Source: Actinomycetota bacterium (lineage in GTDB: Bacteria > Actinomycetota > Actinomycetes > Mycobacteriales > Mycobacteriaceae). Taken from it: a stretch of DNA of 64,000 nucleotides. The stretch's first letter is position 1. Every line of letters begins with the position of its first letter. Position numbers and translations under genes: made by a program. Where the stretch lies: positions 30,580-94,579 of the forward strand of contig JBKPSU010000008.1 in assembly GCA_046735135.1 (NCBI GenBank), in the 5' to 3' direction. The notes under the pieces were generated by a model. It did no database searches. It saw nothing but the letters and a program-made list of their open reading frames with translations, and was not told where the DNA came from. Positions 1-64,000 of the stretch are shown here, piece by piece.

Positions 1-612
1 AAATCGACGTTGTGCCGCACCATCAATCGGCTCGAGACCATCGAATCCGGCACCATCGAGATCGACGGTGACGTATTGCCCTCCGAAGGTCGCAAGCTGG
101 CACAGCTTCGCTCCGACGTCGGCATGGTCTTTCAGTCCTTCAATCTGTTCGCGCACAAGACAATTCTCGACAACGTCATGCTGGCTCCCAGGAAGGTCCG
201 CAAAGCGTCCAAGCAAGACGCGCGCACCAAGGCGATGGAACTGCTGGAACGAGTGGGGGTCGCCAACCAGGCGGATAAATACCCGGCACAGCTATCTGGC
301 GGCCAGCAGCAGCGGGTGGCCATCGCGCGCTCCCTTGCAATGAACCCGAAGGTGATGCTGTTCGACGAGCCGACCAGCGCGCTGGACCCGGAGATGATCA
401 GCGAAGTCCTGTCGGTGATGACGTCGCTGGCCAAGGACGGCATGACCATGATCGTGGTGACCCACGAGATGGGCTTCGCGCGCGGTGCGGCCAACCGCGT
501 CGTCTTCATGTCCGACGGCGCCATCGTCGAGGCCGCAGAACCCAAGGAGTTCTTCACCAATCCCAAGTCCGACCGCGCCAAAGACTTCCTCGGAAAGATT
601 CTCAAGCACTGA
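1..612 (+). CDS. gluA: Glutamate/polar amino-acid ABC transporter ATP-binding protein (5' end cut by window)
   Basis: The frame is open from base 1 ([12 protein letters not shown] continues a Walker A GKST). ABC signature [15 protein letters not shown] and Walker [12 protein letters not shown] are present. A binding protein and two permease genes follow. Confidence 0.9.
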
Positions 613-645
613 GTTCATTGTTGCCCCGGCGAAAGGAACACCAAT

Positions 646-1461
646 ATGCCGTCCTTCTCATTGCGTGTCGCAGGTGCCATCGCGCTGGCGGTCGCCATCC
701 CGTTAGCGGCCACGGCCTGCGGGGGCGGCGGTGGTGGCGGCGACACCATCGTCATCGGGACGAAGTTCGACCAGCCCGGTCTCGGCCTGAAGAACCCCGA
801 CGGCACGATGAGCGGGTTCGACGTGGACGTGGCCAAGTACGTCGCCAAGGACCTCGGCTTCAACGAGGACAAGATCGAGTGGAAGGAATCGCCTTCCGGC
901 CAGCGGGAGACGCTGATCCAAAACGACCAGGTCAAGTTCATCGCCGCCACCTACTCGATCACCGATGCCCGTAAGGAGAAGGTCAGCTTCGCCGGGCCGT
1001 ATCTGGTCACCGGCCAGAGCCTGCTGGTCAAGGCCGACAACGCGGACATCACGGGCGCGGAGTCGCTGCAGAACAACAAGAAGCTCTGCTCGGTGTCGGG
1101 TTCGACGCCCGCACAGCGGATCAAGGACAAGTACCCCGGCGTTCAGCTGCAGCAGTACGACACCTATTCGGCATGCGTCGAGGCGCTGAAGAACGGAGCC
1201 ATCGATGCCGTGACGACCGACGAGGTCATCCTGGCCGGCTACGCCGCGCAGAGCCCCGGCGTGTTCAAGATCGTCGGCAAGCCGTTCTCGGAGGAGAACT
1301 ACGGCATCGGCCTGAAAAAGGGCGACACCGAGCTGTGCACCAAGATCACCGACGCCATCAAGAAGATGGAGTCCGACGGCGCGTGGAAGACCGCGTGGGA
1401 CAAGAACCTCGGTCCGGCGGGTCTCACCGCGCCGACGCCGCCGGCGCCCGCCGCCTGCTGA
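646..1461 (+). CDS. gluB: Glutamate-binding lipoprotein, ABC substrate-binding component
   Basis: N-terminal signal peptide ends in a lipobox-like LAATAC followed by a Gly run. The body resembles a family-3 solute-binding protein (GTKFDQPGLG, ATYSITDARK). It lies between the ATPase and the permeases. Confidence 0.9.
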   Translation: MPSFSLRVAGAIALAVAIPLAATACGGGGGGGDTIVIGTKFDQPGLGLKNPDGTMSGFDVDVAKYVAKDLGFNEDKIEWKESPSGQRETLIQNDQVKFIAATYSITDARKEKVSFAGPYLVTGQSLLVKADNADITGAESLQNNKKLCSVSGSTPAQRIKDKYPGVQLQQYDTYSACVEALKNGAIDAVTTDEVILAGYAAQSPGVFKIVGKPFSEENYGIGLKKGDTELCTKITDAIKKMESDGAWKTAWDKNLGPAGLTAPTPPAPAAC

Positions 1462-1480
1462 GCGCGGTCGGGAGGCAGAG

Positions 1481-2170
1481 CTGAACACAGAGGTCCTACC
1501 CGGTTTCACCGTCGGCCAGATCGTCGAGGCGTTCTGGACGACGATCCAGCTGACGGTGTACTCCGCCATCGGCGCGTTGATCCTCGGCACGGCGCTGGCG
1601 GCAATGCGGCTCGCGCCGGTGCCGATGCTCAACTGGATCGGAACGAGCTACGTCAACGTCGTGCGCAACACCCCGCTCACCCTCATCATCCTGTTCTGTT
1701 CGTTCGGGCTGGCCCAGACGCTCGGCATCACACTCGTCGACTCCAAGTCGTTGACGTCGATCGAGGACAGCAATTTCCGCCTTGCGGTGCTCGGATTCAC
1801 GATCTACACCGCATCTTTCGTATGTGAAACCGTGCGCTCCGGGGTGAACACGATACCGATCGGGCAGGCCGAAGCGGCACGGTCGCTTGGACTGACGTTC
1901 GGACAGAATCTGCGAATGGTCCTCCTACCGCAGGCTTTTCGCGCAGTCATCAGTCCGTTGGGCTCGGTATTGATCGCCTTGACCAAGAACACGACGATCG
2001 CTTCGGCGATCGGGGTGGCCGAGGCGGCGTTGCTGATGAAGGAAATGATCGAGAACACGGCGGCGCTGATCACCGTCGGTGCGATCTTCGCGGGCGGGTT
2101 CCTCATCCTGACGCTGCCGACGGGTCTGTTCTTTGGGTGGCTGGGTAAACGGCTCGCGGTGAGTCAATGA
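1481..2170 (+). CDS. gluC: Glutamate ABC transporter permease, probable CTG start
   Basis: His/Glu/Gln-type permease (EAARSLGL...LPQA loop). Protein-like sequence (NTEVLPGFTVGQIVEAFWTTIQLT) extends upstream of the first canonical start, GTG 1556. GGAGG at 1471-1475 sits 5 nt before CTG 1481. That start gives 229 aa, about the length I recall for C. glutamicum GluC. Confidence 0.75.
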   Translation: MNTEVLPGFTVGQIVEAFWTTIQLTVYSAIGALILGTALAAMRLAPVPMLNWIGTSYVNVVRNTPLTLIILFCSFGLAQTLGITLVDSKSLTSIEDSNFRLAVLGFTIYTASFVCETVRSGVNTIPIGQAEAARSLGLTFGQNLRMVLLPQAFRAVISPLGSVLIALTKNTTIASAIGVAEAALLMKEMIENTAALITVGAIFAGGFLILTLPTGLFFGWLGKRLAVSQ

Positions 2171-3057
2171 GCTCGGCATCGGTACTTTTCGACGCGCCCG
2201 GCCCACGGGCGCGAGTACGCAACCACGTCATCACGGGCGTGACCCTCGCAGTCACACTGCTGGTGATCTGGATCATCTACTCGAAACTGCTGTCGAAGGG
2301 CCAGCTGGAAGCGGAGAAGTGGAAGCCCTTTGTCAGTGCGAACCTGTGGAAGACCTACATCCTGCCGGGTGTCCAGGGCACATTGACCGCTGCCGCGGTA
2401 TCGATCGTGCTGGCGCTGGTGCTGGGATTCGTCCTCGGCGTCGGCCGATTGTCGTCCCACAACGGGATGCGATGGCTGTCCGCCGTGATGGTGGAGTTCT
2501 TCCGCGCCGTGCCTGTGCTGATCATGATGATCTTCGCGTACTTCCTGTACGCGTTATATGACGTGTTCCCGTCGAAACATCTTGCGCTTGCAGGTGTGAT
2601 CACGGGCCTGACGCTGTACAACGGCGCCGTCATCGCGGAGATTGTGCGCGCAGGCGTGAACGCACTGCCGCGCGGCCAGTCTGAGGCGTCGTTCTCGCTC
2701 GGCCTGACCTGGGGACAGACCATGCGGTCGATCCTGTTGCCCCAGGCCGTCACCTCGATGTTGCCGGTACTGATCTCACAGCTGGTCGTCGTGCTGAAGG
2801 ACACCGCGATCGGCTACCAGATCACGTTCTTGGAGATGGTGCGGCAGGGCACGCAGGTCGGCTCGGCCTATGGCAACTACATTCCCGCCCTCATCGTCAT
2901 CGCGGTGCTGATGATCACCGTGAACTTCGCGCTGTCACACTTTGCGGTATGGCTGGAGGGCCGAATGCGGCGGTCCCGTCGCGGCCCGGCACCGATGCAC
3001 GTCGACCAGCCCGTCACCCAAGGCACGTTCGCCGCAGGCGGCGGCGGCACAATCTGA
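2167..3057 (+). CDS. gluD: Glutamate ABC transporter permease
   Basis: ATGA overlap with gluC. Multi-TM protein with the EASFSLGLTWGQTMRSILLPQA permease loop. Confidence 0.9.
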   Translation: MSSASVLFDAPGPRARVRNHVITGVTLAVTLLVIWIIYSKLLSKGQLEAEKWKPFVSANLWKTYILPGVQGTLTAAAVSIVLALVLGFVLGVGRLSSHNGMRWLSAVMVEFFRAVPVLIMMIFAYFLYALYDVFPSKHLALAGVITGLTLYNGAVIAEIVRAGVNALPRGQSEASFSLGLTWGQTMRSILLPQAVTSMLPVLISQLVVVLKDTAIGYQITFLEMVRQGTQVGSAYGNYIPALIVIAVLMITVNFALSHFAVWLEGRMRRSRRGPAPMHVDQPVTQGTFAAGGGGTI

Positions 3058-3163
3058 ACCCTGCGGTGAGCCTGGCAGCCTGCTGATTCGTGCCCGAAGA
3101 GGCTAGCCGCATGTTCTGCGTGGGGTCGAACTGATCACGGACACACTCACCCGGAGGGTCGTC

Positions 3164-3946
3164 ATGAATGTATCTGTCCGTTCGTATCTGGCATCGGCCT
3201 GGTGGCGGCCGCAGGCGCAATCGTCGTGGCGCCCATGGATGTGCAAGCACCCGCCGAGGCGGTACCCGTCGCCCTTGTCGCGCAAGTGCAGCCGCTGCAG
3301 CTGCCTGCGCTGATCGCCCAGCAGGAGTCCTTCAACACCGGCGTCGCAGTCGATTTCGTAGTAACCGGGGCGGGCTGACGACATCCGCAACGGGACACCG
3401 ATTCCGATCGCGTTGGGACGCGCGGTCGTCGGATTGATGAACATCGAAGTGGGCGCAGGCACGAACTGGTGGGCTTCGGCAGGGAGTTTGGTGGACTTTC
3501 AGCTTCAATTCCTCGGCGACCTGGTTTCGACGCTGCCGCCGGTCATAGCGGCACCCGACCGTCAGTCGCTCGCGGTGAGCGCTGACGCGGTTCACACCGT
3601 CAGCGATCTGACCGACGGCGTCATCGACCGTCTGGCGCAGTTGACACCCAATGTGCCGCTCGCGCAGACACACTCACGTCAGACCTCGCGGACCGCAACG
3701 TCACTCCAACCGAACGTGGGGTCACTTCGCCGAGACGACCCGAAACCGATTGTCGTGGCACGTGATTCGACCAACGCCGCGACAGCCCCCTGCGGGGACA
3801 CTGGGCGGAGTGTCAGCGATACTCTTCGCGATGCGGTACGCCATTCGCTGAGCGGCATCGGCGACCATCAGCAGCAGCACCGGCGCGACCGCCACCAGGA
3901 CAAGTCGGCCGAAGACAAGACCGAGCACGCCAAATCGCACGACTAA
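3164..3946 (+). pseudogene. Possible frame-disrupted secreted-protein gene (pieces in two frames)
   Basis: ATG 3164 (MNVSVRSYLAS...) stops after 49 codons. The adjacent frame, which has no start codon, encodes a signal-peptide-like stretch (SGIGLVAAAGAIVVAPMDVQAPAEA...FNTGVAVDFVVTGAG) ending at 3378. The original frame then resumes as the 3413-3946 ORF with coding-like codon usage. Confidence 0.3.
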
Positions 3947-4797
3947 GCGGGGCGATCCCGGGCGCTAATCAGTTCCGCGCAGCGCGCCAGCTGCTGCACC
4001 GTCGGCGGTTGGTAGAACGACAGCACTACATGCTGGCAGCCGACGGCTTCCAGCTCAGGAAATGCGGCCAGTTGCTCGTCGAGGTGACCCTCGTCCGCGG
4101 GTCGAACGAACAGCTGCACCGAGCGCCGGATCTCGGCCGGATCCCGACCGACCTCTTCGCATGCCTCGTCGAGGGCGGCGCTGATTTTCGCCCATGCGGC
4201 AACGTCGCCGTGGCTGGGCACATTCCACTCGTCGGCATGGCGCGCGATGACCCGCAACATCTTGGGTTTCTCTCCGCCGACGACGATCGGTGGATGCGGC
4301 CGCTGAAGAGGCTTGGGTTCGCAGACCGCGTCACGCAGTGTGTAGAAGCGGCCTTCGTGCCTGACCGACTCCTCTGTCCACATGCGTCTGATCACCGTCA
4401 GCGCCTCGTCCAGCATCGCCACTCGTGTTCCCGCACCGGGGAAGTCGATTCCATAGCCTCGGTGCTCGGCCTCATGCCAGCCGGCGCCGAGCCCGAAGAC
4501 AAGCCGTCCACCGCTGATGTGGTCGACAGTGACCGCCATTTTCGCCAACACCGCGGGATTGCGGTACAGCACACCCGAGACCAGGCAAGTCACCCGCGCC
4601 CGCGCGACGACCGCGGCCATGGCGGCCAGCGACGTCCAGCCCTCCAATGTCGGAGCGGTGGGCTCGGTCAGCCCGTAGAAGTGGTCGTAGTTGGCGACCG
4701 AATAGAAGCCCAGTTCGTCGGCGATGCGCCAGAAGTCACGGAGCACCGGATAGCCGAACGTGGGGGCGAGTTTGGCCGACAGCAGCATCGCCCGCAA
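3943..4797 (-). CDS. Luciferase-like (LLM class) F420-dependent oxidoreductase
   Basis: LLM-family look (LVFGLGAGWHEAEHRGYGIDFP, PHPPIVVGGEKPKMLRVIARHADEWN). The start is either TTG 4797 or ATG 4788. Confidence 0.8.
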   Translation of the reverse strand: MRAMLLSAKLAPTFGYPVLRDFWRIADELGFYSVANYDHFYGLTEPTAPTLEGWTSLAAMAAVVARARVTCLVSGVLYRNPAVLAKMAVTVDHISGGRLVFGLGAGWHEAEHRGYGIDFPGAGTRVAMLDEALTVIRRMWTEESVRHEGRFYTLRDAVCEPKPLQRPHPPIVVGGEKPKMLRVIARHADEWNVPSHGDVAAWAKISAALDEACEEVGRDPAEIRRSVQLFVRPADEGHLDEQLAAFPELEAVGCQHVVLSFYQPPTVQQLARCAELISARDRPA

Positions 4798-4809
4798 ACC
4801 TACCGTGTG

Positions 4810-5343
4810 TCAGACGGTCCGGCGCTCGCGTTCGTTGGCGAGTTCAACGGTGACCACGTCGAGCGCCATCGACTGGTGATACCCGCGACGCGCCAGCATC
4901 CCCACGAGCCTGCGCATCACCTTGGCGTCATCGTCGTCGCCGAGGCGCTCCCGGCGCAGCTTGTCACGGACCAGCTGTTCGGCCCGCTCCCGCTCCGCGC
5001 CTGCGTCGATATCGGCAAGGGCAGCAGTGATCACCTCGTTGTCCACGCCTTTGGTGCGCAGCTCGGCAGCCAAGGCGCGCTTGCCTTTTCCGGCATTGAC
5101 CCCCCGCGAACGCACCCACTGCTCGGCGAAGCCGGCATCGTCGACGAGGCCCACCTCGGCCAGCCGGTCGAGCACCTGGGCACTGACGTCGTCGGGGTAG
5201 CCCCGCTTGGTCAGCTGGCCGGCCAGCTCGGCCCTGGTGCGAGCCCTCGCGGTGAGCAGGCGCAAGCAGAGCGTCCGCGCCTGCTCCTCGCGGGAGAGTT
5301 CAGCCGACTTAGAAGTCAACGGGGGCGGGCAGGACTTCGTCAT
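4810..5343 (-). CDS. recX: RecA regulator RecX
   Basis: RecX repeat architecture ([24 protein letters not shown]...). Its 5' end overlaps the recA 3' end by 35 nt, as in other mycobacteria. Confidence 0.95.
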
Positions 5344-7453
5344 CGGTCACCACGGCGCCAATACCGAGCTTTTCTTTGATCTTCTTCTCGACCTCGTTGG
5401 CCACGTCGACGTTTTCCATCAGGAAGGTGCGCGCGTTCTCCTTGCCCTGGCCCAGTTGCTCGCCCTCGTAGGTGAACCACGAACCGGACTTGCGGATGAA
5501 GCCCTGCTCGACACCCATGTCGATGAGCGAGCCCTCCTTGCTGATGCCCTTGCCGTAGAGGATGTCGAACTCGGCCTGCTTGAACGGCGGCGAGACTTTG
5601 TTCTTGACCACCTTGACGCGGGTGCGGTTGCCGACCGCGTCGGTGCCGTCCTTCAGCGTCTCGATTCGCCTGACGTCCAAACGAACGGAGGCGTAGAACT
5701 TCAGCGCCTTTCCGCCCGTTGTCGTTTCGGGCGAATTGTGCACCATGACGCCGTCGGCAAAGTAGTTGTGCGAGCCTTCGACCTCGATGTCGAAGCGATT
5801 CATGATGGGATAGTCCGTCTTCGACTCGATCTCGGTGACACGTGCCGGCATCAGTTGCATCGTTTGCTCAACAAACTGCGGTTCCAACCTGAACTGGCCA
5901 CGGAAGCGCGGTAGCAGCTTGTATTCCATGGACGGATGCACATATGGCGCAATCAGCTCCTGGAACTTTGCGCTGGCCTGCGTCGAGAAGACCAGCATTG
6001 CCTTGCCCCGGGAACCGGCGTATCGCAAACGGACATCGAGCCCATGAGTGTCCCGCAGATAGTCACGCAGGCGCACTCGCGATCCCTCGCTCATAGCCTC
6101 CACATGGACCTCGATTCGCCCGCTGCCGCCCTCGGTACGTTGCTGCAGCCCCTTGGAGCGCACACTGAACGACCCGTCGTCCATGTACCAGATCGCCAAC
6201 GCTAACGGCGTGAGCGCCTTCAAGTACTCCTCGGAGAGGACCTTCTTACCGTCGCCCAGGTACACCGCGGACCTCAACTCGTGAAGCTCGGCGAGGGGGG
6301 TAAAGTCGGCGAACACTGCACCCTTGCTGTTACTGGTGCGGCAGTGTGGGATATTCCCCAGCAGCGAGACTTTCCAATCGAGATAGTCCGACTGCCTCGC
6401 CCCGTGTCCCATACGGAGCCGGGCAGATTCCGAATCTTGTCGCACGGGTGGAGATAGGCATCCGTCGCCCATCAACGTACCCAGCACAACTTCCCACTGC
6501 TGATCGCTGAGCAGGCTTGGTTGCGCCAACATCACTCGATCGCCAACACGAATGTCTTCAGCTTCACGCCAGCCACCCGGAGTGCGGATGAGATGGTTAC
6601 GCGTCATCGCCAAGCGGGCATGGCCATGTCCTGACCCGCCGCCAGCCCGGTCGACTTTGAAGTGCAGGAACTCTTCGGTCTTGCCATTGTTGAACCAATT
6701 AGTCACCTTGCGAGGCACAATTTGGCCGGACTCGAAGTCGTAGGACAGGACCTCTACATCCATCTTCTGGTTCACAATCTTGCCGAGCTTTTCCGTCGAA
6801 CCATCGGCGAGAATGACATTGGTGTACCAGGACCCGCACCCGAACATTACTCCGATCTTCTCCCGAAGCTGGTTGATGAAGATCGCGGTGGTGCCCGAAT
6901 TGTTCAGTGCGCCGGTCATCTTCCGCAGTGCCTGACTCATCAGCCGGGCCTGCAGGCCGACGTGGCTGTCGCCCATCTCGCCTTCGATCTCGGCGCGCGG
7001 CACCAGCGCGGCCACCGAGTCGATGACCAGGATGTCCAGCGCTCCGGACCGGATCAGCATGTCGGCGATCTCCAGCGCCTGCTCACCCGTGTCGGGCTGC
7101 GACACCAGCAGCGAGTCGGTGTCCACGCCGAGCTTGCTGGCGTACTCCGGGTCCAGCGCGTGCTCGGCGTCGATGAACGCCGCGATGCCGCCCGCCGCTT
7201 GGGCGTTGGCGACCGCGTGCAGCGCGACGGTGGTCTTACCCGAGGATTCCGGGCCGTAGATCTCGACGACACGGCCGCGCGGCAGCCCGCCGATGCCGAG
7301 CGCCACGTCCAGCGCGATCGAGCCGGTGGGAATGACGGAGATCGGCTGGCGCACTTCCTCGCCGAGCCGCATCACCGAGCCCTTGCCGAAGTTCTTGTCG
7401 ATTTGCGCGAGTGCCAGCTCGAGGGCTTTCTCGCGATCAGGGGCCTGCGACAT
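5309..7453 (-). CDS. recA: Recombinase RecA precursor containing an intein (714 aa; 346 aa after splicing)
   Basis: [31 protein letters not shown] start at ATG 7453. Walker [10 protein letters not shown]. The sequence is interrupted after KIGVMFG and resumes at [23 protein letters not shown]. The 36-codon upstream extension in the ORF track covers the promoter elements and is rejected. Confidence 0.95.
5735..6838 (-). mobile_element. RecA intein (368 aa) with LAGLIDADG homing-endonuclease domain
   Basis: Starts at Cys ([14 protein letters not shown]) directly after extein GVMFG. Block B is TRNH. LAGLIDADG-like motifs [10 protein letters not shown] and [11 protein letters not shown] are present. 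Ends GVMVHN, followed by Ser (+1) of SPETTTGG. Confidence 0.9.
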
Positions 7454-7503
7454 GGGGTTGGTCTCCGTCCTTGCGGTGATCGGTTCTTGATCGGTTGGCC
7501 GTG

Positions 7504-7526
7504 ACGTTAGAGGTAGGTGCCGACAA
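7504..7526 (-). promoter_or_regulatory. RecA-NDp-like (PafBC-type) promoter motif upstream of recA
   Basis: The minus strand reads TTGTCGGCA-CCTACCTC-TAACGT. This fits the published tTGTCRgtg-N8-TAnnnT pattern and lies about 50 nt upstream of the recA ATG. Confidence 0.6.
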
Positions 7527-7554
7527 GTTGTCGTCCCGCTGTCGCCACAGTAGA

Positions 7555-7568
7555 CGAACACGTGTTCG
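7555..7568. promoter_or_regulatory. LexA SOS (Cheo) box
   Basis: Perfect palindrome CGAAC-ACGT-GTTCG (mycobacterial consensus TCGAAC-N4-GTTCGA). It lies about 100 nt upstream of recA and about 83 nt upstream of the divergent hypA. Confidence 0.85.
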
Positions 7569-7650
7569 ATTCAAGCTGACACGCCGATCGTCGGCGGGTC
7601 GACGCGAAATCGGCCTATCGTGGGGTCACGCCGAAAGCGATCGGACAGAC

Positions 7651-7980
7651 ATGCACGAAATGGCGATCACGCAGAGTGTGGTCGACGCGGTGTGTGAGCA
7701 TGCCGCGGGCCGCCGCGTGCACAGTGTGAAACTCGAGGTCGGCGAGTTGTGCGCGGTCGTACCCGACTCGATGCAGTTCTGCTTCGAGCTGGCCACCCAG
7801 GGCACGGTCGCCGACGGCGCCCTGCTCGATCTCGACGTCCAGCCCGGCAAGGCACACTGCCGCACCTGTCGACGCCGGTTCGAGTTGCACGACTTGATCC
7901 TGCTGTGCCCGTGCGGGAGTGCCGATGTCGAAGTGTTGGCGGGCCGCGACTTACGGATCCTCTCGATGGAAGTGAGCTGA
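7651..7980 (+). CDS. hypA: Hydrogenase nickel-insertion protein HypA
   Basis: MHEMAITQSVVDAV N-terminus and zinc-site CxxC...CPxC (CRTCRRRF...CPCGS). 109 aa. Confidence 0.9.
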   Translation: MHEMAITQSVVDAVCEHAAGRRVHSVKLEVGELCAVVPDSMQFCFELATQGTVADGALLDLDVQPGKAHCRTCRRRFELHDLILLCPCGSADVEVLAGRDLRILSMEVS

Positions 7981-7982
7981 CC

Positions 7983-8795
7983 ATGTGCGCAACGTGCGGC
8001 TGCGGCGACGACGGCGTCGTCATCACGCTTGCGGGAAACGGGCACCACGAGCACAGCCACGAGCACACCGACGACCATCATCACGGCGACGGCCATGCCC
8101 ATACCGAGACCATCTCGCTGGAGCAGAAGGTTCTGCAGAAGAACGACCTGCTCGCCGAACAGAACCGGACATGGCTCGCCGAGCGCGGCGTCCTCGCGCT
8201 CAACATCACCAGCTCGCCGGGAGCCGGTAAGACGACGCTGCTCGAGCGCACCATCCGCGAACTCAAGGACGACAGACCCGTCGCCGTCATCGAAGGCGAT
8301 CAGGAAACCCTGCTCGACGCCGAGCGCATCAAGGCGGCCGGAGCGCGAGCGGTTCAGGTCAACACCGGGGCGGGTTGTCACCTCGACGCGGACATGGTGC
8401 ACCGCGCCCTGCACGCACTCGATCCCGGTTCGGGTTCGCTGCTGTTCATCGAGAACGTGGGAAACCTGGTGTGCCCGGCGCTGTTCGACCTCGGCGAGCA
8501 GAGCAAAGTCGTCGTCATCTCGGTCACCGAAGGAGTCGACAAACCGCTCAAGTATCCGCACATGTTTGCCGCGGCGGACCTTGTGATCGTCAACAAGATC
8601 GATCTTCTGCCGTATGTGGACTTCGATCTTGAAAGATGCGCTGGCTACGCGCGCTCAGTTAACCCTGGCGTTAATATTTTGCCGATGTCCGCCACTACCG
8701 GAGAGGGTGTCCCGGCATGGTACGAGTGGATCTCTTCGCAGGCAGGCGCATCGGCAAACGCGGATATGTCACTAGATTCCGTTGACAAGACATAG
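7983..8795 (+). CDS. hypB: Hydrogenase nickel-incorporation GTPase HypB
   Basis: N-terminal MCATCGC motif, His-rich tract (HHEHSHEHTDDHHHGDGHAH), P-loop SSPGAGKTTL, ENVGNLVCPA, NKIDL. Confidence 0.93.
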   Translation: MCATCGCGDDGVVITLAGNGHHEHSHEHTDDHHHGDGHAHTETISLEQKVLQKNDLLAEQNRTWLAERGVLALNITSSPGAGKTTLLERTIRELKDDRPVAVIEGDQETLLDAERIKAAGARAVQVNTGAGCHLDADMVHRALHALDPGSGSLLFIENVGNLVCPALFDLGEQSKVVVISVTEGVDKPLKYPHMFAAADLVIVNKIDLLPYVDFDLERCAGYARSVNPGVNILPMSATTGEGVPAWYEWISSQAGASANADMSLDSVDKT

Positions 8796-8895
8796 GGGCC
8801 GGAGTAAACCGAGAAATTAGCGCTCGACAACACGGGTGCGCCCGTCCGATGTGGCGATTGGGGCTCCCAGCCCGGGCCCCGGAAAGCTGTGACAT

Positions 8896-9951
8896 ATGCC
8901 AACTGAGGCAGCAGTCAAAGCGGAAGAAGCCTTGATCCATGTGCTGTGGATCAATGCGGGGTTGAGTTGTGACGGCGATTCTGTGGCGCTGACTGCCGCC
9001 ACGCAACCGAGCATCGAGGAGATCGCCCTTGGCGCGCTCCCCGGCCTGCCCAAGATCGCCGTGCACTGGCCCCTGATCGATTTCGAGTGTGGCCCAAACG
9101 GAGGTGCGGACGACTTCCTCGAGTGGTTCTTCAAGGCCGAGCGGGGGGAATTGGAACCGTTCGTGCTGGTCGTCGAGGGTTCCATCCCGAATGAGCAGCT
9201 CAAAGATGAAGGCTACTGGTGCGGGTTCGGTAACAACCCCGAGACCGGCCAGCCGATGACGACGAGCGAATGGCTGGACCGGCTCGCGCCCAAAGCGACC
9301 GCAATCGTCGCGATGGGAACCTGCGCCACTTACGGCGGTATCCATGCAATGGCGGGTAATCCGACCGGAGCCATGGGGGTGCCCGACTATCTCGGATGGG
9401 ACTGGAAGAGCAAGGCAGGAATTCCGATCGTCTGTGTGCCGGGGTGCCCTGCCCATCCGGACAACATGGCCGAGACGCTGACCTATCTGCTGTATATGGC
9501 CACCGAACAGGCGCCGATGATTCCGCTTGACGAGGCGCTGCGACCAAAGTGGCTGTTCGGCGCCACCGTACACGAGGGCTGTGACCGGGCCGGCTACTAC
9601 GAGCAAGGCGATTTCGCGACCGAATACGGCTCGCCGAAATGCATTGTGAAGCTGGGCTGTTGGGGGCCGGTCGTCAAGTGCAACGTGCCTAAACGGGGCT
9701 GGATCAACGGCATCGGCGGGTGCCCGAACGTCGGTGGCATCTGTATCGGATGCACGATGCCCGGCTTCCCCGACAAGTTCATGCCGTTCATGGATGAGCC
9801 GCCCGGCGGCAAGGTGTCGACAACGGGTTCGCGCATGTATGGGTCGGTGATCCGGAGCCTGCGCCAAGTGACCGGTCGGACGGTCGACAAAGAGCCGAAG
9901 TGGCGCCAGCCCGGAACGAAACTCACGACGGGGGCCACTCGCACCTGGTAG
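8896..9951 (+). CDS. hhyS: [NiFe]-hydrogenase small subunit, group 1h/5 type, no Tat signal
   Basis: Proximal-cluster region LWINAGLSCDGDS. Further Cys clusters GCPAHPDN, CDRAGYYEQGDF, KLGCWGPVVKCNV, GGICIGCTMPGFPD. The N-terminus has no RRxF twin-arginine motif. Confidence 0.9.
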   Translation: MPTEAAVKAEEALIHVLWINAGLSCDGDSVALTAATQPSIEEIALGALPGLPKIAVHWPLIDFECGPNGGADDFLEWFFKAERGELEPFVLVVEGSIPNEQLKDEGYWCGFGNNPETGQPMTTSEWLDRLAPKATAIVAMGTCATYGGIHAMAGNPTGAMGVPDYLGWDWKSKAGIPIVCVPGCPAHPDNMAETLTYLLYMATEQAPMIPLDEALRPKWLFGATVHEGCDRAGYYEQGDFATEYGSPKCIVKLGCWGPVVKCNVPKRGWINGIGGCPNVGGICIGCTMPGFPDKFMPFMDEPPGGKVSTTGSRMYGSVIRSLRQVTGRTVDKEPKWRQPGTKLTTGATRTW

Positions 9952-10049
9952 GTGCGGGTCCCCCTTCGGCGCGCACGGCGGGTGCTAGCCCGGTTATTGG
10001 CGAAATGCCCTGTGGCGCAGTAGACCACACATAGGAAAGAGAAGTTTCG

Positions 10050-11846
10050 ATGACAACGACCATTCCGGAGCCGTCACACGTCAAGCGCGACCCCGGCCAG
10101 CTCGTCGAGATGGCGTGGGATCCGATCACCCGAATCGTCGGCAGCCTCGGCATCTACACCAAGATCGACTTCGACAACAAAGAAGTGGTGGAATGCCACA
10201 GCACGTCGTCGATCTTCCGTGGCTACTCGATCTTCATGAAGGGCAAGGATCCTCGCGACGCGCACTTCATCACCAGCCGCATCTGCGGCATCTGCGGTGA
10301 CAACCACGCCACCTGCTCCTGCTACTGCCAGAACATGGCCTACGGGGTGAAACCGCCGCATCTCGGCGAGTGGCTGATCAACCTCGGCGAGGCCGCGGAA
10401 TACATGTTCGACCACAACATCTTCCAAGAGAACCTGGTCGGCGTGGACTACTGCGAGAAGATGGTGTCCGAGACGAACCCGGGTGTGCTGGCCAAGGCCG
10501 AGAACACCCAGGCGCCGCACGCGGACATGCATGGTTACCGGACGATCGCCGACATCATGCGCGCGCTCAACCCGTTCACCGGCGAGTTCTATCGGGAGGC
10601 CCTCCAGGTCAGCCGGTGGACGCGAGAGATGTTCTGCCTCATGGAAGGTCGCCACGTCCATCCGTCCACGCTGTATCCCGGCGGCATCGGCACCACGGCC
10701 ACCATCCAGTTGATGACGGACTACATGAGCCGGCTGATGCGCTATGTCGAGTTCATGAAGTCGGTCGTGCCGATGCACGACGACCTTTTCGACTTCTTCT
10801 ATGAAGCACTGCCCGGCTACGACCAGGTGGGGCTGCGTCGCACCCTGCTGGGTTGCTGGGGCTCGTTCCAGGACCCGGAGGTCTGCAATTTCGCATACAA
10901 GGACATGGAGAAGTGGGGCAACGCCATGTTCGTCACGCCGGGCGTGGTGATCGACGGCAAGCTGCACACCCACTCGCTGGTCGACATCAACCTGGGCATC
11001 CGAATCCTTTTGGGCAGTTCCTATTACGACGACTGGTCCGACCAGGAGATGTTCGTCAAGACCGACCCGCTGGGTAACTCGATTGATCGACGACATCCAT
11101 GGAACCAGCACACCAACCCGCGTCCACAGAAGCGTGACTTCGATTCGAATTACAGCTGGGTCATGTCCCCACGCTGGTTCGACGGCACGGACCACCTAGC
11201 GCTGGACACCGGCGGCGGACCGTTGGCCCGGCTGTGGTCGACGGCTTTGGCCGGCCTGGTTGACATCGGCTATGTGAAGGCCACTGGCAATAGCGTGCAG
11301 ATCAATCTGCCGAAGACCGCGCTCAAGGGCCCGGTGGAGCTGGAATGGAAGGTGCCGCAGTATGGCAGCAACACGCTCGAGCGCAACCGCGCGCGAACGT
11401 ACTTCCAGGCCTACGCCGCCGCCTGCGCACTGCATTTCGCCGAGAAGGCGCTCGTCGAGATTCGAGCGGGTCGCACCAAGACGTGGGAGAAGTTCGACGT
11501 GCCAGAAGAAGGCATCGGCTGCGGGTTCACCGAAGCGGTGCGCGGGGTGTTGAGTCACCACATGGTGATTCGCGACGGCAAGATCGCGAACTATCACCCC
11601 TATCCGCCGACGCCGTGGAACGCCAACCCTCGGGACAGCTACGGGACGCCAGGTCCGTACGAGGATGCGGTTCAAGGTCAGCCGATCTTCGAAGAGAACG
11701 ATCGGGAGCACTTCAAGGGCATCGACATCATGCGCACAGTGCGCAGCTTCGATCCGTGCCTGCCCTGCGGCGTGCACATGTATCTCGGCGAGGGGAAGAC
11801 ACTGGAGAGGTTGCACTCCCCGACCCAATCCGTTACCGGGGAATGA
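10050..11846 (+). CDS. hhyL: [NiFe]-hydrogenase large subunit, group 1h/5 (high-affinity Hhy type)
   Basis: L1 motif TSRICGICGDNH (nt 10272-10307) and C-terminal L2 motif SFDPCLPCGVH. Both match the group 5 signatures as I recall them. Confidence 0.93.
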   Translation: MTTTIPEPSHVKRDPGQLVEMAWDPITRIVGSLGIYTKIDFDNKEVVECHSTSSIFRGYSIFMKGKDPRDAHFITSRICGICGDNHATCSCYCQNMAYGVKPPHLGEWLINLGEAAEYMFDHNIFQENLVGVDYCEKMVSETNPGVLAKAENTQAPHADMHGYRTIADIMRALNPFTGEFYREALQVSRWTREMFCLMEGRHVHPSTLYPGGIGTTATIQLMTDYMSRLMRYVEFMKSVVPMHDDLFDFFYEALPGYDQVGLRRTLLGCWGSFQDPEVCNFAYKDMEKWGNAMFVTPGVVIDGKLHTHSLVDINLGIRILLGSSYYDDWSDQEMFVKTDPLGNSIDRRHPWNQHTNPRPQKRDFDSNYSWVMSPRWFDGTDHLALDTGGGPLARLWSTALAGLVDIGYVKATGNSVQINLPKTALKGPVELEWKVPQYGSNTLERNRARTYFQAYAAACALHFAEKALVEIRAGRTKTWEKFDVPEEGIGCGFTEAVRGVLSHHMVIRDGKIANYHPYPPTPWNANPRDSYGTPGPYEDAVQGQPIFEENDREHFKGIDIMRTVRSFDPCLPCGVHMYLGEGKTLERLHSPTQSVTGE

Positions 11847-11849
11847 CAT

Positions 11850-12788
11850 ATGCCGCATCGCCCGGATAACCCCGAACAAGATGCGCAGTGGCGCAACGCG
11901 GGCGATCGGATACAGAGTCTTCTCGACGCCAGCGCAGCAGGTGGCGCTGTCGTGCATGAACGCGCGGAGCAGTTGGTCGGTGAGGTAACCGACCTCTACG
12001 GCGCCGGTCTCGAGCGGATGCTCGCAATGGCGGTGAGCGCGAACCCGGAGCTCGCCGACGCGTTCGCCGCCGACGACCTAATCGCCAGCCTGATGTTGGT
12101 GCACGGATTGCATCCGCACACTGTCGAGCGGCGGATCGAGAACGCGCTCGACAGCGTGCGGCCCTACCTCGGGTCACACGGCGGGGATGTCCATCTGTTG
12201 GAGGTCGACGGCGAGGTGGTCCGCCTGCAGTTCGCAGGCAGCTGCAAGAGTTGCCCGTCGTCCGCGATCACCCTCGAGCTGGCGGTCGAGGATGCGGTAC
12301 GTGCCGCCGCACCGGAGATCTCGACCATCGAAGTGGTTGCCGCCGAGCCGGAGTCGAAGCCGGCGATGATTCCCGCCGACAGTCTGATGAGCCGCGTGCG
12401 CACACAGTCGCTGGCCCCGCACGCCTGGCATCCCGTGCCCGGCGTCGCCGAACTCACCCCCGGCGAGGTCGGTGGATTCGCCGTCGCAGGCACCACGGTG
12501 CTCGCATGCCGCGTGGGCGACCAGCTGTTCGCCTACCGGGACCGCTGCGGATGCTGCGGTGAGTCGCTCGCAGGGGCGGCCCTGCACCGGCGCCTCGGAG
12601 CTTCGAGCCGCGACGCCGTCCTTCGCTGCCCGCGGTGCCATGCGCATTTCGATGTCGTGCACGCCGGCGCATGCGTCGACGGAAACAGCTCCGACAATGG
12701 GCAAGCCGACGCCCATCTCGAGCCGATTCCGTTGTTGGAGCGCGACGGAGTGCTGTCGATGGCGGTCGCCGAGGCGGTGGCGTCATGA
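11850..12788 (+). CDS. hhyE: Hydrogenase-associated Fe-S protein: NifU C-terminal-like domain plus Rieske-like Cys-rich domain (HhyE-like)
   Basis: Nfu-like HGGDVHLLEVDGEVVRLQFAGSCKSCPSS. The C-terminal part has RCGCCGESL...CPRCHAHFD. It lies directly downstream of hhyL. Confidence 0.75.
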   Translation: MPHRPDNPEQDAQWRNAGDRIQSLLDASAAGGAVVHERAEQLVGEVTDLYGAGLERMLAMAVSANPELADAFAADDLIASLMLVHGLHPHTVERRIENALDSVRPYLGSHGGDVHLLEVDGEVVRLQFAGSCKSCPSSAITLELAVEDAVRAAAPEISTIEVVAAEPESKPAMIPADSLMSRVRTQSLAPHAWHPVPGVAELTPGEVGGFAVAGTTVLACRVGDQLFAYRDRCGCCGESLAGAALHRRLGASSRDAVLRCPRCHAHFDVVHAGACVDGNSSDNGQADAHLEPIPLLERDGVLSMAVAEAVAS

Positions 12789-13420
12789 CCGGCGCGTACG
12801 ACGTTCTGGCACGCATCAGGGCCGCCCGGGCGGATCCGCAGCCCGCCGGTGAGCGCTGCGAGATGTGCGCAGAGGCGATCGCCGACGAACATCAGCATGT
12901 GGTGAATGTCGAAGGCCGGCAGCTGATGTGTGTCTGCCGAGGCTGCTACCTGCTGTTCACCGACACCGACGCGAAGTTGCGCTACCGCGCTATCCCTGAC
13001 CGCTACCTCGTCTTCCCGGATTTCGCGCTGGACCGACGGCACTGGGAGGCCCTGCAGATACCGGTCGGCCTGGCGTTCTTCTTCCGAAATTCGGCGCTGG
13101 ACCGGACGGTGGCGTTCTATCCGGGACCCGCAGGCGCCACCGAATCCGAGCTGGACCTGGCGGCCTGGAACGACATTCGCACGGCCGACCGGCGCGTGGA
13201 CATGCTCGCCGAGGACACCGAGGCCGTGCTGGTGCGCGTGCCCGACGAGGAAACCGCCGCGCCGCAGAGTTATCTCCTTCCCATCGACGCCTGCTACGAG
13301 TTCGTCGGCAGGCTGCGACTGCTGTGGCGCGGCTTCGACGGCGGCCAGCAGGTGCGGGGATTCATCGACGAGTTCTTCGGCCTGCTGGACAAGCGCAGCC
13401 GGGTGGTGACCCGCGCATGA
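12785..13420 (+). CDS. Conserved hydrogenase-cluster protein of unknown function (Cys-rich N-terminus)
   Basis: ATG 12785 overlaps the hhyE stop (ATGA). CEMCAEAI...MCVCRGCYLLF cysteine pattern. The 50-codon Arg-rich upstream extension in the ORF track is rejected. Confidence 0.75.
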   Translation: MTGAYDVLARIRAARADPQPAGERCEMCAEAIADEHQHVVNVEGRQLMCVCRGCYLLFTDTDAKLRYRAIPDRYLVFPDFALDRRHWEALQIPVGLAFFFRNSALDRTVAFYPGPAGATESELDLAAWNDIRTADRRVDMLAEDTEAVLVRVPDEETAAPQSYLLPIDACYEFVGRLRLLWRGFDGGQQVRGFIDEFFGLLDKRSRVVTRA

Positions 13421-13478
13421 CTTCCCGAAGGCGAGCGCGAGTGAGGATCGCAGCGAAGCTGCGAGTGGGAGCCGAGGC

Positions 13479-14123
13479 ATGACAGACGTCACGTTCGCGG
13501 TGGTCGGCGTCGAACCGGAGCCCTACGCGGTGACTCCGGTGTTGAACGCCCGGCTCGGCATCGCCGCGGTCGGAGACGACCCGATCCACACGATCGCGCT
13601 GCGCGCTGCGGTGCGCATCGAGCCGATGCGGCGCGGCTACTCCGACGAGGAGGCCGCCGGGATCGTCGACCTGTTCGGCCCGCGCGAACGCTGGGCCACC
13701 ACCCTTCACACATTCCAGTGGCTGCAGACCTCGGCGATGGTGCAGGGGTTCAGCGGCGCCACTCAGGTCAACCTCCCGCTGGAGTGCACCTATGACTTCG
13801 AGGTCGCGGCGTCGAAGTATCTGCACGCCCTGCGCGACGGCGCCGTCCCACTGCAATTCCTCTTCAGCGGAACGATTTTCTCGCAGGGCGCGCGGGGCTT
13901 CGCGGTTCAGCAGGTCCCGTGGGACCGTGAGGACCACTTCGAGATGCCCGTGTCGGTGTGGCGCGACCTGATGCAACAGCACTATCCGAACACCGGCTGG
14001 CTTCGCCTGGACAGGGACACGCTCGATGGACTGGCGGCGTATCGCTCGGCGCGCGGCCTGCTGTCCCTCGACGAGGCGGTCACCTCGCTCCTCGATGCCA
14101 GTTCGACGGAGGAGATCCGATGA
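13479..14123 (+). CDS. Conserved hydrogenase-cluster protein of unknown function
   Basis: 214-aa ORF with good high-GC codon usage, co-directional within the operon. The next gene's start overlaps its stop. Confidence 0.7.
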   Translation: MTDVTFAVVGVEPEPYAVTPVLNARLGIAAVGDDPIHTIALRAAVRIEPMRRGYSDEEAAGIVDLFGPRERWATTLHTFQWLQTSAMVQGFSGATQVNLPLECTYDFEVAASKYLHALRDGAVPLQFLFSGTIFSQGARGFAVQQVPWDREDHFEMPVSVWRDLMQQHYPNTGWLRLDRDTLDGLAAYRSARGLLSLDEAVTSLLDASSTEEIR

Positions 14124-15460
14124 ACGCGAACTGGGACCGTGCCCGCGCCGTCGCCGACGCGGTGCTCTACGAGGGCTATCTGCTCTACCCGTACCGCGCC
14201 AACTCGCGAAAGAACCAGACGCGCTGGCAGTTCGGGGTACTCGGGCCCGCGGGCGCAGCCGACGCGGGCATCGGCGAGGACGACACGCTATCCGCTCAGG
14301 TAGTGGTTTCGCCGCGGACGAACCCGACGGTCTACGTCGTGGTGCGCTTCCTCCAACTGCAGCACCGCGGTGTGGAAAAGGATGTGGGTGGCGGACGGTT
14401 CGAACCCGTCGAGGAGCTGGTATCAGGGTCGCGGTCCTGGTTGCGGTGGGACGAGGCCGTGGAACGGGAGCTCTCGTTCGGGCCTTTCGACATCGAATCG
14501 CAGCTGCCGCAGACGCTTCCAGTCGACGTCGAGGCGGGCACCGACATCGAGAACGTCGACGGCGGCAGACTGGTCCGCACCCGCCGCGCCCTGCGCGCAC
14601 AACTCGAGATCACCGCAGACTACGACGACGGGTTCGTGCGCCTGACGGTGACGATGCGCAACACCGCGGCGCCCGCCGATGACAAGGACGAGGCGATCGC
14701 GGTGTCGCTGATCGGCACCCACCTACTCGCCGAGGTCACCGACGGCGAATTCGTGTCACTTCTCGAACCACCGGCATCGGCCGACAACGCCGTCGCCCGA
14801 TGCCGTCACCATCGCTGCTTCCCCGTGCTCGCCGGGCCGCCAGGCGACCACGCGCTGGTGCTGGCATCGCCGATCATCCTCTACGACCACCCCGAGATCG
14901 CCGAGCAGAGCGAGGGCGCACTGTACGACTCCACCGAGATCGATGAGATCCTCACGCTGCGCATCATGACGATGACCGACGAGGAGAAGGCGGTGGCACG
15001 CGCAACCGATCCACTCGCCGCACGGATCATCGACCGGTGCGACTCGATGTCGCCGGAGGCGTTGCTCAACCTGCACGGCGTGCTGCGCAACCCGCATGCC
15101 GTCGGCGACGAACCGGCCCTGATCCCGGAGATACCCGACGGGGTCGACTGGTGGGACCCGTTGGCCGACAACGCCGTAGCGCCCGACGTCGATGCCGTGC
15201 TGGTGAATGGTGTGCGGGTGAGCCGCGGCAGCAGGGTGCGGTTGCGTCCGTCGCGTCGCGCCGACGCGCAGGATCTGTTCTTCGCGGACAAAATCGCGCG
15301 GGTCACCTCGGTGCACGAAACTGTCGACGGTGACCAACACGTCGGCGTCGTACTCGAGGACGACCCGGCGGCCGATCTGCACGAGTGGTACGGCCGCTTC
15401 CTGTACTTCGCACCCGATGAGGTCGAACCGTTGAGTGAAAGGAATCCGACATGGATGTAG
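14120..15460 (+). CDS. Conserved hydrogenase-cluster protein of unknown function (446 aa)
   Basis: ATG 14120 overlaps the upstream stop (ATGA). MNANWDRARAVADAVLYEGYLLYPYR start. No motif I recognise. Confidence 0.7.
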   Translation: MNANWDRARAVADAVLYEGYLLYPYRANSRKNQTRWQFGVLGPAGAADAGIGEDDTLSAQVVVSPRTNPTVYVVVRFLQLQHRGVEKDVGGGRFEPVEELVSGSRSWLRWDEAVERELSFGPFDIESQLPQTLPVDVEAGTDIENVDGGRLVRTRRALRAQLEITADYDDGFVRLTVTMRNTAAPADDKDEAIAVSLIGTHLLAEVTDGEFVSLLEPPASADNAVARCRHHRCFPVLAGPPGDHALVLASPIILYDHPEIAEQSEGALYDSTEIDEILTLRIMTMTDEEKAVARATDPLAARIIDRCDSMSPEALLNLHGVLRNPHAVGDEPALIPEIPDGVDWWDPLADNAVAPDVDAVLVNGVRVSRGSRVRLRPSRRADAQDLFFADKIARVTSVHETVDGDQHVGVVLEDDPAADLHEWYGRFLYFAPDEVEPLSERNPTWM

Positions 15461-15570
15461 TGGGCTGGGTCGCGGTAGGCGTCGTCGCTGCCGTCGTGCT
15501 TGGTGGTGTGGTCGTCGGTGTGGCATCCCTTCCAGATGCCCGGCGCTACATGAAGATTCGCCGCATGTAG
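15451..15570 (+). CDS. Putative 39-aa single-pass membrane peptide
   Basis: MDVVGWVAVGVVAAVVLGGVVVGVASLPDARRYMKIRRM: one hydrophobic helix with a basic tail. Overlaps the upstream gene's end by 10 nt. Too short for the supplied ORF track. Confidence 0.4.
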   Translation: MDVVGWVAVGVVAAVVLGGVVVGVASLPDARRYMKIRRM

Positions 15571-15602
15571 AGAACAGGAGCGACGTCACGTCCCAAATAC
15601 TG

Positions 15603-16067
15603 GTGGCCGGCATCGGCAACATCTTCCTCGGCGACGACGGGTTCGGACCCGAGGTGATTCGCCACGTGCCCGAGCAGCTCGCGAGTCCGCGCGTCCGGGT
15701 GGTGGACTACGGGATCAGGGGTATGCACCTGGCCTACGATCTGCTGGACGGCTGCGAGGCGCTGATCCTCGTGGACGCACTGCCCAACCGCGGCACGCCG
15801 GGCACCGTGCATGTGTTCGAGGCCGACCACGAAACCCTCACCGCGCAAGTCGGTCTTGATGCCCACGCGATGGACCCGGCCGCCGTGTTCGCCAGCCTGG
15901 CCGCACTGGGTGGCACAGCGCCGTACACCGTGGTGATCGGCTGCGAGGTCGACAACGTCGACGAGGGCATGGGCCTGACGGGTGCGGTCGCGGCAGCGGT
16001 CCCCGACGCGGTCAACGCCATCGAGGACGTGGTGGCGCGGCTCACGACTCCGGTAGCCGGGGGCTGA
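15603..16067 (+). CDS. Hydrogenase maturation endopeptidase (HupD/HybD family); start uncertain
   Basis: ILVAGIGNIFLGDDGFGPEV plus DALP...GT plus HAMDP motifs. The first canonical in-frame start is GTG 15603. However, AGGAG at 15576-15580 and the conserved-looking residues TSQIL suggest a non-canonical start near 15585-15600. Confidence 0.8.
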   Translation: MAGIGNIFLGDDGFGPEVIRHVPEQLASPRVRVVDYGIRGMHLAYDLLDGCEALILVDALPNRGTPGTVHVFEADHETLTAQVGLDAHAMDPAAVFASLAALGGTAPYTVVIGCEVDNVDEGMGLTGAVAAAVPDAVNAIEDVVARLTTPVAGG

Positions 16068-16070
16068 ACC

Positions 16071-16331
16071 ATGTGTTTGGGAATTCCCGGTCAGGTCGTG
16101 CAGATGCTCGAGGGCTACGGCGGCCAGCTCGCGCTTGTCGACGTGGCAGGCGAGCACCGCAAGGTCAACGTCGGAATGATGCCCGAGGAGACCTTCTCCC
16201 CCGGTGACTGGGTGATCATTCACATGGGTTTCGTCGTCGAGAAGACCGACAAGGCGGGCGCCGATGCCGCGATGGCCGGGCTGGAGATGATGGGCCGCGG
16301 CCGTGACCCGGACATGGAGGCGTTCCCATGA
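16071..16331 (+). CDS. hypC: Hydrogenase assembly chaperone HypC/HupF
   Basis: MCLGIPGQVV N-terminus, 86 aa. Confidence 0.9.
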   Translation: MCLGIPGQVVQMLEGYGGQLALVDVAGEHRKVNVGMMPEETFSPGDWVIIHMGFVVEKTDKAGADAAMAGLEMMGRGRDPDMEAFP

Positions 16332-18613
16332 CCGGGCGCCGCCGGCTGCGGATCTGTGTGCGCGGCGTCGTGCAGGGTGTCGGCTTCCGGCCGTTCGTCT
16401 ACACGTGCGCGGCGGCACTCGGCCTGAGCGGCTCCGTCCGCAACGACAGTGCGGGCGCCGTCATCGAGGTCGAAGGCGACACTTCAGCACTCGATGAGTT
16501 TGCCAACCGTCTCGTCGACAGGCCGCCGCCGCTGGCCGTCATCGAATCGGTTGACACGCAGGATATCCCGACCGTCGGGGGCACCGGCTTCACAATCGCC
16601 GACACGTCACGCTCCGGCGGTGGCCGCACCCTCGCCTCCCCCGACGTCGCCATGTGCGCCGATTGCGCCACCGAGCAGCGCGATCCCGGCGACCGCCGTT
16701 ACCGGCACGCCTTCGTCAACTGCACCAACTGCGGACCGCGCTTCACCATCATCGCGTCGCTGCCGTACGACCGCGCATCCACCACGATGGCGGGCTTTCC
16801 GATGTGTGGCGAGTGCGAACGCGAATACCACGATCCCGCGGACCGGCGATTCCACGCCCAGCCGGTCTGCTGTCCGAACTGCGGCCCGACTCTGCGGTAC
16901 CGGGCCGGTGACGGCGTGGCCGACGGCGAGTCCGCACTGAACGTGGCGCGCATGCTGCTTCGCGACGGCGGCGTGCTCGCCGTCAAGGGCATCGGCGGGT
17001 ACCACCTGGCGTGCGACGCCGGTAACGAGTCCGCGGTCGCCGAACTGCGGACCCGAAAGCGGCGTGGCGACAAGCCCTTCGCGGTCATGGTCGCCGACCT
17101 CGCGACCGCCCGCCGCATCGCCTCGGTCGACGAGGCGTCGCAGCGCCTGCTGTCCGGCCCGCAGCGGCCCATCGTGCTGATGCCCCGGATGCCCGGCGCA
17201 CGCGTCGCCGACTCGGTGGCGCCGCACAACCCCGATGTCGGTGTCATGCTGGCCTACACGCCGTTGCACTCGCTGCTGTTCGGCCTGCCGGGCGACCTGC
17301 CGGGACCGCCGGTGCTCGTGATGACCTCGGGGAACGTCGGCGGCGAGCCGATCTGCTTCACCGATGACGATGCGCTGAAACGACTTTCACACCTGGCCGA
17401 TGGCTGGCTGATGCACGATCGGGACATCCTGGTTCCGTGCGACGACTCCGTCGCACGGATCGTGGCCGGCGTCGAGTTGCCGATCCGGCGTTCCCGCGGC
17501 TATGCGCCGCTTCCGGTCGCGCTGCCGGTGCCGGTGCCACCCGCGCTGGCCGTCGGGGGCGATCTGAAGAACACCTTCGCGGTCGCCGAACACAAGTACG
17601 CCTGGTTGAGCCAGCACATCGGCGACATGGACGATCTCGCGACCCTGGCCGCATTCGACTCCGCCGAACAACATTTGGAGGCGCTGACCGATGTCACCCC
17701 GGAGGTCGTGATCGCGGACGCCCATCCTGGCTACCGGTCCACCGCATGGGCGGAACGCCACGCGCGCGGGCGACCCGTTCGTTCGGTGCAGCACCACCAT
17801 GCGCACATCGCCGCGGTGATGGCCGAGCACGGTATGGACGGCACACAACGGGTACTCGGATTCGCCTTCGACGGAACCGGTTACGGACCGGACGGGGCGG
17901 TCTGGGGTGGTGAGGTGCTGCTCGCCGACTACAAGGGCTATCAGCGGTTGGCACAGCTGAAGTACGTGCCGCTGGCCGGCGGCGACGTCAGCGTGCTGCG
18001 CCCGTACCGGATGGCGCTGGCGCATCTGTGGGCGGCCGGTCTGGCCTGGCGCGACGATCTGCCGCCGGTGGCCGCCTGTCCCGATGACGAGCGCACGGTG
18101 CTGGAACATCAGCTCGAGACCGGTCTGGGCTGCGCGCCGACGTCGAGCATGGGCAGGCTGTTCGACGCCGTTTCGTCGCTGGCTGGCGTCCGCCAGGTGG
18201 TGGCATACGAAGCGCAGGCGGCGATTGAACTGGAGGGGTTGTCGCGCAACGCCCTTCGGGGCGCAGAGCGCTATGCGTTCGACATCGACGCGGGCCGACT
18301 CCCCGCGACGATCGATCCCACCCCGGTTCTCGCCGCGATCGTCGACGACCTGCGCGCAGGCACACCGGCCGGCGTGATCGGGGCGAAATTCCACCGCGCC
18401 GTCGCCGATGTGGTCGTCGACTGCGCGGGCATGGAGGACACCGGTGGCCAACCGATCGCATTGTCCGGCGGGGTGTTCCAGAACGCACTACTGCTGCGTT
18501 TAGTGCTGGACGGCTTGCGGGCCAAGGGGTTCCGGGTGATCACGCATCGCCGCGTGCCACCAAACGACGGTGGAATCGCACTCGGACAGCTTCTGGTCGG
18601 GACGGCGGGGTGA
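16328..18613 (+). CDS. hypF: Carbamoyltransferase HypF
   Basis: Acylphosphatase-like N-terminus (VRGVVQGVGFRPFVY), two zinc-finger pairs (CADC...CTNCGPRF; CGEC...CPNCGP), YrdC-like and Kae1-like regions. ATGA overlap with hypC. Confidence 0.95.
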   Translation: MTGRRRLRICVRGVVQGVGFRPFVYTCAAALGLSGSVRNDSAGAVIEVEGDTSALDEFANRLVDRPPPLAVIESVDTQDIPTVGGTGFTIADTSRSGGGRTLASPDVAMCADCATEQRDPGDRRYRHAFVNCTNCGPRFTIIASLPYDRASTTMAGFPMCGECEREYHDPADRRFHAQPVCCPNCGPTLRYRAGDGVADGESALNVARMLLRDGGVLAVKGIGGYHLACDAGNESAVAELRTRKRRGDKPFAVMVADLATARRIASVDEASQRLLSGPQRPIVLMPRMPGARVADSVAPHNPDVGVMLAYTPLHSLLFGLPGDLPGPPVLVMTSGNVGGEPICFTDDDALKRLSHLADGWLMHDRDILVPCDDSVARIVAGVELPIRRSRGYAPLPVALPVPVPPALAVGGDLKNTFAVAEHKYAWLSQHIGDMDDLATLAAFDSAEQHLEALTDVTPEVVIADAHPGYRSTAWAERHARGRPVRSVQHHHAHIAAVMAEHGMDGTQRVLGFAFDGTGYGPDGAVWGGEVLLADYKGYQRLAQLKYVPLAGGDVSVLRPYRMALAHLWAAGLAWRDDLPPVAACPDDERTVLEHQLETGLGCAPTSSMGRLFDAVSSLAGVRQVVAYEAQAAIELEGLSRNALRGAERYAFDIDAGRLPATIDPTPVLAAIVDDLRAGTPAGVIGAKFHRAVADVVVDCAGMEDTGGQPIALSGGVFQNALLLRLVLDGLRAKGFRVITHRRVPPNDGGIALGQLLVGTAG

Positions 18614-18617
18614 CACC

Positions 18618-19373
18618 ATGACCGCCCTACACGAACAGAAACTTCCCGCGGGCTACACGTTATTCGCACGCTACGCCTTTCCGCCCAACGAGCTCGGCTA
18701 CTGCGGTCCCGCTGACGCCGAGGTGTTGTTGCGCGGCGACGACGCGGCCGCGGTCGCCGCCCACGCCAAGGAGTTCGACGGCGCGTGGCCCTATCTGCGG
18801 GCCATCGCCGACGCAGCAGGCACACCGGATGCGTTGGACGCCGATGTCGTGCGCAGTTACTGGGTCGGCGGCCCGCAGCTGGATCGGGTTGACCCAGAAG
18901 GTCTGCTGCAGACGCTGCGCCGCGCCTTCCAGGGTCAAACAACGGGACTGCTGTTCGACCTGAATCAAGCGCGGGGCGCACTGGCCCATCACAGCTTCCA
19001 CGTCTTCGTGGTGTACCCCTGGGTGCGGTTTCTCGACCGGGACGCGGCGACGGCGCTTAAGGTCCTGCAGGACTGCCGGATCCGATGGGGCATCGTGGAA
19101 TCCGTCGAAGACGAACACGCGGTGATTACGACCAGCCCGCTGACATTCGCCGACGGCACCCTGGCACTCGGCGCGCCGCGGACCGAGCGGGTGCGCTGGA
19201 GGAAGAACAGGGTCTCGCTGATCGGGCCACCGGCGCCGGGCGACGTGGTGTCCGCGCATTGGGACTGGGCATGCGGCGTGCTGGACGAAGACGAATGTGA
19301 GGCGCTGACGGCGGCGACGCAGACGACACTGGATCTCGTGAACGCCGCCCGCGACGAGGAGCGAAACCGATGA
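18618..19373 (+). CDS. Conserved hydrogenase-cluster protein of unknown function (251 aa)
   Basis: ATG 18618 lies 5 nt after the hypF stop. MTALHEQKLPAGYTLFARYAFPPNELGYCGP start. No catalytic motif recognised. Confidence 0.7.
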   Translation: MTALHEQKLPAGYTLFARYAFPPNELGYCGPADAEVLLRGDDAAAVAAHAKEFDGAWPYLRAIADAAGTPDALDADVVRSYWVGGPQLDRVDPEGLLQTLRRAFQGQTTGLLFDLNQARGALAHHSFHVFVVYPWVRFLDRDAATALKVLQDCRIRWGIVESVEDEHAVITTSPLTFADGTLALGAPRTERVRWRKNRVSLIGPPAPGDVVSAHWDWACGVLDEDECEALTAATQTTLDLVNAARDEERNR

Positions 19374-20116
19374 CAGTCAATAAAGAACAGGGCGGGGGTT
19401 ACGTCGACACGAATCTGTCCGCCGACCTGGCTGCCGCAGCACTGGACCTGGCCCGCAAGTTTCACGACGGCGCCACGCTGTGGGTGATCTCTCCCCAGTG
19501 GGAGCCGCACGCCCATCACGTCGCCGTCGAGTTCGTCCATCCCGTGATCATGGGTAAACGGGCGCTGCCGTCGGTTGCCCTCGTCGACCCCGACCCGGTG
19601 GCACAGGCCAGGGTTGCCACCCAACCCGGCGACCTGCTGATGGCGGTGGCGTCTGCCGACGAACCCGCGACGATCGACGCGATGCGGCGGGCGCCGGCGT
19701 GGGGTGCGCTGACCTTGTGGATCGGCTCCGGTCCGCGCCCGCCCGCCGGCGCGGCGAACCACATCCTGTGGGTCGACTCCGACGATCCGATGGTGCCCGC
19801 CACCGGACGCTTCGTCCTGCTGTATCACCTGCTGTGGGAGCTCACCCACGTCTGCTTCGAGCATCCCGGTCTGCTGAAGCCGGCCCCGCAGGAGTGCACC
19901 GACGACGTCTGCGTGACGTGCAGTGACGAAGGGCGCCTCGCTGAAGTGATCCTGGAGCCCGCAGACCGGTTGGGGCAGGCCCTGGTTCGCACCAGCAATG
20001 GTGAGGAGTGGGTGGATGTCAGCGTGCTCGGCGATGTCGCGCCGAACGACCTTGTGCTGCTGCATGCGGGAACGGCGATCGCGCGCCTTGGCGATGCAGA
20101 GGAGGTGAACCGATGA
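19370..20116 (+). CDS. Degenerate SIS-like domain fused to a C-terminal HypC/HupF-like domain
   Basis: The N-terminal part aligns by eye to the GmhA/SIS fold but lacks the GNGGS and STSGNS motifs. The C-terminal part, CVTCSDEGRLAEVI...GEEWVDVSVLGDVAPNDLVLLHAGTAIARL, resembles a HypC barrel. ATGA overlaps at both ends. Confidence 0.65.
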   Translation: MTVNKEQGGGYVDTNLSADLAAAALDLARKFHDGATLWVISPQWEPHAHHVAVEFVHPVIMGKRALPSVALVDPDPVAQARVATQPGDLLMAVASADEPATIDAMRRAPAWGALTLWIGSGPRPPAGAANHILWVDSDDPMVPATGRFVLLYHLLWELTHVCFEHPGLLKPAPQECTDDVCVTCSDEGRLAEVILEPADRLGQALVRTSNGEEWVDVSVLGDVAPNDLVLLHAGTAIARLGDAEEVNR

Positions 20117-20799
20117 CCACACACGGCGAGAGCACCGAGAGCACGGGCTTTCTGTATCCGTTCATCGAGTCCGAGGAGACCGATGCCACCAGCCTGCTCG
20201 ACGATCTCTCCGCCTCGGCAAGGGGCAAGGCCGCCGAAAGCGCCCGCCTGCAACGGGAGTCGCTGCAGGAGTACGGGCCCGCACTGTCCGCGGCGGGAAT
20301 CGAGATGGCCGAGCGGTTCCTTCGCGGCGGTCGGCTCTACACCTTGGGCAACGGAGGCAGCTCCACCGACGCGGCAACATTGGCGTCGCTGTTCAGTCGT
20401 CCGGCGCAGGGCCGCGCGGTGGCGGCGTGGTCACTGGCCGCAGACGAGGCGGTGGTGACGGCACTCGGCAACGACGTGGGCTTCGAGCTGATCTTCAAGC
20501 GGCAGATCATCGCCCACGCCCGCGATCGCGATGTCGCCATCGCGTTGTCGACCTCCGGCAACTCCGAGGATTTGATGACGGCGATCACCGAAGCCAAGCG
20601 CCGAGGCCTGCTGACGATCGGGTTCTCCGGTCACGACGGCGGCCGGATGGCGGTGGCAGAGGACCTCGACCACTGCTTCACGGTGCACAGCCAGAGCATT
20701 CACCGCATCCAGGAGAGCCACGCCATGCTCGGCTTCCGGCTCTGGTCGGTCGCGCAGGAACACATGTCCCGTCCCCGTAATGGAGTGCACACTTCATGA
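20113..20799 (+). CDS. SIS-domain protein (phosphoheptose isomerase GmhA-like)
   Basis: Canonical SIS motifs LGNGGSSTDA and LSTSGNSEDL, and the HRIQESHAMLG helix. ATGA overlaps with both neighbours. Confidence 0.8.
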   Translation: MTTHGESTESTGFLYPFIESEETDATSLLDDLSASARGKAAESARLQRESLQEYGPALSAAGIEMAERFLRGGRLYTLGNGGSSTDAATLASLFSRPAQGRAVAAWSLAADEAVVTALGNDVGFELIFKRQIIAHARDRDVAIALSTSGNSEDLMTAITEAKRRGLLTIGFSGHDGGRMAVAEDLDHCFTVHSQSIHRIQESHAMLGFRLWSVAQEHMSRPRNGVHTS

Positions 20800-21896
20800 G
20801 CACAACCGACGCAATGACCTCGGCCGAACGCGAAGACCGCGTGCTGGAACGAATCGACAAGTTCCGCCAGCGCCGGCCGCGGCTGCTCGACGACGTGGTC
20901 ACCCTCGCTCACGGTGCGGGCGGGAAGTCGTCGGCCGCGCTCATGGACGCGGTGTTCCTCGAGGCGTTCCGCAACGAGGAACTCGAACAGCTCGGTGACG
21001 CCGCCGGGCTGCGCCTCCCGTCCGGTGAGCGGCTGGCCTTTTCCACCGACTCGTTCGTCGTTTCGCCGCGGCGCTTCCCCGGCGGTTCGATCGGCCACGT
21101 CGCGGTGCACGGGACGATCAACGACCTCGCGGTGTCGGGCGCTCGCCCGCAATGGCTTTCGGCCGCGTTCGTCATCGAGGAAGGGTTCCCGATCTCCGAG
21201 TTGCGGGAGATCGTCGCGGACATGAGCGAAGCCGCCGCCAAGGCAGGCGTGCAGATCGTCACCGGTGACACCAAGGTGGTCGGCAAGGGCGCAGCCGACG
21301 GTGTCTACATCTCGACCGCAGGCGTCGGTGTGATTCCCGAGGGCAGGCAGCTGTCGCGCGACCTCGTGCGGCCCGGCGACAAGGTGGTGGTGTCCGGCAC
21401 GATCGGCGAGCACGGGATGGCGGTCATGCTCGCCCGCGGCGACCTCGCCATCGACGCGGACATCGCCTCCGACACCGCGCCCGTCCACGAACTGGTCGAA
21501 CTGCTTCTGGCGGCTGCACCGTCGACGCGGTGGATGCGCGATGCGACCCGCGGCGGCGTCGGGACGGTGTGCAACGAACTCGTCAAGGACGCCCCGTTCG
21601 CACTCGTCCTCGACGAAGCGAGCCTTCCGATCGAACCGCAGGTGCTCGGCGCCTGCGACATGCTCGGCATCGACCCGCTTTACGTCGCCAACGAGGGCAA
21701 GTTCGTCGCGGTCGTCGCGCCGGATGAAGCCGATGCGGCCGTCGCCGCAATCCGGACGCATCCGCAGGGCGACCGAGCGACGGTGGTGGGCGAGATCATG
21801 CCGCAACCGAACGGCATTGTCGCGCTGAGGACTTCGTTTGGTGGCAGCCGAATCGTCGACATGCTCGTCGGCGACCCGCTACCACGAATCTGCTGA
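20796..21896 (+). CDS. hypE: Hydrogenase maturation carbamoyl dehydratase HypE
   Basis: AIR-synthase-like fold (LAHGAGGKSS, GDTKVV) and the diagnostic C-terminus PRIC. Confidence 0.95.
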   Translation: MSTTDAMTSAEREDRVLERIDKFRQRRPRLLDDVVTLAHGAGGKSSAALMDAVFLEAFRNEELEQLGDAAGLRLPSGERLAFSTDSFVVSPRRFPGGSIGHVAVHGTINDLAVSGARPQWLSAAFVIEEGFPISELREIVADMSEAAAKAGVQIVTGDTKVVGKGAADGVYISTAGVGVIPEGRQLSRDLVRPGDKVVVSGTIGEHGMAVMLARGDLAIDADIASDTAPVHELVELLLAAAPSTRWMRDATRGGVGTVCNELVKDAPFALVLDEASLPIEPQVLGACDMLGIDPLYVANEGKFVAVVAPDEADAAVAAIRTHPQGDRATVVGEIMPQPNGIVALRTSFGGSRIVDMLVGDPLPRIC

Positions 21897-21921
21897 TGGA
21901 CATCGAGAAAGGAGCTTGACG

Positions 21922-22194
21922 ATGTGTCTGGGAATCCCCGGCCAGGTGGTCGACATCGTCGACGCCGAACAGTCCCTGGCCAAGGTCGACGTCAACGGCG
22001 TGCGCAGGAACATCAGCGTACGGCTGCTCGCCGACGACAATCTGCAGGTCGGTGACTGGGTCTTGGTGCACGTCGGGTTCGCGATGGCCCGGATCGACGA
22101 GCGCGAGGCCAAACTCACGCTCGACCAGGTGCAGAAGATGGGCGCCGACTACGTCAATGAGATCGAAGCATTCAACTCGTCCGAGATCGCTTGA
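21922..22194 (+). CDS. hypC: Second HypC/HupF chaperone
   Basis: MCLGIPGQVVDIV start at ATG 21922, with AAAGGAG RBS at 21908-21914. 90 aa. Confidence 0.9.
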   Translation: MCLGIPGQVVDIVDAEQSLAKVDVNGVRRNISVRLLADDNLQVGDWVLVHVGFAMARIDEREAKLTLDQVQKMGADYVNEIEAFNSSEIA

Positions 22195-22204
22195 GAGGCT
22201 TGAC

Positions 22205-23332
22205 ATGAAGTTCGTCGACGAATTCCGGGACCCGGCGGCCGCACGCGCACTGGTCAAATCGATCACCGAGCTCGCGTCCGAAGGCGAGTTCAAGTTCATG
22301 GAGGTGTGCGGAGGTCACACGCACACGATTTACCGGCACGGCATCGAACATCTGCTTCCAGAGTCGGTCGAGCTGGTCCATGGGCCCGGCTGCCCGGTGT
22401 GTGTGATCCCGATGGGCCGCGTCGACGACGCGATGTGGCTTGCCGAACAGCCGAACATCATCTTCACCACATTCGGCGACATGATGCGCGTGCCGGGCTC
22501 GAAGGGCAATCTCATCGAGGCCAAGGCGCGCGGCGCCGACGTGCGCTTCGTCTATTCCCCGCTCGACGCGCTGAAGGTCGCCGTCGACAATCCCGACAAG
22601 CACATCGTCTTCTTCGCCGTCGGATTCGAGACCACCGCACCGTCCACCGCCGTGACGCTGGTCCGTGCCCGCGCGCTCGGTGTGCGCAATTTCAGCATCT
22701 TCTGCAACCACGTCACGATCGTTCCGCCGATCAAGGCGATCCTCGAATCACCCGACCTACGGCTGTCCGGGTTCCTCGGGCCGGGTCACGTGTCCACGGT
22801 CGTGGGCCTTCGGCCGTATCGATTCGTACCCGAGGTGTACGGAAAACCGATGGTGGTGGCGGGATTCGAGCCGCTCGACATCCTGGCGTCGGTGCACATG
22901 CTGTTGCAGCAGGTCCGCGACGGGCGCTGCGAGGTGGAAAACCAGTACACCCGCGTCGTCCGACCCGAGGGCAACACCCAGGCGCTGAAGTTGATGGCCG
23001 AGACGTTCGAACTGCGGCCCCACTTCGAGTGGCGCGGGCTGGGTTTCATCTCGCAGAGCGCGTTGAAGGTCCATCGCGATTACGCCGAGTTCGACGCCGA
23101 GCTGAAGTTCGACATGCCCGGCGTTCGGGTCGCCGACCCCAAGGCCTGCCAGTGCGGCGAGGTCCTGAAGGGCGTCATCAAGCCGTGGGAGTGCAAGGTG
23201 TTCGGCACCGCGTGCACGCCCGAGACACCGATCGGTACGTGCATGGTCAGCCCAGAGGGTGCCTGCGCGGCGTACTACAACTTCGGCAGGCTGCACCGCG
23301 AGACCGCTCAGTTGCTGGGCCAACGCGGCTAG
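22205..23332 (+). CDS. hypD: Hydrogenase maturation Fe-S protein HypD
   Basis: MKFVDEFRD start, CGGHTH, GPGCPVCV, FAVGFETT, GFLGPGHVS(T) and C-terminal Cys cluster motifs. Confidence 0.95.
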   Translation: MKFVDEFRDPAAARALVKSITELASEGEFKFMEVCGGHTHTIYRHGIEHLLPESVELVHGPGCPVCVIPMGRVDDAMWLAEQPNIIFTTFGDMMRVPGSKGNLIEAKARGADVRFVYSPLDALKVAVDNPDKHIVFFAVGFETTAPSTAVTLVRARALGVRNFSIFCNHVTIVPPIKAILESPDLRLSGFLGPGHVSTVVGLRPYRFVPEVYGKPMVVAGFEPLDILASVHMLLQQVRDGRCEVENQYTRVVRPEGNTQALKLMAETFELRPHFEWRGLGFISQSALKVHRDYAEFDAELKFDMPGVRVADPKACQCGEVLKGVIKPWECKVFGTACTPETPIGTCMVSPEGACAAYYNFGRLHRETAQLLGQRG

Positions 23333-23409
23333 CTGGGGTTTCGGGCGCGAAATCGCGGGTAGCCGTGTCACGGTCGCCGCAGTCCATACGGCGGCCGTGA
23401 GGAGCAGTC

Positions 23410-23664
23410 ATGAGCAGCCCAGAGGACCGCTTTGCAGGAGACCCGGCGCCAGGAACGCGGGACACCGGCTCGGACGAACCGTCAGGCGGCGAGGATCGGC
23501 CGTCGGGTAGCTACGAGGGTGACGAAAGTGTCCCCAAGCTCAGCGATCCCGATAACCCGGACGTTGACAGCCGGACGACAAACCAGCCACCGCGCGATGT
23601 GAAACCCGAGACACCGCCGTACGAAGGCCGAACGGACAGCGGCAAACACCGCACCCCGGATTAA
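23410..23664 (+). CDS. Hypothetical acidic, Pro/Asp-rich, probably disordered 84-aa protein
   Basis: GAGGAG RBS 6 nt upstream of the ATG. Moderate GC3. No recognisable domain. Confidence 0.45.
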   Translation: MSSPEDRFAGDPAPGTRDTGSDEPSGGEDRPSGSYEGDESVPKLSDPDNPDVDSRTTNQPPRDVKPETPPYEGRTDSGKHRTPD

Positions 23665-23859
23665 TCACCACTGGTCACGGGGGACATCGAAGTCGACACA
23701 CAGTGCCCGCCAGACGTCGCGGGGTTCGACGCCGTCTTCGATGGCTTGGGCTGCCGTCCGCCCGCCGAATCCGCTGAGTACGTGGTCGACCAGTAACGAT
23801 CGGCCACGCACCGAACCGAACTGACCCTCGACGAGTTCGTTGAATTCCGTCAACCGCAC
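23665..23859 (-). CDS. DUF3046-family protein (Rv2738c-like, the usual recA upstream neighbour)
   Basis: MRLTEFNELVEGQFG...VWRALCVDFDVPRDQW. GTG start at 23859. Only 26 nt separate it from the divergent hemerythrin gene. Confidence 0.8.
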   Translation of the reverse strand: MRLTEFNELVEGQFGSVRGRSLLVDHVLSGFGGRTAAQAIEDGVEPRDVWRALCVDFDVPRDQW

Positions 23860-23885
23860 ACCATCAACCTACGTGGGGAGAACAA

Positions 23886-24443
23886 ATGAGCACAAAGCAA
23901 AAGGACATCATCGACGACATCATCACGGACCACCGTGAGGTGGAGGCCGTGTTCAAACAGCTTGAGACCAACGACAACCCGGCCACGCGACGGCAGCTCG
24001 TCGAGCACGTGGTCGCCGAGCTGGTGCGCCACTCGGTCGGCGAAGAGCAGTACCTCTACCCGGCGGCTCGAAAGGCATTGCCCGACGGCGACAAGATCGT
24101 CGACCACGAGCTGCACGAGCATGCGGAAGCCGAAGAGATCATGAACAAGATCGAGAAAACGGAGAAAGAGGACGCGGAGTTCGACAAGTTGGTGAGCGAA
24201 TTGATCAAGGACATCCGCCACCACATCGAGGACGAGGAGGGTGACCTCCTGCCGAAGCTGCGTGAGGCATGCGACGCCGAAGAGCTCGGCAAGCTCGGCG
24301 AACAGTTCGAAAAGGCCAAGAAGATCGCGCCGACGCGGCCGCATCCGTCTGCCCCTGACAAGCCGCCCGCGAACAAGATCCTCGATCCCGGCGTCGGGCT
24401 CATCGACCGCCTGCGGGACGCACTGAGCGGTCGCAACACCTGA
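23886..24443 (+). CDS. Hemerythrin-like (HHE cation-binding) domain protein
   Basis: His/Glu ligand pattern (DHREV...HSVGEEQYLYP...HELHEHAEAEE...IRHHIEDEE). GGGGAG RBS. Confidence 0.85.
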   Translation: MSTKQKDIIDDIITDHREVEAVFKQLETNDNPATRRQLVEHVVAELVRHSVGEEQYLYPAARKALPDGDKIVDHELHEHAEAEEIMNKIEKTEKEDAEFDKLVSELIKDIRHHIEDEEGDLLPKLREACDAEELGKLGEQFEKAKKIAPTRPHPSAPDKPPANKILDPGVGLIDRLRDALSGRNT

Positions 24444-24446
24444 GAG

Positions 24447-25619
24447 CTATCGCCGCCGCGCTAGCGCCGCGTGGCACACCCGCACCGGATCTGCCACGTC
24501 GGCCACGCTGGCACCCGCGCGTCTGGCTGCTTCGGCATAGTGCGGTGCGGATAGCACTTCGGTGACGGCCGACGTCAACGCGGCGGGTTCCAGCGGTCGC
24601 ACCAATTGCGCACTGCCTTGGCGCACAAGGCGGTTGGCGATCTCCCACTGATCGCCACCACCGGGCACCACCACCATCGGCACCCCGGCCAGCAGCGCTT
24701 TGGCCACCATCCCGTGCCCTCCACCGCAGATCACGAGGTCGGCGTGCTTCAGCAATTCGTCCTGGCGACCGAGTCCGACCACGGCCCACGGCGGCACGTC
24801 GACATCCGATCCGCCGAGTCGCGACACCACGACCCGGGCACCGCGCGGCAACTCCCGCCCCGGTCGCAGCGCCTCCAACGCCACCTCGGTCATGCCGCGG
24901 GCACCGGTCACCGCGGTGGACGGTGCGACGAGGATGACCGGTCCATCGCCGGGCGGTATCTCCAACACCGCATCGGTCGGCTCGAAATGGAGGGGACCGA
25001 CCACGACGGCTTCCTCGGGCCAGTCCGGTCTCGGCACCTCGAGGGCGGGCAGTGTGGCGATGAGTCTGCGCAGCGGTCCGGGATCGGTTGCAGGCAGGCT
25101 GATTTCGACGCGCACCGCCGAACGCTGACGGATACCCTCGCGCCACGACCGCGCCGTCAGCGCCCGCATGACCGCATCGCGGAGCTTCCCCCGGATTCCC
25201 ACCCCCGGCGCCAGTCCGCTGCCCAGCGGCGGCAGACCCTTCGACGGCCGGTACAAAGGAGCGGGGTTGAGTTCGATCCACGGTATGCCGAGCAGCTCGG
25301 CCCCGAGCCCGCCGCACGCGGTGATCACATCGGACACCACCACGTCGGGTGTCAGCTCCCGCAGCACCGGCACGTTGAGCACGGCCATCCGTGCCGCCCG
25401 CTGGTGGATCTTTGCGCCCGCGTCGGTGTCGTCGTCGACTTCGGTGGGATCAAGGCCGACCAGTTCGACCGCATCCACCCCGACCGAACGGGCGGTGTCC
25501 AGCCATTCCGTGCCCGTCAGCAGCGTCGGTGAATCGCCCGCTGCCAGGAACAAACGGCACAGTGCGAGCGCGGGAAAGGCGTGTCCGGGATCCGGCCCTG
25601 CGACCACGGCGACACGCAT
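24447..25619 (-). CDS. GT1-family (MGT/UDP-glycosyltransferase-like) glycosyltransferase, Rv2739c-like
   Basis: MRVAVVAGPDPGHAFPALAL start at ATG 25619. C-terminal donor-binding region ICGGGHGMVAKALLAGVPMVVVPGGGDQ. Confidence 0.85.
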   Translation of the reverse strand: MRVAVVAGPDPGHAFPALALCRLFLAAGDSPTLLTGTEWLDTARSVGVDAVELVGLDPTEVDDDTDAGAKIHQRAARMAVLNVPVLRELTPDVVVSDVITACGGLGAELLGIPWIELNPAPLYRPSKGLPPLGSGLAPGVGIRGKLRDAVMRALTARSWREGIRQRSAVRVEISLPATDPGPLRRLIATLPALEVPRPDWPEEAVVVGPLHFEPTDAVLEIPPGDGPVILVAPSTAVTGARGMTEVALEALRPGRELPRGARVVVSRLGGSDVDVPPWAVVGLGRQDELLKHADLVICGGGHGMVAKALLAGVPMVVVPGGGDQWEIANRLVRQGSAQLVRPLEPAALTSAVTEVLSAPHYAEAARRAGASVADVADPVRVCHAALARRR

Positions 25620-25660
25620 GCGGCTACCCTGCCACAGCGCCGGGCCACTACGCTGAGGGC

Positions 25661-26098
25661 ATGACGGGGACGGAATCAACCGTGGAGACCACAGCCAACT
25701 CACGCACAGTCGAAACCTTCTTGTACGCGTTGCAGGACGAAGACTTCGACACTGCCGAATCGTTGATGGCCGACAACTTCGAATGGCAGAACGTCGGCTA
25801 TCCGACCATGCGCGGTCGGCGGCGCATCATGAGCATCTTCCGGCGCGGTGAGGGCCGCGTCGGCTTCGAGGTGAAGATCCACCGGATCGCCACCGAGGGG
25901 AACGCAGTGCTCACCGAGCGGACCGACGCGTTGATCATCGGGCCGGTTCGCATGCAGTTCTGGGTGTGCGGGACCTTCGAGGTGCACGGCGGCCGGATCA
26001 CGCTGTGGCGCGACCACTTCGACTTGTACGACGTCGTCAAGGGAACGGTGCGCGGGCTTCTCGGCGCCGTGGTGCCGTCGCTTCGCCCGACGATGTAG
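25661..26098 (+). CDS. ephG: Limonene-1,2-epoxide hydrolase-family protein
   Basis: 145-aa SnoaL/LEH-like fold (VETFLYALQDEDFDTAESLMADNFEWQNVG...ITLWRDHFD). Same position as Mtb Rv2740. Confidence 0.8.
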   Translation: MTGTESTVETTANSRTVETFLYALQDEDFDTAESLMADNFEWQNVGYPTMRGRRRIMSIFRRGEGRVGFEVKIHRIATEGNAVLTERTDALIIGPVRMQFWVCGTFEVHGGRITLWRDHFDLYDVVKGTVRGLLGAVVPSLRPTM

Positions 26099-26100
26099 TG

Positions 26101-26931
26101 CTATGCGCGGCGCAGGCCGCCGAGTTCGTCGAACGCCTGCGCCCAGCCGGTCAGCCGGTCGGTGGCGTTGACCAGCTCGTCGCGATACCGCTGCTGCGAC
26201 ATCGGTGAGCTCGACATCGGCCCGGTGTTCGCCGCGGACACCAATTGTGCTGCGGCGGTGACCATCTCGTTGTACTGATTTGCGCCGTTGTCGAGCTGGG
26301 CGGTGAACGCCGCGATCGTCGGCGCCAGATGGGAGCGTGCCTGCGGGGCGTTGGCGATCGTCCGCTCCATCGACACCACCTCGTCGGCGGTCGCCGCCAT
26401 GGTCGCGGCGGACTGGTTCGCGACGGCCGCCAGGTCACGGATCTCACCCGCGGGCAGCATCCTGCCCCGCTCCATCACGCTAATCAACGAGAACAGCCCG
26501 CGCTCGGATGCGGCGAGCGCGGCCATCGGTTGCCTTGCCGCCGAACCCCACGGTGGCAGTCGGCGCGTGGCCCTCGACCGCTGCGGGGGCAGGGGTTCTC
26601 CGCGCAGCCAGCGGTAACGCAGGAACGCCAGTGTGGCGAGGAATGCCGCTCCGACCGCTATCGGGGTGGGGATGAAGATCGCCCACGCCGGCGTGTTCCA
26701 GACCGCGAGCAACACCGTCACGCCCACCCAGATCAGGCACGACACCGTGAAGAACAGGCCGAGCCTCAGCGCCCATTTACGCTTGCGCAGTTGCTTGGCG
26801 CGCGGATCGGCCGCCGAATTGAGCTTCTGCGCCAGCACATCGGAAAGTTCAGCGGCGGTATCGATTCCGCGCTGGGCGAGCGAGCGCCACGCCTCGGGCC
26901 TGCTTACTGTCGAGCGCTGTTTCATTGCCAA
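26101..26931 (-). CDS. Ala-rich membrane protein, Rv2743c-like partner of PspA
   Basis: Two central TM helices (LGLFFTVSCLIWVGVTVLLAV, IFIPTPIAVGAAFLATLAFL). Immediately downstream of pspA. Confidence 0.8.
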   Translation of the reverse strand: MAMKQRSTVSRPEAWRSLAQRGIDTAAELSDVLAQKLNSAADPRAKQLRKRKWALRLGLFFTVSCLIWVGVTVLLAVWNTPAWAIFIPTPIAVGAAFLATLAFLRYRWLRGEPLPPQRSRATRRLPPWGSAARQPMAALAASERGLFSLISVMERGRMLPAGEIRDLAAVANQSAATMAATADEVVSMERTIANAPQARSHLAPTIAAFTAQLDNGANQYNEMVTAAAQLVSAANTGPMSSSPMSQQRYRDELVNATDRLTGWAQAFDELGGLRRA

Positions 26932-26942
26932 ACCGATGCCGA

Positions 26943-27755
26943 CTACTGACCGAGGGGCTTCTCGGGCTCCGCCTCCGGCGCGGACGCCGGGGTGGCCGGA
27001 GCGGCCGTGCCGGAAGCGCCCGTCGGCAGAGCTTCACCGCGCATCGAGGCGCGGATCTGCTCGAGCCGCGAGTGCCCGGCCATGTGCACGCTGGCCTGCT
27101 GGACCTCGAGCATCCGGCCCTGAACCGAGTTCTGGGCCAGCTCGGCGGCGCCCATCGCGTTGGCGTAGCGGCGTTCGATCTTCTGACGGACCTCGTCGAG
27201 GCTCGGGGTATTGCCGGGGGCGGCCAGCTCGCTCATCGACTGCAGGGACGCGCTCACCTGCTCCTGCATCTTGGCCTGCTCGAGCTGGCTGAGCAGCTTG
27301 GTTCGCTCAGCGATCTTCTGCTGCAGCATCATCGCGTTCTGCTCGACGGCCTTCTTGGCCTGGCCCGCCGCCTGCAAGGCCTGATCGTGCAGACCCTTGA
27401 GGTCTTCGACGCTCTGTTCGGCGGTCACCAGCTGGGCCGCGAACGCCTCGGCCGCGTTGTTGTACTCGGTGGCCTTGGCGGCGTCTCCCGTCGCGGTGGC
27501 CTGGTCGGCCAGCGTGAGCGCCTGACGCACATTGACCTGCAGCTTCTCGATGTCGGCGAGCTGACGGTTGAGCCGCATCTCCAGCTGGCGCTGATTGCCG
27601 ATCACCTGTGCCGCCTGCGTGGACAGCGCTTGGTGCTGACGCTGAGCCTCTTCGATGGCCTGCTGGATCTGCACCTTCGGATCGGCGTATTCGTCGACCT
27701 TCGAGCTGAAAAGCGCCATCAAATAGCGCCACGCCTTGGAGAACGGATTGGCCAT
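26943..27755 (-). CDS. pspA: PspA/IM30-family protein (35 kDa antigen homologue)
   Basis: [42 protein letters not shown] coiled-coil PspA N-terminus. 270 aa. Confidence 0.93.
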
Positions 27756-27837
27756 GGGTTCATTCCGCCTTCGTGTCAGAAAACTGCTTCTGTGTGCCTA
27801 CTGCCAACCTATCGGTTTCGTGCAGATCGGGACAGAA

Positions 27838-28170
27838 TCAGGCAACCGCCATCGACACGGCGTGCGGAATGACGACCTTGGTCGTGGCGTCGATATTCGC
27901 CGCACTGACCGCATTGCGGACGAACGCCTTGCGTTCCTCCTGCGCCATTTCGTCGCCCGCGTCGGACAGCACCCGCGACAGCGGGACCTCCAGGGCGCCG
28001 CAGATGGCGCTGAGCAGTTCGCTCGAGGCCTCTTTGCGGCCGCGCTCCACCTCGGACAGATAACCGAGGCTGACTCGCGCGGCATCGGATACCTCGCGCA
28101 GGGTGCGGCCCTGATCGATTCGGGCACGACGCAGCACGTCGCCGATAACCTCGCGCAGCAATGTCCCCAT
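27838..28170 (-). CDS. clgR: XRE-family HTH regulator ClgR
   Basis: [39 protein letters not shown] 28170 is preferred over GTG 28185 because AAGGAGAG lies 6 nt upstream of the ATG. Confidence 0.9.
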
Positions 28171-28267
28171 CGTGCTCTCCTTCACTGGGTCGTACTACAG
28201 CAACGCCAGCGACCGCCGAGATGGTTCCCACGGAGGCCGGCAATCGCGACAATTGCCCGGAAAAGGG

Positions 28268-28864
28268 TTACTGAGCTGCGGGTCGGCGCCGAGAATCGCG
28301 GATCGCAGACACCACATAATCGATGCCGGTGAGCACCGTCAGCACGATCGCGGCCCACATCACGACCCATGCGCCGGTCAGCCACGGGCCCGACAGCGGC
28401 AGGATGAACAGCCCGATCGCCACCGCCTGCACGAGCGTCTTGAGCTTGCCGCCGCGGCTGGCCGGGATGACCCCATGACGCAGCACCGCAAACCGCAGCA
28501 CGGTGATGCCGATCTCGCGGACCAAGATCACGACCGTCACCCACCACGGCAGCTCGCCGAGCATGGCCAGGCCGATGAGCGCGGCGCCGATCAACGTCTT
28601 GTCCGCGATCGGGTCGGCCAGCCTGCCGAAGTCGGTCTCGATGCCGTAGCTGCGGGCCAGCGCGCCGTCGAACCGGTCGGTGATCACCGCGACTGCAAAG
28701 ATGGCGAAAGCGGTTATGCGCCAAGGCGTTTCATGGCCGTCGCCGGCGAACAAGGCGATCAGGAAAACCGGAACCAACACCAACCGCAAACCGGTGAGAA
28801 CATTGGCGATGTTCGCGACCTTTGCGCGAGGGATCACCGGATCGGTGTGAGGTTGGCTCGTCAC
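28268..28864 (-). CDS. pgsA: CDP-diacylglycerol--glycerol-3-phosphate 3-phosphatidyltransferase
   Basis: CDP-alcohol phosphotransferase motif DRFDGALARSYG...GRLADPIADK. GTG 28864 chosen as start; the longer ORF-track extension overlaps the divergent gene. Confidence 0.88.
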   Translation of the reverse strand: MTSQPHTDPVIPRAKVANIANVLTGLRLVLVPVFLIALFAGDGHETPWRITAFAIFAVAVITDRFDGALARSYGIETDFGRLADPIADKTLIGAALIGLAMLGELPWWVTVVILVREIGITVLRFAVLRHGVIPASRGGKLKTLVQAVAIGLFILPLSGPWLTGAWVVMWAAIVLTVLTGIDYVVSAIRDSRRRPAAQ

Positions 28865-28948
28865 CGAAACAGAATATCGGTTGCTCGAGCCGATACTCTC
28901 GCACCTGTGAACGCTCGGCCCGATTACTCCTCGCCCCAGGGCTCGTCG

Positions 28949-29461
28949 GTGGGTGGTTCGCAGGCCGACGGGCTCGTCGTGCGCCGTGCCCGCACCTCCG
29001 ATGTGCCGGCGATCAAGGCGCTGGTCGACGTCTACTCGGGCCGCATTCTTCTGGAAAAGAACCTGGTGACGCTGTACGAGGGCGTGCAGGAGTTCTGGGT
29101 TGCCGAGCGGGGCGGCGAGCTCATCGGGTGCGGTGCCCTTCACGTGCTATGGGCCGATCTCGGCGAGGTGCGCACGGTCGCGGTGCACCCGACAGTGAAG
29201 GGCCAGGGCGTCGGGCACCTGATCGTCGACCGCCTGCTCGACGTGGCCCGCGAGCTTCACCTGCAGAAGATCTTCGTACTCACCTTCGAGACCGAGTTCT
29301 TCAACCGCCACGGGTTCACCGAGATCGAGGGCACGCCCGTCACGGCTGAGGTCTACGAGGAGATGTGCCGCTCGTATGACACCGGTGTCGCCGAGTTCCT
29401 CGACCTGTCCTACGTCAAGCCGAACATCCTCGGCAACTCGCGAATGCTGTTGATGCTCTAA
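28949..29461 (+). CDS. argA: GNAT acetyltransferase, short N-acetylglutamate synthase type (Rv2747-like)
   Basis: VVRRARTSDVPAIKALVDVY...RTVAVHPTVKGQGVGHLIV acetyl-CoA motif, and C-terminal KPNILGNSRMLLML. Start is GTG 28949 (alternative GTG 28907). The upstream 250 codons in the ORF track are a shadow of pgsA. Confidence 0.75.
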   Translation: MGGSQADGLVVRRARTSDVPAIKALVDVYSGRILLEKNLVTLYEGVQEFWVAERGGELIGCGALHVLWADLGEVRTVAVHPTVKGQGVGHLIVDRLLDVARELHLQKIFVLTFETEFFNRHGFTEIEGTPVTAEVYEEMCRSYDTGVAEFLDLSYVKPNILGNSRMLLML

Positions 29462-29524
29462 CGCCCAAACCAACGCATGGGCGACAAAGTACGAGTGCGG
29501 CCCGCCATTTCGTCGATATCGGCG

Positions 29525-31993
29525 TCACTCGTCGTCATCCGCGGCGCCTGCACCCCGGATGGCCGCGATCGTCCCCGCCAGCTCGTCGGGCTTGACCATC
29601 ACCTCGCGTGCCTTGGAGCCCTCGCTGGGGCCAACGATTCCGCGGGTCTCCATCAGGTCCATCAACCGGCCCGCCTTGGCGAAGCCCACCCGCAGCTTGC
29701 GCTGCAGCATCGAGGTCGACCCGAACTGGCTGGACACCACCAGCTCGACGGCCTGCAGGAAGACGTCCATGTCGTCGCCGATGTCGGGATCAACGTCGGT
29801 GCGCTCGCTGTTCGGCTTCGCGGCGGTGACGCCCTCGGTGTATTCGGGCTCCGCCTGGTCCTTGCAGGCGGTGACCACCGCGTGGATCTCGTCGTCGGAG
29901 ACGTAGGCGCCCTGCAGCCGAATCGGCTTGTTGGCGCCCATCGGGATGAACAGCCCGTCGCCCATGCCGATCAGCTTCTCCGCGCCTTGCTGATCGAGGA
30001 TGACGCGGCTGTCGGTCAACGACGACGTGGCGAACGCCAGGCGCGACGGCACATTGGTCTTGATCAGGCCGGTTACCACGTCGACCGACGGCCGCTGGGT
30101 CGCCAGCACCAGATGAATGCCTGCGGCACGGGCCTTCTGGGTGATCCGCACGACCGCGTCCTCGACATCGCGCGGCGCCGTCATCATCAGGTCGGCCAAC
30201 TCGTCGACGATCGCGACCACATAAGGGTACGGGCGGTACACCCGCTCGCTGCCGAGCGGCGTGGTGATTTCACCCGAGCGCACCTTCTTGTTGAAGTCGT
30301 CGATGTGGCGTACCCGCGACGCCTGCATGTCCTGGTAGCGCTGCTCCATCTCCTCGACGAGCCAGGCCAGCGCGGCGGCGGCCTTTTTCGGCTGCGTGAC
30401 GATCGGGGTGATCAGGTGCGGAATGCCTTCGTAGGGCGTGAGTTCCACCATCTTCGGGTCGATCAGGATCATCCTAACCTCTTCCGGGGTGGCCCGCGCC
30501 AGCAGCGACACCAGCATCGAGTTGACGAAGCTCGACTTGCCCGAGCCGGTCGACCCGGCCACCAGCAGGTGCGGCATCTTCGCAAGGTTCCACGAAATGT
30601 ACTCGCCCTCAATGTCTTTGCCGAGCGCGATGACCAGAGGATGGTGGTCCCTGCGGGTGGACGGATCGGTGAGCACGTCGGCAAGGCGCACCATCTCGCG
30701 GTCCGTGTTGGGCACCTCGATGCCGACCGCGGACTTGCCGGGAATCGGCGCCAGCATCCGGACGCTCTCGGTGGCCACCGCGTAGGCGATGTTCTTCTGC
30801 AGCTGCGTGATCTTCTCGACCTTGACCCCGGGCCCCAGCTCGACCTCGTATCGCGTGACCGTCGGCCCGCGCGTGCATCCGGTGACCGCGGCGTTGACCT
30901 TGAACTGCTGCAGCACTTCCGAAATCGCCTCTGCGGTGTGGTCATTGGCGGAGGAACGACGCTTCGGCGGATCGCCCTTCTTGAGCAGGTCCAACGGCGG
31001 CAGTGTGTACGGGCCCTCGACAATGCGGTCGGATACCGGTTTGGCCGGCTTGGCCTTTTTGCGCCGCTGCGCGCGGGTGGGCTCGGGAACCGTCGGCGCC
31101 TCGTCGTCGAGCGGGTAGTTCTCCATCGGCGTGCCGGTCGGCCACGCCTGCGCCTCGTCCTCGCTGTACGCCTCCGGACCGTCGTAGTAGCCGTCGGAGA
31201 AGTCCTCACGCTCGGCGTCCGCGTGGTCCGGCAGCTCGTCGTCGTCGTAGAACTCGCCGCCCTCGCGCGGCATCCGCGTGCTGAACATCGCCCGCACGGT
31301 GTCGGGCACCTCCCGGATCGTCGTGCCGGTCACCAGAAGCAGGCCGAAGAGCGCGCCGATGAACAGAAGCGGGGCGGCGATCCACTGCGTCAGGCCCTCC
31401 GACAGCGGGCCGCCGATCGCGAAGCCGGCGAACCCCGCGGCGTGCTGCCGCCCCGCGGGCGTGTCCGGCGAGCCGGACCACAGATGCCAGAGTCCGAGCG
31501 CGGGCAGGGTGATCATCGCCGCACCGACGATCAGCCGCGGGCGGGCGTCGGGGTTGGGCTCGGTCCGCATCAGCACGACCGCGATGGCGATGAGCCCGAC
31601 CGGCAACAGCAGCACGGCCGACCCGATCAGCACGCGCAGGAAGTTGTCGATCCAGCCGCCGACAGGCCGGGCCGCGTCGAACCACGAACTCGCGACGACG
31701 ATGACCGCGGTGGCCAGCAGCGCGAGCGCGATGCCGTCGCGCTGGTGGCCCGGGTCGATTTCGCGGGCGCGGCCGACCGACCGAGCCGTCGATCCGGCGC
31801 CCCTCGCCACCATCAGCCAGCCGGCACGGGCGCCCCGGCCGATCGCCAGCCCGGACGCCGGGATGCGCGAGCCGCTGCGCCGATTGGCGGGCTTGCGGCG
31901 GGGCGCGGGCCGGGCCGCGCGGGTACCCGACCGCGAACCGGCCTTTGACCTGCTCGAACGGCCACCAGAGCGCGCTGCGGTCTTACTTGGCAT
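29525..31993 (-). CDS. ftsK: DNA translocase FtsK
   Basis: N-terminal TM helices, a Pro/acidic linker, motor domain GSTGSGKSSFVNSML and DELADLMM, and a gamma-domain winged helix at the C-terminus. ATG 31993 (MPSKTAARSGG) preferred. Confidence 0.93.
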   Translation of the reverse strand: MPSKTAARSGGRSSRSKAGSRSGTRAARPAPRRKPANRRSGSRIPASGLAIGRGARAGWLMVARGAGSTARSVGRAREIDPGHQRDGIALALLATAVIVVASSWFDAARPVGGWIDNFLRVLIGSAVLLLPVGLIAIAVVLMRTEPNPDARPRLIVGAAMITLPALGLWHLWSGSPDTPAGRQHAAGFAGFAIGGPLSEGLTQWIAAPLLFIGALFGLLLVTGTTIREVPDTVRAMFSTRMPREGGEFYDDDELPDHADAEREDFSDGYYDGPEAYSEDEAQAWPTGTPMENYPLDDEAPTVPEPTRAQRRKKAKPAKPVSDRIVEGPYTLPPLDLLKKGDPPKRRSSANDHTAEAISEVLQQFKVNAAVTGCTRGPTVTRYEVELGPGVKVEKITQLQKNIAYAVATESVRMLAPIPGKSAVGIEVPNTDREMVRLADVLTDPSTRRDHHPLVIALGKDIEGEYISWNLAKMPHLLVAGSTGSGKSSFVNSMLVSLLARATPEEVRMILIDPKMVELTPYEGIPHLITPIVTQPKKAAAALAWLVEEMEQRYQDMQASRVRHIDDFNKKVRSGEITTPLGSERVYRPYPYVVAIVDELADLMMTAPRDVEDAVVRITQKARAAGIHLVLATQRPSVDVVTGLIKTNVPSRLAFATSSLTDSRVILDQQGAEKLIGMGDGLFIPMGANKPIRLQGAYVSDDEIHAVVTACKDQAEPEYTEGVTAAKPNSERTDVDPDIGDDMDVFLQAVELVVSSQFGSTSMLQRKLRVGFAKAGRLMDLMETRGIVGPSEGSKAREVMVKPDELAGTIAAIRGAGAADDDE

Positions 31994-32129
31994 GTTTCCA
32001 AGCCTAGTCGCAAATACCCCATATTCACCATCTGCCACACGGGTCACAGTTAGGTGTCGAAATTAGTTAGGTTTGCTTCAGTAGTGTGCTCAGTTGACCG
32101 GTTACCACCCATCGAGGAGTCCATCGACC

Positions 32130-32444
32130 ATGCCCGTTGTCGTCGTCGCCACCATGAAAGCCAAACCAGAGTCCGTGGATGCCGTGCGGGAAGCCGGCAA
32201 GAAGGCGGTGGAAGCGGTGCACGACGAGCCCGGCTGTGATCTGTATTCCCTGCATGAGGCCGACGGCACGTTCATCTTCGTCGAGCAATGGGCCGATGCG
32301 GATGCGCTCAACACACACAGTGGCGCCCCCGCGGTCGCGACCTTCTTCGGCACCGTCGGCGAGCTTCTCGACGGGGCACCTGACGTCAAGGTGCTCCAGA
32401 CAGTCAACGCGGGCGACCCGGCCAAGGGCCAGTTGCGCCCATAA
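32130..32444 (+). CDS. Antibiotic-biosynthesis-monooxygenase (ABM) domain protein, Rv2749-like
   Basis: [19 protein letters not shown]...[14 protein letters not shown] ferredoxin-like ABM fold. GAGGAG RBS 10 nt upstream. 104 aa. Confidence 0.8.
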
Positions 32445-33262
32445 TGGCATCGCTCGAGGGCAAGGTTGCGTTCATCACCGGCGCCGCTCGAGGGCAGGGG
32501 CGCGCGGAGGCAGTGCGGCTGGCATTCGACGGAGCCAACGTCATCGCGGTCGACATCTGCGACCAGATCGCGTCGGTGCCCTACCCGATGGCCACGCCCG
32601 ACGATCTGGCGCAGACGGTCAAGCTCGTCGAGGACACCGGGGCGCGAATTGTGGCCAGGGAAGCCGACGTTCGCGATCGCGAGGCACTGAGCACCGCACT
32701 GCATGCCGGACTTGAGGAGTTCGGCAGGCTGGACATCGTCATCGCCAACGCGGGCATCGCGCCGATGCAGTCGGGCGAACAAGGCTGGAGCGACGTCGTC
32801 GACGTCAACCTCACCGGCGTCCACCACACCGTCGACGTCGCGATACCGATCTTGGTCGAACAGGACGACGGCGGGGCCATCGTATTGACCAGTTCGGCCG
32901 CGGGTCTGGTCGGCATCGGCGGTGACGATCCCGGCTCCCTCGGTTACACGGCCGCCAAACACGGTGTCGTCGGCTTGATGCGGGCCTACGCCAACCACCT
33001 TGCGCCGCACCGGATCCGGGTCAACTCGATTCATCCCGCCGCGGTCAACACGCCGATGGTGCACAACGAGTTCACCCGGCAGTGGCTGGAGCGGATCACC
33101 CGCGAGTCCGACGCGCCGGTCGACTTCGGCATGGCGCTGCCCGTGCAGGCCGTCGACGCCGAGGACATCGCCGCAGCGGTGGCCTGGCTGGTGTCCGACG
33201 AAGCCTGGTTCATCACCGGCGTGACCTTGCCGGTGGACGCGGGCTACGCCAACAAACGCTGA
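32444..33262 (+). CDS. Short-chain dehydrogenase/reductase (carveol-dehydrogenase / mycofactocin-coupled SDR-like)
   Basis: [12 protein letters not shown] cofactor motif, the [19 protein letters not shown] insert typical of this SDR subgroup, and catalytic YTAAKHG. Confidence 0.85.
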
Positions 33263-34134
33263 TGGCGCGCGATCCCGTCGCCCAGACCGCCTTCAATCCG
33301 ATGGTGCAGGTGGCGATGGAGCAGTACGAACCGCCCGAACGCAGGCTCGTCACCGACGACATGGCGCGCCCCATACTGCCCGCCACCCAACGCGCGCTCG
33401 TGCACGCGATGCGCTTACCGCTGTTGCGCCGCCTGACGATTGCCGCCGGCGAGCAGGCGGTGCCCGGCTCGTGGTCGATCATCACGTGCCGCAAGCGCTT
33501 CATCGACGACGTCCTCGAGAAGGCACTGACGGACGTCGAGGCCGTCGTGATCCTCGGCGCGGGAATGGACACCACGGGGCTGCGGCTCGCACGGCGATCC
33601 GATCTCCCGGTGTTCGAAGTCGACCTTCCCGTCAACATCGAGCGCAAGAGGGCCGCCGTCGATCGCGCGGTCGGCGCGGTGCCCGCGGTGGTTCATCTGG
33701 TGCCCGTGGATTTCGAGCGCGACGAGCTGGTCGACAGGCTGACCGCGGACGGCTACCGAACCGATGCCCGCACGTTCTTCATCTGGGAAGGCGTGACGCA
33801 ATATCTCACCGAGGACGCCGTGCGTTCGACTTTCACCGCGCTGCAGGGGGCGTCCGCGGAAAGCCGGCTGGTATTCACCTACGTCCGTAGGGACTTCATC
33901 GACGGATCGAACATGTACGGCGCGGCGTTGTTGTACAAGCGCTTCCGGCAACGGCAGCAGATCTGGAAGTTCGGGCTCGACCCAGACGACGTCGCGGATT
34001 TCGTCGGCCAGTACGGCTGGCGGCTCGTCGAGCAGACCGGCCCCGATTACTACGTGCGCAACTACATCCGGCCCACGGGTCGCGACCTCGCCGCCTCGGA
34101 CCTGGAGTGGGCTGCGTCCGCAGTCAAGCGCTAG
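33262..34134 (+). CDS. SAM-dependent O-methyltransferase (Leu carboxyl methyltransferase family)
   Basis: ATG 33262 overlaps the SDR stop. VVILGAGMDTTGLRL and FFIWEGVTQYL motifs. Confidence 0.8.
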   Translation: MARDPVAQTAFNPMVQVAMEQYEPPERRLVTDDMARPILPATQRALVHAMRLPLLRRLTIAAGEQAVPGSWSIITCRKRFIDDVLEKALTDVEAVVILGAGMDTTGLRLARRSDLPVFEVDLPVNIERKRAAVDRAVGAVPAVVHLVPVDFERDELVDRLTADGYRTDARTFFIWEGVTQYLTEDAVRSTFTALQGASAESRLVFTYVRRDFIDGSNMYGAALLYKRFRQRQQIWKFGLDPDDVADFVGQYGWRLVEQTGPDYYVRNYIRPTGRDLAASDLEWAASAVKR

Positions 34135-34149
34135 CGGCGAACGAGAACT

Positions 34150-34182
34150 CATGGTCGCGAAACGGCCGAATTCACGACCATG
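34150..34182. terminator. Hairpin between convergent genes (possible bidirectional terminator)
   Basis: CATGGTCG-N17-CGACCATG, an 8-bp stem, lying between the methyltransferase and rnj stops. Confidence 0.35.
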
Positions 34183-34206
34183 GCTTCTCTCTCGATGAAG
34201 AGGCAG

Positions 34207-35882
34207 CTAGATCTCGATGACCGTCGGCACGATCATCGGCTGGCGGCGGTAGGTCTCCCCCACCCACTTGCCGACCGTTCGGCGCACCGCCTGCGCGATT
34301 CGGGTGACGTCGGTGATGTTGTCGGCGGCAAGGACCTCCAGCTCGTCGGCCACCTTCGCCGCGACGGGCTCGAGCGCCTTGGGATCCTCGGAGAAGCCAC
34401 GCGAATGCAGATGCGCGGGCGCGGCGGCACGCCCGGTCCCACGATGTACGACGACCGTGACGGCGACGAAACCCGAAGAGAGCGTGAGCCGTTCGCCCAG
34501 CGTGGCGTCGCCGACGTCGCCGGTGATCAGTCCGTCGACGAACATCTTGCCGGTCGGCACGGCGCCGGCGATGGAGGCCTTGCCCGCAACCAGGTCGACG
34601 CTGACACCGTTCTCCGCCAACATGATCGACTTGGAGTCGACACCGGACTTGGTGGCGAGCGCCGCGTTGGCCCGCAGCATCCGCCATGTCCCGTGCACCG
34701 GCATCACATTGCGCGGCCGCACCCCGTTGTACAGAAACAACAGTTCGCCGGAGTACGCATGGCCGGAAACGTGCACGCGCGCCTGTTGATTGGTGACGAC
34801 GCGGGCGCCGATCTTGGCCAGCGAGTCCATGACGCCATACACGGCTTCCTCGTTGCCGGGGATCAGCGACGACGACAGCACGATCAGGTCGCCCGGCGTG
34901 AGCGTGATGCTGCGATGCTCACCGCGAGACATGCGCGACAGCGCCGACATCGGCTCGCCCTGCGTCCCGGTGGTGACCAGCACGACGCGTCCCGGCGCCA
35001 TCATCTCGGCGGCGCCGATGTCGATCAGATCGTCCTCGTCGACATGCAGAAAGCCCAGCTCGCGGGCGATGCCCATGTTGCGCACCATGGAACGGCCGAC
35101 GAACGACACGCGTCGGCCCAGAGCCACCGCCGCGTCGATGATCTGTTGCACGCGATCGACATTAGAGGCGAAGCACGCCACGATGACCCGGCCGTCGGCA
35201 CCGCGGATCAGCCGGTGCAGCGCCGGGCCGACTTCACTCTCGGATGGTCCGACCCCTGGGATCTCCGAATTCGTTGAGTCACAGAGGAACAGGTCAACGC
35301 CCGTGTCTCCGAGCCGCGACATGCCCGGCAGATCGGTGGGATTGTCGTCCAGCGGCAACTGGTCGAGCTTGATGTCGCCGGTGTGCAGCACGGTGCCCGC
35401 GCCGGTGTGTATCGCGATCGCAAGGCAACCGGGAATCGAGTGGTTGACGTGGAAATACTCGCACTCGAACACACCGTGCGTCGTGCGCTGCTTCTCTGCG
35501 ACCTCGACGAAGACCGGCTTGATCCGGTGCTCGCGACACTTCTCGGCAACCAACGCAAGCGTGAACTTCGAGCCGACGAGTGGGATGTCAGGCCGCAGCT
35601 TGAGCAGGAACGGGATGGCGCCGATGTGGTCTTCGTGGGCGTGGGTCAGTACCAGCGCCTCGACATCGTCGAGGCGATCCTCGATGAGCCGCAGGTCGGG
35701 CAGGATCAGATCGACGCCCGGTTCGTCGTGGCCGGGGAAGAGCACCCCGCAATCGACGATCAACAATCGGCCGAGGTGTTCGAAAACCGTCATGTTGCGG
35801 CCGATTTCGCTGATGCCGCCCAGCGCGGTGACCCGCAGACCGCCAGGGGCCAACGGCCCCGGCGGTTTGAGGTCTGTATCCA

Positions 35883-35883
<1 letters not shown>
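34207..35883 (-). CDS. rnj: Ribonuclease J
   Basis: Metallo-beta-lactamase HAHEDHIG motif, beta-CASP region and C-terminal domain. 558 aa. Confidence 0.93.
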
Positions 35884-37563
<1,680 letters not shown>

Positions 37564-37600
37564 GGCTCACCCTAACGTGACGTCCTTGCCCGCAGTGCTG

Positions 37601-37629
37601 TTAGTGGACTAATATGTTAGTTGACTAAC
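37601..37629. promoter_or_regulatory. Tandem palindromic operator pair (likely target of the downstream TetR regulator)
   Basis: TTAGTggACTAA (37601-37612) and GTTAGTtgACTAAC (37616-37629), in a locally AT-rich stretch 17 nt upstream of the monooxygenase ATG. Confidence 0.6.
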
Positions 37630-37645
37630 GCGAAACGGGTGACCG

Positions 37646-39100
37646 ATGGACGGCGACGTTCTGGTGGTGGGAGCCGGGCCCACGGGCCTTGCGGTGGCAT
37701 GTGGTCTGCAGGCGGCGGGCATCGCGACGACGGTCGTCGACGGCGCGGCCGGGCCCGCGGTGACCTCGCGGGCCCTCGGGTTACAGCCGCGCGGCGTCGA
37801 AGTGCTCGATCGCCTCGGCGCGCTCGGCGACCTACCCGACCGCGCACTGCCGATCAAAAAGGTGCTGATCACCGTCGAGGGTCGCGAACTGGCCCGGCTG
37901 CAGGTCGGCATGGCGATGGAACGGCTGGGCAAGCGGACCGGCCTGATCATTTCGCAGGCCGCGATCGAAGGCCAGCTGCGCACCCGGCTGGCCGAGCTCG
38001 GCGGGACGATCGAGTGGGGCCGCCGCGTCGCCGCTCTCGACCGTGGGGCCGACGGTGTCACCGCGCGTTTCGAGGACGGCAGCGAGGTCGACGCTGCATG
38101 GGTAATCGGCGCTGACGGCGCCCACAGCGTCGTCCGAAAGGTCAGCAACGTCGGCTTTCCAGGTGTGCCGCTCGTCGAACGGTTTCTGCTCGCCGACGTG
38201 CGTGCCGACCTGGACATGCCGCGCGACTCGGCGTCCACGTGGATTCGGGGCCCCGAGCTGCTCGCCGCGTTCCCCCTCCCCGGCGACATCTGGCGGTTGA
38301 TGGCGCCCGCGCCGCCCGGCCAGAGCGACCAACCGCAGCAGGACGAGATCGTCGGCTTCCTCGGAGCCCGTCTGCGCGGCGAGGCGGGCGGATCGATCCG
38401 CTCGGTGGAGTGGACGTCGTCGTTTCGGATCCAACGGCGCCTCGCCGACACGTACCGATGCGGGCGTGTGCTGCTGGCAGGCGACGCCGCGCATATCCAC
38501 AGCCCGCTCGGCGGCCAAGGCATGAACACCGGGATCGGCGATGCCGAGAACCTTGCCTGGAAGTTGGCACTCGTCATCGACGGCCGCGCGAGCGACGGAT
38601 TGCTCGACACCTACGAGGCTGAGCGGCGCCCGATCGCCAAGGACGTCCTCGAGTCGACGAGTGGGCTCACCGAGATCGTGGTGGGCGACAGCTGGTTCGC
38701 CCGATTCGTTCGCGACCGCGTCGGGGTACCGCTGTTGAACCTCGGCGTTGTGCAGCGGCTCATCGGCGAGAAGGCATCGCAACTGCAGGTCTCTTATCGG
38801 AACGGCCCGCTGGGCGCGGGGCGCGGGCGACTACTGCCCGGGCTGCGGCCCGGCGACCGGGTTCCCGATCGCGACGGGCTGTACGACGCGCTCGGGCCCG
38901 CGTGGGCGCTGCTCGGTCCCGAGCCGCTCGCCGGGCTCGCGCGCGCACGGCTGGGGGATGTCGTTGCCCTGCGCGGCGACGGCGACGCGCTGCTGGTCCG
39001 CCCCGACGGACATCTGGCGTGGCGTGGCGCCGACGCGGCAGGACTGCGGGCGTGGCTCGACGGCGCACTCGGCAGGCCGCACGGGGTGCTCACCCGGTGA
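37646..39100 (+). CDS. FAD-dependent aromatic-ring monooxygenase/hydroxylase
   Basis: DVLVVGAGPTGLAVA dinucleotide-binding motif, GADGAHSVVR, and LAGDAAHIHSPLGGQGMNTGIGDA. Confidence 0.88.
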   Translation: MDGDVLVVGAGPTGLAVACGLQAAGIATTVVDGAAGPAVTSRALGLQPRGVEVLDRLGALGDLPDRALPIKKVLITVEGRELARLQVGMAMERLGKRTGLIISQAAIEGQLRTRLAELGGTIEWGRRVAALDRGADGVTARFEDGSEVDAAWVIGADGAHSVVRKVSNVGFPGVPLVERFLLADVRADLDMPRDSASTWIRGPELLAAFPLPGDIWRLMAPAPPGQSDQPQQDEIVGFLGARLRGEAGGSIRSVEWTSSFRIQRRLADTYRCGRVLLAGDAAHIHSPLGGQGMNTGIGDAENLAWKLALVIDGRASDGLLDTYEAERRPIAKDVLESTSGLTEIVVGDSWFARFVRDRVGVPLLNLGVVQRLIGEKASQLQVSYRNGPLGAGRGRLLPGLRPGDRVPDRDGLYDALGPAWALLGPEPLAGLARARLGDVVALRGDGDALLVRPDGHLAWRGADAAGLRAWLDGALGRPHGVLTR

Positions 39101-39690
39101 CCGTCGACTGGCGGGCCGAGAAGAAGGCCGCGACCAAGCACGCTATCCAGGAGCACGCGTTGCAGCTGTTCGTCGAGAAAGGTTACGACGCAACGACTGT
39201 CGAAGAGATTGCCGCGGCGGCCGGGGTGTCGCACATGACGTTCTTCCGGTACTTCCCGCGCAAGGAGGAGGTCGTCGAATACGACGAATACGACCCGCTG
39301 CTGGAAGATTCGATCGCGGCGCGTCCGCCCGACGAGGCGCCGATCACCGCTCTGCACAACGCCTTGCGCGTCGGTTTGCAGCAGGTCCTGAGCACCGACC
39401 GCGAGGCGCTGCTGATCCGCACCCGACTGATCCTCGACAACCCGGTGCTGCGGAGCCGCAACCTGATCGCGCAGGACACCACCCGCGACCTGTTCGCCAG
39501 AGCCCTGGCCCGCCGGGCTGGCCGTGCCGAACCCGATCTCGCCGCGACGGTGCAAGCCTCTGCCGCGCTCGGCGCCATCGCGCCCGCACTGACCGCGTGG
39601 GCCGAGGACGGCGAAGCCGATCTCATCGCGCTTGTTGACAGCGCTTTCACAGCGCTGGAATCCGGCGTATCACCGCAGCAACAGCATTAG
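39097..39690 (+). CDS. TetR-family transcriptional regulator
   Basis: GTG 39097 overlaps the monooxygenase stop (GTGA). HTH region GYDATTVEEIAAAAGVSHMTFFRYFPRKE. Confidence 0.85.
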   Translation: MTVDWRAEKKAATKHAIQEHALQLFVEKGYDATTVEEIAAAAGVSHMTFFRYFPRKEEVVEYDEYDPLLEDSIAARPPDEAPITALHNALRVGLQQVLSTDREALLIRTRLILDNPVLRSRNLIAQDTTRDLFARALARRAGRAEPDLAATVQASAALGAIAPALTAWAEDGEADLIALVDSAFTALESGVSPQQQH

Positions 39691-39699
39691 AGTTGCCAG

Positions 39700-40287
39700 A
39701 TGGGGGAAAATACTGTCGCCTCACGATTGCTCGATGTCATGGAGAACGACATACTGCCGATGACCGAGCGCGGTGTCGCGGCGGGCAACAAGGTGTTCGG
39801 CGCGGCGCTGCTGCGCAAGTCCGACTTCTCCATCGTGATCGCGGGCACCAACGCCGAAACCGACAATCCGCTACTGCATGGCGAAATCAGCACGCTCAAC
39901 CAGTTCTACGAACGCACGCCTCGGCCGTCGACCCGTGATCTTGTCTTCCTGTCCACCCACGAACCGTGTCCGCTGTGCCTGTCGGCGATCACGTGGTGCG
40001 GGTTCGACAACTTCTACTACTTCTTCACCTATCAGGATTCCCGCGACGCATTCGGCATCCCGCACGACCTGAAGATCCTCAAGGAGGTCTTCGGCGTCGA
40101 CAACGGCGAATACCGGCGCAGCAACGAATTCTGGACCGCCTATTCGATCAGCGCACTGATCGAGACCGAGGCCGAGCCGCTGCGCACCGAACTTCTCAAG
40201 CGGGACAAGCGCATTCGAGACGTCTATGCCGCGCTGTCCGAGCAGTATCAGGAATCCAAGGCCGACAACGACATTCCATTCAACTGA
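39700..40287 (+). CDS. CMP/dCMP-type zinc deaminase family protein
   Basis: HGE...PCPLC zinc-binding signature (LLHGEISTL; THEPCPLCLSAI). Confidence 0.8.
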   Translation: MGENTVASRLLDVMENDILPMTERGVAAGNKVFGAALLRKSDFSIVIAGTNAETDNPLLHGEISTLNQFYERTPRPSTRDLVFLSTHEPCPLCLSAITWCGFDNFYYFFTYQDSRDAFGIPHDLKILKEVFGVDNGEYRRSNEFWTAYSISALIETEAEPLRTELLKRDKRIRDVYAALSEQYQESKADNDIPFN

Positions 40288-40289
40288 CG

Positions 40290-41051
40290 TCAGTCGGTGA
40301 GAACACCCGCGCGCTGCATCGCCGTCGTGATGAGCTCGAAATCGATGTGGCCGTGTTGACGTGCCAGATGGTCGGCATCGTCGGCACGGCCGTCGACGAT
40401 GGCAGCGACCAATTGTTGGTGTTCGCGTAGCGCGCGTAACTCCATGCTGCGCATGGTCGACGGCTCCCCCCAGAGATGTGCAGGCGCACCGATGGTCACG
40501 GTGGCCTTCACATCGAGCAGCACCTGCTTGAGGACGTCGTTGTGGGCGGCGTCCATGATCGCCAGGTGAAGCCGGCTGTCGGCCTGCTGGGCGTCCAGCC
40601 CGCTGTCCGCGCTTCGATAGGCCTCGAAACTGGCCTGGATCACCGAAATGTCGTGTTCGGTACGGAACTCCGCGGCGGCACGGCTGACGGTGCCCTGCAA
40701 CCGACAGATGGCATCGCAGCGGTCGCGCAGTTCCCCGAGGCGGGCCCGCAGCGTGCGGCCGACCGCGTCGGTGGACGAGTCCGGCCACTGGTCGCGAACG
40801 TAGGACCCGCCGCCACGCCCCCTCCGGGTTTCGATCAGGCCCCGGTCGAGCAGGCGTGCCAGCGCCGCCCGCACCGTCATGCGTCCCGCCCCAAGCGAGG
40901 CGGCCAGGTCACGTTCGACCGGCAACCGCGCACCAGGCAGATACTCGCCGATCGCTATCGCAGTGATCAAGCGATCGGTGATCTCGTCGACGCGAGAGGG
41001 TGAGTCACGTTGCTGGTGGAGCAATCCTGCCGGTGCGCCGTTGTGCGCCAT
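40290..41051 (-). CDS. GntR-family regulator with FadR-type C-terminal (FCD) domain
   Basis: N-terminal wHTH (LPVERDLAASLGAGRMTVRAALARL) and a His-containing FCD helical bundle. Confidence 0.85.
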   Translation of the reverse strand: MAHNGAPAGLLHQQRDSPSRVDEITDRLITAIAIGEYLPGARLPVERDLAASLGAGRMTVRAALARLLDRGLIETRRGRGGGSYVRDQWPDSSTDAVGRTLRARLGELRDRCDAICRLQGTVSRAAAEFRTEHDISVIQASFEAYRSADSGLDAQQADSRLHLAIMDAAHNDVLKQVLLDVKATVTIGAPAHLWGEPSTMRSMELRALREHQQLVAAIVDGRADDADHLARQHGHIDFELITTAMQRAGVLTD

Positions 41052-41096
41052 GCGTAGTTCCTTCGTCGTCAGCTCAAATGTTAAATCCCGATCAAT

Positions 41097-41113
41097 GGTC
41101 TTGTCATGAGACC
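41097..41113. promoter_or_regulatory. Inverted repeat in the GntR/iminopeptidase divergent region (candidate GntR operator)
   Basis: GGTCT-TGTCATG-AGACC, 13 nt upstream of the iminopeptidase ATG and overlapping its RBS region. Confidence 0.35.
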
Positions 41114-41125
41114 TTTAGGAGGTTC

Positions 41126-42049
41126 ATGCTGAACGCCATGGCTCGTACAACCCAGATGGTCCCGTTCCGCAGCCACGAAACCTGGGTCCAGATCACCGCG
41201 CCCGACGATCCCCGCCCCGGCACCCTGCCCCTCTTCGTTCTGCACGGCGGACCGGGTATGGCGCACAACTATGTCCGCAACTTCGCCGAACTCGCAGGCG
41301 AGACCGGTCGCACCGTCGTCCACTACGACCAGATCGGTTGCGGCAACAGCACGCATCTACCTGACGCACCCGCCGACTTCTGGACACCGGCCCTCTTCGT
41401 CGAGGAGTTCCACACGGTCCGCGAAGCGCTGGGCGTCGACGAGTACCACATCCTCGGCCAGTCCTGGGGCGGCATGCTGAGCGCCGAGATCGCGGTCCTG
41501 CAGCCGCCGGGCCTGAAGTCGGTGGCGATCTGCAACTCCCCCGCGTCGATGGAGCTCTGGATGGCCGGTTGCGCCGAGCTGTGCGCCGCGCTGCCACCCG
41601 AGATCCAGGACGCGCTGACACGTCACGAAGAAGCGGGCACCGTCACCGATCCGGAGTACCTGGCGGCGACCGACGAGTTCTACCGGCGCCATCTGTGCCG
41701 GGTCGTGCCGATGCCGCAGGACCTTGTCGACACCATCGAGCAGATGGAGGCCGAGCCGACGGTGTACCACACCATGAACGGCCCCAACGAATTTCACGTG
41801 CTCGGCACATTGCGCGGCTGGAGCATCATCGACCGGCTGCCGCAGATCACCGCACCCACGCTGGTCATCGCAGGCGAGTTCGACGAGGCGACCCCGGAAA
41901 CCTGGCAGCCCTACGTCGACCGGATCGCCGGCGCGGAGAGCCATGTCTTTCCCGACACCAGCCACTGCTCGCATCTGGAGAAGCCGCAAGAGGTTCGCGC
42001 CGTCGTCGGCGAATTCCTCGCCCGCCACGACGCCACCGCCCGTGTCTAG
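41126..42049 (+). CDS. Proline iminopeptidase-family alpha/beta hydrolase
   Basis: TAGGAGG RBS. HGGPGM oxyanion motif, nucleophile elbow GQSWGG, and C-terminal His (SHCSHLE). Confidence 0.85.
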   Translation: MLNAMARTTQMVPFRSHETWVQITAPDDPRPGTLPLFVLHGGPGMAHNYVRNFAELAGETGRTVVHYDQIGCGNSTHLPDAPADFWTPALFVEEFHTVREALGVDEYHILGQSWGGMLSAEIAVLQPPGLKSVAICNSPASMELWMAGCAELCAALPPEIQDALTRHEEAGTVTDPEYLAATDEFYRRHLCRVVPMPQDLVDTIEQMEAEPTVYHTMNGPNEFHVLGTLRGWSIIDRLPQITAPTLVIAGEFDEATPETWQPYVDRIAGAESHVFPDTSHCSHLEKPQEVRAVVGEFLARHDATARV

Positions 42050-42074
42050 CCAACCCCGACCCGACAGGACAGCC

Positions 42075-43490
42075 ATGGAAGGCCAACGCAGCCTCGAATC
42101 CTTCGGTTACAAGCAGGAATTGCACCGCTCGGTCGCCACCGTCGACCTCGTGATCTACGGCCTGGTGTTCATGGTGCCGATCGCACCGTGGGCGATCTTC
42201 GGCACCGTCTACAACAGCGCATCGGGCATGGTGCCGCTGGTCTACGTCATCGGTCTGATAGCCATGGTGTTCACGGCGATGGCTTACGCGCAGATGGCCA
42301 AGTCGTTCCCGTTGGCGGGTTCGGTGTTCTCGTACGTCGGCCGCGGAATCCACCCGGGTGCAGGCTTTTTCGCGGGCTGGGCGATCCTGCTCGACTACCT
42401 GTTGGTACCGACGCTGCTCTACGTGTTCGCCGCCGAATCGATGATCGGCTTGTTCCCGAGCACACCGCGGTGGATGTGGGCCATCGTGTTCGTGATCGTG
42501 AACACCATCATCAACCTGCTCGGCGTCGACTCCTTGAAGATGGCCAACCGCGTGTTCCTCGCGATCGAATTGGTCTTCCTTGCCATCTTCGTGGTCATCG
42601 CGGTGCGCGCCATCAGCGGTGGTTCACTTCCCAACGTCGGCTGGAGCACCACACCCATCTGGAACTCCGACCTCGTCAGCGCCCCGCTGATCGCCTCGGC
42701 GCTGTCGATCGCAGTCCTGAGCTTCCTTGGATTCGACGGGATATCCACGCTCGCAGAGGAATCCACCGGCAAGCGCAACCCTGCCGGCAAGGCGATGGTC
42801 GTGTCGCTGTTCATCGTGGCGTTCCTGTTCATCACGCAGACCTGGCTGGCCAGTCTGCTCGCAGGCGGCCGCGAGTCATTCAGCGACGACGAAGCCGGCA
42901 ACGCGTTCTTCCATCTGGTCGAAGCCGCGTCCAACACCGGCTGGATGAACGCATTCTTCGTCGTCAACGTGCTCGCCGTCGGGTTCGCCAACGCCATGGC
43001 CGCCCAAGCGGCGACCAGCAGGCTGCTGTACTCGATGAGCCGGGATCGCCAACTGCCCAGCTTCCTCTCGAAGATCAGCTCGCGACAGGTTCCGATCAAC
43101 GCCATCCTCGTTGTCAGCGCGATCAGCGTCGTGCTGGTCCTGTTCTTCGTCGGCCAGATCGGGTTGATCTCGTCCCTGGTGAACTTCGGCGCGCTGTTCG
43201 CGTTCTGCCTGCTGCACATCTCGGTTGTCTGGTACTACATCGGGCACAGGAAGTCGAAGAACTATCTGCTGCACCTGGTCGTGCCGACGCTCGGCTTCCT
43301 GATCATCGGCTACGTGCTGTTCAACGCCGACCCGCTCGCCAAGATCGGCGGCATCGTGTGGCTGGCCATCGGCGCGGTGGTGTTCATCGTCAACCGGGTC
43401 ACCGGCCGGGGCCTGCCGGACTTCAGCGAGGAAAGGCCGGTCGAGGGCGAAGGCGTCGCCACGGAGTCCGCAAAAACAGTGCAGGAGTAG
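42075..43490 (+). CDS. APC-superfamily amino acid/polyamine permease
   Basis: About 12 predicted TM segments, with an N-terminus of LKRSL type (ELHRSVATVDLVIYGLVFMVPIAP). 471 aa from ATG 42075. Confidence 0.85.
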   Translation: MEGQRSLESFGYKQELHRSVATVDLVIYGLVFMVPIAPWAIFGTVYNSASGMVPLVYVIGLIAMVFTAMAYAQMAKSFPLAGSVFSYVGRGIHPGAGFFAGWAILLDYLLVPTLLYVFAAESMIGLFPSTPRWMWAIVFVIVNTIINLLGVDSLKMANRVFLAIELVFLAIFVVIAVRAISGGSLPNVGWSTTPIWNSDLVSAPLIASALSIAVLSFLGFDGISTLAEESTGKRNPAGKAMVVSLFIVAFLFITQTWLASLLAGGRESFSDDEAGNAFFHLVEAASNTGWMNAFFVVNVLAVGFANAMAAQAATSRLLYSMSRDRQLPSFLSKISSRQVPINAILVVSAISVVLVLFFVGQIGLISSLVNFGALFAFCLLHISVVWYYIGHRKSKNYLLHLVVPTLGFLIIGYVLFNADPLAKIGGIVWLAIGAVVFIVNRVTGRGLPDFSEERPVEGEGVATESAKTVQE

Positions 43491-43496
43491 GAGGGC

Positions 43497-43561
43497 CGGC
43501 CGAGCGCGCACTCTTGTACGTGACACGCCGAGCGCGACGTACAAGGCTGCGCGCTCGCGGC
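43497..43561. terminator. Long imperfect hairpin between convergent genes
   Basis: GAGCGCGCACTCTTGTACGT (43502-43521) pairs with ACGTACAAGGCTGCGCGCTC (43537-43556) at 18 of 20 positions, with GC-rich extensions. GCCGAGCGCG also occurs twice as a direct repeat. Confidence 0.55.
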
Positions 43562-43565
43562 CGAC

Positions 43566-44777
43566 TCACGACAGTGAACCGCGCAGTGGGCCAACGAGAT
43601 CGCCGCGGTCGCCGACCGTGACGTCGGTCAGCCCGAGCCACGACGCCATCGATCGCAACTCCGCGGCCAGTGCCGTCGCGACCCGCCCCGCGTCTTGCCC
43701 CGGTTCAGTGAACGCGCCGGCGACGTTCAGGGCGTCAGACGTGCGTTCGGCCTTCAGGTCGACTCGGCCGACCAGCTGCCCGTCGAGCAGGAAAGGCCAT
43801 ACGTAGTAACCGAATTGGCGCTTCGGCGCAGGCGTGTAGATCTCGATGCGGTAGTGGAAGCCGAACAGCCGCTCGATGCGAGGCCGGAAGAAGATCAAGG
43901 GATCGAACGGGCACAGCAGCGCGGTGCCGCGGTCGAAGCGCGGCACGATCTGCCCCGCCCGTAGATAGGCCGGGCCCTTCCAGCCCTCCACCTCGACCTG
44001 TTCCAGCTCTCCGTCGGCAACCAGCTTGGCGAGCGCCGGCTTGATCTGTCCGGCGGCCAGCCGGAAGTAGTCGCGGATGTCGGGCTCGGTCCCGACGCCG
44101 AGCGCGGTGGCCGCGCGCAGCGTGAGCTCGCGGACGGCTTCGTCGTCGTCCACCTCGCGCGCAAGCACTTCCGGCGGCAGCACGTTTTCGGTCAGGTCGT
44201 AGTGCCGGGCGAATCCGACGCGGGTGGCGGTGGTCAGTACGCCGGCGGCGAACAGCGCTTCGGCGACCCACTTGGTGTCACTGCGGTCCCACCACGGGCC
44301 CTTCCTGCCGCGCGGCTCGGATTCCAGGTGCGCCTCGATCTGGCCCGACGTCGACGGCCCGAGCTCGGCGACGGCCGCGATGATGTCGTCGGCCAGCTTC
44401 GCGTTCTTCTTGACGATCTCCTTGCCCCACCGCCCGTGGGTGTATTCCCGCATCCGCCATCGCAGCAGCGGCCAGTCGTCGACGGCCATCAGCGCGGCCT
44501 CGTGCGCCCAGTACTCGACGAGCAGCCGTGGCGAACGCGCGCTGTGGCTCCATGCGGCGCGGTCGACGACGTCGCGGTCGTACGGGCCCAGGCGGCTGAA
44601 CACAGGCGCGTAATGCGCCCGCACCGCCACAGACACCGAGTCGAGCTGCAGCACCTGGATCCGGGAGATCAACCGCCGCAGGTGCGCACGGGTGACGGCG
44701 CCGCGCGGCTTCTGCTCGTGGAAGCCCTGCGCGGCCACAGCCACTCTCCGGGCCTGGGCGGCGGTGAGCGTACTCAT
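43566..44777 (-). CDS. Winged-helix DUF1006 / YcaQ-AlkZ-like putative DNA glycosylase
   Basis: Family-typical length and sequence (AQGFHEQKP...[12 protein letters not shown] with a Q-hydrophobic-D motif; [19 protein letters not shown] at the C-terminus). ATG 44777 overlaps the dfrA stop. Confidence 0.7.
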
Positions 44778-45256
44778 GCCCTTATGTAGGTGTGGAACCG
44801 GTAGCGCAGGCCGGAACTGCTGCTGCGCCAGTCCGCGGTGGTACCGACCCACGATTCGTCGAGCACCGGTGCGACGGCGTCACCGTCTTCGCGGCGCAGG
44901 TCGATGTCCACCTCGGTGACCTCGCAGCGGGTTGCCGCGGGCAAGGCCAGCGCGTAAATCTCCTCGCCGCCGATCACCCATGTCTCATCGTCGGTGAGCG
45001 CCGCGTCCAGGCCGCCCACGACCGTCGCTCCCTCGGCCATGTAATCAGCTTGCCTGGTCACTACGACATTTCTGCGGCCGGGCAACGGGCGCACCTTGGC
45101 GGGCAGCGACTCCCAGGTCAGGCGGCCCATCACCACGGTGTGACCGAGCGTCAGTTCCTTGAAGCGGGCCTGATCCTCTGGCAGCTGCCACGGGATGCCG
45201 CCGGCGCGGCCGATCACACCGGAGGGCGACTGGGCCCAGATGAGGCCCACACTCAT
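44774..45256 (-). CDS. dfrA: Dihydrofolate reductase
   Basis: [34 protein letters not shown]... classical DHFR N-terminus. 160 aa. Overlaps the thyA stop by 4 nt. Confidence 0.95.
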
Positions 45257-46053
45257 ACGGCTACGGGTGCCTTGATCGCCGGGTGCGGGTCGTAGTTGTT
45301 GATGGCGATGTCGTCGTAGGTGTAGTCGAATATCGAATCCCGCGGCGCCAGAACGAGTTCCGGGTACGGTCGCGGGTCCCGGCTCAACTGTTCGGTGACC
45401 TGCTCGACGTGGTTGTCGTAGATGTGGCAGTCGCCGCCGGTCCAGATGAACTCACCGACGTCCAGCCCGGCCTGCGCCGCCATCATGTGGGTGAGCAGCG
45501 CATAGCTCGCGATGTTGAACGGCACCCCGAGGAACAGGTCGGCGCTGCGTTGATAGAGCTGGCAGCTCAGCGCGCCGTCGGCGACATAGAACTGGAAGAA
45601 CGCGTGGCACGGCGGCAGCGCCATCTGCGGGATCTCGCCGACGTTCCACGCGGAGACGATGTTGCGCCGCGAGTCAGGATCGGTCTTCAGCAGCTCGAGC
45701 GCCGCACTGATCTGGTCGATGTGCTCCCCGGACGGCGTCGGCCATGACCGCCATTGCACGCCGTAGACCGGCCCGAGATCGCCTGTCTGGCTTGCCCATT
45801 CGTCCCAAATGGTGACGCCGTGGTCCTGCAGCCATCGCACATTCGAGTCGCCGCGCAGGAACCACAGCAGTTCGTAGATCACCGACTTGGTGTGTACCTT
45901 TTTGGTGGTGATCAGCGGAAAGCCCGCCGCGAGCTGGTAGCGCAGCTGGTGGCCGAACAGGCTGCGGGTGCCGGTGCCGGTGCGGTCCGATTTGGGAGTA
46001 CCCCGCTCCATCACCACCCGCAACAAGTCCTCGTATGGCGTGGCGATCGGCAC
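45253..46053 (-). CDS. thyA: Thymidylate synthase ThyA
   Basis: [24 protein letters not shown] active-site Cys, and [19 protein letters not shown] 46053 gives 266 aa; the ORF-track extension is not homologous. Confidence 0.95.
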
Positions 46054-46095
46054 GCCGCCAAGCTTACGTCCAGACCGCTGGCGTAGAACGGAACC

Positions 46096-46833
46096 ATGCC
46101 GAGTGTCTCCGCGACCGTCACCACGCCAGACGGCACCTGCCCTGTCACCCTGCACACCCCCGAAGGACCCGGCCCGTGGCCGGGGGCGGTCATGTATGTG
46201 GACGCTGGCGGCGTCCGCGACACCATGCAGGAAATGGCCGCACACCTCGCGACCCACGGCTACGCGGTGCTGGTGCCCGACGTGTACTACCGGCACGGCG
46301 ACTGGAAGCCGTTCGACATGCGGACCGCGTTCACCGACCACGAGGAGCGCACCCGGCTCATGGGGATGGTCGGCTCGGTGACGCCCAATATGATTGCCAG
46401 CGACGCCGGCGCGTTCTTCGACTTCCTCGAGCAACGGCCCGAGGTGAAGGGCTCTCGCTTCGGCGTCTTCGGATACTGCATGGGTGGCCGGACCTCTATG
46501 ATCGTGGCCGGACGCCAGCCCGATCGCGTCGCCGCGGCCGGTTCATTCCACGGCGGCGGCCTGGTCACCGATGACCCGAACAGTCCGCACCTGCTGGCCG
46601 ACCGGATGAAGGGAACCGTCTATGTGGCAGGCGCGACGAACGACGGCAGCTTCACCACCGAGCACGCCGAGACGCTGGACAAAGCGCTGACGGCGGCTGC
46701 CGTCGAGCACATGGTCGAGTTCTATCCGGCCGGGCACGGTTTCGCGGTGCCCGACAATCCGCCCTACGACAAGGCCGCCGCGGACCGGCACTGGGCCGCG
46801 CTCAAGCGGTTGTTCGGCGCCTCGCTGGCCTGA
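46096..46833 (+). CDS. Dienelactone hydrolase-family protein
   Basis: Alpha/beta hydrolase with FGYCMGG nucleophile motif and C-terminal GHGF. Rv2765-like position next to thyA. Confidence 0.85.
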
Positions 46834-46925
46834 CCTGGCCAGACCCCGATGTTGGCGGGGCGGCCCGGGTGGGAGACCATATCCGGGTGGACGAAGCACA
46901 CGACCAGAACGACGTCGGCTCGCGG

Positions 46926-47795
46926 ATGAACCCGGTACTGGCCCGGAGCTGGCTGCTCGTCAACGGCGCGCAGTACGACCGGTTCGCCCCGGCCGTGCAT
47001 TCCCGGGCCGACATCGTCGTCCTCGACATCGAGGACGCTGTCGCCCCCAAGGACAAGGTCGCCGCACGCGGCAACGTGATCAAATGGCTCGGCGAGGGCC
47101 ACAGCGACTGGGTCCGCGTCAACGGCTTTGGAACACAGTGGTGGCAGGACGACCTCGAATTGTTGTCAGGCAGCTCGGTGGGCGGGGTGATGCTGGCGAT
47201 GGTCGAATCCGTCGACCACGTCACGGAGACGGCCAAACGATTGCCGAACGTGCCGATCGTCGCCCTCGTCGAAACCGCCCGCGGGCTGGAGCGCATCACG
47301 GAAATCGCCGCCGCCAAGGGCACCTTCCGGCTGGCATTCGGCATCGGCGACTTCCGCCGGGACACCGGATTCGGCGACAACCCGACGACGCTGGCGTACG
47401 CGCGGTCGCGATTCACGATCGCGGCAAAGGCCGCGCACCTGCCGAGCGCCATCGACGGGCCGACCGTCGGCACCAGCGCGCTGAAGCTCAGTGAAGCGAC
47501 GGCGGTCTCCACCGAATTCGGGATGACCGGCAAGATCTGCCTTACTCCCGATCAGTGCCCGACCGTGAACGAGGGCCTTTCTCCCTCTGTCGAGGAGATC
47601 GCTTGGGCCAAGGAGTTTTTCACGGAATTCGAACGGGACGGCGGCGAGATCCGCAACGGCTCGGACCTACCGCGTATCGCCCGCGCGAACAAAATCCTCG
47701 ACCTCGCCCGCGCCTACGGCATCGAACCGTCGGAATTCGACGACGTCGATGAGCCTGCCCACATCCCCGCGCCGTCGGACACCTATCACTACTGA
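46926..47795 (+). CDS. HpcH/HpaI aldolase / citrate-lyase beta (CitE)-like protein
   Basis: DIVVLDIEDAVAP and VALVETARGL motifs. Start is ATG 46926 (alternative GTG 46869). Confidence 0.75.
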   Translation: MNPVLARSWLLVNGAQYDRFAPAVHSRADIVVLDIEDAVAPKDKVAARGNVIKWLGEGHSDWVRVNGFGTQWWQDDLELLSGSSVGGVMLAMVESVDHVTETAKRLPNVPIVALVETARGLERITEIAAAKGTFRLAFGIGDFRRDTGFGDNPTTLAYARSRFTIAAKAAHLPSAIDGPTVGTSALKLSEATAVSTEFGMTGKICLTPDQCPTVNEGLSPSVEEIAWAKEFFTEFERDGGEIRNGSDLPRIARANKILDLARAYGIEPSEFDDVDEPAHIPAPSDTYHY

Positions 47796-48265
47796 GGCTT
47801 CGCCTTGTCCTCGTCGCGGTCATCGCGATGCAGGAAGTTGCTTATCGCGCGCGCCAACCCGCGACCCGCGTAGATGGCGGCCACCACCGACAGAATGATC
47901 ATCACAATGAACATCACCAGCCAGTTGCTCCGGCTGTGGCTGACGTTCCACCAGATGATCGTGAACAACACCGCACAGATGAACACCACGATGTCGCGCC
48001 AGTTGCCCCGGTAGGAGACTGCGGCCTCACGAATGGCCCGGCTCTTTTCTGTCGCCTGCACCAGGCCGACGATGCGCTCGTCGATGCTGGCCCTGAGTCG
48101 AGCCTTCAACTCCGGCTGATCATCAGGAATTCGCTCTAGCAGGTCCATGTCCTTCGAAATCATGGCACGAACATCGGGTCCCTTGAAGCTTCCGGCGGCA
48201 GCTCCCAACAACGCGCCGCCTGCGATCGGAGCTGCGCCCAAAGCAAGTTCGGCAATACCGGGCAT
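47789..48265 (-). CDS. Hypothetical membrane protein
   Basis: Two C-terminal TM helices (IVVFICAVLFTIIWW; LVMFIVMIILSVVAAIYA). ATG 48265 has a strong GGAGGAGG RBS 5 nt upstream and is preferred over GTG 48283. Confidence 0.7.
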   Translation of the reverse strand: MPGIAELALGAAPIAGGALLGAAAGSFKGPDVRAMISKDMDLLERIPDDQPELKARLRASIDERIVGLVQATEKSRAIREAAVSYRGNWRDIVVFICAVLFTIIWWNVSHSRSNWLVMFIVMIILSVVAAIYAGRGLARAISNFLHRDDRDEDKAKPQ

Positions 48266-48279
48266 ATATTCCTCCTCCG

Positions 48280-48735
48280 TCACTCCATCAGCATCGCGGC
48301 CAACGTGCCGCCGAGCTCGTACGCCCGTTCGCGGACGCCGGCGTCGACGGAGCCCACGACCTCCAGTACGTCGGCGGCCTTGGCGAGCGCAAGCCCGGTC
48401 GCTAGCTTTTCTACCGCGTTGGCGGCCCCTACGGTGTCGTTATTGCCATGCACCCACAAGCCGTACGGTCGGCCGGCGACATGATCAAGGCTTGGGTAGT
48501 AGACGGTGTCGAAGAAGTGCTTCAGCGCCCCGGACATGTAGCCGAAGTTGGCGGTGGTGCCGAACAAGTAGCCGTCGGCGTCGAGCATGTCGGGGATCGT
48601 CGCAGCCAGGGCCGGCCGGACCTCGACGTCAACGCCCTCGATGTCGGGGTCGCGAGTTCCTTCCAACACAGCCTCGAGCAGTTCCCGCGTGCCCGGCGAC
48701 GGCGTGTGATGGACGATCAGCAGCCTCTTCGTCAT
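48280..48735 (-). CDS. Flavodoxin-like fold / NAD(P)H-dependent FMN reductase-like protein
   Basis: MTKRLLIVHHTPSPGTRELL start with GGAGAAGGA RBS. 151 aa. The upstream 137 codons in the ORF track are a shadow of the neighbouring gene. Confidence 0.7.
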   Translation of the reverse strand: MTKRLLIVHHTPSPGTRELLEAVLEGTRDPDIEGVDVEVRPALAATIPDMLDADGYLFGTTANFGYMSGALKHFFDTVYYPSLDHVAGRPYGLWVHGNNDTVGAANAVEKLATGLALAKAADVLEVVGSVDAGVRERAYELGGTLAAMLME

Positions 48736-49196
48736 TCCTTCTCCTGAAGCTCGACGGCCTTGCGCATCGCGTCTCGCGCCCGGCGACGGTCGCCGGCGTA
48801 GTCGTACGCCCGAGCAACCCGATACCACCGGCGCCAGTTGTCCGGATCCTGGTCCAGCTCTTCGCGCACGGTTTCGAACAACGCGTCGGCGGCGTCGCGC
48901 TGGACCCGGCCCGACGGCATCGTCGGCAGACCGCTGACATCGAGTTCGACTCCTTCGTCGCGGGCCAGCCGGGCCAGCCGTTGGTGCGCGAAGCCGGCCT
49001 GCAGCGTGGTGACCATCACCCAGATCCCGATAAGCGGCATCACCAGCACCGCGAGGCCCAGCCCTACCGCGGCAGCGCTGCCCGAGGTGATGAACGCCCA
49101 TGCGATGCGACCGAGCAGCAGGAAGTAGACGACCAGTGCCACGCACATGAAGCCGATGACCAGCTGGATGCGCAGCGCACGGCCGCCTTCTGTCAT
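48732..49196 (-). CDS. Conserved membrane protein with helical C-terminal domain (Rv2772c-like)
   Basis: Two TM helices followed by a soluble helical tail. ATGA overlap with the downstream flavodoxin-like gene. Immediately downstream of dapB. Confidence 0.7.
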   Translation of the reverse strand: MTEGGRALRIQLVIGFMCVALVVYFLLLGRIAWAFITSGSAAAVGLGLAVLVMPLIGIWVMVTTLQAGFAHQRLARLARDEGVELDVSGLPTMPSGRVQRDAADALFETVREELDQDPDNWRRWYRVARAYDYAGDRRRARDAMRKAVELQEKE

Positions 49197-49202
49197 GTCA
49201 GG

Positions 49203-49949
<747 letters not shown>

Positions 49950-49977
49950 CTAGTTCGTCGGGTGGGGCCCCAGCGCG

Positions 49978-50417
49978 CTACGGACTCGCCAGCGCCTTTG
50001 CGCAACCGGCGAGAATCGCGCGAAACAGAAGCGAGCGGACCAGTTGCAAGGTGACCAGCTCCACCACTTTGCCGCCGCCGCGAGCCGGAAGCGTGTAGCC
50101 GCTCACCCATTCGACATCGGTGCCGTCGCCCGATGCGTGCACGTGAGCGTCCCGCCCTGGTGTTGGGAGGCCGGGAACGAGCGGAGAACGACGTAGGAGC
50201 AGCGCCGGGGCGGGTCGTAGGCCGTGATCTGTTCGTGCACCCAGAAGCCGTACCCGGTGACCTCCCGTACCGCTCCCACGCCGGGGCCCGACGAGTCCTT
50301 GGCCCAACCAGCTTTGCGAACCACGGGAGAGGCAGTCAGGTTGGCCGGGTCGAGCAGCCAGTCGAAAACCCGTTCCGGCGATGCTGCGATCGTCCGCTCC
50401 ACGCGAATCTCGGCCAC
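49978..50417 (-). pseudogene. SRPBCC (polyketide cyclase/START-like) gene with an apparent 1-nt frameshift
   Basis: The N-terminal part (VAEIRVERTIAASPERVFDWLLDPANL...SQHQGGTLT) ends at 50103 after an out-of-frame tail. The C-terminal part (ASGDGTDVEWVSGYTLPARGGGKVVELV...AKALASP) continues in another frame. The total span of 440 nt is not a multiple of 3. Confidence 0.6.
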
Positions 50418-50615
50418 TAGATTTCCCGCCCTGGTGCTGGCGTTTTCCCGCGGGAACTCTAGACGCCGCCGCGACTCTCGCGAGGGATGTTCACTGACAC
50501 ATACCGGCGCCGGCGACCATGTCGTGACTGACTGCCACAACGTTTCAGCCATCACCGCAGTTACACACAACTTGCGACCCTGACAAAAAGTATGAGTCAG
50601 TAGAGGACTGTAGGA

Positions 50616-50631
50616 TCGAACGTATATTCGA
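50616..50631. promoter_or_regulatory. Near-consensus SOS box
   Basis: TCGAAC-GTAT-ATTCGA, one mismatch to TCGAAC-N4-GTTCGA. It lies in an AT-rich, otherwise unassigned 390-nt region. Confidence 0.4.
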
Positions 50632-50805
50632 ATCATGGCGCCGACGGAGCTAATGCCACCGCCGGCTCGCACCGTCAGGAGTCAATGCTGGAGCACGAGC
50701 CCGTTCTGCGCCTGGATAAACGACTGGATGGAACCCAAAGAGCTGCCATCTGATTGGCGGCCGCCACCGGATCCTCCGCCATTACCGGACGACCCACCGT
50801 TCTGA

Positions 50806-51126
50806 TCAGCAGTCGACATCGAGGTACACGGTCTTGTCCGTGACCGTAGTGACGATGCTGCTGCCTGCGCCCGGCGCCCCTGAGTCGTTGCGCTCAAATG
50901 TCTGACCCGAGCGCACCGAGTGCACCACACACTGATCGAGTGGAGCCGTGCCGATCTTGTCGAGGATGACGTGAAAACCTTGGGCCTGCAGACTGTTCAG
51001 CGCTTCCGACGCCGTCGCGGGTCCCGACGGAGCAGCGTTGGCCGCGCCGCCCAGCCCAATAGCAGCAGCCGCCGTCGCGCCCGCTGCCAGCATGCACTTC
51101 ACCGTGTTGTTTATTTTCGTTTGCAT
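50806..51126 (-). CDS. Small secreted protein of unknown function
   Basis: Signal peptide MQTKINNTVKCMLAAGATAAAAIGLGGAANA followed by APSG. Two Cys residues. Good codon usage. 106 aa. Confidence 0.7.
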   Translation of the reverse strand: MQTKINNTVKCMLAAGATAAAAIGLGGAANAAPSGPATASEALNSLQAQGFHVILDKIGTAPLDQCVVHSVRSGQTFERNDSGAPGAGSSIVTTVTDKTVYLDVDC

Positions 51127-51153
51127 ACCCGTAGCTACCGCCGCGGGTTACAA

Positions 51154-51696
51154 CTACAGCGGCGATGCTCCCCGCAGGTGCTCGAAGATCAGCGACGTCT
51201 GAGTGCCCGCGACGTCGGCGTCGGCGTTGAGGTTCTCCACCACGAACGACCGCAGATCCTCGGTGTCGCGGGCGGCCACGTGCAGGAGGAAGTCGTCGGC
51301 GCCCGCGAGGAAGTAGACGTCCATCACCTGGGGCTTGCGCCGAATCTGCTGGATGAAGCTCCGGATCTTGGCCCTGGCATTCGCCTGCAGGCTGACCGAG
51401 ATCATCGCCTGCAGTGACAAGCCGATGGCTGCCGGGTCGATGTCGGCGTAGAAGCCGCGGATGACGCCGAGCTCGTGCAGCCGGCGAACCCGGCCGTGAC
51501 ACGTCGACGGTGCGATCCCGACGGCGTCGGCGAGTGCGCTGTTCGGCATGCGAGCGTCGCGGTGCAAGAGAATCAAGATCCGCCGGTCGACGTCGTCGAT
51601 CTCGGGCGACCGAACATCCTTCGGCGGACGCTGTCGGCTCACCGTCGCTAATGACGATTCTTCGATCACACAAGCATGATATCGAATGATCACCAA
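51154..51696 (-). CDS. aldR: Lrp/AsnC-family regulator (AldR-like); start uncertain
   Basis: DDVDRRILILLHRDARMPNSALADAVGIAPSTCHGRVRRL HTH plus a RAM domain. Divergent from ald. The first 18 codons are AT-rich, so GTG 51642 is a plausible alternative start. Confidence 0.85.
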   Translation of the reverse strand: MVIIRYHACVIEESSLATVSRQRPPKDVRSPEIDDVDRRILILLHRDARMPNSALADAVGIAPSTCHGRVRRLHELGVIRGFYADIDPAAIGLSLQAMISVSLQANARAKIRSFIQQIRRKPQVMDVYFLAGADDFLLHVAARDTEDLRSFVVENLNADADVAGTQTSLIFEHLRGASPL

Positions 51697-51762
51697 CTCT
51701 ATTGCTTCATTGTCGAATGTTCTTCAGAATTTGACTAGTCCATCGACAAAACAGGAGAAGTC

Positions 51763-52878
51763 ATGCGCGTCGGTATTCCGACCGAGATCAAGAACAACGA
51801 GTTCCGAGTTGCCATCACCCCGGCCGGCGTTGCCGAGTTGGTCCATCGCGGCCACGAGGTGCTGATTCAGGCGGGCGCGGGCGACGGCTCCGCGATTTCG
51901 GACGCGGACTTCAAGCGCGCGGGCGCCCAGATGATCACCAGCGTCGACGAGGTGTGGGCCGAGGCCGATCTGCTGCTCAAGGTCAAGGAGCCGATCGAGC
52001 CCGAGTACAGCCGCATGCGCAAGGGCCAGACGCTGTTCACCTACCTGCACCTGGCCGCCTCCAAGCCGTGCACCGATGCGCTGATGGGTTCTGGCACCAC
52101 GTCGATCGCCTACGAAACGGTCCAGACCGCCGACGGCGCGCTGCCGTTGCTCGCCCCTATGAGTGAGGTCGCGGGCCGCCTCGCCGCGCAGGTCGGCGCC
52201 TACCATCTGATGCGCACCCACGGCGGCCGCGGCGTCCTGATGGGCGGCGTTCCAGGGGTAGCGCCTGCCAACGTCGTGGTGATCGGCGGTGGAATGGCCG
52301 GCGACAACGCCGCCGCCGTTGCCAAGGGCATGGGCGCCCGCGTCACGGTCTTCGACCTGAACATCAACACGCTGCGCAAGATCGACGCCGAGTACGGCGG
52401 CAGCATCGAGACCCGCTACTCGTCGCGCCTCGATCTAGACGACGCGGTCAAGGAGGCCGATCTGGTGATCGGCGCGGTCCTGGTCCCCGGCGCCAAGGCG
52501 CCCAAGCTCGTCACCAATTCGACCGTCGCGCATATGAAGCCGGGTTCCGTGCTGGTCGACATCGCGATCGACCAGGGTGGCTGCTTCGAGGACTCACGCC
52601 CCACGACACACGACGACCCAACCTTCGCCGTGCACGACACGCTGTTCTACTGCGTGGCCAACATGCCCGGCGCGGTGCCGCGCACGTCGACGTACGCGCT
52701 CACCAACGCGACCATGCCGTACGTGGTCAAGCTCGCCGAGCGGGGCTGGAAGGGAGCTTGCAACGCCGATTCCGCTCTAACGAAGGGGCTTTCGACGCAC
52801 GAGGGTGCACTGCTCTCCGAGCAGGTGGCAACCGATCTCGACCTGCCCTTCACCGACCCGGCCACCGTGCTGGCCTGA
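51763..52878 (+). CDS. ald: L-alanine dehydrogenase
   Basis: [23 protein letters not shown] start, NAD motif [14 protein letters not shown]. 371 aa. AGGAG RBS. Confidence 0.95.
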
Positions 52879-52882
52879 TCGC

Positions 52883-53269
52883 TCAACCGAACAACTCCCC
52901 GTCCACGTAAAACCAACGACGGGCTCTAACGGCGAAGTGGGACCGCTCATGCAGCGTCCCACTTCGTCGGCTTCGGCGGTAGTGAGCGCGGAACTCGACC
53001 TCTCCCTCTTCATCGCCCGGCTGTCCCGCGACCGTGTCAAGGATCTCCAGGCCCGTCCACGTCTCATCCGACGGTTTCAGCGCGTCGGGTCTGGTGCGCG
53101 GATGCCAACTCCGCCAGACGTAGTCCAGATCCCCGACCGCGTACGCGCTGTACCGCGATCTCATCAGCTCTTCCGCGGTTGTCGCGAGGCGCTCCCCCGC
53201 ATGCAGCGGTCGGCAGCATCGACCGAACACCTCTCCGCTGCCACACGGACAGTCACCGGTCGCCGCCAC
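52883..53269 (-). CDS. YchJ-family / SEC-C motif protein
   Basis: CPCGSGEVFGRCC SEC-C metal-binding motif and an NTF2-like remainder. GTG 53269, 1 nt after the rhomboid stop, is preferred over the overlapping TTG 53311. Confidence 0.75.
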   Translation of the reverse strand: MAATGDCPCGSGEVFGRCCRPLHAGERLATTAEELMRSRYSAYAVGDLDYVWRSWHPRTRPDALKPSDETWTGLEILDTVAGQPGDEEGEVEFRAHYRRSRRSGTLHERSHFAVRARRWFYVDGELFG

Positions 53270-53270
53270 G

Positions 53271-54092
53271 TCAAGCCAGCGCCAGCAGATCGCTTGTGCG
53301 CCACCAGACAAGGGCGGCGAACACCGCGATCACCGCAAGCGTCGCACCCCACTGCACCGCATTGCGGTTCTTGGCCGGCGCGTACGCGTAGGCGAAGGCG
53401 ACCAGGCCGCCCGTCACCAGTCCGCCGACGTGGCCCTGCCAGCTGATCGACGGGACGGTGAATGTGATGACGAGGTTGATCACGATCATGATGACGACCC
53501 AACGGATATCGACGTTGACCTTCCTCGCCACCACGAAAGTCGCTGCGAACAAGCCGAACACCGCGCCCGATGCACCCGCCGTCGCCGCACTTATCGGCGA
53601 AAGCAGATAGACCGCCACCGAGCCGCCCAACGCGCTCAGCACATAGAGTGCGCCGAAACGCATTCGGCCCAGCCATATCTCGAGCGGCGGACCCACCACA
53701 TACAACGCCCACATGTTGAACAGTAAGTGGGTGATTCCGTAGTGCAGGAACGCCGACGTGATCAATCGGTACACGTCACCGTGCACGGCGATGCCCGGCG
53801 CCCACAGCACAAGGTCGCGCGCCAAGCTCGGCGACACAGTCTGGCCGATGAAAAGCAGTACGTTGATCGCGATCAACGCATAGGTGACGACCGGAGTCGT
53901 CGTCGACCGCGACCGTTCGCCGACGGCAGTCCGCGGCCGCCGCACTGATCGGGCGCCCTCGCGCACGCACTCGACACACTGGTGGCCGACCGCGGCGTCA
54001 AGCATGCACTCGGGACAGATGTAGCGCCGGCAACGCATGCACTGCACGTACGTCGGCCGGTCCGGGTGCCGGTAGCACTGCTGTTCGGTCAT
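53271..54092 (-). CDS. Rhomboid-family intramembrane serine protease with N-terminal zinc ribbon
   Basis: CYRHPDR...CMRCRRYICPEC...CVEC Cys pairs. Rhomboid core with HLLFNM, catalytic GASGAVFG and downstream GHVGG. Confidence 0.88.
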   Translation of the reverse strand: MTEQQCYRHPDRPTYVQCMRCRRYICPECMLDAAVGHQCVECVREGARSVRRPRTAVGERSRSTTTPVVTYALIAINVLLFIGQTVSPSLARDLVLWAPGIAVHGDVYRLITSAFLHYGITHLLFNMWALYVVGPPLEIWLGRMRFGALYVLSALGGSVAVYLLSPISAATAGASGAVFGLFAATFVVARKVNVDIRWVVIMIVINLVITFTVPSISWQGHVGGLVTGGLVAFAYAYAPAKNRNAVQWGATLAVIAVFAALVWWRTSDLLALA

Positions 54093-54095
54093 GAC

Positions 54096-54998
54096 CTATC
54101 CCAGCAGCGAGGGCACCAGCTGCGCGGCGACTTCGCCGATCAGCACTCGATTGTTCGGCGCCTTCGGATCGTCGGCCTGTGATCGCGTCATGATCGCGAG
54201 CAGCAGCCGCTGGCCCTGTGGCCCGTAGGCGATGCCGACGTCGTTGGTGCTGCCGTAGTCGCCGTTGCCTGTCTTGTCGGCGGTGGTCCAGCCTTCGGGT
54301 AGGCCTGCCCTGACGCTCGACGTCTCGTTGGCCCGCAACCAGTCCTCCAGCTGCTGCCTCTGCGGGGGCGCCAGCTCGTCACCGGTGAGCAGCGTGCGGT
54401 AGCCGTTGCCCAGCGCATTCGGTGTGCTCGTGTCGCGCGGGTCGCCCGGGATCGCCGAATTCAGCTCGGTCTCCCAGCGGTCGAGACGCGTGCGGGGGTC
54501 GCCGATGCTACGCGCGAAATCGGTGATGGCGGACGGGCCGCCGATGGTCTGCAGAAGCAGATTGCCCGCACAGTTGTCGCTGACCTGTACCGCGGCCGCG
54601 CACAGCTCGGCCAGCGTCATCCGGCCACCGGAGTTCGGTGCGGTCCGCGGCGAGTTTGGCAGCACGGCTTGCTTGGGGTCGACGAAGACCCGCCGATCCA
54701 ACGTCAGCTCGCCCTGTTGCACCATCTGCAACACGCGGACGGCGGCATAGCCCTTGAACGTCGAGCACATCGCGAACGGCTCACCGTCGAGGTGCGCCAC
54801 CGTACTTCCGGTGTCCAGGTTGACCGCGTATACGCCGATCTTGGTTTTGGTCCGCCGCTGCAGCGCGTCGAGTAGTTCATCGATCGGAGCGACAGCTGGG
54901 TCGGCCAATGCGGGTTTCTCGGCGGCGGCGGCGAGGCCGGCCAGCGCCAACCCGCCGACGAGCACGCTTCGTCGGGATAGTCGATTCACCGCTCCCAC
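54096..54998 (-). CDS. Class A beta-lactamase with Tat-type signal
   Basis: SRRSVLVGG twin-arginine signal. Motifs STFK, SDN, RWETELN (Glu166 region) and KTG are all present. Confidence 0.9.
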
Positions 54999-55007
54999 GG
55001 TAAGCGA

Positions 55008-56360
55008 TCAGCCCGCGATGGTCCGAAGCGCCTGCGGCAGCGCCTTTTTGGTGCGGTACGGGCCCAGCACGGCCGCGCCATAGGGCTTGGCCAGCAGTTG
55101 GTGGGCGACCGCGTTCACCTCATCGAGGGTGACCTCGTCGATCAGCGCAAGGGTTTCGTCGATGCTCCGATGCTCGCCGTAGTTGAGCTCGCTACGACCG
55201 ATGCGGTTCATCCGTGAGCCGGAGTCCTCGAGGCCCAGCACCAGCCCGCCGCGCAGCGAGCCCTTGGCGATCCGGCACTCGGCTTCGGTGATGCCGTCGC
55301 GGGCAACCTCGGCCAACACGTCCGTCGTCACCCGGGTCACCTCGCCGAACCGCTCGGGCAGGCACGCCGCATACACCGAAAGCGCGCCGCTGTCAGAGAA
55401 GGTGTCCACCGTCGAATACACCGAGTAGGCCAGCCCGCGGGATTCGCGAATCTGTTGGAACAAGCGGGAACTCAGGCCGCCACCGAGCGCGGTGTTGAGC
55501 ACGGACAGCGCCCACCGATGCTTCCAGTGCCTGCCCGGCACCCGCACCCCGAGCGACATATGGGTCTGTTCGGCGTCGCGGTTGACCACCTCGAGGGACG
55601 GCCGCCCGGTCACCCGGCCGGTGCCCTTTCGGGGTGACACGGCGATGCGATCACGCACCAGGTGCCTACCGAAGTGCTCGCGCACCAGCGCCACGATCTC
55701 GTCGTGATACACGTTGCCCGCGACGGCCACCACCATCCGTTCGGGGGTGTAGCGACGCACATGGAACGAATGCAGCTGTGATCGCGTCATCGCCGAAACC
55801 GAAGCCGCACTGCCGATCACGGGTCGTCCCACCGGGTGCGCGCCGAAGACCGCCGACAGGAACACGTCGCCGAGGGTGTCCTCGGGATCGTCGTCGCGCA
55901 TGGCGATCTCCTCGAGCACGACGGCACGCTCCAGCTCCACGTCGTCGGCCTCGCAGCATCCCCGCAACACGACGTCGGCGACCAGATCGATCGCCAGATC
56001 CACGTCGGTGTCGAGCACATGCGCGTAGTAGCAGGTGTGCTCCCTCGCGGTGAACGCGTTCAGTTCACCGCCGACGGCGTCGACCGCCTGGGCGATGTCC
56101 ACCGCACTGCGGGTCGGGGTCGACTTGAACAGCAGGTGTTCCAGGAAGTGCGCGGCACCCGCGACGCTGGGCCCCTCGTCGCGCGAACCGACGCCCACCC
56201 ACACGCCCACGGACGCCGAGCGGACCGACGGGATGTACTCGGTGACGACGCGCAGACCGCCCGGAAGGGTGGTCCGGCGCACCGTCGACGATTTCGCGGA
56301 CGCGTTGCCGCCGCGGACCTTTCGCAGGCCCGCCTTGCCGTTAACTGCCTGTCGTGGCAT
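55008..56360 (-). CDS. pepR: M16-family zinc protease PepR
   Basis: HFLEHLLF inverted zinc motif. ATG 56360 (MPRQAVNG...) overlaps the pnp 3' end by 20 nt. Confidence 0.92.
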
Positions 56361-58593
56361 CGACCGGCGAATCCGCAGGAGCCGCCGCGGCGTCGTCGTC
56401 CAGGGCGACGAGGACCAGCGAGATCTTGCCGCGATTGTCGATGTCGGCGATCTCAACGCGCAGCTTGTCGCCGACCTTCACCACGTCTTCGACCTTCGCG
56501 ATGCGCTTGCCCCTGCCGAGCTTGGAGATGTGCACCAGCCCGTCACGGCCGGGCAGCAGCGACACGAATGCGCCGAAATCGGTTGTCTTGACGACGGTTC
56601 CGAGGAACCGCTCGCCGATCTTGGGCAGCTGCGGGTTGGCGATCGCGTTGATCCGGTCGATCGCGGCCTGTGCCGAGGGCCCGTCGGTCGCGCCGACGAA
56701 CACGGTGCCGTCGTCCTCGATCGAGATCTGGGCGCCGGTCTCCTCGGTGATCGCGTTGATGACCTTGCCCTTGGGCCCGATGACCTCGCCGATCTTGTCC
56801 ACCGGCACCTTGATAGCGGTGACGCGCGGGGCGTACGGGCTCATCTCGTCGGGGCCGTCGATGGCCTCGGCCATCACCTCGAGGATCGTCAGCCGGGCGT
56901 CCTTGGCCTGCGACAGCGCGCCCGCGAGCACCTTCGACGGAATGCCGTCGAGCTTGGTGTCCAGCTGCAGCGCGGTGACGAAGTCCTTCGTGCCCGCGAC
57001 CTTGAAGTCCATGTCGCCGAACGCATCCTCGGCTCCGAGGATGTCGGTAAGCGCGACGAACCGGCGCTCGGTGCCGCCGTCCTCGAGCTCGACGTCGTCG
57101 GACACCAGGCCCATCGCGATGCCTGCGACCGGAGCCTTCAGCGGGACGCCCGCGTTCAGCAGCGCCAGCGTCGACGCGCACACCGAGCCCATCGAGGTGG
57201 AGCCGTTCGAGCCGAGCGCCTCCGACACCTGCCGGATCGCGTACGGGAACTCCTCGACGCTGGGCAGCACGGGAACGAGTGCCCGCTCAGCCAGTGCGCC
57301 GTGCCCGATCTCGCGGCGCTTGGGCGAACCGACGCGGCCCGTCTCACCGGTGGAATACGGCGGGAAGTTGTAGTGGTGCATGTAGCGCTTGGAGGTCTCG
57401 GGCCCCAGCGAGTCGATCTGCTGGGCCATCTTCACCATGTCCAGCGTGGTCACGCCAAGGATCTGGGTCTCGCCACGCTCGAACAAAGCGCTGCCGTGCG
57501 CACGCGGAACGACGGCCACCTCGGCCGACAGCGCGCGGATATCGGTGATGCCGCGGCCGTCGATACGGAAGTGGTCGGTCAGGATGCGCTGGCGGACAAG
57601 CTTTTTGGTCAGTGACCGGAACGCAGCGCCGATCTCCTTCTCCCGGCCCGCGAACTGCTCGCTGAGCCGATCGAGCACCTCGGCCTTGATCTCGTCGGTG
57701 CGGTCGTTGCGCTCTTCCTTGCCTGCGATGGTGAGCGCCTTGGCGAGCTCATCGGTGGCCACCGAGGACACGGAGTAGTACACGTCGTCCTGGTAGTCGG
57801 GGAAAACCGGGTACTCGCCGGTTTCCTTGCCTGCGCGGGCGGCCAATTCCTCCTGGGCCGTACACAGCGCGGCGATGAACGGCTTGGCGGCCTCGAGACC
57901 CTCGGCGACGACGGCCTCGGTCGGGGCGCCGGCGCCCCCCGAGATGAGCTCGATGACCTTGTCGGTGGCCTCGGCCTCGACCATCATGATGGCGACGTCG
58001 TCACCGGCCTTGCGCCCCGCGACGACCATGTCGAACACGGCTCCCTCGAGCTGCTCGACGGTCGGGAACGCCACCCACTGTCCGTCGATCAGCGCGACGC
58101 GCACGCCACCGACGGGGCCGGCGAACGGCAGCCCGGAGATCTGTGTCGACGCCGATGCGGCGTTGATTGCCAACACGTCGTACAGGTCTTTGGGGTCCAG
58201 GCTCATCACGGTGACGACGACCTGGATCTCGTTGCGCAGACCCGACACGAACGTCGGGCGCAGCGGGCGGTCAATGAGCCGGCAGGTCAGGATCGCGTCG
58301 GTGGACGGACGACCCTCACGCCGGAAGAACGAGCCGGGGATGCGCCCGGCGGCATACATGCGCTCCTCGACGTCGATCGTCAACGGGAAGAAGTCGAAAT
58401 GGTCTTTGGGGCTCTTGCTGGCGGTCGTGGCCGACAGCAGCATGGTCTCGTCGTCGAGGTATGCGACGACGGAGCCTGCGGCCTGCTGGGCGAGCCGGCC
58501 GGCTTCAAAGCGAATGGTGCGGGAGCCGAAGCTCCCGTTGTCGATGACGGCGGTCGACTCGAAAACGCCGTCCTCAATTTCTGCGACAGACAT
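56341..58593 (-). CDS. pnp: Polyribonucleotide nucleotidyltransferase (PNPase / GpsI)
   Basis: Two RNase PH domains, then KH and S1 domains ([28 protein letters not shown]). 750 aa. Confidence 0.96.
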
Positions 58594-58870
58594 ATGTGTC
58601 CGTGAGGCCTCTCTGGGTCTTTCTTCAGCTGTTTCGCGGCGTCGCGCCCAGAACGCTGAGCTGCCCTGGCAGACCAGGGGCCTCGATGCGGCTACGGCCG
58701 TCGATCGAAGCGGCCGGAGTAGACACCCCGGCAGCCACTACCGAAGACCGCCCGATCAGGCGGGTCCTGAGGGACGCGCAGGAACGGCGCACGCGGAACT
58801 GCGAGAACCGCACCCAATTGTTCGCCCCGAAAACGGCTGACGAACGCACCCATGTTACACGGGCGTTGCC

Positions 58871-59140
58871 TCAGCGACGCAGGCCAAGGCGGTCGATCAG
58901 GGAACGGTAGCGCTCCACATCGACCTGGGCGACGTACTTGAGCAGACGACGGCGCCGACCGACCAGCAGCAGCAGTCCGCGCCGCGAGTGATGGTCGTGC
59001 TTGTGCACCTTCAAATGCTCGGTCAGGTCGGCGATGCGCTTGGTCAACAGCGCGACCTGTGCCTCCGGTGAGCCTGTGTCGGTTTCGTGCAGGCCGTAGG
59101 AGCCCAAAATGTCTTTTTTCTGTTCGGCAGTGAGCGCCAC
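58871..59140 (-). CDS. rpsO: 30S ribosomal protein S15
   Basis: [59 protein letters not shown] 59140 with GGAG upstream. 89 aa. Confidence 0.95.
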
Positions 59141-59255
59141 GAGATAATCTCCATCAATAGGTCCGCGAGGATTCTTTGAGGCGCAGCCGCCGCGAACTGC
59201 AGCATGCACCTGGTCGGCGTGAAGTCTAACAGCGGGCGCGTTTGCGGCCGAATCG

Positions 59256-60230
59256 CTACTGGGCGGCCAGGATAGCCCTGGCTCGCTTTGTGTCTCCGCC
59301 CATGGCCTTGACCAGGGCATCCACCGACTCGAAGCGCTCCTGGCCGCGGATGCGGGCGACGAAGTCCACTGCGACGTGTTGTCCGTACAAATCGGCGTCG
59401 GTGTCGAGCACGAACGCTTCGACGGTGCGGGTGCGGCCCGAAAAGGTCGGGTTGGTGCCGACCGACACCGCCGCCTGATACCGCTCACCGGGAACGACGG
59501 TGCCCATCACGGGGCCATGACCGATCACGGTGAACCACGCCGCGTACACCCCGTCGGCGGGGATGGCCGAATACATCGGCGGGGCGACGTTGGCGGTCGG
59601 ATAGCCGAGCACCTTGCCGCGCCCGTCACCGCGGACCACCACACCCTCGACGCGGTGCGGACGGCCCAGCGCCTCCGCCGCGGCGACGACGTCGCCCGCA
59701 TCCACGCAGGACCGGATGTAGGTCGAGGAGAAGGTGACCGTCTCGTCCTGGTGGTGCTCGGCCACCAGCGACATGCTCTCGACGGCGAAGCCGAACCGCT
59801 CGCCTGCCTTGCGCAGCAAAGTGACGTTGCCTGCCGCCTTCTTGCCGAAGGTGAAGTTCTCCCCCACCACCACCTCGACGACGTGCAAGTTCTCCACCAG
59901 CAGTTCGTGGACGTAGCGCTCGGGCGTCAGCTTCATGAAATCCGACGTGAACGGCATGACCAGGAACACGTCGATGCCGAGTTCCTCGACGAGCTCGGCG
60001 CGCCGGGTGAGCGTGGTCAGCTGGGCGGGATGGCTGCCGGGGAAGACGACCTCCATCGGATGGGGGTCGAAGGTCATCAGCACGGTCGGCACTCCACGGG
60101 AACGGCCGGCCTTCACGGCGTGGTTGATCAGTTCCTGATGGCCGCGGTGAACACCGTCGAACACCCCGATCGTGACGACGCATCTACCCCAGTCTGTGGG
60201 GATATCGTCCTGCCCCCGCCAGCGCTGCAC
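59256..60230 (-). CDS. ribF: Bifunctional riboflavin kinase / FMN adenylyltransferase
   Basis: [11 protein letters not shown] nucleotidyltransferase motif and a C-terminal riboflavin kinase domain (PTANV, GTNPTF). Confidence 0.95.
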
Positions 60231-60311
60231 ACAGGCAAGCCTACGGCGCGCCGCAGCGGCAGGCTCCTCTACATCCCCAGATCAAGTGACCATTGCCTAA
60301 ACTTTGTAGGT

Positions 60312-61004
60312 GTGAGCCCGAACGGTGACCCGCGCGACCTGACCGCAGTCGCCCAGGATTACCTGAAGGTGATCTGGACCGCCCAGGAGTGGTCGCTGGA
60401 GAAGGTGAGCACCAAGATGCTCGCCGAGCGGATCGGGGTGTCCGCCAGCACCGCGTCGGAATCCATCCGCAAGCTCGCCGACCAGGGCCTCGTCGATCAC
60501 GAGAAATACGGAGCCGTGACGCTGACCGAGGCAGGTCGCAGGGCGGCATTGGCGATGGTCCGCAGGCATCGGCTGATGGAGACCTTCCTGGTTCGGATGC
60601 TCGGCTACAGCTGGGACGAGGTGCACGACGAGGCCGAGGTGCTCGAGCACGCGGTGTCCGATCGGATGCTCGACCGCATCGACGCCAAGCTCGGCCATCC
60701 GACCCGGGACCCGCACGGCGACCCCATTCCGGCGGCCGACGGCAACGTGCCGACCCCGGACGCGCGGCAGCTGTCGGTGTGCGCCGACGGCGAGGCGGGC
60801 ACGGTGGCCCGTATCTCCGATGCCGACTCCGAGATGCTCCGCTATTTCGACAGCGTGGGCATCAGCCTGGACTCCCGGCTGCGGGTGCTGGCCCGGCGTG
60901 ACTTCGCGGGCATGATATCGGTGGCGATCGAGTCGGCCGATGGCAAGAACAGCACCGTCGACCTCGGCAGTCCGGCCGCAGAAGCGATCTGGGTCGTCGG
61001 CTAG
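60312..61004 (+). CDS. mntR: DtxR-family metal-dependent regulator (SirR/MntR type, Rv2788-like)
   Basis: DYLKVIW...STASESIRKLADQGLV HTH, metal-site helix RRHRLMETFL...DEVHDEAEVLEH, and a C-terminal SH3-like FeoA domain. GTG 60312. Confidence 0.88.
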   Translation: MSPNGDPRDLTAVAQDYLKVIWTAQEWSLEKVSTKMLAERIGVSASTASESIRKLADQGLVDHEKYGAVTLTEAGRRAALAMVRRHRLMETFLVRMLGYSWDEVHDEAEVLEHAVSDRMLDRIDAKLGHPTRDPHGDPIPAADGNVPTPDARQLSVCADGEAGTVARISDADSEMLRYFDSVGISLDSRLRVLARRDFAGMISVAIESADGKNSTVDLGSPAAEAIWVVG

Positions 61005-62677
61005 CTCCGGACACGGCCGCGGGCCAGCGACGCGATCGCCGCCAGCACGGCCAGCGCGATCGACGCGCCGAACACCACCGTCAACCCGTTGTGGAACGGC
61101 CCCGAGATAAGGGTCGGGAAGAAGTCGCGCCCGGTAATGGCCGCCTGGCTCTGCGGCGGCAGTTGCGTCAGCACACCGCTTGGGGCCAGCAGGTGTTCGA
61201 GCGGATTGACGCCGAGCACGGCGGCGAACAGCGTCGACACCGGCGGCAGCACCGACACCTGCGCCGCGACGTCGTGCGGCACGCCGTGCTGTTGCAAGCC
61301 GCCGCTGAGCGCGCCGGGCAAGCTACCCGCAAGGCCGACGACCATGAGCGAGAAGAACACCCCGATCGACAGCGCCGTGCCGCTGTTCTGGAATGTCGCG
61401 CGCATGCCCGACACCACGCCGCGCTCGCTGGGAAGCACGCTGCCCATGATGGCCGAGGTGTTGGGTGCGGCGAACATGCCACTGCCAATCCCGTTGAGCG
61501 CGATCAGCATTGCGAAGGCCCAGTACGGGAAGTCGATCGGCAGCAGCAGCAGGCCGACAAAGCTCAGCCCGAACAACACCATGCCTGCCGACGCGATCCC
61601 GCGGGCGCCGAAGCGGTCCGAGAGCGCACCCGCGGCCGGACCTGCGATCAGGAACCCGGCCGTCAGCGGCAGCATGAAGATCCCCGCCCACAACGGGGTG
61701 TCGGCGTAGTCGTAGCCGTGCAGCGGCAGCCAGATGCCCTGCAACCAGATGATGAGCATGAACTGCAGTCCGCCCTGGGCAAGAGCCGCCGCGAACGTGG
61801 CGGCGTTGCCCGCGCTGAACGCCCGAATCTTGAACAGACTCAATCGGATCATCGGTTCGACCACCCTCGACTCGATGAGAACGAAGGCGACGAGCAGGAC
61901 GACGCCGAGAGCCAGCGTGCCCAGCACGAACGGGCTGTGCCACCCGGTGGTGTGGCCGCCGTGGGGCTGAATGCCCGTCGTGATCGCGATGAGGACCGCC
62001 GACAGTCCGACGGCGAAGGTGATGTTTCCCCACCAGTCGATGCGGCCGCGGTGCCGCTCGCCGTCGTCGCGCAGGCGCCGGTAGGCCCAGATCGTGCCGA
62101 ACACTCCCACGGGCACATTCACCCAGAACACCGCGCGCCAGTCCCACGCGGCAAGCAACCCACCGGCGACCAGCCCGATGAACTGACCGGCCAGCGCCGC
62201 GACCTGGTTGAAGCCGAGCGCGAAGCCGCGGCGGTCCGGCGGGAACGCATCGGTCAGGATCGCCGCCGAGTTCGCCGTCAGCATCGATCCCCCGACCGCC
62301 TGCAACAGCCGCCAGCCGATGAGCCACTGGGCGGCCGCCGAGCCGTCGAATGGGTCGAACGACAACAGGATTGACGCGACGGTGAAAACGGTGAAGCCCG
62401 CGTTGTATACCCGCACGCGGCCGTATATGTCGCCGATGCGGCCGAGCGTGACGACCAGCACCGACTGCACCAATCGGTAGCCCATGATCATCCACAGCAG
62501 ATAGGCGATGTTGGCAGGGGCAAGCGGGTCCAGGTGGATGCCGCGGAAGATCGCAGGCAACGAGATGATGACGATCGACCCGTCGAGTGCCGACATGAAA
62601 ACCGCCGCGGTGGTATTCGTCAGCGCCACCCACCGGTAGTTGTCCCGGGTCTGTGCCTCTCGCTCCTGAACAGCCAT
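61001..62677 (-). CDS. MFS transporter, 14-TMS DHA2 (EmrB/QacA) type
   Basis: 558 aa, many TM segments, motif A-like GRIGDIYGRVRVY. Its start abuts the stop of the upstream MarR gene. Confidence 0.88.
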   Translation of the reverse strand: MAVQEREAQTRDNYRWVALTNTTAAVFMSALDGSIVIISLPAIFRGIHLDPLAPANIAYLLWMIMGYRLVQSVLVVTLGRIGDIYGRVRVYNAGFTVFTVASILLSFDPFDGSAAAQWLIGWRLLQAVGGSMLTANSAAILTDAFPPDRRGFALGFNQVAALAGQFIGLVAGGLLAAWDWRAVFWVNVPVGVFGTIWAYRRLRDDGERHRGRIDWWGNITFAVGLSAVLIAITTGIQPHGGHTTGWHSPFVLGTLALGVVLLVAFVLIESRVVEPMIRLSLFKIRAFSAGNAATFAAALAQGGLQFMLIIWLQGIWLPLHGYDYADTPLWAGIFMLPLTAGFLIAGPAAGALSDRFGARGIASAGMVLFGLSFVGLLLLPIDFPYWAFAMLIALNGIGSGMFAAPNTSAIMGSVLPSERGVVSGMRATFQNSGTALSIGVFFSLMVVGLAGSLPGALSGGLQQHGVPHDVAAQVSVLPPVSTLFAAVLGVNPLEHLLAPSGVLTQLPPQSQAAITGRDFFPTLISGPFHNGLTVVFGASIALAVLAAIASLARGRVRS

Positions 62678-63139
62678 CTAGAGGTGGTAGGCCAGTCGTT
62701 CGATCAGGGGTGCGGCGGCGGCGAGCTGGCCGAGCTCGGCTTCGGTGAAGTGCGCGAGGCCTGCTGCGAGCTGCTCTACGCGGGCGTTGCGCCGGCGGTT
62801 GAGTTCGCGTCTGCCAGTGGCACTGATGGACAACAGGATTCGTCTCCCATCCGACGGGTCAGGTTGGCGCTTGACCAGCCCCCGTGTTTCGAGCTCGCCG
62901 AGCGTGGCACCCATCGACTGCGGGGTGATCTGCTCCTGGCGGGCCAGATCGGCCGCCGCCGCAGGGCCGCCGCGGTCGAGTCGGCCCAGCGCTGCGGTTT
63001 CCGGGAAGGTCAGCGCACCTTCCACGGGCGCTTGTCGCAGACGCCGACGCAACAGACCGACGCACAGCAGCAGCGCCCGTGCCACGTTTTCGGACTGGCG
63101 ATCCACGGCCATGATCATCAGGCTAGGCTTATCAGGCAC
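62678..63139 (-). CDS. MarR-family transcriptional regulator
   Basis: wHTH LTFPETAALGRLDRGGPAAAADLARQEQITPQSMGATLGELETRGLV. Co-oriented and contiguous with the MFS gene. Confidence 0.88.
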   Translation of the reverse strand: MPDKPSLMIMAVDRQSENVARALLLCVGLLRRRLRQAPVEGALTFPETAALGRLDRGGPAAAADLARQEQITPQSMGATLGELETRGLVKRQPDPSDGRRILLSISATGRRELNRRRNARVEQLAAGLAHFTEAELGQLAAAAPLIERLAYHL

Positions 63140-63145
63140 ACCTGA

Positions 63146-64000
63146 TCAAATACCCACTTGCCTCCGCCGGTATTCATTGGGAGCCAGACCGAACCAGCGC
63201 GAGAAGGCGTGATTAAAGGCCGCCGTCTCGGCATAACCAAGCCGCCGGGCGACCTGCTCGACACTCAAACCGACCTGGGACAGCAGCTCCGCGGCGAGCG
63301 TCGCGCGCACGTCGTTGGTGAGCGCGCGGAACGAGGTACTTTCGCCGCCAGTCGCCGGCGCAACGTGCGCGGGTGTAGATGCAACGACCCTGCGACGGCG
63401 TTCAGGCCCGGCATCTCCCCCGGCGCCGCGAGAAGCTCGGAGCGGACGCGGGCCGACAACCCGTGCTGGTGCTGCCTGCGCTGCAGAATCCGCTCGCACT
63501 GCTCGACACACACGGCCAGCGTGTGCGGATCCGCCTGCGGCAGCGGCTCGTCGAGCATCTGCTTCGGAGCGCGGATGACGCTGCGTTCGCTGCCGAACTC
63601 GACGTCGCGGATCGCGACCATGTCGAGCAGCGGCCGCAGATACGCCTCGTCGGCGGCCAGCTCAAGGCTGATCCGGTCGACATAGCGGGCCAGCACGGGA
63701 TGGACGAAGGTGGGCACGGTGGCGACGACGCCCGCTATGTCGCGCTCCACGAAGAACCTGCGGACGTCGTCGGGCAGATGGCCGGCGTCGAGGACGATCT
63801 CGCAGTCGGCAGGCCCCTCCAACAACGCGATCGATACGTGCAGAGTCGAAAGCGAGAAGAACCGCAGCCCGACCGGGATCAGTACACGCAGCGTGCCCGA
63901 CGCCATCGCGGCGAACCCGAACATGCCGAGGTTGGTCAGGTTGATCCGACTGCCGACGGCGACCCCGACGCCCGCAGGCTCCGGCGCAAGCCGCAGCAGG
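63146..64000 (-). pseudogene. AraC-family regulator, 5' end outside window, apparent 1-nt frameshift between the two HTH units
   Basis: The effector-domain and first-HTH frame (...SLHLHPRTLRRRLAA) runs into junk. The second HTH (STSFRALTNDVRATLAAELL...GYAETAAFNHAFSRWFGLAPNEYRR) is in another frame. The switch lies near 63338-63350. The frame is open to base 64000. Confidence 0.65.

Follow-up and report, generated by a model that had tools for sequence, protein, structure and literature searches.

The stretch of DNA analysed here (the window) comprises 64,000 nucleotides from an Actinomycetota bacterium (GCA_046735135.1) and carries the structural genes hhyS and hhyL of a group 1h [NiFe]-hydrogenase (Hhy), followed by five open reading frames, g1 to g5, and the gene of a maturation endopeptidase (Table 1). 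All five lie on the plus strand between hhyL and the protease gene, as an earlier note on this DNA had described. HhyL scores 1075 bits against HofG of the group 1h structure 5AA5. The alignment stops at His576, corresponding to the mature C-terminus of HofG (residue 579), and residues 577–598 would form a 22-residue C-terminal extension that is cut off by the protease. The start codon of the latter is uncertain, the first conventional start being the GTG at 15603. Homologues of hhyS carry the wrong label "HypE" in RefSeq plasmid records.

Table 1. Genes of the hhy locus in the window
Feature	Position	Strand	Description
hhyS (context)	8896..9951	+	group 1h [NiFe]-hydrogenase small subunit; directly 5' of hhyL in related loci
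hhyL (context)	10050..11846	+	group 1h large subunit
g1 (HhyE)	11850..12788	+	312 aa; NifU and Rieske-like domains (Pfam, NCBIfam)
g2 (DUF5947 protein)	12785..13420	+	211 aa; Pfam E 8.5e-72
g3 (DUF6084 protein)	13479..14123	+	214 aa; Pfam E 2.5e-96
g4	14120..15460	+	446 aa; without Pfam or NCBIfam family
g5 (DUF6893 micropeptide)	15451..15570	+	39 aa; Pfam E 3e-14; alternative GTG start 15460
hupD/HycI-type maturation endopeptidase	15603..16067 (about)	+	PF01750 E 5e-16, TIGR00072 E 1e-35

The ATG of g1 follows the hhyL stop codon at a distance of 3 nt, so that the HhyE-like NifU/Rieske-like protein (PF01106 and PF00355) is indeed encoded directly after hhyL. The ATGA couplings reported at 12785 (g1/g2) and 14120 (g3/g4) are real, and g4 and g5 overlap by 10 nt. 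Coupling of all five genes, as had been claimed, applies to most junctions but not to g2/g3, which are separated by a 58-nt gap without overlap in the window; among 78 related loci, 59 show an overlap of this pair (4 nt long in 53 of them), and 4-nt overlaps connect the genes in most relatives. A search for a terminator on the plus strand between hypA and hypC found none. Canonical hypA, hypB and hypC have their own genes in the same cluster, apart from g2–g4. Each of the five genes has thousands of homologues, which, together with a conserved order in 80 of 80 loci, argues that they are not chance ORFs.

HhyE, the product of g1, is made up of an N-terminal helical domain (about aa 18–91), a NifU/Nfu-like domain (aa 96–160; PF01106, E 2e-21) and a Rieske-like C-terminal domain (aa 193–280); the match of the latter to PF00355 is borderline (21.3 bits versus a cutoff of 20.3, E 2.6e-4), and matches to Rieske proteins of the PDB are weak (E 0.045–0.9). 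Within 72 actinobacterial sequences, the CxxC of the NifU domain (C132/C135), the two CxxC pairs of the C-terminal domain (C233xxC236 and C260xxC263) and C220 are invariant, while C235, which takes the place of the His in the Rieske CxH, varies to V, R or A. The string CGCCG...CPRCH, which the earlier note had read as a Rieske site with Cys in place of His, is present in the window (C233-G-C-C236 and C260-P-R-C263). The conserved site is, however, CxxC...CxxC and not CxC, because C235 is not conserved whereas C233, C236, C260 and C263 are invariant; the sole conserved His-to-Cys swap concerns the second Rieske His position (CPxH to CPxC). The Fe-S ligand cysteines are missing from PHG066 of Cupriavidus necator, from the Methylocystis homologue and from a 179-aa protein of locus L082, all of which retain the helical and NifU-like part but lack the CxxC and the Rieske-like domain. 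Judged from these sequences, the Rieske-like and CxxC domains appear to be lineage-specific additions to a conserved core, the Fe-S ligands seem to be dispensable across the family, and the label "Fe-S protein" fails across lineages.

HhyE has been named and deleted in M. smegmatis (MSMEG_2718); its loss abolishes Hhy activity, which is not compensated by nitroblue tetrazolium, the protein is reported to co-localise with HhyS and HhyL in native gels, and the authors allow for a role as assembly factor (PMC6883350). The undescribed function that had been expected of the five genes can therefore not be assigned to HhyE. Otherwise the expectation is borne out by a 2026 paper, in which the genes are still termed hypothetical proteins and in which no membrane anchor of Hhy is known.

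Searches with HMM profiles, as suggested in the earlier note, place g2 in DUF5947 (PF19372, profile positions 1–176 of 177), g3 in DUF6084 (PF19562, positions 1–211 of 213) and g5 in DUF6893 (PF21833, positions 2–32 of 32, E 3.3e-14). The cysteine-rich protein with CEMCAEAI...MCVCRGCYLLF pointed out earlier is g2. Its cluster C25xxC28-x7-H36xH38-x10-C49xC51xxC54 is invariant, with CCHHCCC found in all 147 full-length sequences of 150, and C170 is kept in about 90% of the sequences; g2 is predicted to be a metal-binding protein. Its AF2 model (pLDDT 92.7, pTM 0.84) yielded neither a structural match nor a redox-protein fold in a Foldseek comparison with the PDB. The 214-aa and 446-aa proteins had been described as devoid of recognisable motifs; for g4 this stands, no Pfam or NCBIfam match being found, while g3 belongs to a known family, albeit one without a cofactor motif. 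In g3, no Cys or His is conserved, the invariant residues are mainly R, W, F, Y, P and G, and sequence and profile searches of the PDB gave no match.

The family of g4 comprises 3805 representative clusters, that is, thousands of members that have yet to be given a Pfam or NCBIfam model. Invariant residues are E18, N32, R35, D256, D270, E273, E289, D297, H319, D382 and D385; there is no conserved Cys and no cofactor motif. The AF2 model (pLDDT 91.2) consists of an N-terminal helix, a large beta-sandwich (aa 56–250), an acidic helical region (aa 275–319), a linker of low confidence (about aa 320–358, pLDDT 54–70) and an SH3-like C-terminal domain (aa 359–437). For this last domain only, Foldseek returned a convincing match, and no ferredoxin, cytochrome or other redox fold was found in the PDB. 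The 39-aa membrane peptide of the earlier note is g5, a conserved micropeptide gene absent from reference annotations and the sole membrane element of the gene cluster; a hydrophobic, putatively membrane-spanning stretch (residues 4–26) is followed by a basic tail, the C-terminus of which is conserved in relatives as SxPDxxRY(L/M)KxRRM-COOH. Neither did g2–g4 match the known [NiFe] accessory families in Pfam and NCBIfam (HypA-F, HupF/K, HyaE/F, HybE, HoxO/Q/R/T/V), nor g2–g5 the Fer4, Fer2 and cytochrome families of Pfam. No PDB chain homologous to g2, g3 or g4 was found, and HofG of 5AA5 was the only group 1h large subunit found there.

The order hhyS-hhyL-g1-g2-g3-g4-(g5)-protease is invariant in all 80 actinobacterial loci as far as the contigs extend, g5 being detected by regex or tblastn in 71 of 79. 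Co-occurrence with hhySL is seen in Actinomycetota, Beta- and Alphaproteobacteria and Myxococcota, and agrees with the earlier view that the genes are dedicated to Hhy; in Actinomycetota and Proteobacteria they are located directly 3' of hhyL. In-frame fusions join g4 to an entire HycI/HupD protease in at least six separate 50%-identity clusters (P0139, P0149, P0173, P0190, P0197 and P0200), and the fusion partner of g4 is DUF6084 in P0240 and DUF5947 in P0268; some fusion proteins are metagenome gene calls, for which an artefact is possible in principle. Locus L087 has the order DUF6084, g4::protease fusion, hypC. In Polyangiaceae (L081), a hypB operon consists of hypB, an HhyE N-terminal-domain protein, DUF5947, g4, HycI and DUF6893; it lacks g3 and is divergent from hypCDE-hhyS-hhyL. 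Locus L085 has g4, HycI and DUF6893 followed by hypA-hypB-hypF, and in L082 and L083 an HhyE-like protein, a DUF5947::g4 fusion and HycI are encoded with no hydrogenase gene within about 10 kb. The g5 gene precedes the protease gene in the window and follows it in Polyangiaceae, L085, C. necator pHG1 and Streptomyces, adjoining it wherever g5 is found. By these gene arrangements, the invariant neighbour of g2–g4 appears to be the maturation protease and not hhySL, and the module seems able to part from hhySL, yet stays with the protease.

Comparative evidence ties the cassette to the maturation protease more than to electron transfer, and its genes are most likely assembly factors. That g1–g5 and the adjacent HupD endopeptidase form a maturation and assembly module specific to group 1h, and not a respiratory electron-transfer chain of Hhy, is given about an even chance. 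It is favoured by the fusions of g4 to the protease in six clusters and to DUF6084 or DUF5947 elsewhere, by the association outside Actinomycetota with protease and hyp genes instead of hhySL, and by the dispensable Fe-S ligands of HhyE. The lack of conserved Cys in g3 and g4, of redox-fold matches of the g2 and g4 models in the PDB, and of PDB homologues of g2–g4, with HofG as the only group 1h large subunit, argues in the same direction, as do the 4-nt overlaps in most relatives and the missing plus-strand terminator between hypA and hypC. Also in favour are the failure of nitroblue tetrazolium to compensate for hhyE loss (PMC6883350) and the purified Huc hydrogenase, for which three subunits are reported and HucE is never mentioned (PMC10017518). 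Against it count the position directly after hhyL in Actinomycetota and Proteobacteria, taken by Islam et al. as association with the structural operon, and the reported co-localisation of HhyE with HhyS/HhyL (PMC6883350). The seven strictly conserved Cys/His residues of g2 may bind an Fe-S cluster, and PHG067, its C. necator homologue, has been proposed as electron acceptor according to a citation in PMC6883350. Finally, Hhy of M. smegmatis is tightly bound to the membrane although transmembrane segments are absent from both HhyS and HhyL (bioRxiv 10.1101/769216), and g5 is the only membrane element of the cluster.

From the observed gene content, order and fusions, the conservation and loss of ligands and the novelty of the folds, we infer every interaction and every activity of the following scheme; for g2–g4, it is the protease fusions and the operon context that suggest a role in subunit processing or assembly. 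The metal-binding g2 with its Cys/His cluster, the cofactor-free g3, and g4 with its beta-sandwich, acidic helices and SH3-like domain would constitute a cytoplasmic scaffold or chaperone, which would hold the HhyL precursor or an HhyS-HhyL intermediate and offer it to the protease, which would then cut off the 22-residue extension. HhyE would supply the conserved helical and NifU-fold scaffold, to which the mycobacterial protein would add an Nfu-type CxxC and a rubredoxin-like 4-Cys site; by analogy with Nfu carriers and HoxR rubredoxin, its cysteines could bring in Fe-S clusters, repair them or shield them while assembly proceeds under fully aerobic conditions. The g5 peptide would bring the protease-associated step to the membrane via its cytoplasmic basic tail. 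A bolder and rather doubtful extension is that g2, g3, g4, the protease and the DUF6893 micropeptide make up an undescribed membrane-anchored assembly platform for atmospheric-H2 hydrogenases. The invariant cytoplasmic tail of g5 (PDxxRYLKxRRM-COOH) would then be the long-sought element fixing Hhy or its last maturation step to the membrane, the CxxC-HxH-CxCxxC site of g2 would represent a novel kind of metal-handling centre that serves [NiFe] or Fe-S assembly in the presence of air, and at least two platform proteins would, judged from the models, have folds without counterpart among solved structures.

It is unlikely that the products are instead physiological partners of mature Hhy, with HhyE and DUF5947 carrying electrons from the distal HhyS cluster on to menaquinone, a scaffold made up of g3 and g4, and DUF6893 as membrane tether. 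The genes do follow hhyL directly and are coupled to it, the Cys motifs of mycobacterial HhyE and the Cys/His cluster of g2 are conserved, g5 is a conserved, putatively membrane-spanning peptide, and no anchor is known for the strong membrane attachment of Hhy. The "stoichiometric partners", "electron-transfer route" and "membrane tether" of the earlier note are unsupported or weakened. The protease, and not hhySL, is the invariant neighbour of g2–g4, as seen in the fusions, the hypB operon and the stand-alone module. A g5-like ORF also occurs in the C. necator pHG1 cluster, the hydrogenase of which was reportedly purified as a soluble enzyme by Schafer in 2013. HhyE homologues of C. necator, Methylocystis and L082 lack the cysteines, no redox fold was detected for g2 or g4, and an artificial acceptor fails to restore activity in the hhyE mutant, even though HhyE is essential and reported to co-localise with HhySL (PMC6883350). 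A partner or relay role is also considered by Islam 2019 and, as cited there, by Schafer 2013.

A division of labour, in which g2–g4 mature the enzyme with the protease while the long mycobacterial HhyE, with its added 4-Cys domain, and/or g5 also serve as electron outlet or membrane dock of the mature enzyme, is likewise improbable. It would accommodate the lineage-specific domains of HhyE, the membrane-bound Hhy of M. smegmatis and the movement of g5, independent of g2–g4, to either side of the protease gene; yet g5 stays adjacent to that gene, and the failed acceptor rescue (PMC6883350) speaks against it. It is highly improbable that the module, instead of assembling Hhy, protects the enzyme from O2 or repairs and reactivates it so that it stays active in air. 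Group 1h enzymes do operate in fully oxic cells, HhyE has a rubredoxin-like 4-Cys site, and another hydrogenase depends on a rubredoxin-type accessory protein for its aerobic maturation (as cited in PMC6883350); yet this reading leaves the endopeptidase fusions unexplained, and redox-capable cysteines are absent in several lineages.

The genes form a conserved accessory cassette of the group 1h (Hhy) hydrogenase that is known to specialists and of which only HhyE has been studied by experiment. Among the biological sinks of atmospheric H2, group 1h hydrogenases are a major one. Huc is now explained structurally; for the assembly of Hhy in air, its hold on the membrane and the destination of its electrons, the five genes are the only cluster-specific candidates.

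Orthologues of the window genes are encoded by M. smegmatis from MSMEG_2718 (HhyE) onward and by C. necator H16 pHG1 (PHG066–PHG069). Both clusters show the same order 3' of the group 1h large subunit gene, namely NifU-like protein, DUF5947 (MSMEG_2717, PHG067), DUF6084, a protein of about 450–476 aa and the protease, and experimental work on these orthologues concerns HhyE only. The pHG1 counterpart of g4 has 34% identity; PHG066 differs from g1 in its 192 aa without CxxC and Rieske-like domain, and the g5-like ORF after the protease is unannotated. The NifU domain of HhyE aligns to plant Nfu2 and other Nfu proteins, CxxC included. HhyE differs from the Nfu carriers, however, in its additional N-terminal helical domain, its Fe-S transfer is only putative, and its NCBIfam scores are far under the NifU and NfuA cutoffs. 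[quoted passage not shown] In Rieske [2Fe-2S] proteins the ligands are CxH...CxxH (two Cys and two His), a signature that is absent from HhyE, where CxxC...CxxC takes its place. HucE of group 2a hydrogenases shares with HhyE the domain order NifU, then Rieske (PMC6883350). HucM, a membrane-associated scaffold and stoichiometric subunit of the purified Huc complex (PMC10017518), is a hydrogenase-specific extra protein that solves membrane and quinone access for an atmospheric-H2 oxidiser without cytochrome b subunit; g1–g5 do not resemble it, and no Hhy complex containing them was found in the PDB. With the classical accessory proteins HypA, HypC/HupF, HupK/HoxV, HyaE/HoxO, HyaF/HoxQ/HupH and HybE, g2–g4 share no profile match and g2 and g4 no structural match; they are like them, however, in being operon partners of the endopeptidase and hyp genes, and g2 resembles HypA in principle, since a CxxC...CxxC pair is combined with additional His/Cys ligands.

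The hyp/hhy cluster is located on the + strand of the window in the order hypA, hypB, hhyS, hhyL, five ORFs (g1 to g5), the gene of a HycI/HupD-type endopeptidase (hupD), hypC and hypF, followed by the genes of a DUF6390 protein, a 248-amino acid protein and a SIS-domain protein, hypE, and a second hypC. The source is Mycolicibacterium-like, since its g4 protein shares 86-87% identity with proteins attributed to M. stellerae and M. moriokaense. Coordinates and Pfam/NCBIfam searches returned the five ORFs as an earlier note had described them, and the ATGA overlaps it had claimed at 12785 and 14120 are real. The spacing between hhyL and g1 is 3 nt, and g4 and g5 overlap by 10 nt; the exception to this tight coupling is a 58-nt gap at the g2-g3 junction. 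Nothing notable was found when this gap was searched for structured RNA (fold z-score -0.76), nor was an internal terminator detected around it on the + strand. Of 78 related loci, 59 have overlapping g2 and g3, and in 71 the genes g3 and g4 overlap by 4 nt.

Features of the hyp/hhy cluster in the window
Feature	Position	Strand	Remarks
hhyS	8896-9951	+	in hyp/hhy cluster
hhyL	10050-11846	+	in hyp/hhy cluster
g1	11850-12788	+	312 aa; NifU PF01106, E 2e-21; borderline Rieske PF00355, 21.3 bits vs cutoff 20.3
g2	12785-13420	+	211 aa; DUF5947, E 8.5e-72
g3	13479-14123	+	214 aa; DUF6084, E 2.5e-96
g4	14120-15460	+	446 aa; no Pfam/NCBIfam family
g5	15451-15570	+	39 aa; DUF6893, E 3e-14
HycI/HupD-type endopeptidase	about 15603-16067	+	follows g5
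DUF6390 protein	within 18618-20799	+	251 aa; E 1e-90
Protein with HypC-like C-terminus	within 18618-20799	+	248 aa; HypC match below Pfam cutoff
SIS/GmhA-like protein	within 18618-20799	+	228 aa

The protease frame (window 15567-15610) is open from 15435 and contains no ATG, GTG or TTG upstream of GTG 15603, which is preceded by AGGAG at 15575-15579; the true start of the protease may be non-canonical. The three additional genes inside the hyp cluster, between hypF and hypE, recur in most mycobacterial loci, and SIS-domain genes are also found in the clusters of C. necator and of the comparison locus L085. Elsewhere in the window, recA (5309-7561, - strand) carries an intein; RecA ...REKIGVMFG is broken by a segment that contains a LAGLIDADG-like motif and ends ...GVMVHN, after which the host sequence resumes. 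The insertion site is presumably that of the M. tuberculosis RecA intein.

The order hhyS-hhyL-g1-g2-g3-g4-(g5)-hupD-hypC is kept, as far as the contigs reach, in all 80 loci taken from GTDB genomes, which are exclusively Actinomycetota (Mycobacterium, Nocardia, Rhodococcus, Arthrobacter, Nocardioides, Asanoa, Pseudonocardiales, and others). [quoted passage not shown] The same cassette resides on plasmids of C. necator, Methylocystis parvus, Streptomyces, Embleya, and Kitasatospora; on pHG1 of C. necator the order matches, with small subunit, large subunit, a NifU family protein (192 aa), DUF5947, DUF6084, a 476-aa hypothetical protein, and the protease. Other loci depart from this arrangement. 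In the Polyangiaceae locus L081, hypC-hypD-hypE-hhyS-hhyL-hypF occupy one strand, and a divergent operon comprises hypB, a protein with the N-terminal domain of HhyE (the g1 product), DUF5947, g4, HycI, and DUF6893, without DUF6084. L085 reads g4, HycI, DUF6893, then hypA-hypB-hypF onward, while in the loci L082 and L083 HycI is grouped with an HhyE-like protein and a DUF5947::g4 fusion, and the flanking ~10 kb in both directions contain no hydrogenase gene. Among the best 150 g4 representatives, in-frame g4::HycI fusions with intact protease motifs occur in six separate clusters, besides one DUF6084::g4 and one DUF5947::g4 fusion; the g4::protease fusion of locus L087 is flanked normally by DUF6084 and hypC. 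From the fusions and the broken arrangements it follows that the constant companion of g2 to g4 is the endopeptidase removing the C-terminal extension of HhyL. In the window, this extension corresponds to residues 577-598, according to alignment with mature HofG of 5AA5, the only group 1h large subunit found in the PDB.

Several observations on the comparison loci were made in passing. In L081, a 75-aa Pro/Arg-rich ORF without family match (2769-2996, - strand) lies directly after hhyL, which is the place of HhyE elsewhere. In the RefSeq records of C. necator (L084, 4208-5263), Methylocystis (L088, 3299-4378) and Streptomyces (L089, 3134-4222), the small subunit of the group 1h enzyme (hhyS/hofK) carries the label "hydrogenase expression protein HypE"; this is a systematic misannotation, on which a paper on R. 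equi also remarks (PMC13332983). Locus L008 (JBLNEK010000105.1), binned as "Candidatus Sericytochromatia", has a g4 protein 72% identical to that of the window and the mycobacterial gene order, and is probably a mis-binned Mycobacterium contig.

HhyE has been named, as MSMEG_2718, and deleted in M. smegmatis by Islam et al.; Hhy activity was lost in the mutant, and nitroblue tetrazolium was no substitute for the missing protein (PMC6883350). A role as electron acceptor was favoured by these authors, with that of an assembly factor explicitly allowed (PMC6883350). The string CGCCG...CPRCH, read in the earlier note as a Rieske-like site with Cys in place of His, is present in the window; the CxC...CxxC pattern itself is not conserved. 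Across the 72 HhyE sequences compared, all actinobacterial, there is no variation at C132 and C135 (the NifU CxxC), C220, C233, C236, C260, and C263, and C235 is variable, with V, R or A in its place. Since C235 varies while C233, C236, C260 and C263 do not, the conserved C-terminal site is CxxC...CxxC, which resembles that of rubredoxin but is set on a Rieske-like scaffold, in agreement with the description by Islam et al. (PMC6883350); the Rieske signature is absent. PHG066 of C. necator and the Methylocystis homologue retain the N-terminal helical and NifU-like parts and are devoid of the CxxC and of the C-terminal domain. These cysteines are absent, too, from the 179-aa homologue of L082, whose alignment covers residues 18-179 of g1, and in Polyangiaceae the homologue (121 aa) is reduced to the N-terminal helical domain. 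Judged from these sequences, the metal ligands are not a property of the whole HhyE family. One metagenomic entry, P0352 (377 aa; ENA contig of 1219 nt), is an apparent fusion of the HhyE C-terminus with DUF5947. Its junction looks as if translated out of frame, so that a frameshift or an error of gene calling is the probable cause; the entry is a caution that fusions in protein sets from metagenomes are sometimes spurious.

A 150-member alignment of g2, with sequences from mycobacteria, Streptomyces, Actinoplanes, and Myxococcota, shows the pattern C25xxC28-x7-H36xH38-x10-C49xC51xxC54 unbroken in all full-length members; C170 occurs in ~90% of them. The AF2 model built from these 150 sequences (pLDDT 92.7, pTM 0.84) places the Cys/His cluster on a short beta-rich N-terminal part, which is followed by an alpha/beta domain, and a fold search against the PDB gave no match better than E 0.056. 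The mycobacterial homologue MSMEG_2717 is, as cited in PMC6883350, homologous to PHG067 of C. necator, a proposed electron acceptor. The g3 protein has neither a conserved Cys nor a conserved His. A paralogous origin of g2 or g3 with g4 was dismissed, with no relationship seen by BLASTP or hhalign, and sequence and profile searches of the PDB with g2, g3 and g4 returned no related chain.

The g4 family comprises 3805 representative clusters of a 50%-identity library at E <= 1e-3, a number that falls to 990 at E <= 1e-30. Acidic or polar residues predominate at its invariant positions (E18, N32, R35, D256, D270, E273, E289, D297, H319, D382, D385), and a conserved Cys pair is not among its features. 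The AF2 model (87-sequence alignment; pLDDT 91.2, pTM 0.75) begins with a helix, continues with a large beta-sandwich (aa 56-250) and an acidic region of helical structure (aa 275-319), and ends, beyond a linker modelled at low confidence, in a small beta domain at the C-terminus. In a Foldseek search of the PDB a convincing match was obtained for the C-terminal domain only, an SH3-like domain similar to PetP, BAH domains, and the C-terminal domain of nitrile hydratase beta; against a viral library, likewise, the SH3-like domain was matched and nothing further. The top PDB match, DrmA of DISARM (E 8.5e-6), was set aside at a TM score of 0.23 and an rmsd of 22 A, and PADLOC gave no match for g4. 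Nitrile hydratase beta was rejected as a match of g4, at a Foldseek probability of just ~0.55, and a weak Phage_TAC_7 Pfam hint in 9 of 87 homologues (best E 0.002) was not relied on.

Regex and tblastn combined detect the micropeptide g5 in 71 of the 79 loci from actinobacteria. Its consensus is M-E-V-L-G-W, a hydrophobic stretch of ~20 residues, and SxPDxxRY(L/M)KxRRM at the very C-terminus. It adjoins the protease in every case, being located 5' of it in mycobacteria and 3' of it in Polyangiaceae, L085, Streptomyces fungicidicus, and C. necator pHG1. In the latter two the ORF is unannotated, reading MKGFLKYLVLPALVVALLANIKDIRRYIRIRSM on pHG1 (L084, about 11002-11100) and ...AANVWPDVRRYLRIRSM on plasmid p1 of S. 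fungicidicus (L089, ORF ending at 10035). The idea that g5 would mark membrane-bound Hhy only and be absent from C. necator was rejected in view of the pHG1 ORF.

As an observation, the finding is not new, because the cassette is already listed and one of its members is genetically characterised; the genes of the window are further members of the set that specialists list as conserved hypothetical genes of group 1h clusters. A comparative paper of 2026 still treats the cassette genes as hypothetical proteins and states that the group 1h enzyme has no known membrane anchor (PMC13332983). The literature search yielded no paper connecting DUF5947, DUF6084, DUF6893 or DUF6390 with hydrogenases and no published structure of an Hhy complex. 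Added here are the protease linkage, the HhyE homologues without cysteines, the strict conservation of the g2 ligands, the fold novelty of the g2 and g4 models, and a micropeptide that is widely conserved and often unannotated.

Summarizing, the evidence on g1 to g5 favours a module for maturation and assembly over an electron-transfer chain. This reading is preferred because of the physical fusion to the endopeptidase and the genetic linkage with it, because the module is separable from hhySL, because the Fe-S ligands of HhyE are lost in lineages with otherwise intact clusters, because g3 and g4 are without cofactor motifs and g2 and g4 without a redox fold, and because an artificial acceptor fails to rescue the hhyE deletion (PMC6883350). 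The rival view, in which HhyE and g2 would form the electron outlet and g5 the tether, keeps real support from the seven invariant ligands of g2, from native gels on which HhyE was reported to co-localise with HhySL (PMC6883350), and from the cholate-resistant membrane binding of Hhy, for which there is no known anchor. A division of maturation and mature-enzyme roles within the module is also possible. In the maturation proposal, which is held with evenly divided confidence and all interactions and activities of which we infer, g2, g3 and g4 would be a scaffold or chaperone working with HupD on the HhyL precursor or on the heterodimer during its assembly. HhyE would be a scaffold which, in mycobacteria, also bears Nfu-type and rubredoxin-like sites for aerobic Fe-S handling, and g5 would localise the HupD-associated step at the membrane. 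A parallel is offered by Huc, whose activity requires HucE (PMC6883350), while the paper on the purified enzyme gives three subunits and never mentions HucE (PMC10017518); by analogy, this points the same way as the maturation reading.

Follow-up and report, generated by a model that had tools for sequence, protein, structure and literature searches.

The window, by which we mean the whole stretch of 64,000 nt that was analysed and from whose first letter all coordinates are counted, comes from a soil actinobacterium and contains the structural genes of a [NiFe]-hydrogenase and a set of hyp maturation genes. Flanked by hypF and hypE are three translationally coupled genes, here called P1, P2 and P3. 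The features are given below, each with the evidence on which the assignment is based.

8896..9951, + strand: hhyS, [NiFe]-hydrogenase small subunit (Pfam NiFe_hyd_SSU_C 6e-24, Oxidored_q6 2e-22)
10050..11846, + strand: hhyL, [NiFe]-hydrogenase large subunit (translation; tblastn against related loci)
16071..16331, + strand: hypC copy 1, 86 aa, starting MCLGIPG (translation)
16328..18613, + strand: hypF, carbamoyltransferase (translation)
18618..19373, + strand: P1, DUF6390 protein, 251 aa (Pfam DUF6390)
19370..20116, + strand: P2, fusion of an SIS domain (SIS-A) and a HypC-like domain, 248 aa (profile searches, AlphaFold, Foldseek, hhalign)
19409..19879, + strand: SIS-A domain of P2, aa about 14-170 (family profile, Foldseek, residue table)
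19508..19540, + strand: His-rich motif of P2, H47-A-H-H50-V-A-V-E54-F-V-H57 (alignment to 2xbl, invariant columns)
19901..20113, + strand: HypC-like domain of P2, aa 178-248 (hhalign against HypC)
20113..20799, + strand: P3, GmhA-like SIS protein (SIS-B), 228 aa (SIS_2, PDB GmhA matches)
20347..20361, + strand: GNGGS loop of P3, aa 79-83, predicted to bind sugar/phosphate (conservation)
20548..20565, + strand: STSGNS loop of P3, aa 146-151, predicted to bind phosphate (conservation)
20796..21896, + strand: hypE, C-terminal end PRIC (translation)
21922..22194, + strand: hypC copy 2, 90 aa, starting MCLGIPG
22205..23332, + strand: hypD (translation)

This layout agrees with the original prediction, made from the letters of the DNA, of a pair of SIS-domain proteins embedded among the hyp genes between hypF and hypE. 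The junctions P1/P2, P2/P3 and P3/hypE all consist of ATGA overlaps, as does that between hypC copy 1 and hypF, and the GC3 of 0.78-0.81 is the level expected for coding DNA here. The hypF gene is 46-80% identical to hypF of related loci, including the annotated hypF of Cupriavidus (C.) necator, and hypD is 63-95% identical to its counterparts. HhyL is 77% identical (tblastn) to the large subunit encoded at the locus on C. necator plasmid pHG1, which carries a single SIS gene. A search of sequencing runs returned only DNA runs from soil and root metagenomes, with no RNA runs among the matches.

The 251-aa product of P1, which had been regarded as an unknown, is indeed encoded here but can now be assigned to Pfam DUF6390 (PF19927), which it matches over aa 10-245 with 304 bits (E 1e-90), above the model cut-off. 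In the AlphaFold model, the N-terminal helical part is of low confidence, and a beta-barrel built from residues about 156-222 (pLDDT about 70-92) is followed by a C-terminal helix. The two top Foldseek matches of P1 are both HypC structures (2z1c, E 0.019; 3vyu, TM 0.74), and no sequence relatives of DUF6390 were found in the PDB. Matches at the sequence level are weak, both to Pfam HupF_HypC (aa 198-232, E 0.059) and to NCBIfam hypC_hupF (0.014). Based on the model and these matches, P1 probably ends in a HypC-like barrel. The count of three HypC-like modules proposed originally holds for the P2 domain and the two hypC genes, and may have to be raised to four, although we keep the fourth module tentative because the hhalign comparison of the P1 C-terminus with HypC is weak (probability 23-35%, E 9e-4 at 23%).

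The N-terminal half of P2 adopts the GmhA fold, but its GNGGS motif, GND loop and STSGNS motif have been replaced or deleted. It has no match to a Pfam SIS domain, and P2 has none to the NCBIfam gmhA models TIGR00441 and NF010546. A search of the PDB with the single P2 sequence gave dihydrofolate reductase as its sole match, which was rejected as a chance match, and a profile of the family was needed instead. This profile matches Burkholderia (B.) pseudomallei GmhA (2xbl, E 1.5e-6) and DiaA (E 2e-3), and the AlphaFold model of P2 (N-domain pLDDT about 70-88) matches Escherichia coli GmhA in Foldseek (2i2w, E 3.7e-8, TM 0.71). In the alignment to 2xbl, H50 and E54 of P2 fall on two zinc ligands of GmhA, H64 and E68 in B. 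pseudomallei; H57-P58 occurs specifically in the hydrogenase-associated clade. All 120 of 120 homologues of the P2 fusion share the motif H..VEF.HP[VI], as do 120/120 homologues of the Thermus type (see below). In the family alignment, the SIS-SIS fusions were entered in truncated form, as full-length versions misalign SIS-B onto the HypC-like domain.

The C-terminal domain of P2 is related to HypC. The profile of its family matches that of 137 real HypC proteins with a probability of 97.6% (hhalign, E 4.6e-12). P2 itself scores 27.4 bits against Pfam HupF_HypC, just below the cut-off of 28.5, and the corresponding part of diverged homologues, triple fusions in which a HypC-like domain lies between SIS-A and SIS-B, scores 30.8-37.7 bits, which is above it; PF01455 is a precomputed annotation for most close homologues of P2. 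AlphaFold builds aa 171-248 as beta strands with low confidence (pLDDT 33-56), and the claim for the fold of this domain therefore rests on profile homology. The SIS similarity, found with HMMs and in the structural model, and the HypC similarity, found with profiles, bear out the idea that P2 is a fusion of a degenerate SIS domain with a HypC-like domain.

HypC has an essential cysteine at position 2, which is exposed as the N-terminus. The P2 domain resembles HypC, HybG, HupF and HoxL in its profile-level homology over 56-65 columns, in the gene neighbourhood of hypD, hypE and hypF, and in having the conserved histidine of the H-x-G-x-A motif together with a cysteine, C181, that is aligned to Cys2 of HypC in a global alignment. 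Its motifs are C181-V-T-C184-S-D-E-G and H232-A-G-T-A; of the 80 loci, 79 have the CxxC motif and 74 have H.G.A, and the histidine is conserved in 96% of 114 family members. It differs from these proteins in that the cysteine is internal, within CxxC-S-D-E-G, and in that the locus also encodes two ordinary hypC genes. Because the domain sits C-terminally in a 248-aa protein, Cys181 cannot be a free N-terminal Cys2 unless the protein is processed.

P3 carries the motifs LGNGGSSTDA and STSGNSEDL, both of which are missing from P2, as had been noted before and as the translations confirm. N and S of its GNGGS loop are conserved in 80/81 homologues, and S, T, S, G and S of its STSGNS loop in 81/81; an N-terminal extension contains FLYPF, found in 79/82. 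The protein matches Pfam SIS_2 (2e-12) and, in the PDB, GmhA (1tk9, 6e-26). The best named matches of P3 are GmhA proteins, and genome annotations and papers call the gene gmhA, which would suit an ordinary sedoheptulose-7-phosphate isomerase of housekeeping heptose biosynthesis that is a member of the hyp operon by chance. We consider this highly improbable. P3 matches the NCBIfam gmhA models with 1e-30, yet remains far below the curated equivalog cut-offs (103.9 versus 209.45 bits for TIGR00441 and 110.9 versus 276 for NF010546), it lacks three of the four zinc/catalytic residues that are completely conserved in GmhA orthologues (H64, E68, Q175 and H183 in B. pseudomallei; PMC5705639), and it is found in hyp operons at 80/80 loci, always together with SIS-A. 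The description of P3 as a canonical SIS protein is therefore correct for its phosphate loops but not for the zinc site.

The relationship between the two SIS domains becomes apparent from a residue table of 81 homologues per domain (E. coli GmhA numbering). SIS-A keeps H61, E65 and H180 in 81/81 and has lost N52, S55, N93/D94 and S119-S124, with Q172 replaced by Thr. SIS-B keeps N52, S55, D58, N93, D94, S119-S124 and Q172 in 80-81/81, and has exchanged the zinc ligands H61 for Thr (76 of 81), E65 for Leu (78) and H180 for Tyr or Phe (75). At the positions of B. pseudomallei H64, E68, Q175 and H183, P3 has Thr, Leu, Gln and Phe, and the N-domain of P2 has His, Glu, Thr and His, so that all four zinc/catalytic residues are present only in P2 and P3 together, not in one polypeptide. 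At the level of sequence, P2 and P3 are complementary halves that jointly keep every active-site residue of GmhA, rather than one broken and one canonical copy, as had been supposed.

In GmhA, each active site is located where three chains meet, and half-of-sites behaviour is described (PMC5705639); in a model of Mycobacterium (M.) tuberculosis GmhA, Glu66 and Gln173 are contributed by different monomers (PMC7705670). Because the active sites of GmhA form between protomers of a tetramer, a hetero-oligomer of P2 and P3 with intact composite sites is the most likely arrangement, probably in the form A2B2, which would have half as many complete sites for metal plus phosphosugar. SIS-A would supply the metal ligands His50, Glu54 and His153, and SIS-B the sugar-phosphate pocket (Asn80, Ser83, Asn120-Asp121, Ser146-Thr147-Ser148-Gly149 and Ser151) as well as Gln200. 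It should be noted that the assignment of each zinc ligand to a particular GmhA chain follows descriptions in the literature and one published model; should H183 and Q175 have to be supplied by one and the same chain, the composite site of the actinobacterial proteins would consist of just three classical ligands, His, Glu and Gln, plus Tyr/Phe.

Compared with GmhA (2i2w, 2xbl, 1tk9), P2-N and P3 share the fold of the SIS subfamily; P3 keeps GNGGS, GND, STSGNS and RIQE, and P2-N has retained the helix with His-x3-Glu as well as the C-terminal His. The hydrogenase-associated proteins differ from GmhA in that neither P2 nor P3 alone has a complete site, that they carry the clade motifs VEF-x-HPV, YH-x-LW-[ED]-x-x-H and the N-terminal FLYPF, that one SIS copy forms a fusion with a HypC-like domain, and that the genes are always located in hyp operons and not in heptose pathways.

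DiaA, the DnaA initiator-associating protein, is a GmhA-fold protein that bridges DnaA molecules. It is among the matches of both proteins (2e-3 with the P2 profile, 3e-6 for P2 in Foldseek and 1.4e-17 for P3), and, in an unrelated context, it represents what the hydrogenase-associated pair probably is as well, a GmhA fold that serves as oligomeric partner of another machine in a non-sugar process. The SIS pair might similarly be a pure scaffold that has no enzymatic or ligand function, oligomerises, and holds together the HypC-like modules, HypD and the large subunit. A complete GmhA site is absent from each protein alone, and the fusion to a chaperone-like domain would suit an adaptor. However, a scaffold needs none of the catalytic and substrate residues of GmhA, each of which is kept in 80-81/81 sequences of one partner in an exact complement; the single-gene form of C. 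necator, moreover, keeps all of them. A dead DiaA-like scaffold was the first idea derived from P3 alone and was set aside after the residue table; in general, we regard a scaffold role as unlikely.

Nor do we favour a ligand sensor, in which the composite site would bind a phosphosugar or nucleotide-sugar without turnover and make assembly of the cofactor dependent on carbon or energy status. RpiR/MurR/NanR regulators, which have SIS sensor domains, are among the structural matches of P2, and carbon limitation induces the Hhy genes of M. smegmatis (PMC2799521). Such a role is rather unlikely, as the retained residues go beyond the phosphate-binding loops to include the catalytic and zinc set (His, Glu, Gln, His), and the pair has no DNA-binding or signalling domain.

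The distribution of the genes, proposed originally as a check, shows strict linkage to hyp genes. P2 and P3 are adjacent and located beside hypE, hypD or hypF in all 80 related GTDB loci examined; across the genomes of GTDB species, at least 568 stretches with a match proved to be relatives. Eight loci encode a large subunit that is 22-26% identical to HhyL, and these were assigned to group 2a by agreement of their gene order with a description of Frankia (PMC11879354), not by a classifier. The single SIS gene of C. necator H16 pHG1 is located between hypC and hypD (WP_011153996.1, 229 aa), and its product has 47% identity with P3 and 31% with P2-N. It shares the hyp context and the clade-specific motifs with P2 and P3, and differs from them in being one gene with the full GmhA residue set, presumably forming a homo-oligomer, and in not being fused to HypC, a separate hypC being located directly upstream. 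Fusions of SIS-A and SIS-B (about 392-394 aa; e.g. WP_014511321.1), which form a large family that is about 70% conserved across phyla, are present in hyp loci of Thermus, Gemmatimonadota and Acidobacteria; the 392-aa protein of Thermus is 36.7% identical to P2 and 43% to P3. In these fusions, SIS-A precedes SIS-B, as in the P2-P3 gene order, and the complementary pattern is the same, but both domains are on one chain that lacks a HypC-like domain, and SIS-A also keeps the Gln and SIS-B the C-terminal His. P2 and P3 probably descend from one ancestor of the GmhA type (phosphoheptose-isomerase fold) that was already dedicated to hyp operons, its ancestral state being the single gene of C. necator, with duplication followed by complementary active-site losses in the two copies.

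To our knowledge, the known maturation set, HypA-F together with HypX, HoxL/HupF and HoxV/HupK in proteobacteria, includes no SIS protein. Soil bacteria can subsist on H2 from the atmosphere by means of hydrogenases of groups 1h and 2a, enzymes that have to be assembled in air. The reading that we favour, to which we give a probability of roughly 60%, is that P2 and P3 act as accessory factors in the maturation of the oxygen-insensitive group 1h hydrogenase, being a split GmhA-type pair that forms a hetero-oligomer with composite sites. We infer that this complex would bind a metal and a phosphosugar-like ligand and take part in assembling Fe(CN)2CO in the presence of air. The HypC-like domain of P2 (Cys181-x-x-Cys184, His232) may link the site with either HypD or the precursor of HhyL, or may itself carry the iron, and P1 would probably add another HypC-like barrel. 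An enzyme that is homo-oligomeric with inter-subunit active sites would in this case have become an obligate hetero-oligomer.

A more far-reaching idea is that SIS-A, SIS-B, the HypC-like module and DUF6390 constitute a [NiFe]-cofactor enzyme of their own, providing an oxygen-compatible route to CO (or another iron-bound intermediate) that is independent of HypX. A phosphosugar would then be converted into a metal-bound enediolate beside the iron-carrying HypC-like domain. We raise this idea because the genes accompany the air-stable 1h/2a hydrogenases found in obligate aerobes, because high-affinity H2 oxidisers do not all carry hypX ("not always present"; PMC4767420), and because the origin of CO where HypX is not used has been named the most pressing open question (PMC12134894), but we regard it as a long shot. 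The aerobic CO-ligand synthase HypX is likewise an extra maturation gene that accompanies O2-tolerant hydrogenases of aerobes; the SIS module shares neither sequence nor fold with HypX, which consists of a formyltransferase and a crotonase-like decarbonylase.

The presence of "gmhA" genes in operons of group 1h/2a hydrogenases is already on record (PMC11879354, PMC5900883, PMC3505973, PMC7735108, PMC5445863), and what the residue comparison adds is the complementary degeneration of the two SIS proteins. Our literature search found no functional study of these genes, and a 2025 review of [NiFe] maturation names no SIS protein among the ancillary factors (PMC12134894). Hundreds of species from several phyla have the SIS module conserved in their hyp operons, and the pair would point to an unstudied step in the building of air-tolerant hydrogenases. 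The original suggestion of an uncharacterised step or a regulatory ligand is thus still plausible. Seen as a GmhA-type site that is split over two proteins and linked to a HypC-like domain, the module offers concrete residues for mutation, and it may matter for the heterologous production of oxygen-insensitive hydrogenases. In M. smegmatis, the "gmhA" gene MSMEG_2706, likely the orthologue in that species, is located between hypE (MSMEG_2705) and hypF (MSMEG_2711) and is induced alongside the hyp genes (PMC5445863), and in A. ferrooxidans a "GmhA" protein increases together with the Hyp proteins (PMC7735108).

A group 1h-type uptake hydrogenase locus lies on the + strand at 8.9-23.3 kb of the window, a high-GC stretch whose matches in sequencing-run searches come from soil metagenomes. 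Its genes are as follows.

8896-9951, +: hydrogenase small subunit
10050-11846, +: hydrogenase large subunit (HhyL)
3' of the large subunit gene, +: NifU/Rieske protein gene
After the NifU/Rieske gene, +: DUF5947 and DUF6084 protein genes
14120-15460, +: 446-aa protein, between DUF6084 and the protease
After the 446-aa protein gene, before hypC, +: maturation protease gene
3' of the protease gene, +, in order: hypC, hypF, P1, P2, P3, hypE, second hypC, hypD
18618-19373, +: P1, DUF6390 protein, 251 aa
19370-20116, +: P2, SIS-A domain plus HypC-like domain, 248 aa
20113-20799, +: P3, SIS-B, GmhA-like, 228 aa

The three genes placed here between hypF and hypE by the original prediction are real, with a GC content at third codon positions of 0.78-0.81. 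Because ATGA overlaps occur at the P1/P2, P2/P3 and P3/hypE junctions and only 4 nt separate the hypF stop from P1, the genes hypC-hypF-P1-P2-P3-hypE are translationally coupled. No hypA or hypB was seen beside the other hyp genes within 8.9-24.5 kb; in M. smegmatis, these two genes are located upstream of the structural genes (PMC2799521). For the 446-aa protein, Pfam yields nothing at an E-value of 0.001 or lower, and its equivalent on C. necator pHG1, in the same position, is annotated 'hypothetical protein'. The large subunits of the window and of that pHG1 locus, which has a single SIS gene, share 77% identity.

P3 matches SIS_2 of Pfam (2e-12), and its closest solved structures are GmhA enzymes (1tk9, 6e-26), followed by DiaA; the NCBIfam GmhA models match it far under their curated cut-offs (104 bits versus 209). 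The translations place the motifs LGNGGSSTDA and STSGNSEDL in P3, and neither in P2. The sole Pfam match of P2 is HupF_HypC (residues 198-244, 27.4 bits versus a cut-off of 28.5), and a PDB search with the single P2 sequence found nothing. In tblastn against plasmids, however, P2 residues 30-165 were 31-37% identical to annotated SIS domain-containing proteins that sit amid hyp genes (C. necator pHG1, Thermus thermophilus and Sulfobacillus). When P2 homologues were combined with the corresponding half of the Thermus-type proteins, the resulting profile matched B. pseudomallei GmhA (E 1.5e-6) and DiaA (2e-3). The AlphaFold model from the same alignment gives an alpha/beta N-domain (pLDDT about 70-88); among PDB entries it most resembles GmhA from E. 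coli and B. pseudomallei (E 3.7e-8, target TM up to 0.71), with DiaA next in rank. Since profile and model both point to GmhA, the degenerate SIS fold proposed for the N-terminal half of P2 is confirmed. The C-terminal 70 residues are poorly modelled (pLDDT 33-56), but their proposed likeness to HypC is borne out by profile-profile comparison of 114 P2-type C-domains with 137 true HypC proteins of related loci (97.6% probability, E 4.6e-12). In the global alignment, Cys181 of P2 aligns with HypC Cys2 and His232 with the HypC histidine, and more diverged P2 homologues exceed the HupF_HypC cut-off (31-38 bits).

Active-site positions were read from a residue alignment of 81 actinobacterial SIS-A, 81 SIS-B, 37 Thermus-type fusions, the C. 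necator protein and E. coli GmhA.

Table. GmhA active-site residues in SIS-A and SIS-B (E. coli GmhA numbering)
H61: SIS-A, retained 81/81; SIS-B, Thr in 76/81
E65: SIS-A, retained 81/81; SIS-B, Leu in 78/81
H180: SIS-A, retained 81/81; SIS-B, Tyr or Phe in 75/81
N52, S55: SIS-A, lost; SIS-B, retained 80/81
N93-D94: SIS-A, lost, loop deleted; SIS-B, retained 81/81
S119-S124: SIS-A, lost; SIS-B, S119, T120, S121, G122 and S124 in 81/81, N123 in 64/81
Q172: SIS-A, Thr; SIS-B, retained 81/81

The single C. necator SIS protein retains all tabulated residues. Of the two domains in the Thermus-type fusion, the first retains H61/E65/Q172/H180 and the second the loops plus Q172/H180. All GmhA orthologues conserve the zinc ligands (H64/E68/Q175/H183 in B. 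pseudomallei numbering); each active site is formed at an interface of three protomers, and the enzyme has half-of-sites reactivity (PMC5705639). In a model of M. tuberculosis GmhA, the catalytic Glu is supplied by one monomer and the Gln by another (PMC7705670). Judged by these residue patterns, the SIS-A/SIS-B pair is a split GmhA. The exact complementarity, in two architectures and several phyla, would be expected if A and B assembled, in the manner of GmhA, into a hetero-tetramer in which the number of complete composite sites is halved. It would not be expected if P2 were a decayed SIS copy beside an intact one, or if the pair were purely a scaffold. The SIS/HypC pair among the hyp genes stands as originally proposed; its original interpretation is supported in part, and sharpened in that P2 is not a mere decayed copy beside P3. 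Both copies and the C. necator protein have clade features absent from GmhA, namely the Phe and Pro in E-F-x-H-P and a Trp that follows the C-terminal His; the N-terminal FLYPF of SIS-B, likewise not in GmhA, is also counted as shared with C. necator. The SIS duplication would therefore have occurred inside an already hydrogenase-dedicated lineage.

Folds, residue patterns, fusions and operon linkage are shown by the analysis. From them we infer that a GmhA-derived A/B hetero-oligomer retains a metal-plus-phosphosugar site, which the HypC-like domain of P2 would bring to the large subunit or to the HypCD scaffold, and which would serve an extra step needed in cofactor assembly of these air-stable hydrogenases. 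A bolder reading, prompted by a report that some high-affinity H2 oxidisers lack hypX (PMC4767420), is that the module is a source of the carbonyl ligand in air, independent of the aerobic CO-ligand synthase HypX; this seems improbable to us.

P1 is a full-length DUF6390 protein (Pfam, E 1e-90). AlphaFold models a helical N-part with low confidence; residues 156-222 form a confidently predicted beta-barrel (pLDDT about 70-92), after which comes a long helix. The top PDB matches of the model are T. kodakarensis HypC (E 0.019) and HypC in HypCD and HypCDE complexes (TM up to 0.74), with generic OB-fold ribosomal proteins ranking below, and the sequence matches HypC weakly (Pfam 0.059, NCBIfam 0.014, hhalign 9e-4). 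A HypC-like barrel in P1 is thus probable, though not established. Across 58 DUF6390 homologues, Cys29 (motif PPNELGYCGP), Cys153, Cys219, His125 and His214 are invariant; these Cys/His may have a metal or redox role in the N-part, which is poorly modelled.

Across GTDB species genomes, at least 568 matches were confirmed to be relatives. The best 80 are all from Actinomycetota, and in every one P2 and P3 lie side by side, with hypF, hypE, hypC and hypD around them. The DUF6390 gene occupies one of two places: between hypF and P2, which is the arrangement of the window, or after hypD, where the version is roughly 37% identical. In eight loci the large subunit is only 22-26% identical to HhyL. 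Among 50%-identity cluster representatives, P2 matched 927 clusters, 437 of them with E no higher than 1e-10. Many of these clusters are full-length SIS-A-HypC proteins, with identities as low as about 36%, and a few are SIS-A-HypC-SIS-B triple fusions. Three representatives (P0244, P0278 and P0371; 425-524 aa) carry SIS-A, HypC-like and SIS_2 on a single chain; they may be genuine triple fusions, or the product of gene calls joined over the 4-nt overlap. In the 392-aa Thermus protein, SIS-A (36.7% to P2) precedes SIS-B (43% to P3). Its fused family matched at least 8000 candidates; the best 120 are 68-99% identical to the Thermus query, and their organism-named members are from Thermus, Gemmatimonadota and Acidobacteria (Silvibacterium). 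In Thermus (L002, 11043-11303), the fusion gene overlaps a 'Uxx-star family glutaredoxin-like (seleno)protein' gene, before hypF; in 1h loci of acidobacteria, too, a glutaredoxin gene has been marked (PMC5900883).

Genes of this kind have been marked before, as 'gmhA'/'phosphoheptose isomerase' in group 1h/2a hydrogenase loci, among them those of Acidobacteria (PMC5900883) and of Frankia, citing Islam 2020 (PMC11879354), and both genes are named phosphoheptose isomerase in M. indicus pranii (PMC3505973). In A. ferrooxidans, the protein level rises together with Hyp proteins (PMC7735108), MSMEG_2706 of M. smegmatis is induced along with hyp genes (PMC5445863), and a 2025 survey of the gene neighbourhoods of hydrogenases includes 'SIS domain' (PMC12727194). 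None of the literature found that marks such genes assigns a function to the hydrogenase-locus gmhA, and none describes two complementary SIS proteins or a HypC-like fusion. The gene association was therefore already noted, whereas the split-site architecture appears undescribed; the split-pair reading is directly testable in M. smegmatis.

Some further observations concern individual genomes. Mycobacterium sp. UM_CSW has two paralogous P2-P3-hyp sets (L066 and L068), one with a HhyL-like large subunit (about 90% identical) and the other with a distant one (about 24%), probably of group 2a. Two genome records of Mycolicibacterium frederiksbergense carry different sets, which differ in identity to P2 (strain AC80, L024, about 76%; strain DSM 45364, L039, about 58%). 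A contig binned as 'Candidatus Sericytochromatia bacterium' (L013) has a hyp locus 82% identical to the mycobacterial-type P2, and 94% in hypD; it is probably a mis-binned actinobacterial contig. Within the window, a hemerythrin-domain protein (7.6e-20) is encoded at 23886-24443 (+), just downstream of hypD; it may be a partner with a role related to O2 or iron, or may have no connection. On the - strand, recA (5309-7570) is split by an intein with a LAGLIDADG homing endonuclease (Pfam: RecA 1e-136 in two stretches; LAGLIDADG_2 4e-37, aa 359-536; Intein_splicing), and is followed by recX (4810-5346, -).
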